From Ancylonema sp. (taxonomy: Eukaryota): a stretch of DNA of 64,000 nucleotides. The stretch spans positions 1 to 64,000 of the forward strand of contig JBFLGF010000046.1 of the NCBI GenBank assembly GCA_050230475.1. Reading direction: 5' to 3'. Shown piece by piece: positions 1 to 64,000 of this stretch (its first letter is position 1; every line of letters starts with the position of its first letter). The notes under the pieces were generated by a model. The model saw only the letters and a list, made by a program, of their open reading frames with translations. It made no database searches and was not told the DNA's origin. The translations under genes were made by a program, and so were the position numbers.

Positions 1-58
<58 letters not shown>
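1..58. repeat. (CT)n microsatellite, probably intronic in the golgin gene
   Basis: Pure CT dinucleotide run at the window start. Confidence 0.95.
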
Positions 59-60
<2 letters not shown>

Positions 61-254
61 GCACCACTTTTCCGATATGATACAAATATGGAACGTGAAA
101 AGAAAGAATGCAAGTGAGGTGGACGGCACTATCGTCCACCTCACTACGACACTTTCCTCTGGCACTTGCTCAGCTGTAGTTGTACCCATTTGGGAAAAAG
201 ACGGGTATGATTTCAAATGAATGGTTAGGATGTTTTGGTGGGGTGTATTTTCAG

Positions 255-4042
<3,788 letters not shown>

Positions 4043-4424
4043 GAGTGAATTTTTTGAAGGCTTTGATTAGTTTTTTGGGGGAGGGAGGGGGTTGTTGGCC
4101 GGGATGTATATAGGACGAGCAAAAGGGAATGTTTTTAGTGTTGCAGAGTTGGTTGTAAAAAGTAGCGTGAGGGTGCGATACCATGTGTACATAAATCCCC
4201 CATGGGACATCGGATACAGTTGGATGGGACCAAAGCCTTAGCAAGTATAGCTTGTCTATGTTGTTGTAAATTGAATGAGTAGTACTTCTGGCATTACAGC
4301 GTGGTTGCAAATTATCATCACGCAAATGTTGTGTTTTGGAATGACGGGTGTCCTTCGATGTTTGTCTTTCTCCTTCATGGGTGTGTGACACAACTTGTGT
4401 CACGCACATAGAAGAGCATGCGTA

Positions 4425-5253
4425 TAGTGCTCCCTCGATGTGACTAACCTCTTTACAAGGACAACCTCGATATAAGGACGGTTTGTTTGAACTTTTGTCA
4501 AACCAATACAAGATCGCCCTCAATATAAGCATAACGACTCATTATTTGAAGCAAAAGTAATTTGGAAATTTGTTATCGAACGCCCTTTACTGTGAATAGA
4601 ACGCTATTTCTCGCAGATTACGATGTATCGAAATCTATGAAAATCTAGATTACTCATGACAACACTTCAAACTCTCTTGATCGTTTTCCAGTCCGTTTGT
4701 TATGCCACATTAAAGTTGTTGGTGACAATCTTGTAATCTATTTCCAATCGCGAAATTTTACAAAAAAAAATGGATTATATTGTATGTTGGAATGTATAAA
4801 CTTTGTGTATTTCATTTCTGATTTACAATTCGGAAATAGTGAAGTTCTCTTTTTAACAAAAACTTGTGTGTCTTGCCTACCCAAAAACGGGTACATGTTG
4901 TTCATTGGTCCCGCTGCCCATTTGTTTACTCCATGTTCAAACAAGTATGCGAGTATTTTGTTGGTTAAAAAAATTGAATACAATTTGCTAGTCGCCATGT
5001 ATTGGTCTCATTACGCACTTGTATAACTTGCATCACAATACACTCGCTGAATATATCATATTCAGTAGGATGATGATCTTAAGGCAACTTACTCGAGGCA
5101 ACATGTAAACAACAAATCTGCTTATTCACTTACGAGGACACACATTCCAAATTCTATCAGTAAGTGTCTTCATACAGTGTATGAGAACACCTCGATGTAA
5201 TGATAACGACAATTTATTTTTATTTTTTCATGTCCTTGTATTGAGGAGCATTG
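4425..5253. mobile_element. Tc1/mariner (pogo-like) non-autonomous element, family A, degenerate
   Basis: Ends TA|TAGTGCTCCCTCGAT and ATTGAGGAGCATTG|TA. The interior (catgtattggtctcat...gcacttgtata...cgctgaat...aaggcaacttact) is shared with 14230-14930, 41312-41927 and 47174-47683. Confidence 0.75.
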
Positions 5254-5292
5254 TACGTAGTTTGGCTGCACAAAAAATGTACGTATTGAGTA

Positions 5293-7368
5293 CATAGTTG
5301 CACGGACCGGGGTCCCGAGGTCCCGACTCCGGACTGGAGTCCGTCCTTTTGGGTCCAAAATCCGGACCGGCTGTTCAGGGTAATATCGGTTTTTGCCGGT
5401 TTTAAGGTGTCTTCCGTGGAGAAAAAATCCGGAAGTATATTTTGCGCGAATAAAATTACATGGCACATCTTATAATTTTTTCAAAAAAAATATTAGACCT
5501 ATAATATATGTAATTAAATCCTGCGATGCATCATCGTATATTGCGTGATTCACCACTTTCGAAGAATATCACTTGGGAAAATGCTCTAGGTCATTTGAAA
5601 TGGTTATAAGTACTCCATATTTTAGATGTTCCATAGGTTACAATGTAATGGTGAAATAACACTCATATGAGGCTCAAAAAAATGTGAGGAAGGGGCACCG
5701 TATCATGAAATTAAATAAAATTAGAAACACCTATAGCAAACATCATCTTTCATCGTGGAAATTCAGTCCACGCTCACAACCTTGTATTCAAACTTCTTTC
5801 CACCGTACAAATACATTTCTCACTTCTCACTTTCCTATTCTACATGAATTAATGGGTACCTTCCCTATCTATAACTTACTTACTTCATCAAAATCTATCC
5901 TTGCCTACAACTCCATACTTCTATGAAACGATATAAAAAAAACATTACGATTTTTTTCCTATTTTTAATCCCACAACACTCTTCACTAAATGGTCATAGG
6001 TAGTTGACCGGGCTTATGTCATGTGCATCATGTAGTAGGGGTAGCCATGTGCGTGTCATTGACCCCGTAGAGGTGGCACTAGGGTGCATTCGGTAGTCAG
6101 ATGTACGGTTGCACATGACTAGTATGTTACGTACGCAAAGCGGTCGAAACCGTCAAACCGCGCTTGAGTGCATTGTTGTAGTCACTATATAAAACGACGC
6201 ATTTGGTCGTCCACATTATTGAAAATATTCAGAACCCTTGTCGTTGTCTCCGTGTGTTTCGCAATCCCCCAGTTTATTCGTGCACGTCATGATGGTCTGT
6301 GAGTAGGCAATTTTCTATAAGTTTGATTTGCCCCCGAGTGAGGGTACGGTCGGCTAGGATGGCCTCGGTACAACAACGGCCGAGGGCGACCGTTGCAACA
6401 TTTCATGTGTTTTCCGTGGAGAAAAAAATCGGGGAGTATTTTTTTCGCGAATAAAAATATAATTCACATCTTATAAAATTGTCAAAAAAAAAGTTAGACC
6501 TATCAAATAAGTCATCAAAACCTGCAATGCATAAGTGTAAATAGCGTTTCTCACCACTTTCGAAAGATATCACTTGGGAAAATGCTTTAGGTCATTTGGA
6601 ATGGTTATAAGTACTCCACATTTTTCATTTTCCATAGGTTACAGTGTCATGCAGAAATGATGCTCATGTGAGGCTCAAAAAAATGTGATGAATGGGCACC
6701 GTCTCATGAAATTAAATAAATTCAGAATCACCTATATCAAACATCATCCTGGATTATATTCCACGCTCACAACCTTGTATTCAAACTCATCTCCGCCTTA
6801 CAAATACGTTTCTCACTTCTCACTTTCCTATTCCTATATACTTCTATGAAACGAAAAAAAAAGCATTACGGCTTTAAACCCACAATTTTTATTATATTTT
6901 TACACCCATAACACTCATCACTGTCTACACCACCTTTATTAACTCCCTCTCCTCACTTCCCACCCCTCACTTGTCACTCCTCAATGATCTTTCCTCATTC
7001 GAATAACACACATATATCGTCATCCCCTATGATTGTATGCTATCTCAGATGGTGAGTTTTGTTGCCAAAATTTCAGCCATTTTGTCAATTTTGAATTTCA
7101 CCATCTCATCAATGGACGGTTGGATATGAAGATGCTATTTTATTTTATTTCTTTTTTTAATTTTGCTACAACTTTGCAAGCCACAAATGACACATGCATA
7201 TCACACGTGTGAGTTACAAAAAAAAAATGAAGCCCCATGACCTTTTTTCCCACGGAAAATTTGCCTCGCAAAAAAACCCTAAAAGTTCCCCGGTCCGACC
7301 ATGTCCCGACTCGGGATCCGGTCCGACCGCGGTCCCAAAAATCAATGTCGCCGGTCCGTGCAAATATG
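5293..7368. mobile_element. hAT-like non-autonomous element with an internal ~0.55-kb duplication
   Basis: Inverted termini CATAGTTGCACGGACCGG and CCGGTCCGTGCAAATATG, with GGTCC/CGGAC subterminal repeats. 5411-5985 is repeated at about 6411-6920. The terminus matches the TSD-bearing element at 44576, but no TSD is visible here. Confidence 0.6.
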
Positions 7369-7844
7369 CCGGAGATTCCCAGACCGTCAGGGACCCAACA
7401 AAAACTGGAAAAAAAAAAAAAAGTCTTGGACTCACACAATTTTGGAGGTCCCCATGACATGGTCTAAACTAAAAATAAACAGTCCATGATGTTTCAACAT
7501 GATATGAACTCATGAGGAAAGTAAGTGTCGTTTTACTTCGTATTCGGAGCTTAATTTTAGGTTGTGGCGTGCGGGTCCGGGACGCATCCTGGACGCGTCT
7601 CAAGATCCCTAGACCGTCCGGGAACCATCTGGGGTTGGATGGGTTGGGAAGCTCGACATTGGTGATCATGAAAGAGTTGTTGGTTAGTTGTTGGGTGGCA
7701 GTTGGACGGCGGCCCCACATGTTAGTCGGGGTAGTGGCCCCGAACGTCAAGGTTCCTACCCGGATATTCGGGTTAACAAGATGGCAACCCTTTGGTTCCG
7801 GGCATTCCGACTTTCCGACATTCCGACATTCCGACAGTCCACAC

Positions 7845-9873
7845 CATAGATGTACACGCCCGTCCAAATCTCCGCCGGGCGGCGCCCGCGGGCGGAACCG
7901 CTCCCGCGGGCGGAACCGCCCCCGCACGGAACGAGGGCGGGAATGTCCACGTGGCGTGCGGGTATATTGATATTTTTTTCGGGAGAGACTGCGGGCACCC
8001 TCCAAAGCGACTGCGGACAGCCCCCTCCGACAGCCCTGACGTGCCAGATGGAGTCGGCAGACAGCATGTCGACGAAATCTCTCAAAAACAAAGAAATCGA
8101 CAGATTTTGGTAAAAACTGCAAAACTTGACTTTTTATAATTTTCTTCGTCGATGAAAATGACGGATGTCGGTTGTTGACTTGGCTGCTTGTCCGGATGAG
8201 CAGCATCAGGATTGGGCCTTTGGTCATCATCTGGATCTCACTAGAGTAGATTGGTGTAGGTTGAATCCCTACTGACCACACAAGAATGTAATTCAAGCAC
8301 GGTATGTGACTTATCAACGAAGTTTGCCGTAGCTACTACTCGCCGAAAGCTGAGATGCACTCAACGCTTAGTGTGGGAGGTCTAGAAACAACACTAAGGT
8401 CAATCAGACGTTGCAGGTTATCGTACTTCACAACATGTGACAGCTACGAATAAAGAGAACGCAAGGCAAATAGTTATAGAATTTCTACAAGGGTGCAGAA
8501 TGGATGATAGTTGGTTGCGTCGGGATGCACACTCACTATTGGTTTCGAGAATCAAACGTTGTCGTGAATAAAACGATTCACTGAAAGACAGGACCGGGTG
8601 CAGGCAATTCAAAGGGTGAATTGTCTGACTGAGCTCGCACGAAACGGTGCAGCTAATTGTAACGATTTATGACGTCAACAAAACGGTTGACGATCAACGA
8701 CTTGCAAGGGTCACGATTTTGCAAGGGTGACGATAATTCTGACTACAACAGAATTTCACACGATGCGTATGCAAAACGGCACACGGCTTTTTGTACTACT
8801 TGAGATGCGACAGCACGGACAAGCAAACAGGCAATTTCGCAGAACTTACGGCTGGATGGAGCGACGCGAAGTTTGCAGAAATTCACAGAGAATATCAAAG
8901 GCGAAACGGCACACTTGATAACGATTGTTGACGATTTCAGAATACACGAATTCACAGAGATTAAGATGGCGATTGCAAAGAGTTGTTGAAATTCAGGTAA
9001 CGGAGTAAACTGACAGCGGAAGCTAGCAGTTCAGAAAGCGACTTAGGCTTTAGTACTACAATCGACGCGCCGTTTCACACGCGCGGTAATCTATTATCTT
9101 GATCTATGGTAGAAAACAAATATCGACTAGACAACTAATCGTGACTGTCTATTCCAGAGTTCTAGATTTAACACGTGCGGCGGTTCAAACGCCAGGCTGG
9201 CTGACTGAGATAAAGCTCGGCGCGCATTGGGAATCTTCTAACTCGTCGATACGACAAAATACTCCGAATTAAAATCTAAAAAGTGGTACACCGACTTTTA
9301 TAGATTGACTGAGTATAAAATTTTATCAAATCAAACGTTTGACTGATTGAAACTCATATAACGACAGAGTTCAATATAACGACTAAAAATCGACAATTAC
9401 CAAAATTGCTATTTTTCAAAGCGGATCGACAATTAAAAAGACTTTACTTTCTAACGATCTCTAGCGGCCGAAGTCTCTCCATTCTTTTGACTCCACAATG
9501 ATTGAAAGACAAATAATAAAAAAATGCTATTATGTACTTCGTAGTTTACTCCACAGTACACATAATAAATATTTGGAATGTCGCAAAACTCTTGGAAGCT
9601 ACGATTTTTTGAACTTACCTACTTTAAGGGAAAGATTGCGGGCCAGCCTTAAAAAAAAAAAAAAAAAAAAAAGTGTTTATATCAACTACGTTGTCCCATC
9701 CACGTGTTTTTTTTTTTTGGTTTTTTTTTATTACCATAAAACGTGTAGGAGCTATGACTTTAAATCCCGAAATTTAGCGCGCCCGGTAAGGGGCGGTCGG
9801 TCGCGCCTGCGGGCGTAAACGCCCGCGAGCGAAGACGGGCGATCTATTCTCGCCGGCGGGCGGTATATCTATG
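7845..9873. mobile_element. hAT-type non-autonomous DNA transposon
   Basis: Inverted termini CATAGATGTACACGCCCG and CGGGCGGTATATCTATG, GC-rich CGCCCG subterminal repeats, 8-bp TSD GTCCACAC (7837-7844) / GTCCACAA (9874-9881). Confidence 0.75.
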
Positions 9874-10541
9874 GTCCACAAGTCCTTAGTCGAATGGGCT
9901 GACTTGAAGTTTCGATTAAAACCGAGGGCTCAGATTGCCTGGCGGGCATGTCCTTTCGGCGACTCCCACGGTGCGGGCAGCATCGAGCGTGTGCGATGAA
10001 TTTGTGCCTGACTCCCCTGCTTTGCGCGAGTGAATCCATACGCATATGATCCACGCATCCTGCATAATGTAATGAATGTCATCTCAGAAGACGGCTGCCA
10101 ACCATAGCAGACTACGACGCTGGATTACGATATTGACTGATCTTTGATTTTTTAAGTATTTGTAGGGAGTCATTTCCGACCCTGCCGCCCGTAATCCTAT
10201 ATGTGTTTGGCCTGAAGGTGAGCCCTTCTCCGAGTTCCATCTCTCGTTATTTAGAAGCGGTCAGTTTTGCGAAATACCCTTACAGGAGTCCTCTTCGGCT
10301 TTATCGAATTCTGAGAACGAATTTTCTGTTGGAGAAGAACACCTTTGGCGAAGTTTTTTTCAAATCGCATTCTGTGTGATTGCGAATTTTTGCCGAAATC
10401 ATATTTGGCACTTATTGAGCGCGGGGCACAATACAGTTGACTATCAATATAGTAACAATTTGAGTCATTCCGGAAGTCCACTGAATGCTCAATACACATG
10501 CATGCTCAATATTGCAGGGCGTCTCTACATCATTTTCAACC

Positions 10542-12966
10542 ATGCTTCTCGCGTCCATACTTCGACTGCTTTTGTAAGTCTATATTCCCGGTCAGTGCAT
10601 ACTGATTCCGTTTTATTGTAAGTGGTAGAGGTTATTCGACTGTCGCTGGAATCAATTTCATCTGAATTTGTGATGTCTTTATGTAATACATATAAAATTG
10701 CTTAAGCTTTTGCAGCCTTGGTAGCAATCGTATTTATGATTCTGTCGCGATCGTTTGATCACCTTTTGACTCCTATTCCTCGACTGTACTTTCTTCACAG
10801 CGTTTTTTTCGCTTACGTGATTCCTGCTTACAAGTGTTACAAGGCCGTGGAGCGCTCAAAGCTTGACACTGCTGAGTTGCGCAACTGGTGTCAGTACTGG
10901 TGAGTGAAGAAAGCCGTGAAAATGATCGCGATTTCAAAGTAATATTCCTTCGAAGTATTCTGAGCTGTCTGACTCGTTTACTTTACTGTTTTCGGTGTAT
11001 TAATCTGTCGTGTCTTTCAACAGGTTGATCATCGCCATTTTGACAGCAGTGGAGAGGTTTGTGGAGCCGATTCTGTGTTGGTAAGCTGCTTCCATCTTTA
11101 AAGCTATTCCCTGCTCTGGTTGTGCCAGATGCAGCCATCTTCTCAAAGGACTGGCGGCTGACACATATCATGGTCACATCATATCATATTCTGGTGTAGT
11201 CACCGAACAAATTCGAGAATTTCAACAGATATTTCAAGCGAAGTCAGCAAAATGCTTGTGTTTCCTATGAATTGTCATGCTTTACTGGAATGATGCATTG
11301 GCTCGTACTTTCCATCCTCCATCCTCCTCCGCCTACACATCATACGCCATCATGATGTGTAGGCGTATTTGTTTTGATGAGATAAATATATGATGTGATA
11401 AATATTGCGGAGGGCTTACGGGCGGACGGCCGGGAGATGTTCTCTGGCTTGGTATATGCTTCATGAACTTCCCACCAAGGGCTTCAACCATATATGCATG
11501 TCATGTATTTGTCAGTCTAGAAGTTCGTTTCTTTGTGGCTTGATGCGGAATAATGTCGCCAATGCAGAGTACCTCCATTGAGGATTTATTGAGTGACCTG
11601 GAATGTCAATTTCTCACGTGAGGGACAGGTATAAGGACACGGAAGATGAACAACCTTGAACTAATTCCATCTAGGTCAGGATTCGGGTAGGATCAGGTGG
11701 ATTGGGTGGTGTATTGAGGGTAGTCTTATTGTTGTGTATTTATTTTCTTGAACCTACAGGGTCCCTCTGTACTATGAAGCGAAGTTGGCATTTGTCATCT
11801 ACCTTTGGTGTCCCAAGACCGAGGTAAGCTACTATCCACCGTAGTTCCAGTGTAGTCCTAATAGTTTCATTCATGTAGTAATACTACACTTCTGTCTAAA
11901 TTCTGGCTCACCCAGTAGTTACCACATAGCATGACGGTGGTATCAAGTCCATCTTCTTGCAAATTATCATAGTCTTTGTTTTATAATCGGAGTTGGTAAT
12001 GTGATTCTCAGACCAACTGACGTCTATGTATGACAACGAGCCTAGGGGCGAAGCTAGGGCAACAAAATTATTCTGCAGGTTGTGTGTTGGTTGTTGGCTG
12101 CCATTATTTGATGCCTTCCATGCTCACATGTTGCTTCACGGTCCCGTACTCTTCTCATAGCCCTCGCGATCTCCTAGGTAGAGCCTTCCGGAAGTCCACT
12201 GATTTGTCTATGAGATTAATTTGTTTGTTTGCAGGGCACTGCATATGTGTATGAAACGTTTGTGAATCCCGTAGTGGCCCAGCAGGAGCCTGAAGTCGAT
12301 CGCTGGGTTGTGAAGCTGTCTGGTGAAGTCAAGGCAAAGGCTAAGCAGTACTGGAACCATGCGCGGGCCTTTGGAGAGGAGAGTATCACAAGAATGCTTC
12401 GCTACGCCAACATGGAGAGCCAGGGTAGACAAAATGTAAGTTGGACTTCTGTAGAACATATGTTTGTAGAGCGTTTTTGTTGGATCACCAAAACCTGTTC
12501 GCTCAGCTTTAAAAAAAAAAAAAAAACCAATTACTATGTTCTAGTAACTGTGCATGTAAAAGTAGTACCACTACTGCTGCTGGTACTTCAGTTCCACAGA
12601 AGCATCTGCATCATCAGCTAGAATTCGACCAGCAGCAGGTTGTGTGGTTGTTTTGCGACATAAAACACTTTGCAATTCTGTGTCGGGACCTTAGTAAGAC
12701 ATAATGATCATACACGTTGTTTGCTAGCGCACATGGCGATTTGTTCTGCTGTTCAAGTAACTTGTCTCAATGATCCCGACGATATGCATATGTCGCGTCT
12801 GGATCTGCAGGTGGTGCAGGAACCCATGCCTATGGTTGAGGAGCCAGCAGAAGAGACTGAGAGCGAAGCGGAATACCACGTGGTGGAGCAGCCGGATGTC
12901 ATTCCGCATTCTTCGCCTCGAAGTTGGTCTGTTGGTCCTTCTTTTCTGCGGTTCCGAGGAAGATGA
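10542..12966 (+). CDS. HVA22/REEP (TB2/DP1) family protein, HVA22g/h/i-like
   Basis: Exons 10542-10573, 10801-10899, 11024-11080, 11760-11823, 12235-12435 and 12811-12966. Motifs PAYKCYKAVE...LRNWCQYWLIIAILTAVERF...WVPLYYEAKLAFVIYLWCPKTEGTAYVYETF. The 3' exon structure is less certain. Confidence 0.9.
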
Positions 12967-14229
12967 AAGGCTCCCATGTTACCGTCTGATTTTCGTACAG
13001 TGTATACAATTCAACTTTCTTGAGCGTAAGTTCTTATACATACTTTGACTGGTGCAGTTGAACCGTATTTCATCCACCTACATATGCCTGTCCATAGATT
13101 GTTAAGGAGGGCAGAATAGCTTGGGCCTACTAATAATGTTGGAAGTTGTAAAAGTTCTTGTACATATATCAGAATGTAGTAAGACAAATGTTGCTCAGGA
13201 GTGTGTATACATGTAGGAGAGACGAGAGACCTCCACAGATGTCTATACCCAAGGCATTGCTTCCTTGGCGTTGCTGACACCTTCTCGTAGCAACTGACCT
13301 AGTGATTTGGTTAAGTTGGAGTTTTCGCACCACGTGATGGAGAGGCCAGATTCTATGAAGCTTGCTTCGAAGTCAGGAGATGGAGTTGGGAGGTTGTTAC
13401 AATTAAGCTAACACACGGACCGCCTAAGATGAGGTGTCCGATAAATAATTGTGTGGAATGATCAAAGAAAAGTAGAGACATGATAAAAATAAATATTCAT
13501 ACGTGTGATTCATCTCGTGTTATCTGCTTACTCGGGAGACATCTCAAACAGTAGACTAAATGTACATAGTAAACAAAATATACAAATACATCTGGAGTAA
13601 AGTACAATTGTGCCTCCCAAAACAAATAATTATGCCATTATCATAAGTGTAAGAATAGTAATTTGTGGTTTAATTTGGGTGGACACGTGCCACATAGAAC
13701 TCTCACTTGTGTGGACCACCTTGCACATGTTTTTCTTTCAAAAAGGTATACATTACACTAATGACAATTGACGAAAAACTGATAATTATATTCATTACAG
13801 GGGTAAATATTAGATTTAGTGATCTAGAGAGATTCGATGATCTTTGCAATCCTAGGAGTGTGTTTTTTTGCAAGATGGAAGTATGTGGAGAGAGATGTTG
13901 ATGATGATGTGGGTGCTGTGGTGATTTATGATACCAACTAAGGTTGTTGGTAATGGGTAAAACCGGGGTAGACCTCTATCCAACATTTCACAACATGAAG
14001 CTGAGATGAGATGAAGAAGGGATGCCTACTGAGGAATATCGAAAGGTGCAAAAACGAAAACAATTCAACGGGGGTAATAAAACAAAACAAAAAACTTGTG
14101 GGGGGGAGAAATGAACTAAAAATCAAGATAAAACGGCACTCTGAATAAATACGAATTCTTTCAGTAAAACGGATTCGTTTCCGAATGTCTTTACGATATA
14201 TGGAAATCGAGATAAATATATAGCCCAAA

Positions 14230-14930
14230 CATCGCAAAATAACGTCGATGCAAGTGATAAAACTTATGGGTGCAAAATAACATTAACATTTGTGTCATGC
14301 AACTTAGGATCAAATCATGTCGATATTAGGTTGTGTTTATACCGTATTGAAAGTTGTTGGTGACAATGTTGTAACTTATTTCCAATCACGAGAATGTACA
14401 CAAAGGATTCATATCAAATATTATATTTATAGGAAAAAAATTTTTATTTTGGTTTGTTGAAATGTATACTAATTTGTGTACTTTGATTGCGGTTCACAAT
14501 TCGGAACTAATGTAGTTCTCTTCATGCCAACTGTTGGTTTGTCTTGCCTACCAAAAAATATTCATGTTGTACATGACCATTCTCTTGACTCCATGCCCAA
14601 CAAAATATGTGAGTACTTTATTGCTTCGTACGACCTTTAATACTTCCCCAAAATCTCCTCGTAAATTTGTTCGAATAAATTTTACTCATCACCATGTATT
14701 ATTGGTCTCATTGGGCACTTGTACAACTTGTATCATAACACACACGCTGAATTGGATGATGATACCAAGGCTACTTACTATAGGCAACATATAACAAATA
14801 TTTTCACTTTGCTTTGTTCACAATTTTTTTACTCCAGTAATAAATATCCTTATAGAATGTATAAGAACACCTCAGTATGAGGATTTTTTGTTTTTGTTTT
14901 TCTTTGGGTCCTCATATCGAGGGAGCATAG
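14230..14930. mobile_element. Family A Tc1/mariner-like element, left end not located
   Basis: Right terminus ATATCGAGGGAGCATAG|TA. The interior is homologous to about 4600-5253. Confidence 0.6.
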
Positions 14931-15681
14931 TAGAAGGTTTGGAAAATTAAGCGTTATTCTAGTATAAGTTGTCTAAAGGAATGCTCTTGGGGGGGAGAAA
15001 GTGTGTTCCTTTAGAGAGGTTATTTACTTATGCAGGTATGGTTCCTAGCGATTTTGGTATCGGGACCGGAATTTGGTATTCCTTTAGAGAGTATTCTTTT
15101 AAAAATAATATTGTATATGGAGCATGACAATAGTTAATTCGAGAATGGTTCTTTATCATACAAAACGATTGGTTTTGTATGATTCTCTCCCACACCTCCG
15201 CGAGGGTCAATAACATCGGCGGAGTTGTAGCTCTCGGCCCTGCTAGAGTTTGCACAACCTTGGTGTTTCATTACTAGCCCTTACTTTAAGGGAGATTGAA
15301 AGATTGATTAATCATCGTGCGTTGAGATAGGGTTCCGTGCTTCATTTATGGTCTTCTCTTCTCTCTTCCCTCTTTCGTGTAGGGGAAAATGGAAGGTTGT
15401 GAAAAAAAAGAAGGGGGGAACATAACCAGGCTGTCGTTATACTGAGGGTCGATATGTCGAAGGTTACTGTAACAAAGTAACCAACCAATGTCTGACAAGT
15501 TTGGTACACTGCACCTGACTGAATATCTGTGACGTAGAACTCAGTGCAACCAAAGCGCTGCTAGGACTTCTGATCTGTTGAGCTCCACAACGAAAGTCCT
15601 TGCTGTACGCCCAAAGTTTGCGCGAACAGCGCAATTTTTCAGACACCGTGTGACAGTTTCAGAGTGTTGGAAGGGTGAACG

Positions 15682-18600
15682 ATGGTTGCACCGGCAGCTG
15701 CAATTGCAGTGGTGGAAGGGGTTGAAAAGGGAGAGTTGGAATCAAAAGTTTTACTGGCTATTAGGTACACGAGGGGCAAGCACGAGCTTCTAGATCAGGT
15801 ACCTGCGTTCGCGCTTAACTTTGTACCTTTTCAAACCTTGGAGAACAAATTTAAAGGTAATCCAGGTGTCGTGACGTACTGCATTGAAGTCTTGTAATGA
15901 CGGAAAGGATCTGCATGCCTGGGGGGGAAGGAATCTTTTCATCACACTTGTAAAATTGAAGATAGCAATTCAGTGTGATCCGTGATTTAGTGTGAGTCCG
16001 TGTGATCCGTATTATTATTACTTGTGGTGCGTGACCTTTGCGAGGGTTTGTATATCTTCACAGGATCATGACAAGCTGAGGTGGCTGTGCAGAGAAAATT
16101 ACCACATGAAAGTACGTATTTGGATGTCCCAGATTCTCCTGCTGCTTGGTGCGTACATCTTTCTGCCATTTTTCCTCATAATGAGAATGAGAGCGAAAAT
16201 CTCAGCAGTCTTCTTCGACAAATATAAAATCGCAGTGTAGCGCAGGAATTGTTGTAATGCGGATTGTATGATCGATCGATAGTTACAGTGCGGAATTCTG
16301 AGAAGGGGACGATGGACGTTGCATAACAAGTTTTATGTGATATCATATGTGTCTGCAGGACGGCCATCCGAGATATGGTGGTCCGCGGTGCGCCAGCCAT
16401 TGCAATCGCTGCTGCCTTGGCTCTTGCGGTGGAACTTGCTCAGAAACCTCCTAGTGGCAGTGCCACTGAGGCTGCTCAAGTCATTGCTGAGCGTCTTGAC
16501 TATTTGGTTTCCAGGTACCCATGCTTCCCACTTGTTTCTGCGTGAGATGGAGATGATGTCTGATCCTTACGCATGAGTCCAGGCACGTTATGTCGTTCAG
16601 CGAGTCGATTTGCAGATATTGGAGGATGTAATTTGTGGATGTTCTTTTCTTTTCCGTACATACTCAATTAGAGATGAAATTAAATTCAATCAAAATAATA
16701 ATGAAAAGATGAAAGCCTACAACGTCCATATGTTGGTGCACTATGAGACCGGTTTCACTTCCTCAAATTCACCAACGCACACATATTCATTCTTCCCTTC
16801 TTCTCGCACCCTCTCCAGTCGCCCTACCGCAGTGAACCTGGGAGATGCAGCCGCGAAATTGAAAGGAGCGACCAGCAAAGCAGCTGATCTGAAGCAGGCA
16901 ACAGCGGATTCCGTTGTGGAGGTAAATCATCCCGCCTCTCACTCAATACACTCCACCCTCTCTACGGGCACACTCTTTGTTGGTCATACTCTGGTGCCTT
17001 TTTGGTGCCTTTGTGTGCCTCTACAGGGGGTTGTTGCGGAGTATGTGGGATATCTCGGTTTTGTTGGCCAAATTTGATGCCTTCGTAGAGGGTGTGCCTC
17101 AAGTCGAGGGTGCCTATATAGAGGGATGAGTGTGCCACGGGGTTAAGGTTCAGAGAAATAATTTATGCTTCCTCCCCACCTCTGCCAGGCGTACATCACT
17201 TTGGCAGAGGCCATGCTTGCTGATGACGTGGAGGCCAACGTGTCGATTGGAGCTTATGGAGCTGCAGCCATCCTTGGTGCGGTCCAGGGGAAAAAAACAG
17301 AAGGGCTGCACGTGCTCACACACTGCAACACAGGCAGGTGGGATTCCTAGACCCGTGAAGGCCTTTAATAGTTGTACTCATTTGAAAAAAAGGAAAAAAT
17401 AAAAGAGGAAAAACGGATAATTTGCCAAAAAAAACAAATGTTGGTTTTTTCCAGTGTATATTTATTTTCCTTGCTGCCATTTTCATTTTCTCTGCAGTCT
17501 TGCCACTGCCGGCTTTGGAACCGCTCTGGGTGTCATCCGCTCTCTGTATGCGCAAGGCAAGCTGGAGTCGGCTTTCTGCACCGAAACCCGGCCTTTCAAC
17601 CAGGTACATAATCTTTATCATTTGTATTAAAAAAAGTGGATAAATGAACTACTAAAAAAAAAAAAAAGTTGTCGCCTCCCTCGCCATATACCCACCGCAT
17701 GCATTCTCCTCCCTTCCCCCCCCCAGGGTTCTCGCCTCACCGCCTTCGAGTTAGTTCACGACGGCATCCCCGCCACGCTCATCGCTGACTCAGCAGCAGC
17801 TGCCCTCATGGCGGCTGGGAAGGTGGACGCCATCGTGGTCGGAGCAGACAGAATCGCAGCAAATGGTAAATCAACAGCTCTGACCCTGCAATCAATCCAA
17901 AGCTGTACAGATTCTTACCATCATCCGTATGGTGTCTATCCTTTCTCACTGTATTCCACATCAATCTTATGGTATTTGTCCTTCCCATCATTTGCCCCAC
18001 CCTCATCACTGTCATCCTTTTCATCCCTCTCATCCTTCACATCATCCTATCACCCGTCCTATGATCCGCACCATTTGCATGGTATCCGTCACACGACCCT
18101 CCTCACCATCCCATCTCTCCCCCATCTTTACTCTATGTCACACATCCCTCCACCCTTCCACCCCTCTCACCCATCCTCCCCTCCCCCCCTCCCCCTCCCC
18201 CCCCCCCCCCCCCCAGGCGACACCGCCAACAAGATTGGCACCTACTCCCTGTCCGTCTCCGCCTTCCACCACGGCATCCCCTTCTTTGTGGCCGCCCCCC
18301 TCACCTCCACCGACCTGGGGACGGCCACGGGAGAGGACATTGTGATTGAGGAGAGGGACCCCAGGGAGCTCACGCACGCGCTGGGGGGGGCGGGCCCTCA
18401 GGTCGCGCCGGATGGCATACAGGTGTTCAATCCGGCGTTTGACGTCACGCCCGCGAATCTCATCACGGGGATCATAACAGACAAGGTGAGGCGGGGGGGG
18501 GGGTGTATCGTCGGTTTTTTTTTTTTTTTTTTTTTTTAAAGTGCATGTAAAATGCGTCAATTCTGATTCTGGAAACTTGGTCGTCCGAGGTACTTTTCTT

Positions 18601-21600
18601 GAGCCCTAAAATGGCCTTCGTTCTGTCGCGTCGAAAATTAATAACAGGAGGTGACCAAAAACCAAGTGGTAAAGACAGCACGTTCCCATGTCAACTACCT
18701 ACCCTCTCTCTCCCTCCCCCCCCCCCCCCCCCCCCCTCCCCCTCCCCCCAGGGACTCATCACCAAAGTAGACACGGAAGACACGTTCGACATCCCCCACT
18801 TCATCTCCACCCTCCAACAACAGCCCCCATCCTCCCCCTCCCACCCCCCCACCCCCTGCCACCTCCTCTCCAAGCTGGGCCTCAAGAACCTCCTGGCCTG
18901 CCTCCCCCACCCCCCCAACCGCCACAGCAGCATGAGGAAGACGGAGCCCCACCCCCTCCCCAGTACCTCCACAGTAGAAACCCCAGAGGTCCTGGCTGCC
19001 AGGGGGTTCAGGCCGCTGACCGAGGGCCTGGTGGCGGGGTACCTTGGGGGGAAACCGGAGCTGGCGGCGCGGTTGGGGGGGGGGGTGGAGGAGTGGAAGG
19101 TGGAGGAGGTGGGGGATGGGAACTTGAACTATGTGTACATCGTCAAGGGGCCGTCCTCCAGCCTGGTGCTGAAACAGGTGGGTAGAAAAGGCGACTCACT
19201 TCCCCGACTTACCACCCTGAACCACTACCCCCCCACACCTTTTTTTTCTTTTCCTCTCTTCCTTTTTGAATCGCGTTGGTATTATGTCATTCTCCCTTAC
19301 CAAAACAAACAGGAAAATAAGAACAAAAACAAAGAAAAAGCAAAAAAAACAAAAAAAACAACAAAAAACAAAAAACAAAAAAACAAAAAAAAAAACTTAC
19401 ATCCTTTTTTCCACCCCTACCCCCCCCCTTTCAGGCCCTCCCCTACCTCCGCTGCGTAGGCGAGTCCTGGCCCATGAAACTAGCGCGAGCCTACTTCGAA
19501 GTCAACGTACTCCGGGCTCACGGCGCCCTCTGTCCCGACCACACCCCCCCCGTCTACTTCCACGACCACCCCATGGCCCTCACAGTGATGGAGTTCCTCC
19601 CCCCCCCCCACATCATCCTGCGCAAGGGGCTCATCGGTGGGATCATCTACCCGCACCTGGCGGAACACGTGTCGGATTACATGAGCAAGACGCTGTTCCA
19701 TACTTCGCTGCTGGCCATGAATACGGAGCAGCATAAGGCGGCTGGTGGGGGGGGGGTACCCGTTTTGGTGAAGTTTTGATGGGGGTTCCCCATCAAAACT
19801 TCACCTTCTTCATCCTAATTAATCTCTTCTTTCTTTCTTCCTCTCCTTCTACCCACCCACCCCACCTTCTACTTCTTCTTCTTCTTCTTCTTCTTTGTCT
19901 TCTTCTTCTTCTTCTTCCTCTCCTTCTCCTCCTCCTCCTCTTCTTCCTTCTCCTTCTCCATCTCCATTTCCTTCTCCTCCCCCTCCTCCTTCTCCTCCTC
20001 CTTCCTTTTCTTCTCTCTTAAGTGATCCACTACTCGCCCCCTTTTCAGTTGCCAAGTACTGCGGAAACGTGGACCTCTGTCGTCTGACGGAGATGGTGAT
20101 CTTCACGGACCCTTACCGCGAATCCTCTTTCAACCGATGGGATTCCCCAGAACTGGACGAGGATGCAAAGGCACTGAGGGAGGACGACGGGTGCAAGCTC
20201 GCCATCGCAGACCTAAAGAAAAAGTAAGGGGAGGGAGTGTTGGGTAGCCTCCCTCACGACCCCCCCCCCCCTGCAGCAGGAGGAAGGGGGGGAACGTGCT
20301 TACTAAAAGAACACGGTTCTGGAGAACGCCAGCTGTCAATGTGTGCCCCTGACGTCTTTTCCACGACCTATCACATACAGTTGTTGCAGAGATTGAGGGA
20401 AGTGGTCGCTCTCTGTGTGCGTGCCTCTCTAAAAGTAAGGCTGAACCTCCGTTGACTTTCGAACATTGACCCGGACGTTGACTCGGCCGTTGACTTTCCA
20501 CCCCCAGGTTCTGCGAGCAATCCCAGGCGTTGATCCACGGCGATCTCCACACGGGTTCCATCCTGGTCACCCCCGATTCCACGTGGGTGATCGACCCCGA
20601 GTTCGGTTTCTACGGCCCCATGGGGTTTGACGGGGGGGCGTTTGTGGGCAACCTGATGCTGGCCTACTTCAGTCAGGAGGGGCACTGTACTGAACAGGAT
20701 ACGCGGCAGGTGGGGGGGGGGCTTGGGGTGGGGGGTGGGGGGTAGGGCTGTGGCCATTGGTGTAGGCACCCTTTTGGTGGTAGGGTGTTTGGGTGTGGGT
20801 TTAATGGAGGGATAGAGGGGGAGGGAGAGGGGGAGGGAGAGGGGGAGGAAGAGGGGGAGGGAGAGGAAGAGGGGGAGGGAGAGGAAGAGGGGGAGGGAGA
20901 GGAAGAGGGGGAGGGAGAGGAGAATAAGAGGGGGAGGGGGAAGGTGCGTGACAGGAAATTGTATTGTTTCCGTTCTCATATTCTAGTGGCTTAAGGGAGG
21001 GTGAAGTAATGAAGAGGGGTGGCGTGTGTGTTTGGTCGAATCGCGTGTTCGCAGGAATACCGTCAGTGGAGTTTGACGACGCTGATGGCGACTTGGGATT
21101 TGTTTATCACCAAATTTCTGAAGCTTTGGGACGAAAACGCAACCTTTTCCGCGGGAGACGCGTATCCCGCGGACCTCTACGACTCTCCCACCCTCTTGAA
21201 GGCGGCACAGGATAAGTTTGTGAGGGACCTTTATTTGGACACGGTTGGGTTTGCTGCCGCGAAAATGATTCGGTGAGCGGGTACACTTAAAAATCCGATG
21301 TAAGAAACCTATGAAAAGCCGGTTCAAATGCTTCATATAACTTACTGATTTTATTCTATAACTCACAAGTTGAGGGAACAGACAAAAATCGATGATACAT
21401 TATTCTCACACCAAGTAGTTTCTTATACCAATGTCCTTCATACACTTACACCTCTACATAAGAAACTTCGTTGTAAGAAACTCTTCTCCATCTGAGAAAT
21501 TATTTTTCGGGTGTTTTTTTGGCGTTTCATACTCAGAATGTTGATATGTTAGAAACATTCGTTGTAAGATTTTTTATATATATAAAAAAGTAGGATTCTC

Positions 21601-21910
21601 ATATCGGGGTTGGAGTGTATGGAGGTTTGAGAGTACCACGAAGAGGAGGTACTACCAAGGTCGTTGTGTGTCTTCGGTGGCGTTGTGCGTTTCAATCCTG
21701 AATCTACGTGGAAGTTGGGTTTTGGGATGTGGTTGGTTTTGCAGGCGGATAGTGGGCATTGCTCATGTGGAGGACCTCGAATCCATTAAAGACAGAGAGA
21801 TAAGAATCAAGTGTGAACGGAAGGCTATCAACTTCGGTAAAATGCTTCTGAAAGAGAGGCACGAGATCCCTACAATGGCTGCTGTTGTGGCTGCTTTGCG
21901 GTCCGAGTAA
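15682..21910 (+). CDS. Fused methylthioribose-1-phosphate isomerase (MtnA/MTI) - methylthioribose kinase (MtnK/MTK), 863 aa
   Basis: Fourteen GT-AG exons: 15682-15798, 16093-16148, 16359-16514, 16819-16921, 17189-17337, 17498-17603, 17727-17865, 18217-18485, 18752-19177, 19435-19744, 20049-20223, 20508-20709, 21055-21272, 21745-21910 (2592 nt, phases consistent). Isomerase motifs: [71 protein letters not shown]. Kinase motifs: [52 protein letters not shown]. Confidence 0.9.
19870..20000. repeat. Intronic (CTT/CCT)n polypyrimidine low-complexity tract
   Basis: CTT and CCT triplet runs in intron 19745-20048. Confidence 0.85.
20815..20920. repeat. Intronic purine minisatellite (GAGGGGGAGGGAGAGGAA)n
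   Basis: About 4-5 copies of an 18-bp unit in intron 20710-21054. Confidence 0.85.
21284..21617. mobile_element. TA-flanked MITE (family B) in the last intron of the MTI-MTK gene
   Basis: TA|CACTTAAAAATCCGATGTAAGAA ... TTCTCATATCGGGGTTGGAGTG|TA. Related to 30681-30843. Confidence 0.75.
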
Positions 21911-22747
21911 TTCATTCGAATTTCTTGTGTTTGGTCACTAGCATTGGTCGGACATCAATGCCAATGTTATTCAATGTCATTGGCTTATTGGCAATATTGC
22001 GATGTAAGATGGAATTTACGTGGGGTTGTCCATTCTCCTCGTGTTGTGGGTCTACTGTCGTGTACAAGTACTGTGCACACTACTTAGTTAGTGGTACCTC
22101 AACGTCTATATTTGGCAACAGCTATATATTATTGATGGTCTCCTCCCTTCTATTTGTGCATGACACTGATTACTACCTAATAGGTAGTACCTACATTGTG
22201 GCTAGTATACGTGTACTTCGATGAAACTCAGTTTTTCAAAGAGGGGCCTTGCGAGTGGAAAGCATGATTGGGCGACGTTACCAATCCATGCACTACACAT
22301 AGGCTGGCATAGAGGCATTCATGGAATCAGGAGGTCATAGCCCCATATTTCCTGCGTCAAGCAGTTTGTAGGAAATTTAGAACTTCGTTATGCGTGGACA
22401 GTCATTTAGATTGTAGGGCCACGTACGACTCATGTTCCTATCCGGGTAGGATACACACTCCAGGTTCAGATCCCTGTCGAATTGGCGTTTTGTGACCTTT
22501 TTGGGTGCACTCACAATATGTGCTGCAGTGCAAGTGTTGTCTACTTCACACAACCCATGGGAACCAAAGTGAGGTAGATAGCCGAAAAGCTTCTGATCAC
22601 ACACATTTTGTCCAAACAAAAACATAGTTGTTATCGACAAACAATTGAGTGATGTTGACCATGACAACCATGGTGCATAGAGTTCCTCAAGAGTGCTAGA
22701 TTCATGGTTACATCGTGTTTGAGGCACTTATTCAACATACCATACTG

Positions 22748-23200
22748 GCCATACAGAATGACCCGGGAGGGGAAAAAAATGTGGTGACCCAGGCAAATAT
22801 AATTATTACCCCGTTACCCATAAATATGACCCGGGTAAAATATATTTATTATACAGTGACCCGGAAAACAGAATGACCCACCCCAAAACAACTCGTGCTT
22901 TTCACCGCACTAGTTACATATCAATCATGAAACCGTAAACTTTCGGCCGTCATTTTTTTCTGGTTTATATGGATTATTTTTAGGTCACTACATTGTTCTA
23001 TTTACACGAAAGCATCCGTTCACTTTCCGACACCTCAAATTTATTCGCCGTTCATCCGTTCACTTTACACCACAAAACCGCTCACTTTTCTTTGTCTCAA
23101 TTAACCCGCCGTTCATCCGTTCACTTTGCATCAAAAAAACCGTTCACTTTCCTAAATCTCAAATTTATTTGCCGTTCATCCGTTCACTTTCGTTCAAAAG
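22748..23200. repeat. Probable DNA-transposon subterminal region: GACCCGG motifs plus ~62-bp tandem units
   Basis: GCCGTTCATCCGTTCACTTT recurs at 23047, 23108 and 23171 with similar intervening sequence. Several TGACCC(G/A)GG motifs lie at 22760-22880. Confidence 0.55.
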
Positions 23201-25272
23201 CCTTGCCTTAGATTTCGTTGTTGGCTCCAGAATGCGGCCCTCGAGACTGCAGCGGACTGTTAGGAGGAGGGGAGCCAAGAAAAGCAAGGGGAAGGAGAGG
23301 GTGGAAGAGGTCAAGGTGGATGCGGAGGAGATGGAGGATGGGGGGAGAAGGGCGGGGAACACTATTTACACATTTGGTTGATGAACTCAGAGGAGGAAGA
23401 GGGTGACGAGGGCGACGAGGACGAGGAGGACGAGGACGAGGAGGACGAGAAGGAAGAAGTGGAAGATTAGTGAAGAGTAGATAGTGATGTCACGACGTCT
23501 GAGATCGTTAGCTGTTTTACCCCTACTATGTAATAAATGTCTCCCTAATCATAAATCATGTCCGCGCCGCTCCATATTATGAGTTCCGCCTCACTACAAC
23601 TTCCGCCCCGCTCGCCGGTCCCGCTCCCGAGCGTGAGCCCCATTTCAAGATTTGATTAGATTTGATTAGGTTTGATTTGATTTAACATTATTAGCCGTCG
23701 ATCCGACGGGGTACTTTTGTAACTAGTCAGCAATGCAAATGTGATGACTTGTAATAATTGTTAGCCGTCGATGAATATCCGACGATAGAGATTGTAGATA
23801 AGACATTTGCACGCGAGTCTTATTTGTGAGATTGGATTGTAGATCGACACGCGTCTAGCGTTGTCTGTAGATTTTGAATAAAGCATTTGTAATCGAACTC
23901 ATAATTTAGCTTTCGCTGAATCTAACGCTGAAGAGACTCGCATTCCATCTTGCCTCTCGTATAATCTGCATCTCGTGCATCTTGTGCTTTGCCTTGCATC
24001 CTCTGTGCTTTGCATTGCTTGTTGTCGTGTATTGTCATTGGAGTATAACTTCTTTGGGCGTCGATTTTTTCCTTCATCAATATTGTTACCGCCACACACT
24101 GGTATGTGATCAGTCCTCGCACTTCTCTTTTTTTTTTCAATATGCACCACGACATGTCGTCGTTCGGAAAAACTACACCATGTGTAAAAGTAGAGCAATT
24201 TCGGAAACGGAGATTCATTACCGGTCGTATGTTTCTGGCATATGAATATAGTTGTAACCAAGTGCCGAATTCTACTTCGCGATGTACGGATCAATATCAG
24301 GCGGCATAAACGAGGCCGGCGATCCAACTAGAATTTATGCGGATATCACAGTTAACTCATACCGAAATTTATTGGGCACATAATGGTCAGAATAGGTTCC
24401 GCTCTTTCCAAATGATGTGTTTTTTTGACACGTGTATTGCATATTTTGTAGGTTTAAGTTTTGGAAGTGACACGTAATGTGTTGTACATTACGCAAGAAG
24501 CGTGACGTACTAGTCTAGCATGAAGATGCCGTGCGGCGTGATAACGCGTTCATTTGCCGAGTTTTCGGAGACACATCTTTACTAGGGTTCCCTAGTTTAG
24601 TTTCCCCCCCTTTTTATTTTATTCTCATACACTCGTGATTACGTCGGAAGTAAATTTCGGTATTAATTTCGGTATCGATACGAAACGGTATTACTATACT
24701 TTATACACATCTATACTTTTCTTTCTTTGTTATGAGTTCATGTTGTGTATTTTGAGCATTTTGTATCGATGTATCGGAAAGCATGTACACATTTGCATAA
24801 ATTTGTGTCGGGTTTGATCCTCCCGGGATCAGTATTTTCGGAGTCTTGAATATTTCGGGAAGAACACAAGTTTCGAGTTGTTATGGCAGCGCATCGGCGT
24901 CATCATTGCCAAGCTTACAAGAATTTGAGATCCGATTCCGGTGTCGTATTTCTCGACGTTTTTCTCACCTTATCGAAACTACAACAGCACACCCCTACAC
25001 GAATATATTTTCTTTGTAATAATCAAAGCTCCATTGTAGGACATACAATGTAAATAATATTTTGAGCACAATATTAGTGACGCACCAGTGCCGTCTGTCT
25101 TCACAATACATCGAAATTCGTCTAACAAAAATGACTTTTAACAATCGGAATATCTGATAAGCAAAACAAAATATTACAACCATGTTATGTGGATGTCAGA
25201 GCGTGACTCCGTCCAGACGTAATAAAGGGGAACCTTATGGACCCGTTCAATCCGGAGGCATAAATTATCATA

Positions 25273-25835
25273 TAGTAAACCCTTGATATAGTGACAATTT
25301 TATAGACAGAGGAAAATAATGTCACTATATCGAATGCCAGGGGTGTCACTATACACGATATAGTGACATTTGATAGGGCGACATTGAGCAGATGTCACTA
25401 TATCGAAGGAAAGTGGAATTTAGGTTATCAACCAAATCAGGTGCGCATAGTTTTTTATTGAAGAAGGTAGGTCATTTATGTGGCGTTTTACCCGTTTGTT
25501 ATAATATCCACTCGCTTTAACAAACCTTTTTGAAGTAGTAATGTCAGGACAGGTATACAATATTAATTCAGACAGGTTATTAATTTATTATTAACTTATT
25601 TTCTAAAATATTCGGGAGGTTATTAATTTTCACAACGTTAATTTAGACATGTTTTACTCTATAGTGACATCTCAATAGTAGAACCTATAAAAATTTGGTC
25701 ACTATAACGTGTGTCACTATAGCGATTGTCACTATATCGAGTGGGTTTTTATATAGGATTAGAAAAAGGGCATTAAACATGTCACTATATCGTGATTGTC
25801 ACTATATCGAGTGTCACTATATCAAGGGTTTACTG
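25273..25835. mobile_element. Tc1/mariner (pogo/Tigger-like) MITE
   Basis: 24-bp TIR (T/C)AGTAAACCCTTGATATAGTGACA and its reverse complement, many GTCACTATA subterminal repeats, TA on the left and TG (decayed TA) on the right. Confidence 0.8.
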
Positions 25836-26086
25836 TGGCCAGATGCCAGCAATGGCCTGGTAGAGTTAAAAGCCGGATCTATGCACAGTAGTGTTGCGCC
25901 ACGTGGTGTCAGCTGGGCAATTGTACTCGATCGGACCTTAAATTTGTGTACGGAGTCCGTGGCGGGCAGAGTGTCCCTAGAGAAGACAAAGAGCAAGTGG
26001 CTGATATTCATTCTTCGCGTCTCCTGCCTAGATTTGGCGAACGCGCGGTACAGAACCAAGAGACGCAGAACCAGGACTCCGAAATA

Positions 26087-26224
26087 TAGTCCCAGGTAGT
26101 AGTGAAGGCGTGTCGGATGTCGAGCAAATTGTGACTGGGTTCTGTGGTAACGACGTCGTTACCACAGAACCCAGTCACAACTATCTCGAAACTTGACACG
26201 CCTTCAGAAAGAACGTGGGACTAC
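26087..26224. repeat. Inverted repeat with a perfect 52-bp loopless palindromic core (26129-26180)
   Basis: TTGTGACTGGGTTCTGTGGTAACGAC|GTCGTTACCACAGAACCCAGTCACAA. Imperfect arms TGAAGGCGTGTC/GACACGCCTTCA and TAGTCCCA/TGGGACTA extend the stem. Confidence 0.9.
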
Positions 26225-26428
26225 ATAGGGAAAGAAACTCCGTAGACTCCTAGTAAGGCCACATACTAATATTCTTCCTTCCGTTATTTCCTCCTGTCGA
26301 GGACGGAGGCTCACTTCCACTTCTTTGAGTGCGCTTTGCCTCACGTTTTATCCCAGGTGTATACAGAATTACTCGAAGCTACCATCCTGTCTTACTTGTG
26401 TTACAGAGTGATTATTATCATCAGGAAC

Positions 26429-27001
26429 ATGGCTTCCATGAAGACATTGTTTTTGGTCGCAGGTCTTGTGTACCTGGTTGCCCTGGCGAATCCGACTGGT
26501 GCCACTGCGCGCACGCTCAGCCACTCGATTGAATACGCACCCGAACCATCTCCCGTACTGTACGAGGCTTATGACATTACCGAGAAGATGTGGGAGGGTG
26601 GGCTGACCGATGTATCGGGCATCAATCCTCATTTCAAGACCCTCGGTGTCCAGAATCGCCACGTCCACGCGTCCACCGCTGACGGTGCAGAGCAGGTGAG
26701 TCAAAATCCTCGATTTTTGAAGGCATAAAAGTGATGGGTGGCATTTGAAAAAAAAAAAACGCACGATCGATCACGTCTCCCATTCATTTTAGTCTGTGTG
26801 CTTTTACCGCTGGAATATTCAGCATGTGACTTGTAAGTGCTCTTTGGCTATTAGTACTTGTCTTGTAGTTCTGATGGCTGTAGTAAAAGCGTGAGGATGG
26901 CCTTCACCGTTTGTCTGACTTCCGATGGTCAAGTATCCATTTTCGCGCAGGGTGCTGACGTGGCATTTGGAGATTCCACCAACGCGGAGGCTGGAAACTA
27001 G
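26429..27001 (+). CDS. Small secreted protein of unknown family, 105 aa, two exons
   Basis: Exon 1 26429-26695 (CAG|GTGAGT) and exon 2 26951-27001 (cgcag|GGT...TAG) join in phase 0. The N-terminus MASMKTLFLVAGLVYLVALANPTGATA|RTL looks like a signal peptide. Confidence 0.6.
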
Positions 27002-27589
27002 TGAAGCTTGGGTTCGAATTTTCCGATACTGTGGCCAAAGCTTGCTAGCTCGGAGTATGCGCAACAAATATGAACTTTCTGATGAAGTGACGCCTCACCC
27101 ACTATTTGACGCAATATTCAACGTTTAGGGGAGGTGATGACGTTATCGTTTTCATTTAGGAACCACGTAGGTCTTCACTTTTGACAGGCATTCTAAAGTC
27201 GGTAGTCGGTTGTCGGTAGTGTGTTCGAATGACATCAATTTCGGTGTTCGAAAACGTGGATATGACTGAGAATGTAATACCAGGATTCTGGACGATTGCT
27301 TCACGAAATATTAAAAAAACGAAATGGATGACCTACTCGTCACGACCATACACGTACATGCAATTTTTTATTCCATAAAAAAATAATAAATATTCCACCT
27401 CTTAGCGGGTGATGGGGCTACCATTATCTTTTATTTTTCCCCGTGGGCCCGCTCAGCTTTCAAAATTTCCGGCTTGGAGACCAACTATGATGCTAATAGT
27501 GCACAACGCAAGAGGTCGATGTTGACGACGTTTTGCGTTCGGTATGGTCAATAACGGGCGGGTCAAACAAACACACAACAAACAAACAA

Positions 27590-28357
27590 CAAACTTGTGA
27601 AATATAGAACTATCATATGGAACGTTTAACAATGCCAAAATCCTTAATATTGCAATGTGAGCTACAAAAACCACGATGTAACATATTTTTATCTAAGACT
27701 TCTTTATCACCGTTCCGGCTTAATTGAATAATCTCTCTCACTCTCTTGGACCATTAACCTCAAGTGACAAAAACGAATCAATAGACGAATATGGCTCCCT
27801 CTAAGTCCAATTTCGTTTGCATAAAGTCAGTAAAATTTAGTAATCACGTCATCCACTAAGTCAAATTGAAGATGGATGAAACTAAAATATAAACACAAAA
27901 TAGGAAATAGAATCAATAGGAACAATGTTTATTGTAAACTATTATATCCCATACACTATATTTATATTTATTCATCATGCCTTCTCTTTTCACCTCTTCC
28001 CCTTTCTGGCATTAACCCGGGTATATTGTCTTGTGAATACGACTGTTAACACCATAAAATCTAATTTACAATCCGAAATAGTGTATGAGATATTGTATAT
28101 ATGGTTGTTCATACCGACACCTTTTTTCTTATTTTCAGACCACCAATCCTCTTTTGCGAAGTTGGTGCGATAGCGTAGTCCTTAAAAACAAATTTGTGAA
28201 ATATAGAACAATCATATGGAACGTTTAATGGTGACAAAAAATGCCGATAACCTTAATAGTGCTATGTGAGCCACGAAAGCCACGATGTAGCATACTTTCA
28301 TCTAGGACTTATTTATCACCGTTTTAGCCTAAATTTCCTGTCTCTCTCACACTCTCG
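27590..28357. repeat. Dispersed direct repeat of about 165 bp (27590-27745 and 28185-28357)
   Basis: Shared TTGTGAAATATAGAAC..TCATATGGAACGTTTAA...CCACGATGTA...TTTATCACCGTT...TCTCTCTCAC. Confidence 0.75.
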
Positions 28358-29051
28358 CACTGTAGGAATTATATCGGATAGCCATGATTGATAGTATGCT
28401 AGTCCGGGCTACTGGTTCGTGTAACCGGTAGTATTCCTATGGTGTACTTCTATTGAGGGGTCGGACCTGTGTCCGGGCACCCGATCATGACTTGACGATT
28501 CGATAGTGCCGTTCATGGCACGTGTTGTCACGATGGTTCCGCTTCTAAAAGACGTTGTGCAATGATTAGTTTCCTACTAGTCATGCCAAATTTTCCGGAA
28601 TGTGCCGTTGACATATCTGACTAGTGTATAGTTGTGATAGGCCGACGTTCACTAGATATGGCCGTCGGTACACTTTGCTGATTCTCGCTTTGTACGAGGC
28701 ATCGTGGTATTACCTATTCGATGCCGATCATTTTACTATCATTCCAACACACGAAAGTTGTCATTGATCGGCTCTCAGAGATGTAGTCAATCATACGGAA
28801 AGTTTAGTATACAATCTTGCTCACCAATTGCGTAATCAATCCAAAAGGTTATGGGCCCATTGGCGGTCTAGTTAAAGACGCTGTGTCAATAACTACAGGC
28901 TTCCACGCAATCCATTGCGAAGAGACTTTGAGCTGCGAGCTGTAAGCTGCGTTACACAAAACACGCTGAGAGAAGCTATTGATAAGCCTTGCAACTGCTC
29001 CCTACACTGTCGGAGAAAACCATGATTCCGGTATTTTAAATCCGACATTAT

Positions 29052-29344
29052 TCCGGATGGGATCGATAGGGTAAAGGGCCGTTGATAACTTAATGTATGT
29101 ACGTCATAACGTGGTTCATCGTCATGAAGCAATCAATGTCGATATCGATGAGTTTGTAATTGTAAAAGAAAGATCACCTAAAGAGACATGCCAGAAATGC
29201 CCTAACTCCTTGGAGTTAGGGCATATCTCCTTTACAAGTACAAATTCATCGATATCGACATTCATTGCTTCATGTCGGTGAACCACGTAAATACATCAAT
29301 TGATAACGTCGTCAACGGCCCTTTACCCTATCGATCCCATCTGG
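29052..29344. repeat. Fold-back inverted repeat of about 290 bp (probable foldback MITE)
   Basis: 33-bp near-perfect terminal arms, imperfect pairing through most of the length, and an internal perfect 13-bp stem at 29197-29224. Confidence 0.8.
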
Positions 29345-30270
29345 CACGTCACTGATAGAGTATGAGTAGTGCGTAGTATTAGCAAGTGAGTGTTGGAGAT
29401 ATCCGCATGCTTTCGACTTTTCGATTTCTCCATACTTCTCGGGATTTTGGAAGGTGTATCGTGGATTCATGAATGGAAACTCTATATTGTTTATCATGTT
29501 GGCTTGTGCATGGTGCATTTTTTTTATAAAGAAAATGAACACCTTAATTCTTCCCCGACATGCTTATTTCGTCCCCTAAATATGGGAAAAGGAAACCAAT
29601 GACATCGATTAGGCCGCTACCGGACCACGATTAAATCTTGGGCGACCGGGATCCTACCACATCTGTATGTTGAGCAATGAAACGAACAAAATCGATTTTA
29701 TGATGTTGACCCACTACGTTGGGTTTCGGAATTCGAAGGCGTGACCCAACCCTTAAAAGTGAATTATTTCATTCGAGCTGACCCATCCTTTCAATAATTA
29801 TTTGCGTGTCATCATGTATGACCAGTACGGTAATGCGTGCTAAAACACATGCATGACATCACCTTTTTCTTTACATCATACACATGTCCTCGAGTACACC
29901 TGTGACACTATTTCGAGTTGATGCGACACTAAAATATGAAATTCACTAGTTTTCTAGGCTCGAGTTTTGGATATTCATACTCGCTCCCTTGATGAATTAC
30001 ACATGTGACATGATGTTTTTTAGAAATGGTTCATTGGCCCCGCACAACATGACCGCTTTCTAGGATAGAGACACGGATCAGGTCGCTAGATTGATGGGAG
30101 GCGAGGGGGGGCAAGCCGGTTGAAGCCCTTCCTTGGCCATTTCAAAGAGTACTCCACTAAATAATTATTATATTTTAAACGTCGCAACCACAAGTGTTGC
30201 AACAACTATGGAGAGTTGCGCACCGCCAACGGTGCTACGAATATGAGGCTAGGAAAAAATAAGAAACAAT

Positions 30271-32040
30271 TTACTTGTGCCCTACTCCTCCTAAAAATGA
30301 CGTAGGGTTTGGACACAACCCTGAAATGGTGGCATCCGAGAAGTCGAATCCCGGATGCTGCAAACAAGCACGACAATTCAGAAGCCAATGGCATGACCAA
30401 CTCGTATTTTGCTCCTCTTCAAGTTCAATTTCAATGACGGCACTAAGAACCAAAAAAAAAAAAAAAAAAAAAAAATGGATATAATCTCTTTGCTTCGCAT
30501 GCATATGAAAGTATGGTGGCCAAAAAGTATCACTCACTACAATCAAACATGATGAGGGAATGAAGAACCCAATACTTGATTTAGTGAGCGAGAGGTAAAA
30601 GGTAAGACCAAATTTATTCATGAGACTTGTTTAACAACAGCTTGAGAACAAACACAATATCAAGTATGTTGGTTCACATACACTCAGACCTCGATATATA
30701 AGAAACTTTGTTATAAGTCAATCTTCGCTGTAAGAAACCATTTTGCAAATATTTACACTCAAAATGTGATACATATAAGGAACATTTGATATAAGAAACT
30801 TTTTGCACGATTTATGTAGGTTCCTTATATCGGGGTTTGAGTGTACCTCAGTTTGGAAGCGCTCCAACATGAGCCGTTCACTTTCTGCAACTCGATCAAG
30901 CTCTTGTATCTCATGACTACCGAGTGCCGCACTCCATGTAGCGGCTTTCACCCTCTTTTGCAGCGTCACGTGAAGAATCCCATCCTCTGTAAAGAAGGGA
31001 TTTGGAACACATATTTAGAGAGATCACAACCACACACCATTAGTGCAACAAAATGCCGAGAGCGAGAGATGGGAACAACAAATGTTTTCCACCTAGGTCA
31101 AAGAGATTTGATCATAACATTTCGAGTATAGTGCATCTAAGATTGACAAGTCTCAATCATTGATATATTGAGATGATTGCAAAGCAATCATCATGCTGCA
31201 TAATAAGGTACGGTTTCCTAATGCACGTTTTGTATCCTGATTATTTGTGATGTAGACGCAAGCGTATGGGAGCGCACAAGGGGCGATCGGATTCAATAGC
31301 TTCCGTACTTGTTTGTTGTTTTGACAATAAGGGTGGGGCGTACCAACGGTCCAAAAAGACTCTTCCAACTTTATCGCCCCACCAAGATCGTGCTGGAGAC
31401 AAGACAAGACCGAGCCCATCATTACTAGTAAGGGAAGGTGGGCAACCTGTTATCCACTAGGAGTGTGCGAAGATCTGCGAAGATCTGAATGTACAAGTCG
31501 CCCCCTCCCCCGTGCAGACTACCGCTTTTTCACAACAACCAGGGTATGGCAACTGCGAATGATAGACAAGTGCAGTGACATTTCCATGTTGAGATCCAGG
31601 TGAAGGTAACTCACGCTTAGGTATGGTGGATTGCCTTGCACTCCTAGCTCAATATGTTTATGCTCTAATTTAACAAAGAGTACTTTTGAGGGAAGCCCTT
31701 CGGGCAGAGGTATGTAAAGGTTGACCTCCTCTATATTTTGATCCCATTCGTATATAATCCTTCCTGCGGAAAGTTGCGCAGAGGGAAGCTGTGTCAGCCA
31801 TAGTCCTGTTTCTCACAGGGTTCAATGCATGCCATAATTGCCTGTGGGTATCATCTAATTTCTTGCAGAAGCTGATCAACGACTACTTGATAGTACTATT
31901 CGTCACCTGCACAGGGCGCAGGATGCAAAATTATATTCTGAAGAATCGGGCTACTGCGCAGGAAATCTTTAAGAACCCGTTGTGACTTCACCTTTTTGAT
32001 AGCAACGGAAACGCTTCTGCGGTGCGAGCTTATCTGACAT
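30271..32040 (-). CDS. NUDCD2: NudC domain-containing protein 2-like (CS/p23-domain co-chaperone), 157 aa
   Basis: Exons 32040-31992, 31763-31615, 31392-31344, 30986-30847 and 30357-30271 (474 nt). MSDKLAPQKR...YEWDQNIEEVNLYI...GVQGNPPYL...SFWTVEDGILHVTLQK...RLMLERFQTEHPGFDFS matches plant NUDCD2. Confidence 0.9.
30681..30843. mobile_element. TA-flanked MITE (family B) inserted in the last splice donor of NUDCD2
   Basis: TA|CACTCAGACCTCGATATA ... TTATATCGGGGTTTGAGTG|TA. Homologous to the right half of 21284-21617. Confidence 0.8.
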
Positions 32041-32602
32041 TGCGTCACAAAATCGCAGACACATTGCCAACGGCAGGCGTCACGCTCGCAGACATTCCCC
32101 AGCGCCGTGATTCCCCGCGGGAAAAGAAAATCGGCCTTCAAGAATGTCGAACTCTAAAATCTGACAGCGCCTGCAGTCGCGTTGGCAACTTGCAGCATTT
32201 CGCAGACCGTTGCCAGCTGCAGCCCGCTTCCGAGCCCGCCATCCGGGCTGCGTGTACAGGGAGACCGTACAGGTCTTCTCACGTGTGATCATTTTCCTTT
32301 TTTTCGATGACTCGATTGCGTGAACCAATCCGGTGCTGCCAGCATTCGATAGCACCGCGATGACATTTCGAAGGTCCAGCGATTGAAAATTCAAAACCTC
32401 AACGTAATGTGATGTGTGCTATGTGAAGGTCACGTCGCCCTGTAATTAACCCGTGGCGCTGGCGCTTGCTGTGTGATATACATACACACATTTATTTTTT
32501 CATGTTTTATATAAAAGAGTGAAGGCCTCTTCTGCGTTTGTTTCTGCTTCCCCTCCCTTTCTGTCCCATCACCAATACCTACCCCTTCCCATCTCAGCCT
32601 CC

Positions 32603-34767
32603 ATGGCCACCCAACGCCATGTTACTCTCCAACAGAGAGCTGCAGAGGGCGGTTTCTCAGAAGGGTCCGAGTCCGAAGTCCGTGCCTTTGTAGATAGTCA
32701 AGTGAAGCAGGAGGCGAAAAGTGTATTGAGGCAGCGGATGGAGGCTGTCTTGTGGCTGTGCGCGGGGGCGGTTATCCTTTGGTATGGAGACGGTAACCGG
32801 GACTTCATCTACGTTGTTTTACATGACCCGAAACTAATTCAGTAAGTGACCGGATCATGGCTCATACATTCCACCCTCTTAGATTTCTGCGTTTGGAAAC
32901 CTCTTTTATAAGGCCGAGTACTGAGTCTTTGACACGGTGGAAATTTGGCCTCATGCTTGGAAGGCTTCGAGAATGCGATGCTGGTGGTTCCTAGGGTGAA
33001 GCGAGGAAGAGGTCCTTTGAAGCTAAACGAACCAGTGGATTCGACCGGGATGTAGAAACCAACCCTAGTGTATTGCTTTCTATGTTTTGTGGATTACCTG
33101 CCCGTATTGCCTCGATCAAGAGAACTACGGTGAAGCCTCGATAGAAGATACCAGGAATAGCCTTTTGCAATAAATGCTTCTCAAATGTTTATCATATGTA
33201 ATTTTAAAAACCTCAATAAACGCCCGTTACTTGTCTTGCTGCACAACGATGGTTTGCTTCTTCTGCGACCATTTCACATCGGGGTGTACATCACAACTTT
33301 ATTGCACTCAATGTTTGCCACTCACGTGGACACTCAACTCCCATCACCATAGTATTACTCTTTCCGTCCCTCGCCATTGGATGCAACCTCCACACATACT
33401 CACCCCACATTAATCCTCACACGTGTGTCGTTCCAGGCAGCCCTTCTTGGTGGCCTGCCTCTGCTGTCTGGTGAACGCCTGTATATGGTTCTACTTGGGG
33501 GTGTGGCTGCGCCATGTGAGAAGAAGGGAGGAGAGTTTTGCCATGTTGGCGCCAGGGGCGATTGAGAGTGCCACGATGCTCGGATTCCTCGCTTTCGGAT
33601 TGTAAGCCATCAGATTTCAGATTCAGGGTTCAGCGTTCAGGGTTCCGGGAGGTTTCAAGGCTGATGGTTCAGCTTGCAGGGTCCAGGGGTTCCGGGTTCG
33701 AGTTCAGGGTCTGGACTTTCGGGTTCTCCTCGGTGGCTTTTCAGAGCGATTCTCCCAGGATTGTCCCAGAATCATGGAAATCTGATGCCTAAAATATGGA
33801 GCTGGCATTGTAGAGTTTGTGTGGAACCATGGATAACTGAATGAGAATTGCAAGTGGATTGGAATGTTGTTAACATATAGTGTCACTTCGTTGGTGACAT
33901 GGAAATCCCACATTTCTATCATTTTGTTGCTTTGTTTCTGGTGTCGTTGTCATAGGGTGTAAGAAATATATAAAATTAATGTTTTGGAAATGTCTTCCAA
34001 AACCTTTTCCGGATTTAACAATAATGGGGGTCATTGTGACAAGGTTTCACGAGAGTTTCTTCGCAAAGTGTACGAAAAAAGGAAACAAGGCAGTATACAT
34101 TTGAGGCACAAGATTGGTGGATATTTCATGAAGCACAAACTCGTTCGGGGATCTCATCATAAAATAAGTATATTCTGATCTTAGTGATATACACATAATT
34201 AATTTTAGACTTCGGGCTTCCGGTACTCTTGACATAAATAATCACCGATTGACTTTTGGTTGACTTTCGGTTGACTTCTGGTTTACTTTCGGTTGACTTT
34301 TGGTCGACTTATTGGATGTCCGTTCAGGTTTTCATATGCGATGTGGCCGATTTGGAACATATACATTGTGCCACGACTAGTAAGCCTTTCTTTCTTTTAT
34401 ATTTACATGTCATTTTGTTCTCATTCATTTTGCCCTAATTTTATTCATCTTTTGCAACCTTATGCACCATTTTCGTTCAAAAATCGTCAAGGTACCATTC
34501 TCAAGTCGTTGCATTGCGGACCTCTTGCACATTGACACGGTCTTTATCGCAATTTTGTTCAACAAGTCAGCATCTCATATGCATGGAAAAGCAATTATCA
34601 GAGTTGTGTGTTGCTCGTCCTTTGATGTTGGTCACACCTACACCATGCTTTGGCTTACTGTATTTCCGTTTGATCCCCTTGCTTGTATCCAGTACGTGCT
34701 CTTCATGGATTTGGTTGCCATCGCTCCCCTTCTCCCGCCTTACAAATGGAAGAGTCGGGTTGTGTAA
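32603..34767 (+). CDS. TMEM128-like multi-pass membrane protein, 176 aa
   Basis: Exons 32603-32841, 33437-33601, 34328-34379 and 34693-34767 (531 nt). Motifs EAVLWLCAGAVILWYGDGNRDFIYVVLHDP, LAPGAIESATMLG and FSYAMWPIW...YVLFM resemble plant TMEM128 homologues. Confidence 0.75.
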
Positions 34768-35550
34768 CGGAAGTGGCAAAGGGACGGAGTGAGAAGTTAC
34801 CTGAGGGGAGAAGGTCACGTGTTGTGCAATGATGTCGGTTGTGGAAAGATCACGAGGGAGCGACTTAAATAGATGACATGCCAACGAGTCAATCTCATCC
34901 CAATTCTGACTCCATATGAATCTCATGTTCGTGCTTCGAAATTGCCGGGTTTCTTGAGACACGTCATTGCTGCAAGCAAGCATTTGTATGTACAAGTCAA
35001 GGACCAAGTAAATGCCAACAAGTGTGTAGCTCCTAGAGTTTTTGTAGTTAGGATATGAGGGCTACACATTCGGTGTGATTTGTGAAAACATTGTGTTGTA
35101 TATGTGACCACGTACTTGAGTATCAACAATGCGAAGAATGATGCTTTGTATGTATCTTGATGCTCATGATCAAATATGATAGCAGCTCATATAAGACTGC
35201 ACGACCCAAAATACTACACAATCGAACAAACATCGTTGTGCCTCAAAAATGCTTGCTGTCGTTTTTTAGAAATTGCTTAGGACACTTTCGGATAGTTTTG
35301 ACTTGTGGTTCCACAAATTTATATTGAGAAAGAGGATAATATTTCCTACCAGTCTTGGACAAAAGACTATTTCAAATGGAGACGAGCCGCCCAACATGAA
35401 GGAGTTTTGGTTTGAAGTTTGAACCCAGCTTTCAACTGGTACATCTAGGAACATTTAGAATACTATCTAAACGAATACACATATAAATGGATCGAAGGAA
35501 CGACTCATCAATTGGACGAATGAGTGCTAAAAAGGTATTCAACGGAAGAT

Positions 35551-36811
35551 ACCGTACTCGGCACCGTAAATGATTTTTAATTAATTATTGAAACCCGAAA
35601 GTAATCATTTAAAGGGGCGAGTGGATATTGTTATTTCGGATTTGGTGGAGGGGCAGGATTTGGTGGAGGGGCATATTTTGGTGGATGTGGTCAGTGCTGA
35701 CCCCACGCGGCGGGACTTGGTGGATCGCGCGGCTTGTCGAGGGTTGGTGGCCGCAGAAGATGCAGAACGGCGCAAAGAAACTCACAATCGTGATCGGGAC
35801 CAAGTTCATCCCGTTTGCGTTAGAGACATACGGTGCGCTTTCCGATGCAAGCAATCGGTTATTGGTGGATTGTGCTCACCGTGCGGTGCAACTGACTGGG
35901 CGATCGGGGCGGAATGTTAGTTTATTAGGTACTTGGTTTCGGCAGAGAGTTTCTGTTGCCTTACAACGTTCTCTAGCACATGCAATCCATGCTAGGACGT
36001 TGCGATTGGAAGAGGGTATGTTACCTCCCCCCCCTCCGCGGGTGTTATTGTCGGGTCAGCAGAGTTAAGGATTGTTGCTCGGGTGTTTTAGGGTTGGGGT
36101 TGTTTTTTTTCTTCTGTTCCGTTATTAGGTTGGTACGATAACGTTGGTGTTGTACTCAGATGGGGTTCCCATCGTGCTTGAATAAAATGCGTCTTTCATT
36201 TAAATTAATTACTTAATTGTAGCAAAAAGATACTCAAAATCATTAATAAAACCCGTTCTAGGAATCATTTACGGGAAATTCGGGGTCACCTAGATGTGAC
36301 TCTAGATGTGATGAAACGGGGTACACGACAAAGTAAGCACGTGCAAAAGGACACTTTCTTGGACGAGCGACATTTACGATGTTAGAAACTACGTTCCGGG
36401 CTCTAAAGTTCCACGATGTGGGAAATATTACCGATTAGATGCGCTACACGACCATTTAAGACCATAAGACCATTCATAACGACAAAATTGTGGCCGGTCG
36501 AGATATCGCTACTAGTACAAGTGCTTGCCACGTGCACTTGTGACGTCAAAATGTACGGTAAATATGTAAGAATGACCCTGGTAAAGACATATCATTTGAT
36601 TTTTAATTCGTCAACAAGGAAATCTTTTTCGCTCTTTATTCCTACAATCCGGAATCATCCCCTTAAATAATTGATAATAACTAACGGATTCATGGAATCA
36701 TTACCAGGAATCATCGATAATAACTAACGGAATCCCGGGATCATTTTGAAAAATCATTACGAAAATAATTAATTTTGGAAAAGCAGAAATCATTTAGGGT
36801 GCCCCGAACGG
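35551..36811. mobile_element. CCGT-terminal Tc1/mariner-like MITE carrying a LINE insertion
   Basis: TA|CCGTACTCGGCACCGTAAATGATT ... AATCATTTAGGGTGCCCCGAACGG, with repeated AATCATT motifs. Confidence 0.7.
35614..36195 (+). mobile_element. 5'-truncated non-LTR retrotransposon, restriction-like-endonuclease (CRE-like) C-terminal fragment
   Basis: Frameshifted peptides RVDIVI...LVDVVSADP...AAEDAERRKE...KFIPFALETYGAL...FRQRVSVALQR. AATAAA at 36181. 9-bp TSD TCATTTAAA at 35605-35613 and 36196-36204. Confidence 0.75.
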
Positions 36812-37780
36812 TTATCACATTCACACTCTAAAAACTTAAACACCGATCCATCCATCCCTCCTCCCATTGTTTCTCACGGGTAGGTGACAAGACCCACATC
36901 TCCCCTACCAAGAATCCGTGCTCTCTTGTAGTTGTCGTACTCATAGTTGGTCCCTGAGCCGGCAATTTTGCGAGCCGGCTCGGAGCCGGACTCGCAAAAT
37001 CTTCAAGCGGAGCGGGACCCAAGGGCAAGGGGGGGGGAATTCAAAAAAAAATAAAAAATGACTTTGACCCTAAAATGGGTGTGTATAAAGGTTACCCACA
37101 AAGTTTTAAAAAATATTTAAAAGTAGCTTTCGACCAGAAGTTAAAAGTCGCCGTATAATGTGTACACGTCGGAATGCATTATACCATGTTATTTGTTGCA
37201 TTCTACGACATTTGACTTTGATATATGTGCTCGTGAGATGCTTATGCGGACTTGAATAACGAATATAAGAGCACACTACAACATAGGATGGCAAACAGTG
37301 TAATGGTCGAGTGAAATAAACTTTAGAGCGGTCTTGAGACAATAGATTCAAAACGTAGTCGGAATCCGTTCTATGGTCGCCGCATATTGTATATCGTTGG
37401 AAAGTATTATGATGATACCATCATCCCGAGAAATGACGTATGCGAATTTGTGATTAATATTATTCGCTATGTTCGGGACGCACAGCACAAGGGAGAATCT
37501 GTACATAGTCGCATTTCGATGTTTTGTTTTTTTCTAGATGGGTCGCGGCTACAAGCCGGCTCGGAGCCGGGCTCGCAAAATAAACCAAGTAAAGTCGTAC
37601 TCGTAAGTCACAATATTAAAATTTTCGACTTTATCTAAAAAAATGTCGATCGGAAATCGCCCTAACTGTTTGGTATTAAGATTTCACGACAGTCATTATT
37701 ACGCGAGAATGAACAAACAAGGCGAGGGAACACACTCGATATCTAACTGTGACAACAAATCGCGATCCCGCGTCAATCTA

Positions 37781-38286
37781 CCGTAGAGGCCAACTTTTAT
37801 ACCCCACTAATTAATTATGTGTGGCTGGAGCGGGGCAAGGAAATTAATTCAAGAATTTTAATTTTGGGGTAATAAGTAGGTTCGGTAATTCATGTTTTGG
37901 TACTCGTGGAGTACAATGATTCTACAATTTTGCCAGCCGGGGTAATAGCGGCGGCAAGCTCTAACTAACCGGGATTTTCGCTCGGATCACGATTCTGGGC
38001 GCATTTCCATTTTCGATACGCGGTTGTCAACTATTACAGACTTTATTGGAAATGTGGGCTATAATTGTGTCCATTTACGGTCCACAATCTATCAAGACCC
38101 GTTGCCAGGTTAGGGCAACGGGTTTTATCAAGTCGCTCGGGTGATGTAATTAATTACTAAAAACCTGGGCTGGGGTAAGGCCGTGGGGTAACGATGATTA
38201 ATTGTTTTTGGTTGGCGCAAGGGGGTGGGGCGTAATTAAAGATATATTTGGGAAAAGGGGCGGGGTATTAAAGTTGGCCGGAACGG
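37781..38286. mobile_element. CCGT-terminal Tc1/mariner-like MITE
   Basis: TA|CCGTAGAGGCCAACTTTTATACCCC ... GGGGTATTAAAGTTGGCCGGAACGG|TA. Confidence 0.8.
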
Positions 38287-39329
38287 TACTCGAATAATCG
38301 CATAGAGTATTCATAATATTACCAGCCAAAGAGAAAGCCAGAATCGAACAACAACGCATTCGCAAAATGCTACGTCGCCACTCTTTTATAAAGCTTACTC
38401 GGTATGCACTTTGGCGTAATGCACCCAGAGTGCTCGGACATTCGAATACGTACCAAAATTCCGACCTTTGGGTCCACGTGCCCACATGTCCTTTCCGTAT
38501 GCTATGATGTAATCCTGAACGTACATCTCCGTCCAATTGAAAGCATCCTGCACACAAAATTCCTAGCCGCAACCTTGATTGAAGATATTGTTGAACGGAT
38601 GATTCTCAGCAACTCCACCATCGGCGCTAAATTTCCGCCAATCAGAAGCTACCCATGTGGCACTCTTCGTCGGGACGTCCGCGAACCAGATGCCCGATGA
38701 ACCGAACCGAAGCTAAAAGTCAAACGGCTAGCTAAATCGACCCCGTTACCACTAAAGTGACTGAGTATTGATTGCATAATGAACAATTGATAACCAACAA
38801 ATAGCGAACAAATGCATATTCCGGCTCCCAGCCGCCTATCGCCCTACCGCAGGCCGCATGTTGGCGGCGTCAACCGGGTCATACGGACCTTAAGGTACGT
38901 GCCGCACGTGCGACCTATAATAGTTCCGATAAATTATTGAGTGATGGCCATAAGACTACTCCCAAACCGCGAAACAAAAAACCTGCAAAGTGTATTAATA
39001 ACGAGAATGAAAGCTTATTATATAAAATAAATTTCAAGTGTGGAAACCCAAATGGAGCCCATAAAATAATTTTGTAGTATGTGAACACGGCCCGTCCGCT
39101 CGTGTCTTGTAAATAAAAAAAAAACTCAAGTCGGAGTTTGAGTGTATGGATATTAGTCGGGTTGCAATCCTTTGATCCACCAATCATGAATGGGGCCCGA
39201 TTCTATAATGGAAGAGGACAAAAATGAATCCGGTTGGATCGGGGCCGACATAGGCCACATTATTTCATGAAATATAGATCCATGTGTGACCATGCTCGGT
39301 GCGGTCAAGTGGTTAATACAATTGGTCCA

Positions 39330-40092
39330 AATCTCCCGGACACAAATCGTCAAATTGTGAATTTGTGGTTTTCGTAATCATGCGTCATTCTCTCAAAGTC
39401 ATAGTGCAATTTCTCCCACAACTTGGCTGGATTTCGTCTACTGCTCTCTAAGCTAGATGCGATGTTATCACTCACAACCGACATGGTCAACATGGTTGAT
39501 TTCTTCTTCCGTTGATTGTAGCTCTTCCTCTCCCTAGAATGTTCGTTCAACTCATCTGCGTTTTCAAGATCGTCATGTAAGTCAAATTCTATTGTGACCA
39601 TAAATATACAAAAATAGCCGATTTTTTCGTACGGCATGCTTGGAACGTTACCTTGTCTTCATTTAGGCCCGTACACCGTGCTCTTATACCAATGTGAATA
39701 CTTGATTTTGCCATCGATGGTCAAATGTTCACTGCATCCCGAAGTGCATTCACAGTAAAAGCAACAACTTTGAGACGTGGTTTTTTTGTGAATACTATGC
39801 GGACGCGCCATGGCCTAAAGTACAACGGCTAGACTTTGGTGCCGCTAAAGTCGAACTACTAAACCTGAATGTTATCCACAAGTCGTCCAATCAAATTGAC
39901 ACATATTGGCACGTCATCGACGCATGGCTCAAAAATGTTGTCTACAACATATGCCGTATTAAAGTAGAAGTTTAAATCAATACAACAAAAATAGCAGTAG
40001 CCGAAACTCAAAATAACAATAAATGAATTCGTCACATCGACAAAGTCAAAAAAATCGATGAATCGACAAAACTCAAAATTTCCTAGCCAACA
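39330..40092 (-). mobile_element. Truncated Copia-like element: 5' LTR, PBS and gag remnant
   Basis: LTR 39693-40092 (TG...CA) resembles the LTRs of 51762-55276. PBS TGGTATAAGAGC at 39691-39680. Peptide SVVSDNIASSLE..RNPAKLWEKL resembles the gag at 54500-54682. Confidence 0.65.
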
Positions 40093-41311
40093 CCTACACT
40101 CGCAAGCTCATGAAGACACACATCCAAACAATCTAGAGTAGATGTAAGCCTACACACATCTCTAAATTTATGTAATGTAATGTGTTTGCTTTGTTTCAAA
40201 AATCATTCAATACGAATCAACTGGATTGGGTAACAAAATAAAAGACAAAGAAATGAAAATTATGTATGAACAACATAACGGGAAACGTACGCTACCTCCC
40301 TTGAATGAAAAACACTACTTTAAGCATGGGGTCCAAAAAAAAACAATTCGGCAACGATGTGAACTCCTCGATTCATATTTCGTAAACACGCAAAACAAAA
40401 TAAACGTGAATTTTGTTCTGACTTTTTCTATGTCATGGGGAGGAAGCGTGCCACTAAGCTCATGAAATAAAATATCACAAAGTTTGGAGGGTGACACCTC
40501 AGGGGGTTAGTGCATGAAATCTCAAAAAGATATCTTTCATTTGTTATGAAGTCTTCGAGGGGGGGAACGCCCCAGGAAAGGACTGTCGGAATTCTTAATC
40601 TAATAGTGATACGGATACTACAAGTACTGGTTATGTCTTCAAGGGCTCTGTACGTGTCATAAAGCAATAACGGGGCAAAATGTGGGGCGCAATTTTATAA
40701 CCCATTATACTTTCACTATCTTGTAGTCTATCACATTGATGGATCAAAAGTTCTGGTCAAAGACAACTGTGTTCGCTAGGATATTTTCAAGATGATCGGA
40801 GTTTCAATTATTTATTCATTTCACTACATTATTACTTCAACTTTCTATTTTAGAAATAAACAACTAGTAGATACACATGCCAACCATCGGTTTCAAATTT
40901 AGAATGTATCAAACTAAAATATCACTATGATTCAAAAAACATATGAGCTCAACACACCATCCAAAATCGTGAATAACCGAGTGTGAACAATTCTCGTATG
41001 ATCGAGGCGTATCCACCACTAATATTTTACAGTACGTTTGAAGGAAAGCCACGAAATAAACGCGGCCAATCGCTACCTTACCAGTCCAATCGTCGTCCAA
41101 TCGTGGTGTTTGGGCGTTTGAAAGGCAGTTGGGTGGTGGAACGGTTGGACGGCGTTTGGAGGCGGCTGGTGGGTAGCGAAACGCCGACCGTTGGTATTCT
41201 GGCGGTTGGGGGCCACCCTACTCGGGAAGCGGGACGGAACGTGGCCGCGACGGACGGATCCGATACAGCGATGGAACAACCCATTTCCTAAGTGTTCCAA
41301 ATGGCCACGTA

Positions 41312-41927
41312 CAGTGCTCCCTCGATATAACGACCCTCGATGTAACGACAACCTCGGTATAACGACAATTTTTTGGAACTTTTTTTTAATTAATATGAAA
41401 TTGCCCTCGATATAAGCATAACGACAATCTTTATAATGACAAATTATTTCAGGAATTTGTTACTGAATGTCGTTATACTGTGTATGTAATGCTATTGCTC
41501 GCAGATAACGATGTATGGAAATCGAGAAAAATCTAGAACATCACCTCAAATTCTACATAGAATTCTATATAGGTCCAATAGAATGTGCGTGTCCGGTGTT
41601 GCTTTGTAACAACATTAATACCTCCCCAACTCTCCTCATAAAATTTTGCGGTATATTTTGTCCATCCGCATGTATTGGTATCATGACGCACTTGTATAGC
41701 TCGTATATCAATACACACGCTGAATTCAATAATCATGCCAAGGCAACTTACTCTAGGAAACACATAATAAACACATTTTCTTATTCACTTTGCTTCATTC
41801 GCAAAGTCCCTCGATACAACGACATAGATTTCAGATTCTAGTAGTAAATGTCGTTATACAGTGTAATAACGACACCTCGATATAACGATTATGGAAAACA
41901 AATTGTCGTTATATCGAGGGAGCATTA
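41312..41927. mobile_element. Family A Tc1/mariner-like MITE, uninterrupted copy
   Basis: TA|CAGTGCTCCCTCGATATAACGAC ... GTCGTTATATCGAGGGAGCATTA|TA, with ATAACGAC subterminal repeats. Confidence 0.85.
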
Positions 41928-42045
41928 TACTCGTCGGGTACATTTCCCTCGATATAACGACCCTCGATATAACGACAACCTCGGTATAACGACAATTTTT
42001 GGGAACTTTTTTAAAATCAATATGAAATCGCCCTCGATATAAGCA

Positions 42046-45000
42046 TGTTGGAATTAATTGTAAAATCGATGAGTCAGTAATTGTCGGTCTAAACAAATAG
42101 TCGGAATAATTAGTTAAGTAATCATTTTTTGATAATGACCGGGACATCGATGACTATACATTTTAGATTTGTGACTACGATCTGCGGCGCCGCACTATCG
42201 CGGATAAGATTGTCGATATTTTTGAAGAGATCTTGAGGATTAGATAAAGGTAGCAATTTTGACATTGAGAAACTAATTACTCTGAACATCTTGACATCCT
42301 TGCAAACTCCTGCACTCGTGTTGAATGCTCTACGTAATTCCCCTATGTATCCTGCGCATCGATAGCCCGGATCGTATTGTGGAAGTCCCTGCCCACAGAG
42401 AGGCAAGAAGCGCGATAAATATGCCTGTCCATAGAGAGACAGAAGTTGAGTTCATGTCAATAGAGAGACAGAAGAGCGAGGGACAAATCCGTGTCATGAA
42501 AGAAGAAGAGATAAAGAGTTAAGTCGAACATGGTATCAGAGCGAGGCAAATGATCATGAGTAACCCAACAAGGGATGTCAAAATTGATTGTGAATGCATG
42601 ACATTGCAAATGGAACTGAGCAACGAAGTCTTGGTTGCTAAGGGAGAACCGATCCACCCAGAGGAGTGGTTGTCAGATTCAGGAGCTTCGCATCACCTAT
42701 GTACGAACCTGGATCTGTTCAGCCATATTGGCGAGCCAAAAGAAAGAATAAGAGTGCAGACAGTCGGTGTCACGAGACTCGTCACGCAATCTAGAAGTGT
42801 GCTCATAGAGGTGGATGGAGAGAAAGGAAAGGAATTTATGCACCTGCATGAAGTTCAGTACCCCCCCGGGCTCAGCGTGAATCTGCTTTCTATGTAGAGA
42901 TTAGCAATGAAGAACGTGTTCCCTTTCTATCAGGAAATAAAAGGAAAAGTAGTTCTCCGAAGACAAGAGAATGGAAACAAGAAAGAACAGGTGGCGCTGA
43001 TGACTATTGATCAGAATGGATGCTCCACACTCGATTGCAAGGTGATGAAACCAGAGTACGGAAAAGATGACGCGCTACAAATTTTTAGTGGAGCGCCTTC
43101 ATGAACGAATGGGATGTGCGGGACAGGGCGCAATTGACCGAATATTCAAGGAAGGATTAGTGAGAGGCATCAAAGGACTTAAATTGGGAAGTGTCGGAGA
43201 CTGCAATATTTGCAAGCTGGGAAAGTTACCTCGACAGTCATTCGCCAAGGTCATTCGGGATCCAAGCGTCTGTCATCCTCTCGATATGATCTTCGTCGAC
43301 CTAGCCGGACCGAATAGACCTGCAACATTAGGGGGTGCGAGCTATGACATGATGATCATCGATGCTTTCACCCGACGGACCTAAGTAACACTCCTGAAGA
43401 AGAAGTCCGATGCCGCAGAGAAATTGGAGGCCTGGCTTCCAGTAGTCGAAAGACGGTGTGAGAGAAAACTAAAAATCATACGAACAGACAAAGGGGGAGA
43501 GTTCACCTCGAACGCAATTCAGGCGTGGTTTAAGGGAAAAGGAATCGAGCACCACATTACGTCATCATATTCACCTAAGCAGAACGGGATGGTCGAACGT
43601 CAAAACCGAACATTGCAAGAGAAAACGAGGAGCATGATGCTCGAGAGCGGCCTTCCAGGAAGTCTATGGGGTGAACTGATGCTGACTGCAAACGTGCTTC
43701 GCAACATGACACCTACAACGTTGCGAAATAAAACTCCAATAGAACTGTGGTCAGGAAAGAAGCCATCCATAGAACGACTCCGAAAAATCGGCTGCATAGT
43801 GTACTGTCCGATCCAAAAGCAGTTCAGAGGTGGGAAATTCAAAGCAGTTGCATGGGAAGGAGTGCAGGTGGGCTACTCTACTTAAAGTCCAGACTATCGA
43901 GTATGGGACCCGGAGACCAGAAATGTTTACAACATTGGGGGACCAGCTTTCAACGAGGAGGTTGAGCAAGGGTGGTGGAAGAAAGACTCATCGATAAAAC
44001 TACTGATCCCCGATGAAGAAGAAGAGGATTTGGAGTTCGATGGTGACGCAGCTGCTGAGGAAGTGCAGCCACCGACGCCTTCCATCGGATCACCAGAAGG
44101 GAATCAGGACCTGTCGCCAACCCGGTTAGAAGGAGAGGAAATTCCACGTAGAGGAGGAATAGGACCGTAGAGATACGTTGATGAGCCAGGAGTGAGAAAC
44201 ATCGGAGGAGGGACTAGGGGAGTAGAGGGAACAACTGCACCCCGGCGGAGTGAGCGACGAAATCTTGGGGTGCCACCTGAAAGACTTGGAGACGCAATGA
44301 TGTTGGCGATGATGTCTCCCGACCCAAACTCGCCACAGTCAATCCGAGAGGCATTAAACAACAGCGATAGCCATCTGTGGAAAGCAACAATCAACATCGA
44401 ACTTGAATCATTTGACGAAAATCGAGTCTTCACGATTGTGGACAGGCCCAAGAACGGGAAGAGTATAGTGGGGTCAAGATGGGTGCTCAGAATCAAGCGA
44501 GCGGTGGACAGGAAGGTGGACAAGTATAAAGCAAGACTAGTAGCAAAAGGCTTCACACAGAAGGAGGGGGTGAACCATAGTTGCACCAATACGTGGCTGC
44601 CGTTTGCATACGGCCCATACATGACCCTTGCCGTATGTAGTTTTCCATACGGCTAGTTTTTTATATGTAATTATAATTATTGTGCTGGAAACTTTCGGTT
44701 CACATTTTCCAATCCGAAAATTATGCAAAGTCATTTTTTTTAAAATTTTAATGGTTAATTATATCCATCCATTATATTTGAAGTTATTTTAACTAGTTAA
44801 TTTATCTTCAATATTCTGAGAAATGATGATAAATGAAAATTCTTATCTCAATCTCCGCCTCCTTTTCATTTCATATTCCATCTACTTTATTCCATTTTTA
44901 TTATCTATTGCTCTCATGCTTGGTGTGAGAGGGAATAAACCAATTTGGCTCAACATTAAATACGAACATTAAGTAAGTACCTATACTCTCCTTCAAGTAT

Positions 45001-47168
45001 CTATCCAAACCCCATACGAATAGCATGTAGCATAGGTACATTTATGAAAATGCCGATCTAAGGGACACAGTTAGCCGCCGACTCGTTGACATACACCCAC
45101 GCCTATACTTTTAATGTAGGCACAACGCTTAGGTGTGCCACGTACGGTTACGGGTTGATCAGTTCTTGAACATCCATATCCGTGAAATTAAATATTCAAT
45201 ATGAAAATTTTGCCCGAACGTATGTGTAGCCGAATGGAAGCGCCACGTATGGCTGGCAAAAGGTATGGCATACGGCGTATGTAGTTTTTTTTGCCGTATG
45301 GGTGCAACTATGGGGTGAACTACACGGCACCAACCCTGCGATTTGAGTCCCTCCGTGCTTTAATCGCCTATGCGGCGAGTGAGGAGCTGTACATGGAGCA
45401 GATGGACGTGTCAACAACATTTATATATGCAGACATTGATGAGGAAATTTACATGGAGATCCCTTAGGGGATGGAGGGGTACGGGAGTGGAAAGGTCATG
45501 CTGCTCCACAAGAGCATCTACGGGCTGAAGCAGGCTTCGAGGTTGTGGAACCACCATCTCGACAAGGTTCTTGGGGAGTTGGAATATCATCGACTCACCT
45601 CAGACTTCGGGGTGTACATCAAAGGAAAGGGGGAGAACAGAGTATTGACGGGGGTGTACGTCGACGACATCATCATGTTGGCCAAGCTGATGCAGATACT
45701 GAGTGGATTGAAAGGAATTTGCAATTGGAGTTCAAAATGAAGGATTTGGGAGCTGCAAACTTCATTCTGGGCATGGAAATCCGACAACAGGAGAATGGTG
45801 ATATCTTTTCAGTGCACGAGAAGTATGCAGGAGACGTCTTGAGAAAGTACAACATGTATGATAGCAAGGCAGTGAGTACACCTCTGGAAGTGGGGAGTAG
45901 TTTTGGAAAAGAAAATTGTCCAACAACGGTGGAGGAACAACTAGAAATGGCAGACGTCCCCTACCGTGCAGCCATCGGAAGCCTCATCTATATCTCGCAA
46001 GGAACGCGACCGGACACGGCGGAAGCCGTGAGCTGCATGGGGAGTTTCACTCAAAATCCACGAAAAGTGCATTGGGACGCAGTGAAGCGAGTACTTCGAT
46101 ATCTGAAAGGCACAATGGGACAAAGCATCCTGTATAAGCGAGGAGCATCGACAAACTTCGTGGGATTCTCGGATGCAAGCCATCTGAACTGCCCCGACAC
46201 ACTGCGAGGACGAGCGGGCTATGTGTTCATGTGTGCAGGAGGGGCTATCAGATGGAAGTCAAAGAATGTGGGGAACACCACGCTGTCATCATGTGAGACT
46301 GAATATTTGGCACTATCAATGGCAGCACAAGAGGCAGCTTTTCTGAGCAATCTGCAAGCACAACTTCGAGGGAAAAGGATCCCAGAGAACAAAGAGGACA
46401 TGGAGACTATAACTATCATGACAGAGAGTCAGTCTGCTAAGGACTTGGTGGGCAATCCTGTGTTTCATTCAAGAAGCAAGCACATCCTGAATAAGTACCA
46501 CTTCATCAAGGACAGGGTGGAACTGGGACAGATCCAACTGGAGTTCGTTTACAGCGAGGACAATGGAGCAGACATGCTGACAAAACATGCAAGTGTTGGG
46601 GTGATGGACAGGAACAAGAAAGAGATTGGAATGATGTAGAGACATGAATTGAGAACATTCTACGATTCTACAATTAGGGGGTGTATTGGAATTAATTGTA
46701 AAATCGATGAGTTAGTCATTGTCGGTATAAACAAATAGTCGGAATAATTAGTTAAGTCATCATTTTTTGATAATGACCGGGACATCGATGACTAAACATT
46801 TTAGATTTGTGACTACGATCTGCGGCGCCGCACTATCGCGGATAAGATTGCCGATATTTTTAAAATAGATATTGAGGATTAGATGAAGGTAGCAATTTTG
46901 ACATTGAGAACCTAATTACTTTGAACATCTTGACATCCTTGCAAACACCTGCACTCGTGTTGAATGCTCTACGTAATTCGCCTATGTATCGTGCGCATCG
47001 ATAGCCCGGATCGTATTGTGGAAGTCCCTGCCCACAGAGAGGCAGAAGCGCGATAAATATGCTTGTCCACAGAGAGACAAAAGTTGAGTTCATGTCAATA
47101 GAGAGACAGAAGAGCGAGGGACAAATCCATGTCATGAAAGAAGAAGAGATAAAGAGTAAATTCGAACA
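42046..47168 (+). mobile_element. Ty1/Copia LTR retrotransposon, gag-less, pol pseudogenised
   Basis: 485-bp LTRs at 42046-42530 and 46684-47168 (roughly 95% identical by eye), TSD AAGCA, PBS TGGTATCAGAGC at 42531, PPT at about 46672-46683. Domains in Copia order: PR (WLSDSGASHH), IN (HERMG..CNIC, RTDKGGEF, QNGMVER), RT (YKARLVAKG, YGLKQAS, YVDD), RNase H (SSCETEY, ADMLTK). Several stops and frameshifts. Confidence 0.97.
44576..45312. mobile_element. hAT-type MITE inserted in the Copia RT
   Basis: TIR CATAGTTGCACC / GGTGCAACTATG, perfect 8-bp TSD GGGTGAAC (44568-44575 and 45313-45320), CATACGG/CCGTATG subterminal repeats. The RT frame resumes after removal. Confidence 0.92.
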
Positions 47169-47813
47169 AAGCATAACGACACTCTATATAATGACAAATT
47201 ATTTCAGAATTTTGTTACTGAATGTCGTTATACTGTGTATATAACGCTATTGCTCGCAGATAACGATGTATGGAAATCGAGAAAAATCTAGAACAGCACC
47301 TCAAATTCTATATAGAATTCTATTAGGTCCAACAGAATGTGTGTGTCCAGTGTTGCTTTATAACGACTTTAATACCTCCCCAAATCTCCTCGTAAAATTT
47401 TGTGGTATACTTTGTCCATCCGCATGTATTGGTATCATGACGCACTTGTATAGCTCGTATATCAATACACACGCTGAATTTAATCATGCCAAGGCAACTA
47501 GGAAGCAAATAATAAACACATTTTCTTATTCACTTTGCTTCATTCGCAAAGTCCCTCGATACAACGACATAGATTTCAGATTACAATAAGTAGTAAATGT
47601 CGTTATACAGTGTATGTAACGACACCTCGATATAACGACACTTTTACGGGATTTTTTTTTGTCGTTATATCGAGGGAGCACTGTACCAGCTTCCGATTGC
47701 CCCGCGATACTCCCCACGTAATACCGCCCTATCTGGGCCAGGAGACCTTGGGGACCCCATCCTCAAAAGTTGTCAGGTCAGTGAAAATATCTAGCGAACT
47801 TGTCGTGCTCTGA

Positions 47814-47870
47814 ATATCACGCGGATATCACGCGGATATCTCGCGGATATCACGCGGATATCACGCGGAT
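47814..47870. repeat. Five tandem copies of the 11-mer ATATCACGCGG upstream of the PP2C gene
   Basis: Read directly; one copy is the variant ATATCTCGCGG. Confidence 0.9.
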
Positions 47871-48277
47871 TGGTAGCAATGATAGCGCCCAGGTGGCCCG
47901 CGTTGAGGGTGCGGATTCAATCGATCGTGATCCCACCAGCCAAAAAGGTCACAGAGTCGTACAGGTGGCATGCCCTCTTTTCAAACCTTTCCGACAGCTA
48001 AGCTAATCACGTGCTCCTCAAATCTGGCGTGCATCTCCAAGTTTCTTGGCCTGTACCTTGGAACTCACCGTTCAAAACTGAAAGCTGCCCTGCCACGGGG
48101 AGCTACCTGCTCAGAGCGCCATCCGCATTTGCTTAGTGGAGTTAGAATTCGCTGGATGTCATCGCCTTGTTCTTGCATAGTTGCTATGTTCGTAACACTC
48201 TACTGCGGTCTCGATTCTCGACAGACCGGTATAGAAGAAAGGAAGCTTGAAACCAGGCGTTGAGACAATCTAGATCC

Positions 48278-50949
48278 ATGGGCGTGTGTCTGTCAGTATT
48301 AGAACCGCGACTACGACGTGTGCCTTCAGGCCCTGGAGCATTCCGAAGACCGAAATGGTCCTCCCAGGTCGCTGCAAGCGGTAAACTTGCCACCTTGGGC
48401 AACGATAGATATCCGTTAGACTCTGCCACAACGTTTATAGGCGTTTTGTCTTCTTCACCAGAATCACTTCACGTATGCCTGTATCAAAAGTCCTGCCTTT
48501 GCCATATGACAACAGTACGCCCTGTCTAATTCGCTCGATTTTTTTCCCAGTGTGAAGCCTACGCTCACCAACGTTCATGTAGCAACGCCGCTGTATTACA
48601 GACTTACGCCGCTGTTTATCTGGGCAGAGATGCAAACGCGGCGCCTAATCATCATTTTTCAATTTTATTTCCAAATTTTGTCTTCCAGCTTCAGCATTGT
48701 GTAGTGGTCGAAATGAAAGTAATTTACGAGAACACGTAATACATGACTTTGCGCTGTGATGAAATCGTCCTCGCAGCTTCTCGTCTATCGGAATGTGTGT
48801 TAGTCTCTGTTGCAGGATGTTATCTTTACTGGTCAAACGAGACACACCATTAAATTATATTGCGGAATACTCACATCTATGATGCAGGTGAAGAGCCTTC
48901 TGTGGAGAAGGCTGAGAAAGGGAAGGGACAGCAAGATGACTTGTCAGCCCTCAAAAACAGGCTGGTTGACAGCGGAGCTTTGCAACAGTGTTTACAGGCG
49001 ACCGTGCAAGGGCAGAAAGGGTTGAATCAGGATGCAATAATTTCTTGGGAGGTGAATACCAACCCTCCTGCAGCTCTTTCTCTCTGGCAGTCTGTCGCTG
49101 AGATATGCTGATGCCTAACCCGGTACAGAAAGAAACTGTGTGCTTCAAGTGCACATTGAAAATGGAACAAGCTATCAGCCAACGAGAAGTACACGAATTA
49201 TGAGCTGTATGCCGAATACAAGTGGTATTTATTGAAGGATCCGTGGTGATTCCGGGGTTTTATGCACTCAGGTTTCTACAATCACTTGCACATGTTGGAT
49301 AAAGTCAGCATGTTTGCTCTTGTAACAAGTTGAGATCTTAAAGTAGTTCTGGTCGTGCTTGTGCCTCAGAGTTTTGCAAGCATGGAGGCCTGTACTTTTT
49401 GCGGAGTCTTCGACGGCCACGGACTCGACGGTGCTGCCATAGCTTCTTCCGTTCGAGACAGCGTTGCCAAAAACTTTGAGGCTGCTCTCCTTGCCGAGTT
49501 GAACTGGCTTTCCCGCCTGGAAATTGATGCTGAAGGAGCAAGTCTTAGGGACGCTGTCAAGAACGCTTACTTGAAGTGTATTTCTACCACAGAGAAGCTG
49601 ATTCATGCGCTTCCTCAGCTGGACACTTACTGCAGTGGAACCACAGCCGTTACAGCCTTCAAGAAGGTGAGGCTTGGTATCTGCCTGTTTTGAACCTTGA
49701 ACAGGGGACCTCGAGTGGAGCAGGGGACCTTGAACAGGGAATTGGAGCAGGGGACTGTGCTGGAAGTAAGAGGAGCATTTATTAGTAGCATCGTTTCGTC
49801 AGCCATAACTGTCAACTTCTGTTGAGAAGTCTTCACAGTCCAGGGTGCCCTGATGGAGAATGAGTGGCCTGGATGGTGGCTGATTCCACGGCTGACTTCT
49901 CTCGCAGGGCAATGAGCTGTTTCTGGCCAATGTTGGTGACTCCAGAGCGGTGCTAGGCTCAAGAGTGAAAGGCTGTATGGTGGCAGAGCAGCTCACGGTG
50001 GATCTCAAGCCAGACCTTCCAAGTAAGGGCAGACTCTTTGTCGTGTTTGGTATCCGATGATGGTTTAAGTACACTGCATTTCGGTAAGAGAGTAGCCTGT
50101 CTTCTTTTCTGCTGCTGCCCTCCAGGGATTTCTTTTAGATGCACTGGAAAGGTGGTTCACCTAGCACTGATACTGTTTGCGCAGGGGAGAACAAGCGGAT
50201 TTTGAGGCATAGGGGGCGAGTTTTTGCCATGGCGGCTGAGCCAGATGTCGCACGTGTATGGCTGCCCAACGAAGATGTGCCCGGTCTGGCCATGTCGCGG
50301 TCCTTGGGAGATGCCATGGTGAAGAGGTGTGGAGTGAGTGCAGAGCCAGAAATATCTCACAGGGCGATTTCTGGTGGCGACGAGTTTGTGGTCTTGGCAA
50401 GTGATGGGGTGAGTGTCCTGGCGTGCCTAACTATTTCCTGTCTCATGTCTACTCATGGCATGAATGTGGTTGGTGCGATTAGATATCAGGAAGAAGAATT
50501 GTGTACCTCCAACTGAAATAGACGCGCAAAGACGATGCAATTTCTCCGAACGAATGGAAAACTATGGAAAAGCCTCTGATCCGGGTACATGGTGCAATGC
50601 TCAGGTCTGGGATGTGCTGAGCAATAGTGAAGCAGTACAAATGGTGGCTGCTGCAGCAGATGGAACAGCAGCGACACAGTTGGTAAACGCTGCGGCGTCA
50701 CGATGGAAGAAGCGGATGCCTAACTCGCGGCAGGATGACATATCCGCTGTCATCATGTACTTGCAACGGGATCCGGTCTTGGATCTTGTATCGAATCCGA
50801 TTCTGGAGTCGGGCTTGGACGGTGGAGATGCATTGGAAACGGTTGCGACCATGAGAAACTACTTTCAGTCAAAGCGGACTTATGTACAAATTGCAAAAAT
50901 AAGTTCCGACCTGGTGTTCAATGACGAGGGCCAGAGGCTCTGGGTCTGA
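48278..50949 (+). CDS. Protein phosphatase 2C (plant clade-E-like)
   Basis: Exons 48278-48380, 48888-49051, 49370-49666, 49908-50022, 50185-50408 and 50605-50949. N-terminal MGVCLS acylation-type motif, QGQKGLNQD, GVFDGHG, SGTTAV, ANVGDSRAVLG, LTVDLKP, PGLAMSRSLGD, LASDGVWDVLSN, DDISA. Confidence 0.92.
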
Positions 50950-51761
50950 ATCCTGATTTCACGTTGGAAGACTCCAGGTGCCATGCGAGCAATAGGTATC
51001 TGCTGAATGCTGGTGGACACAGAATTTGAAGATATTCATTTATATGTAGGAGCCTTTGTAAGATGTGCATGAAGTATATTTGTAGTGTATTGCAACTCTT
51101 TGTATTTTATGGTGTGTTGTAGATTTAAAGAAGTAATCTAGTATTCTGTCGGAAGCCTACATCATCTTGCAACCCAATAATACCGAAATGTCTTGCAGAC
51201 TAGATGTAATAATGTTACTGAGGTCGATAAAGTTAGGGGTCGATAAAGTTAGGGTGTGCTCCTTGAAGTCTACTCCGTATTCCTAGTGTAGTATAAGGCT
51301 CCGATGTATTTTTTTTTTTTTTTCTGGTAGAATGCATGCAGTAAAATTGTGAGACACAATGTCTGGATTAGTATGTGCATCTTTGTTATCCACCTCTCGG
51401 TTTTTATTCAAAAAAATTACATTATCTTTGGTGATGGGGTGCACTTCGCTCGCCATGCTTTTTTTTTTCTTCTTCTTCTTCTTTCCTGTAACGAGTCGAT
51501 ATAGGGTGACGAAGTACAAGAGCTTGGAGCGTACTACAATGCGGCCATTCGCAACCTTCGAAAAAATCTCCGAGTCTTCCAAATTTTGGTAAGAGTTATT
51601 CATATATTGCGAGCACACATGAGAGACAACGCATGCGCGCAAGATATTATATACCTCGTTGTCATGTCAAGATCTAGTTGGATGAAAGCTCGAAATGTAT
51701 TCACAACGATGCTCGCCTTGAGATAAAATGGAGCCTCTATTTTGAGTCCACAATTATAAGA

Positions 51762-54700
51762 TGTGAGTGCTTTCTTTTGCCATCGATGCAAGAATAAAGC
51801 ACAACTCTCTTAGATCAACTCTTGAATCGACAAATCACGTCGGTACAAGCGTAAACACAACAAAAGTGCAAGCTTGAAGCAAAAAATCTTGTTATAGGAT
51901 ACTGCAAGCAAGGTCAGACCTTGTACGGTCGAGTGTTATCCACGCCCCCTCATAGTCAAAGGATCTCTATTGATTGAACTATCAAGTCAACACCAATCGT
52001 ATTCAAGTATTGTGCCAAGTCACCTATCCTTATCGATACGTTGCCTACTCTTATCGTCACGTCTGCCACGTCTGCCAAGCAACATCACAATCATATCGAC
52101 GGGCAAAACGACAAAATCGACAAAACTAAACTTAAGCTCTGAAATCGATATAAAGAAAAAAGTTCACAGACCCTAAAAACTAACACCCCCTCCTTGGGAA
52201 CTTTTGTTTTCCCCCTCCAAAAACGATAAACACCGATATCGATTTTTCACGAAGACATAAACAAAAAATATAGATGTCTCTCAAACCATCCTACATAATT
52301 GCGTCTTCACTTGCAAAGCTTCAAGAGACCATTTAAACTGGTCGACAACCCACCCATCAATCCAACTCCATGAACGGACTGCTTCCCGAGCTCACAGATT
52401 CCTTGCTTTTGCAAAACTCAGCATCATCGCCAGCGTTAGTGGCATAATAGTCAAGAGTCTGCGGGTCTCCTTCTTGCTTATACTGCCCATTCAAATGGTC
52501 GCTTTCCTTGAGGTATGCCAATAGTCTTGGTGCCCCCTCCCACTGTTGCATCTTGGTATTCTGATTGTAGGAACCCAAAGAGGTGAGAGCTACTGCCAGA
52601 TCTGGGCGACCTCCAAAGAACATAAAAAGCAACCTCCCCGGGGTAGCATTATACTCAACACCTTCAATGCCATCAAGTGCACCATCATGAGCTTCTACCC
52701 TAGCTTTGAACTTTTCAATTTGCCCATCTGCATTAAACATCAATTTGAACACCCACTTGAATTTACCAACTTTCTTATGTGTTGGTATGTCGACAAGCTG
52801 AAAAGTCTATTTTTCTTTCATTTCTGATGCCATTGCTACTTGCCACTCAGAAGTTTCAGGACTGGTGAAAGCCTCATTCACCACCGTCTGTGGAGTTTTT
52901 TGTCTCTGCTCTCCTTTTGACATCATCAGGAACAAACTCTTCAACATCATTCTTTTTGCTTTCAAAATTTGCAGTAAATGGGTCCTTAGTCGTTGGCTCA
53001 TCGATAGATTTTATTGCACGAGTTGCAACAAGATGAATAGAAGAAAGAAGGTTGACACCATCTGCACAACGGCTCTGGATCTTGGTCATCGCCATCACCA
53101 CTGGACTTGCTCACAAGTTCTAGAAGCTCGTCATTCTGAAGAGGACGGGCACCCGGAAGCTGTGGCAAAGGATTTCCCACGGCATCGGGGGTCTCTTCAT
53201 CGACAGAATTCATATTTTTTGTGGCACGTTACCCACTTCCAGAAATGCCCCCCCGATCTGAAAAACGCTTCCTTCTTCTCTCTGGTCAACACCTTCAAAA
53301 CTTTGCCTCATGATAATCAATTTTTATTGCCAATCTTCTTTCTCTTCTTTCTCTTCCACCATCTTGTCTTTCACACACTCATCAAACTCACCGTGTGCAA
53401 GGCTTGTTTGCGAACTTTCGACGTCGACATCTGTAACAATGGCTTCCCAAACAGGGGTGCAAATCACTATTTTCCGACGAGAGGCTGTCTCCTGCGGAGT
53501 GGAAACTTGCTTGCCATTTTTGTTGAGCACTCGAGTTTTGCCACCTGCCTTGCCACTGCACCTATACGACCAGCCTGCTTCTCTTGCCTTCTGTCCAGTG
53601 AACAAATTTGTGCGCATGCCAGGAATGTGTAGACAATTTTTCAGTGTGACGCCACCACATGCTCCGTCCGTGTCTAATTCCATTTTTCCCCACTGCTTCA
53701 CACGCACGCTGCCAACGAGATGATGCAAAGTAATTCCATGAGGGATATCCTCAAGATTTTGGAAAGATTTTTCAGCCCGCTCGAGTGATGGGTGGATCCG
53801 TCATCGAACAAGAATTCATTTGATTGTTCATGATCTGCTGCATGTTCATCGAAGATCTCAGCAATAACAGCTGCCCCATTACCGCAACCTGCATCATGTT
53901 CAATTTCACCGATAAAGGCAAATTTGCGGCCTGTGCGCAACCGTCTTCGCTGCATGCGTGGAGAACATTCTTCTTGTCAAAGCAAGTAAACTCCACATGA
54001 CCGGATGCACCTCAGTATTTGCACTCATCATCTTTCTTTGGACAAGCTTTGTTGAAATGACCTGCGTCTCCACACGTGTAACAAGAAAGTCCTCCACCAG
54101 ATCCATCACCACCATCTCTTCCACCTCTACTTCCACGGCCAGCATTAAAATTTTCTCTACCACCACCTTTGCCCTTTTGATCATCGACACCACCACCTCT
54201 GCTTCGATCTGCAAGATTTTGTCGGGCTATCCATTTCGCATAGTGTGCTTCAGCTACGAGCGCTTCGTCATCTCTCACTACTTGCTCTTTCTTGTCATCG
54301 AGCTCATCGACTCCCATCTGCCCCCACATCCGACTGATTCCAGGTGCCTCTTACTGCCCATAGTACAGCCTCTTCAGCAATCCATACTTGGTTCTTGCCA
54401 TTCCAACGAACAACGTCATGACCTACTCTTCTTCACTGAATTTGGATTTCTCATGGGTACACTCTCTCAGAATCGAAAGGAATTTGTATCTTCTCTTTCT
54501 CACTCTCTCCTCTTTAGGTCACGGACTAAAAGCTTATCATCCATTTGGAAAGAATTCAGCTTCTCTTTTGCAAACCGTCGAAGTTCTAGTGTCACTTTAT
54601 TCCACATTGATTTTGGATCTTTCTCATATTGTTCAAGAATTGTAGCGATGTCTTCACTGACAAGTGACATTAGCAGCATCACTGCCTTCTTTTTCCTTTG

Positions 54701-55276
54701 CGAAAAATCTCGACATCGACAAAGTACTAGTCCATTTCAGCTTCGTTTAACGGACGGTGCTCATCATCATATTTTGCAAACACCTTTTCTTGTTCCATCT
54801 CTATGCCTTTGCAGATCTCAAGGCAGTCAGCATCGTCAAGGATCGTTGAGGCCTTACATCTCCATGCTTGAAAAGGGACTTTCTCTCCACCCAGGATGCA
54901 TTATCTTGCTCTGGTACCAGACGGATCACGTCATTACAAGCGTAAACACAACAAACATGCAAACTTTGAGATGAAAGTATGATTACAGAATAGTGCAAGC
55001 AAGGTTAGACCTTGTACAGTCGAGTGTGATCCATGCCCCCTCCTAGTCAAAGGATCTCTACTGATTGACCTATGAAGCCAACACCAATCGTATTCAAGTA
55101 TTTTGCCAAGTCACCTGTCCTTATCGACACGTTGCCTACTCTTATCGAATCGTCTGCCACGTTTGCCAAGTAACATCACAATCATATCGACGGGCAAAAC
55201 GACAAAATCGACTGAAGTAAACTCAAGCCCTAAAATCGATATAAAGAAAAAAGTGCACAGACCCTAAAAACTAACA
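51762..55276 (-). mobile_element. Copia-like LTR retrotransposon, internally deleted (gag retained, pol fragmentary)
   Basis: TSD TAAGA (51757-51761 and 55277-55281). 3' LTR 51762-52185 with PPT at 52186-52193; 5' LTR 54920-55276; PBS TGGTACCAGAGC. CCHC knuckle CYTCGDAGHFNKAC, protease-like FDDGSTHH, RT remnants IEKFKARV and GRPDLA. Confidence 0.9.
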
Positions 55277-55882
55277 TAAGATTGCAAACCTTGATAAAGC
55301 ACGTATAAATAGTGCTCGGAAGATTATTGATGTACGGATGTCGAGAGACAAGTGTGGCATTTGCAAGATGCGTCCTATCACGGGAAGGAAGAGCAAATTA
55401 CCAATACTCTACATACGAAACCAACATGGAAATTAGGTTGCAACAATCGGGATGTTCTACGTTCCACAAAGTAGAATGTTGTTGTTGAGTTAATTCTCCG
55501 ATATCTTGTTCAGGGTCATTGAATTATATCGGCAATGGAACCATAAAATGGATGGGTTGATAAGTGTGCCTTGGGCGCTCTCTTATGCCCTAGCAAATTT
55601 ACTTAGATGCCTTCAATTGAACGGGGTGTCATTGGGAGGGGAAGATAGGACCAATGAAAAAAAAAATGCAATGAGTGCGGACTTGCTCATGTGAGTCTAA
55701 ATTGTTGACTTAAACTCGCCATTCTCTAGGCGAGTGTCAAGCAAACGTTAGTGGCCATAAAGCCACGGACCTTGAATCGGTTTGGATGTAAGTTCGAACG
55801 TCCCAACGTGATGTCAAATATTTGACGACGGACGGGGCTTCCTTAAAAGATAATGTATTTCGAGAGAGAACGCAAGAGAGAG

Positions 55883-56263
55883 TGTTATGACTCCCTCTAT
55901 TGTCACTAGGGTTCCCCTAGAGTGTGCCCTACCCTTAGCTAGCTCTTAGCTTGTAATCCCGATTGCCTACTTGTTAAGCCCTAATTTGGTTATTACACTT
56001 CATCAACAGTTAGTCCTTCGTTAGGCCCTAACTTACATTTGTCCTTATATCGAATTAGGTCCAGTTTTCCCTTATAGCGAGTTCAGTTCCGACCCTAGTT
56101 TCATAGTAGTATTTAAACCCATCAGGAATGCTCGTTCAGCATCCTGATCAATTCATGTACTCCTTCTTATCATACTTGCACTTTCAACCCTTCTAGTGTG
56201 TATTTGTGTTTGTGAATGAGTGCTTTCCTATAAGCTAGAGCCGCCGCTAATGCGACTCTAACA
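55883..56263. mobile_element. Solo LTR (381 bp)
   Basis: TGTTA...TAACA termini flanked by the 5-bp TSD GAGAG on both sides. Confidence 0.8.
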
Positions 56264-56391
56264 GAGAGGGCCTCAGGGGTGTGGTGCCATGATTTTTGTA
56301 TGTCCAAAAGAAACATGAAGATAATCCTTGCGATCACGTGAATGAAGGAGTTAGTGCATGTAGTTATGGCCGCACTACAAGAGTTTCTTTC

Positions 56392-56700
56392 TAGTTGTGC
56401 ACCGATACGTGATTGCCGCTATCATACATCCGTTTGCATACGTACCATACACGGCGTGTGCCGTATGGAGATTACCATACGGCATATTATCAATTTTTTG
56501 TTGGGGGGGGGGGGGGAGAAAAACCATTGTCTCTCTTTTTTAAAGTTTTCAAAAAAAAAAAATCCACAAGAATTTATATTTTTATGAGAAGTTTTCGCAG
56601 TTTCATTTATCGTATTTTATAACCATCCATTCCAGTGTGAAATTATTTTTAAACATATATTCATATCACATTTTTTCGTACAAAATGAGTACATATGTCG
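56392..56700. mobile_element. Remnant left end of a hAT MITE related to 44576-45312
   Basis: TAGTTGTGCACCGATACGTG...CCGTTTGCATACG...GCCGTATG...CCATACGGC parallels 44578-44655. The right end was not found. Confidence 0.5.
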
Positions 56701-57235
56701 CATTGTTTCTAAATTGCACGAGTCCCTTGATACATCACGTTCTTCTCCATTCCATTCATTTGATCACATACTCGTATGTGTATTGAAAAGGGAATAAGCC
56801 ACTTTTTCTCAACAACAAATACAAAGTACACTTCATTTTTCTTTCCCTCGAATCACATTTGATTCCTTCCAACTTCACAAACGCGTATTACAAGGGGGAT
56901 TTAGCATTTTGTTGAGCTCGCAAGTTCCACCCTAATTGGCATGTATGAAATCAACTTATGGCAACCAATGGTGCATGTATGCATCCCACAAGGCAAACTA
57001 TGAAGAACTTGTACTAGTATGTATGTTAAATGCGAAACGATGTTCAATAAGTTCAATGATAAATCCCTAAAACAGTCAAATTGTACCATGTGAGGCCACC
57101 AAATTGCAAACACGGTCCAGGATAATAAAATAAGGACAAATATATAATTCGTCCAACAAAGCGACATACACCATGTGGATCGTAATCAAGATATATACAT
57201 ACTAGGGATTGGATTACTGTACCTGATCTGGATCT

Positions 57236-60200
57236 CTATAAACACTCACCGTCAATCCATTTGAGTGTTTGCACTACCCTCCCCACCTCTGGCTTATACC
57301 CATCCATATCTACGACCACATTTCCACGCATGTCTAATGACTCCAACTTCAAACCGGCAAGTCCACTCAACATGCCAGCAATCGCAATATGCTTCCCCTC
57401 GTTTCCATTCATAACAATTTTGCTGATCTCTCCACTGCTCTCGTCCACTTTGTCTTCCCTCCGACGTTGACTCCATGATTCGCCATTTGACTTTCCCGAT
57501 GGGAAGGTGTAGCGAAGGGTGTCAACCATGCTTTCTCCAATACGGTTATCGGCTAAATTGAGGTGTTGTAGATGGGGGAGGAGTAGCAGTGGAACCAGCG
57601 CCGTGGTGTGCGTGATACGGTTATCGCTCAAGTCCAGTTGCCGAAGTTGTTGCAAACCCTCCAGACCTGTTTTTTTATTTTTTAAAAAATACAAGTACCC
57701 TCTGTGAGCGAAGACTGCTTGTTGGGTGAAGCCTCCTCCAGAATAATGAAAAGGAAAAGAAGGATACCGTAGAAGCCAAAGATAATGCGCCAGCAAATCG
57801 GAAAATTAATTATTAGAAGTTAATAAACAGTTGCGCCAAACAGTTGCGCCAGCGATTTATTAATTAATTAGTACGCGCTAAAAGTGTGCGCCAGGCAAAT
57901 TTTGAATTAACATTTGTCAACTGCGCCAAATTTGTTCTGGACTGGATTTTTTGTATTGGACTTACTAGACTTTTGTACTGCGCCAAATTTTCGTCGATTC
58001 TATTAATTTATATGCGTAAAAAGTACGCGCCAGCGTGTTCAAAACAATTCATTTAGTACGCGCCAATAACGTGTGCGCCAGGCAAAAAAAAATTGCCGCG
58101 TTATCTCTGGCTGGTACGGTGAAGGATAAAAGAAGGAGCAGAAAGGAAAACAAGCGGCTTGAGAGAATGAAACATGGCTGATATCATATCGTGCTACCGA
58201 ATATATTCCCAGAGATGCCGTCAGAACAAACAGCAGGAGTTTCTTGAGACTCACCTTCAGCTGATCGAAGCTCATTGGCTGAAAGATCCAGATTGTGCAC
58301 CCACAGCAATCTCTGGATTCCCTCCAAGGTCCCTAACTCCATCCCGGTTAACCGCAGCCAGCCGTCTGGGATGGGAGTGGAAGAAGACTGGCGGGTAGCC
58401 TCAGAGGCTGCCACCTGGCGCGTCGAGGTCCACCAGTGCTTGGCAAGAGCATCTTTACTTGAAACAGCCTGCTGACATGGACAAGATTTTGTTGATTCTG
58501 ACGATATTTTGGAATGAGTACACCAGACAGATCGTCTGGCAAGCCACTCATGCCGTGGCCAATCAAGCCAATCATGCCGAACCAGTACTTCGCAAAAAAA
58601 GAGGGAAGACGGTCCCTAGGGGCCTCACATCTCTGCCTGGGAGAGAGCGTACCTTTTCCAGTCGTAACTTGGAGACCTGGTGCATGTAGTACTGGCTGTG
58701 GCCTGAATCATGGGCCGCCAGGTGGCGGTACATCTGGCAGGGCTCGTCTCCCGTCTGACCGCCCCCACACGCTTGTTGAACCACCAGCAGGCGGGCAAGG
58801 GTCAAAGACGTCCACTTGCTGAAAAAAACAAGTTTTAGGGACCAAGATTTTCAGAACTAGTGTGTAGAGAAAAGAATGTCGACTGCCGAAGGATCAAACG
58901 TAGAACATTGCGAAAAATATATATATCAACTCACTGTTTGCATCATACACTGGACATAGAGGTGTTGTTGTGCGATCCAGAAATGCGCTGATCTGATGTC
59001 ATTTCTTGGACGTGAGAGAGAGAGAGAGAGAGACCACTCACTCTCCCGGCTCCATGTCGAGCAGATCTCGACACATGTCCACTTCTTCTGCAATCACTCT
59101 CCTCACCCACGCAGCCCCCTCATCTCCTCCCAATTCACAACCCCTCATTCCCACTTCTTCCAATTGAGCCTCTGCAGGCAACGACTCCTCCCCCCCCAAC
59201 CTCCAACCCTGGTCTGCAGCATCCACCTGGCTGGGCCACGTCACTGAACCCCCCCCCGGGTTCCCAGGTGCACTCGCTAGGGGTTTGATTTCGTGGACGT
59301 AAAATTCGACTTGAGCTGGTTTGATCCCCGGAGACGCCCCAACCGCGATGGTGAAGTGGATATCCGCCCCGCCGCTGACCTCAGCGGAGCTGGTGGTCAC
59401 GTGCCGTATGTCTGCTGCCCATGTTCTGCTGGAGCCGGAGCCTGAGCCCGAGCCTGAGCCCAAGCCACCCACGGGGCGCCAGGTGGCGCTTCCAGAGAGG
59501 CGGATCTCGTGCACATCTCCCTGGCGCAGCTCTGGTCCCCAGGTGATTTCAACACTGTCCTCACTGATTCCCTCCACAGGGTTACTGAAGCTGAGGACTG
59601 CTTGGAGGTCGCCTGTGGTTTCTGTGGGAATCCGGCTCCCAGCAGCTGGCCAGGTGGCGACCAGGTGGGCCTGCTGAGGTGGCACTGTCTGGCCCAGGAG
59701 CCACAGATAGTAGATCCACGCACTCTGAACTTCTGGTCCCGTGTAGAAGGCTTGGCGCACAAGTTGGTACTCTGCCTCCAGCCAGGCTGGGGAGGCTGGG
59801 GAGGCTGGGGAGGCTGGGGAGGCTGGGGAGGCTGGGGAGGAGGAAGGGGTGGCTGGCTTGTTGTGCAGATCTGCCAGAAGGTGACTGGAAGGGGAGGGGG
59901 GGTGAGCTGGCTTGCATGAGGATCTTCAAGGTCTTCAATTGTGGTGATGAGGCCAGCTGAAAGGGCACTGTTTGAACATGATCGCGGGATCCGTACATCC
60001 TATTTCATATATAGATTTCAAGACAATGTCGTATTGGTGGCTGCTTTGGAACAGACATGAACGGACTTGCAAAAGGGAGGTGATAAAAGCACACTTTGCA
60101 AGGAGAGGCTCTATAGCAATACATGCACTCTGTCCCGAAACTGAACATTTTCATGGAGTTGGTCCCCTCCCTCACCCAGCAGCCTGTAGAGGAAATGTAG

Positions 60201-61768
60201 CGAATCACTGATGCTGTTGAAACAGCATAAGTGATTCCAACATGTCTGCTGGACCAAACATTCGACAACAACAACAAGGTGGTAGTTTGGATATGGAAAG
60301 CAGACCTTCTGTTGTGCCACGCAGAGTAATTTTTGAAGTCTTCATTGATTTTGTCCATGGTGTACTGCAGCTCTGTTTCAAGGGAGACGCCAGCCTCTTT
60401 TGCCACGAATCTGCGCGCACCGACGGACATAATTAAACACTGGAGCACTGGAACTTTCCCAAATCAATCACGCTACATCATCCGATCTTAGAGCAAGACA
60501 CGGAGTTGCCACATTGTGACTTTATAGCAAGATAGACTACCTTTCTCAATTCTAGAGATTACTGACGCATTCTCAACAATAGACAGACAAAATGTGGCTA
60601 ACGCTCAACAGAAATGTGGCAGCCTATACCTCCGATAGTCCCATCCATGGACATTCCTTGTGTCTTTGGAGAGGAGCATCTTCAGAAGCTTGAGTTCTCG
60701 TTGCAAGTCGACCAGTTTTTGAGTCACCAACCACTTGCGGTGATACCATGCGGAGTAAGACTTGGGGTTGTACTCCAGAGCAACCTCAGACTGGAAAGAA
60801 GAGGAGAAGATGGAGATGGACATGAACGATTGGACGTCAGGAAGGAGCGTTGGAAGGAGGTGAAAGACATTGTGGGATTCTCTCCATGACAGTGCGCACT
60901 TATCGCCTGCTGAGAGTAGCGTTACACCACATACCACATTTTTGTACTCATCCAAGTGTTGATATAGGATATGCGAGAGAGCAAGAGAGGCAAACACAAA
61001 GAGAGCGAGAGAGCAAGTTTATAGCCAGGAATACATTTGTAGGTCAGTCAGTTGAGCAACTGAAATTGGTGACTTGATTCACACACTAATCCATGATGTC
61101 TTTGCTATTTTCTTCAGATTTGCTCCTACTGGGGGAGGGAGGAGTGGCTGCTATGTTGCTCTCACAATTCTGAGTTCCTCGTGAACAAGCTTCTTCTTGC
61201 CTTCATCGTCGCTAGCCTCAGCCAACTTGAGCTTAAAAGCGCACTTGCGGTAGTTCCAAACGGTGTACACGTCTGGATTCTTGGCCAGCAATTTGGCACT
61301 TAGGTGAATAGCTTCTGGAGTGTAGCTGCCATTGGAATCGCGATACAAACCATCGAATTTCATCAGTGGAGTGGAAATCAAAAGGCCGAGGCGGACAGGC
61401 ATCAATCTCTAACTTGCTTGAAATCTAGAAACGGCGTACACCGTCAATCAATTTTTAGCTCCCTCGGCAGCCTGTGGAATGTAAAAACTGCCAATGTCAT
61501 TCATGAATTTGAAGCATCTACTAAATCTTCAAAAAACAAATCCATCCAAGAAAACATCGTTGCCTGAGTACGTTGTGTGGCTTCAGTAACTGCCACCACT
61601 TTCTGTAACATCCCTGATCCCGCATTACCATTTCTCCCTGTGATTTTGTAATACCGCAGCTTGCAACTTAGCGTATGCTGCGACTTTTTCTCTGTTGGCC
61701 GAATTCTTTTGTGGGTCGGCGTCTCCTACAGTCTCTTCCTGGACACTGACACGCGGCCTCCCATGCAT
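57236..61768 (-). CDS. RGTA: Rab geranylgeranyltransferase (GGTase-II) alpha subunit with PFTA repeats, Ig-like insert and LRRs
   Basis: MHGRPR start. Exons 61768-61629, 61325-61166, 60790-60630, 60410-60306, an unresolved segment, then about 59786-59042, 58818-58653, 58468-58255 and 57666-57236. Motifs NPDVYTVWNYR, NPKSYSAWYHRKW, DTRNVHGWDYRR, NYSAWHNR, QSAWIYYLWLL, LRQLDLSDNRI. Confidence 0.9.
57767..58119. mobile_element. CCGT-terminal MITE in the last RGTA intron
   Basis: TA|CCGTAGAAGCCAAAGATAATGCG ... CGCGTTATCTCTGGCTGGTACGG|TG, with many (T/C)GCGCCA internal repeats. Confidence 0.75.
59784..59837. repeat. (AGGCTGGGG)6 tandem repeat at an RGTA splice acceptor
   Basis: Six 9-bp copies read directly. 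Confidence 0.9.
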
Positions 61769-62078
61769 GTTCTCTTCCTGACCGAATTCACGGATTTTAT
61801 AGAAAGACTAGCTGGTCGAACAGTTGACCAACATAGGCCAGTGTACGATCTCTAGGTCAGCAGACAGCCAACACAATCAAGGTTCTGCAAGCGCCTGTCA
61901 CAGACCTGCAATCTCTTAGCTATAGAAGGGCAAGTTGGAAGCACATTTTGTGGAGGGCTCTCGGAAGACAGCGCCAGACCGCGCACTCGTAGCCTACAAG
62001 TGCGCAGGGATGTTGCCCCCAAGTGGCAGCCCAACTGCGGCGACCCGCTGGCGGTGGGCGCACCTCCATTTTACGAAG

Positions 62079-64000
62079 TAGGGTTGCGCAACCTTCAAAA
62101 CTAAAGCAATTTAAGACCCTTAATTAAGGTTTTTAAGTTAAGGTTTTAAACCCCTTGGATTTTCGGACCCTTCAAATGTGGTCCCTTAAAAACCCTTAAA
62201 AATGCCACGTTACCACTAAGGCTATAGATCGTTTATTTCTCTCGGCTGCCTCGTTCCTTAGCGGCTATCTGTCTGCACATTTGTCAGGCAATGAGTTCTT
62301 AGTGGGTCCTGAGATCATGAAATAGCAGGTGCCGAGTTTGTTTATGCTTTTCAGATGCTTCGTCAAGCTCCTGCCGCATGAAGAGGGGGAAGGTCATCGG
62401 GGCCTATGTGGGAACACTTCACGAAGTTGGAGAAGAAGAACAAAGTTCATTTTTGGGCGTCATGTACCGCATGCATGAAGGCGGGTACGTTGGACGGAGT
62501 TAATATGTCTATTTCCAAACTGGGTTGTCTTCGCCGTCGCTTTATTGTCATCATGTTGACTATCGTCGCCTTCGCAACATGTATTAATTCGAAACCCGGG
62601 AAATGCAGGAGGAGAAACAAGAGTCGGGGGGGGCGATGAGAGCATGAAGGCGCACATTCGAACCTGCTCCAATATTCCATCAAGGCGACCTAGAATCGCA
62701 TGTGTCTGTTACTACTAGATTTTGCCATCTATGGAGATCGATGCAGTAATCACTCACACATGAATCAAGTAACGCACAATAAAGCAAGAACACTTCAACA
62801 CAAGAAATGCTTGAGGGTAGAAACTTTGATTAAAATTGTCTGAGCTCAAAAGCTGCTCTAGCTTGGCAACACATGTCGCTGCCGGCGCCGCACACAAGTG
62901 ATAAGACTAAACCTCAAGTTTATCTACACATCATCAAACATCATCGACACGTCGTCGACACGTGGCTAATAGTGAAAAATCGACACTAGCCGAAACAAGA
63001 AAAACTATCATGAAGTATTTCGCTAAATCGACACTACTCAAAAATCAATATGACAGCAAACATCGACATCGGCAAAAACATAGCTCCTAGTTCAAACTTA
63101 ACACTGTCCCCCTCGGTCGTCGAAGACCAAGAAGGGTTTGATGCTGTTGTGAACGAAATGTTTCATGACCTTGAGTTGGAAGGATTAGAAGAAATAGTTG
63201 TCGAAGCTAGCGTCTAGAATGTTTCACAAGTGATTAGGGAGACGAAGTTGTCAAAAATATTTGGGCCGCCGCTATCAATCTTGAATGACACAAACGCGGA
63301 CACCGTTTACGGACAAGAGTACGTGGGTAAACATGGTTCTATCGTCCTTGAGCCCTAGTTTGTCGTTTAATCGACCTTTCGTAATTCAAGAGTTGTTATT
63401 TAAAAATCCAGAGTCTATCGATTATAGAAAAATGCACTTGTGGGGTCTTTTTGTGCTCTCGAGAACGAGGGTGCATGTGTTTGCAAAATATTTTGTTTGG
63501 TATAACACATTTACAGTCTAAGTTAAACTTCGATTTCATGAGTTTTTTTTCTTGTTTTTATACTCGTCTTAAGAAGATCGAGAGTCATTTCCATTTTAAG
63601 ATGAGATAGAAGTGAGAATTTGTGATGTCCTTTAGTGGTCTACAAACATTATGATGCCTTTTATCACTATTTATCCACAGCGTGGAATTGCTTCAAGACA
63701 TAGTGGTTATGGCTACCAACTGAGTCATCGCTTTCCTTAGACATGTATGTGCATGAGAATAAAAAACATTTATGAAGAGATGACATGATATACATTGACA
63801 AGTCACAATAGTTTACACACATCAATGAGGGTTTGTAGATCAACATATATGATTTTGTGTGAAATATATTTTTTTATTCATAATTGACAATTTTGAAGGT
63901 CGCCAGTGAGTTCGGTGGTTTGATCTGGCTCTGAAAACACCTCTTTGGTGGGTCACTAACAAGTTAAGGTTTTTAATATTTAAAGTTTAAATGGACCGGG
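62079..64000 (+). mobile_element. Degenerate hAT-like element with a BED-finger remnant, running off the window
   Basis: TAGGGTTGC terminus, TAAGGTTTT/AAACCCTTA subterminal repeats (recurring at about 63961), peptide WEHFTKLEKKNKVHFWASCTAC at 62406. Confidence 0.55.
62701..63114 (-). mobile_element. Copia-like 3' LTR plus PPT nested in the hAT remnant
   Basis: TG...TTAACA (62701-63103) followed by CTGTCCCCCTC (reverse-strand PPT). Shares TTTTGCCATC and AAATCGACA motifs with the LTRs at 39693 and 51762. Confidence 0.55.

What the first reader, a model, noticed from the sequence alone, without database searches (positions are those of the whole stretch)
15682..21910. Single gene fusing two consecutive methionine-salvage (Yang cycle) enzymes: MTR-1-P isomerase and MTR kinase
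Seen: the isomerase C-terminus ([18 protein letters not shown]) and the kinase N-terminus (FRPLTE...[15 protein letters not shown]) sit in the same exon (18752-19177), in one frame with no stop. All 14 exons splice in phase to 863 aa with the family signature motifs of both domains present. Established: MtnK makes MTR-1-P, the substrate of MtnA, and angiosperms such as Arabidopsis encode them separately (MTK1, MTI1). I recall an MtnA-MtnK fusion being reported in the ciliate Tetrahymena, which needs verifying, and I do not know of one in streptophytes. Inference: a lineage-specific bifunctional enzyme that could channel MTR-1-P; both halves look plant-type, suggesting an independent fusion.
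Basis: partly seen in the sequence, partly recalled or inferred. Interest (0 to 1): 0.88.

Follow-up and report, generated by a model that had tools for sequence, protein, structure and literature searches.

The report
Ancient fused methionine-salvage enzyme MtnAK
This gene joins two consecutive methionine-recycling enzymes in one reading frame; the same fusion occurs in green algae, mosses, ferns and Ginkgo, so it is likely the ancestral plant state that conifers and flowering plants later split, not a new invention of this lineage.

Summary
Fourteen exons with GT-AG introns splice to 863 aa without a stop, and the isomerase end, a 66-aa linker and the kinase start share exon 9. A relative's protein aligns across that whole exon in the same frame. 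The 'lineage-specific fusion' reading fails. MtnAK was described in 2009 in Tetrahymena and noted in Ostreococcus, Micromonas and Phaeodactylum (PMC2759508). With a fused Riccia query, 118 of the 120 best hits carry both domains, isomerase first: chlorophytes, charophytes, liverworts, a moss, lycophytes, ferns and Ginkgo. Conifers, Welwitschia and angiosperms have separate proteins that nest inside the fused clade in both domain trees. So fused is likely ancestral and seed plants split it. The two trees disagree on Ginkgo (AU p=0.004 and 0.007), which suggests duplication followed by reciprocal domain loss. I found this history in none of ten paper searches. Channelling is untested; the linker is variable and low-confidence in a model of a relative. 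Two look-ups of earlier scan notes showed no such fusion.

The parts
15682..21910 (+). MtnAK gene, 14 exons, 863 aa: N-terminal MTR-1-P isomerase, linker, C-terminal MTR kinase
   Evidence: splice model; 1241 bits against a profile of fused relatives
15682..18802 (+). Isomerase (MtnA / MTI1 type, IF-2B fold) coding part, exons 1-8 and the first 51 nt of exon 9; residues 1-382
   Evidence: exon 8: PF01008, TIGR00512; 60-70% identity to the isomerase halves of streptophyte fused proteins; motifs
17321..17335 (+). HCNTG motif (residues 189-193); its Cys is the catalytic base of MtnA as I recall it, not from a call
   Evidence: the motif is conserved in solved MtnA structures aligned to a relative
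17841..17852 (+). GADR motif (residues 268-271); its Asp is the catalytic acid of MtnA as I recall it
18752..19177 (+). Exon 9: holds the isomerase end, the linker and the kinase start in one frame
18803..19000 (+). 66-aa Pro/Ser/Thr-rich linker, among the longest seen; it shares a short hydrophobic element with two unnamed close relatives only
19001..21910 (+). MTR kinase (MtnK / MTK1 type, APH fold) coding part, end of exon 9 to exon 14; residues 449-863
   Evidence: TIGR01767; PF01636 on exon 12; 52-63% identity to streptophyte kinase halves
19112..19129 (+). G-loop GxGNxN (residues 486-491)
   Evidence: motif defined in PMC2194712
20536..20604 (+). HGD catalytic loop (residue 679 on) and IDxEF Mg-binding motif (residue 697 on), exon 12
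   Evidence: PMC2194712

Best explanation
This is one 14-exon reading frame that joins MTR-1-phosphate isomerase and MTR kinase; it likely encodes the ordinary bifunctional MtnAK of a streptophyte alga, inherited from the green-plant ancestor. The C-terminal kinase domain would phosphorylate 5-methylthioribose with ATP-Mg to MTR-1-P. The N-terminal isomerase domain would convert that to methylthioribulose-1-P for methionine salvage. Both steps are inferred from intact motifs and family membership, not assayed. The two domains likely fold independently on a flexible tether, so the gain is fixed 1:1 co-expression and proximity rather than a sealed tunnel (inferred). The separate MTI1 and MTK1 of conifers and flowering plants are likely derived by fission of this fused gene (inferred from trees).
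For: Shown in the sequence: one frame, all splice sites canonical; all four kinase motifs of PMC2194712 and seven isomerase motifs present. Distribution: 118 of the 120 listed hits of a Riccia fused query have both domains, isomerase first in all 118; the other two are kinase-kinase tandems. Named carriers include Gonium, Chlorella, Chloropicon, Closterium, Netrium, Spirogloea, Chara, Marchantia, Ceratodon, Selaginella, Diphasiastrum, Psilotum, Pteridium, Ceratopteris, Ginkgo and the haptophyte Diacronema. Several have transcript-assembly style names (Netrium, Psilotum, Pteridium), and the Tetrahymena fusion has ESTs from both ends of one clone (PMC2759508). Trees: stand-alone seed-plant isomerases nest within fused vascular-plant ones (97/86 and 100/97) and stand-alone kinases within fused land-plant ones (99/98). 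In a concatenated tree the window's protein lies among streptophyte algae and land plants (97/98), outside land plants. Tether: the spacer between fixed anchors is 65-125 residues in 31 of 33 named fused proteins (2 lacked my anchor) and 119 here. The window's linker resembles none of those 31 clearly (best 7 of 300 shuffles). An AlphaFold2 model of the Selaginella protein has mean pLDDT 84, pTM 0.56 and linker pLDDT under 50.
Against: No transcript, read or protein evidence for this organism. No enzyme assay of any MtnAK appeared in the papers I read. The modelled protein was the Selaginella relative, not this one, with only 16 aligned sequences, so a low pTM may reflect a shallow alignment. 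One search was limited to 451-1437 aa and one search listed only 120 of 7919 hits to a Ginkgo query, so extra stand-alone copies in algae, mosses or ferns are not excluded. Two Selaginella records give the same locus as a 450-aa kinase only, so annotations differ. Residue 711 is Gly where all 82 relatives (of 118) matching my pattern have V, I, L or T; it lies in a run of seven G and may be a base-call error or a real change.
Confidence: 0.88

Rival explanations
1. A lineage-specific, independent fusion of two formerly separate plant genes.
For: Fusions of these two enzymes do recur: reverse-order kinase-isomerase single ORFs in 7 of 45 bacterial loci by a strict motif test, and one isomerase-kinase fusion, P0394, whose halves group with the bacterial-type side of both trees. 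The linker here is unusual in length.
Against: The same order and architecture run through every sampled non-seed green-plant group and Ginkgo. Both halves of the window's protein have fused proteins as nearest rows.
Confidence: 0.02
2. Two neighbouring genes joined by an assembly or reading error in the C-rich linker.
For: Exon 9 has 12 runs of five or more C or G. There is one in-frame ATG at 18932 upstream of the kinase start. No reads were available.
Against: The frame is open and homologous end to end to an independent sequence; the other two frames are not homologous or contain stops; linker GC3 is 0.86, like the flanking exons. Reading through intron 8 would stop before the last isomerase segment.
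Confidence: 0.03
3. The fused domains dock on each other and channel MTR-1-P directly from kinase to isomerase.
For: Consecutive reactions; the fusion has been kept from chlorophytes to ferns in one order and arose again in bacteria. A short hydrophobic element in this linker is conserved in two close relatives and could be a docking element.
Against: Linker length and sequence vary widely. Seed plants do without the fusion. The Arabidopsis kinase site is largely shielded from solvent (PMC2194712), so product release needs opening; this is my inference.
Confidence: 0.12

Closest known systems
MtnAK of Tetrahymena thermophila (XP_001031773; PMC2759508), also noted there in Ostreococcus tauri, Micromonas and Phaeodactylum tricornutum
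   Same: Isomerase N-terminal, kinase C-terminal, one protein (779 aa there, 863 aa here); same two consecutive steps of methionine salvage.
   Different: Streptophyte host, not treated in that paper; longer linker. Common origin with the ciliate protein is not shown: I held no named ciliate sequence, and the grouping of all eukaryote-type fused kinases has support 49/41 only.
Fused IF-2B + APH proteins of streptophytes in public annotations (e.g. Selaginella XP_024521805.1, Closterium, Marchantia, Ceratodon, Ginkgo Gb_28479)
   Same: Same architecture; 60-70% identity in the isomerase and 52-63% in the kinase. They are likely orthologues.
   Different: Usually named after one half only or 'hypothetical'. 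The linker is unrelated in sequence and mostly shorter.
Arabidopsis MTK1 (PDB 2PYW; PMC2194712) and MTI1; Bacillus subtilis MtnK (2OLC) and MtnA (2YRF)
   Same: Same motifs and families; these are among the solved structures that best match each half of a close relative.
   Different: Separate polypeptides. None of the 16 PDB sequences matched covers both halves.
Other methionine-salvage fusions: plant DEP1 / MtnBC and ciliate MtnBD (PMC3698126, PMC6079011)
   Same: Fusion of steps of the same pathway.
   Different: Different enzymes. MtnBD gained an extra activity; nothing here suggests that for MtnAK.

Membership tests
MtnAK fusion (PMC2759508) | MtnA domain N-terminal and MtnK domain C-terminal in one ORF | tested here: met
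MtnAK fusion (PMC2759508) | Expressed as one transcript and one protein | not testable with these tools
   No RNA run listed; relatives with transcript-style records are fused
MtnAK fusion (PMC2759508) | Descent from the same fusion event as the ciliate protein | tested here: inconclusive
   Kinase tree support 49/41; isomerase tree unresolved; no named ciliate sequence was held
MTR kinase (TIGR01767; MtnK / MTK1) | G-loop GxGNxN, HGD loop, IDxEF motif, RR motif, W-loop | tested here: met
   Residues 486, 679, 697, 809-810 and 519; definitions in PMC2194712
MTR kinase (TIGR01767; MtnK / MTK1) | Whole-protein score above the curated cut-off (275 bits) | tested here: inconclusive
   Only single exons of this gene were scanned (41, 113 and 96 bits for exons 9, 10, 12); three fused plant relatives pass with 477-507 bits
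MTR-1-P isomerase (TIGR00512; MtnA / MTI1) | IF-2B-family domain with [27 protein letters not shown] and NPAFD motifs; closer to MtnA than to eIF2B or ribose-bisphosphate isomerase | tested here: met
   exon 8 scores 126 bits on TIGR00512 against 55 on TIGR00511 and 32 on an eIF2B-alpha model. The catalytic roles of the Cys and Asp are recalled; a paper search for them gave nothing useful
Both enzyme families | Catalytic activity on MTR and MTR-1-P | not testable with these tools
   needs an assay
Substrate-channelling bifunctional enzymes | Fixed domain interface or tunnel, and kinetic evidence of channelling | not tested

The most novel reading that the evidence does not exclude
Seed plants broke an ancient MtnAK fusion in steps, and Ginkgo keeps the intermediate. 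The fused gene duplicated before the gymnosperm-angiosperm split. One copy lost the isomerase and became MTK1 once. The other copy stayed fused, as in Ginkgo, and lost its now redundant kinase twice, in angiosperms and in conifers plus gnetophytes, giving MTI1. Support: stand-alone kinases of conifers and angiosperms form one clade (99/98) that excludes the Ginkgo fused kinase (AU p=0.004), while the Ginkgo fused isomerase groups with conifers and Welwitschia (100/97) and one clade of all stand-alone isomerases is rejected (AU p=0.007). Limits: it rests on one Ginkgo gene model and 8 stand-alone kinases; the Ginkgo kinase branch is long (0.35) and may be pulled to the root; the tests were chosen after I saw the first trees; no cycad was sampled. 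It predicts a second, stand-alone MTK in Ginkgo.
Probability: 0.45. Interest if true: 0.5.

Novelty: new member of a known kind. Interest (0 to 1): 0.3.

Why it matters
As a single gene it is ordinary: a described fusion, present in many public proteomes. Its value is comparative. The Arabidopsis picture of the Yang cycle, with separate MTK1 and MTI1, appears to be the derived state, while most green lineages use one bifunctional protein that I found assayed in no paper I read. The 2009 paper left the distribution of MtnAK open. The pattern found here gives a candidate case of gene fission by duplication and reciprocal loss, with a living intermediate, and a simple system (fused versus split orthologues) for testing what a fusion of consecutive enzymes buys.

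Tried and rejected
Expression: no RNA run was listed for 15400-22200; this is no evidence either way. No whole genome is held, so other copies in this organism could not be sought. Pfam found nothing on exons 9 and 10 alone; NCBIfam did. Placing the host: the trees put the protein among streptophyte algae without resolving the class; the isomerase alone paired with Closterium (99/97) only in a sparse tree. Single versus several origins of eukaryotic MtnAK: unresolved. Two unnamed short-linker fused proteins (P0396, P0410) fell apart from the green clade in the quick tree and were weakly joined to it in the careful one; I could not name them. Decay of the Ginkgo kinase: 4 changes at otherwise invariant columns against 0 in its isomerase, but Closterium has 7, Spirogloea 5, and Riccia and Calypogeia 4 each, so this is not distinctive. 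Literature: ten searches found MtnAK in three papers (PMC2759508, PMC3698126, PMC6302742) and nothing on land-plant distribution or fission; most subscription journals are not in that library. Earlier scan notes: eight bacterial operon notes and no sequence look-alike; none was used.

Full report
Observation. I rebuilt the gene from the window. Fourteen exons from 15682 to 21910, separated by 13 GT-AG introns, give 2592 nt and 863 residues (93.0 kDa) with no internal stop. Exon 9 (18752-19177) reads in one frame from the last isomerase segment through a 66-residue linker (18803-19000) into the kinase G-loop. Exon 8 matches the MtnA model TIGR00512, and exons 9, 10 and 12 match the MTR kinase model TIGR01767. 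The spliced model scores 1241 bits as one stretch against a profile of 16 fused relatives. All kinase motifs described for Arabidopsis MTK (PMC2194712, passages read) are present, as are seven isomerase motifs. The catalytic roles of the isomerase Cys and Asp are from memory.

Is the junction real? Exon 9 has 12 runs of five or more C or G, no RNA run was listed and no genome is held. The frame is therefore supported by homology. P0381, an unnamed relative, aligns over all 142 residues of exon 9 at 51% identity. The linker alone scores above all 2000 shuffles against P0381 and against P0004, which belong to one 90% cluster and so count as one witness. One oddity remains: Gly711 (20632-20634) lies in a run of seven G where the 82 relatives (of 118) that match my pattern have V, I, L or T.

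What is known. PMC2759508 (I read parts 1-2 of 5 and further passages) named MtnAK in Tetrahymena: 779 aa, isomerase first, ESTs from both ends of one clone. It reports the same fusion in Ostreococcus tauri, two Micromonas and Phaeodactylum, and leaves the distribution unanalysed. PMC3698126 and PMC6302742 (passages) repeat the Tetrahymena case. PMC6079011 (passages) was read for DEP1. The Plant Cell paper on Arabidopsis Yang-cycle enzymes was seen only as a reference line. No supplements were read; a distribution table in one could bear on the novelty claim.

Distribution. Exon 10 searched against longer proteins already returned fused proteins of Riccia and Ceratodon. A whole-length search with the Riccia protein gave 615 hits at E<=1e-100 among proteins of 451-1437 aa; of the 120 listed, 118 carry both domains, isomerase first in all, and two (Turnera, Musa) are kinase-kinase tandems. 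Named carriers span chlorophytes, Closterium, Netrium, Spirogloea, Chara, liverworts, Ceratodon, Selaginella, Diphasiastrum, Psilotum, Pteridium, Ceratopteris, Adiantum, Ginkgo and Diacronema. I read 'Mesen1' as Mesotaenium and 'Chlat1' as Chlorokybus from memory of those prefixes. The ESM Atlas holds two clusters (70 and 214 members, 93-100% eukaryotic) with both Pfam domains. The Ginkgo isomerase half searched against shorter proteins gave 7919 hits; the 120 listed are 321-398 aa with no kinase part, and those with names are seed plants: Cryptomeria, Araucaria, Taxus, Picea, Welwitschia, Amborella and other angiosperms. Stand-alone kinases were seen in Wollemia, Araucaria, Cryptomeria, Taxus and Ipomoea. 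In Cryptomeria and Taxus the two halves lie on contigs of different lengths (781 vs 934 Mb; 949 vs 773 Mb), which suggests different chromosomes. These searches are length-limited and top-120, so stand-alone copies outside seed plants are not excluded; two older Selaginella records give only a 450-aa kinase for the fused locus.

Trees. I picked rows by hand for taxon spread (47 for the isomerase, 50 for the kinase, out of more than 340 proteins held). In the isomerase tree the stand-alone seed-plant proteins nest among fused vascular-plant ones, and fused Ginkgo is sister to Welwitschia plus conifers (100/99). In the kinase tree the stand-alone proteins nest among fused land-plant ones, but conifers and angiosperms join (100/98) with Ginkgo outside. 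With a mixture model on 20 and 23 rows, Ginkgo-plus-conifer kinases are rejected (p-AU 0.004) and one clade of stand-alone isomerases is rejected (p-AU 0.007). The simplest account is a duplication in the seed-plant stem, one loss of the isomerase giving MTK1, and two later losses of the kinase giving MTI1. Against it: one Ginkgo model, few kinases, a long Ginkgo kinase branch (0.35 against 0.085 for its isomerase), tests named after the first trees, and no clear sign of decay in that kinase. Two plain fissions, or one fission with a merged Ginkgo model, remain possible. All three keep 'fused' as ancestral. The window's protein falls among streptophyte algae, outside land plants, without a resolved sister (18 rows). 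The partial Taxus isomerase record starts and ends at positions that match junctions 1 and 8 of this gene, which hints at shared intron positions.

Deep origin. A profile search of 50%-identity representatives added distant, unnamed fused proteins; 26 of the 147 new rows hit both domains. Thirteen eukaryote-type fused kinases form one side of a branch with support 49/41 only (29 rows), and the isomerase tree is unresolved (42 rows). One origin for ciliate, stramenopile and green MtnAK is thus neither shown nor rejected. Fusion has clearly recurred: P0400 has the reverse order, and 7 of 45 bacterial loci found with it are single ORFs by a strict motif test (Lachnospiraceae and Eubacterium MAGs), while 16 more carry the two genes as neighbours.

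Mechanism. Shown: one frame, two complete domains, intact motifs. Inferred: MTR + ATP gives MTR-1-P at the kinase, which the isomerase turns into MTRu-1-P. The spacer between fixed anchors is 119 residues here and 65-125 (median 84) in 31 of 33 named fused proteins, and this linker resembles none of those 31 clearly. An AlphaFold2 model of the Selaginella protein, which has the shortest spacer of the 31, gives two well-predicted domains (mean pLDDT 84), pTM 0.56 and a linker under 50; the Atlas model is similar (pTM 0.60). This fits a flexible tether but, with 16 aligned sequences, does not exclude docking. I favour co-expression and proximity over true channelling.

Verdict. The gene is real and is a new member of a described kind. 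The surprise claimed for it does not stand. What deserves a look is the reverse story, a stepwise fission in seed plants, which I found in none of ten paper searches. Interest 0.3.

Noticed in passing
L001-L007 (about 2900-5450 in each); protein P0400: Reverse-order MtnK-MtnA single ORFs of about 790-830 codons in 7 of 45 loci by a strict motif test, all metagenome-assembled gut-type Clostridia (Lachnospiraceae, Eubacterium). L022 and L028 have ORFs of similar length that failed my kinase motif pattern. PMC2759508 reported the fusion in no bacterial genome.
   Followed up: partly
protein P0394 (unnamed, 766 aa): Isomerase-kinase fusion whose halves group with the bacterial-type side of both trees: likely a further independent fusion.
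   Followed up: partly
proteins P0414, P0423, P0464, P0471, P0456: MTR kinase joined to other domains. By recalled motifs: a HAD enolase-phosphatase (P0414, P0423), a short-chain dehydrogenase (P0464), a nucleosidase (P0471), and an unknown C-terminal part (P0456). Not scanned.
   Followed up: no
proteins P0128 (Turnera), P0135 (Musa): Kinase-kinase tandem models, perhaps merged tandem duplicates.
   Followed up: no
window 18803-19000: The linker holds a short hydrophobic, possibly helical element kept in P0004 and P0381 but in none of 31 other fused proteins; its role is unknown.
   Followed up: partly
window 18217-20709: Third-position GC rises from about 0.2-0.5 in exons 1-4 to 0.82-0.87 in exons 8-10 and 12, then falls; introns there end in long C runs.
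   Followed up: no
window about 10480-12970, + strand: Upstream neighbour looks like an HVA22/TB2/DP1 gene (weak hit on one 30-aa exon, E 0.007, below the Pfam cut-off).
   Followed up: partly
window 43385-46636 (+) and 53327-53800 (-): Copia-type retrotransposon fragments: integrase, RVT_2 and Pol beta-barrel matches.
   Followed up: no
window 57239-61018, - strand: Exons with prenyltransferase alpha repeats and leucine-rich repeats, likely a Rab geranylgeranyltransferase alpha subunit (name recalled from the domain pair).
   Followed up: no
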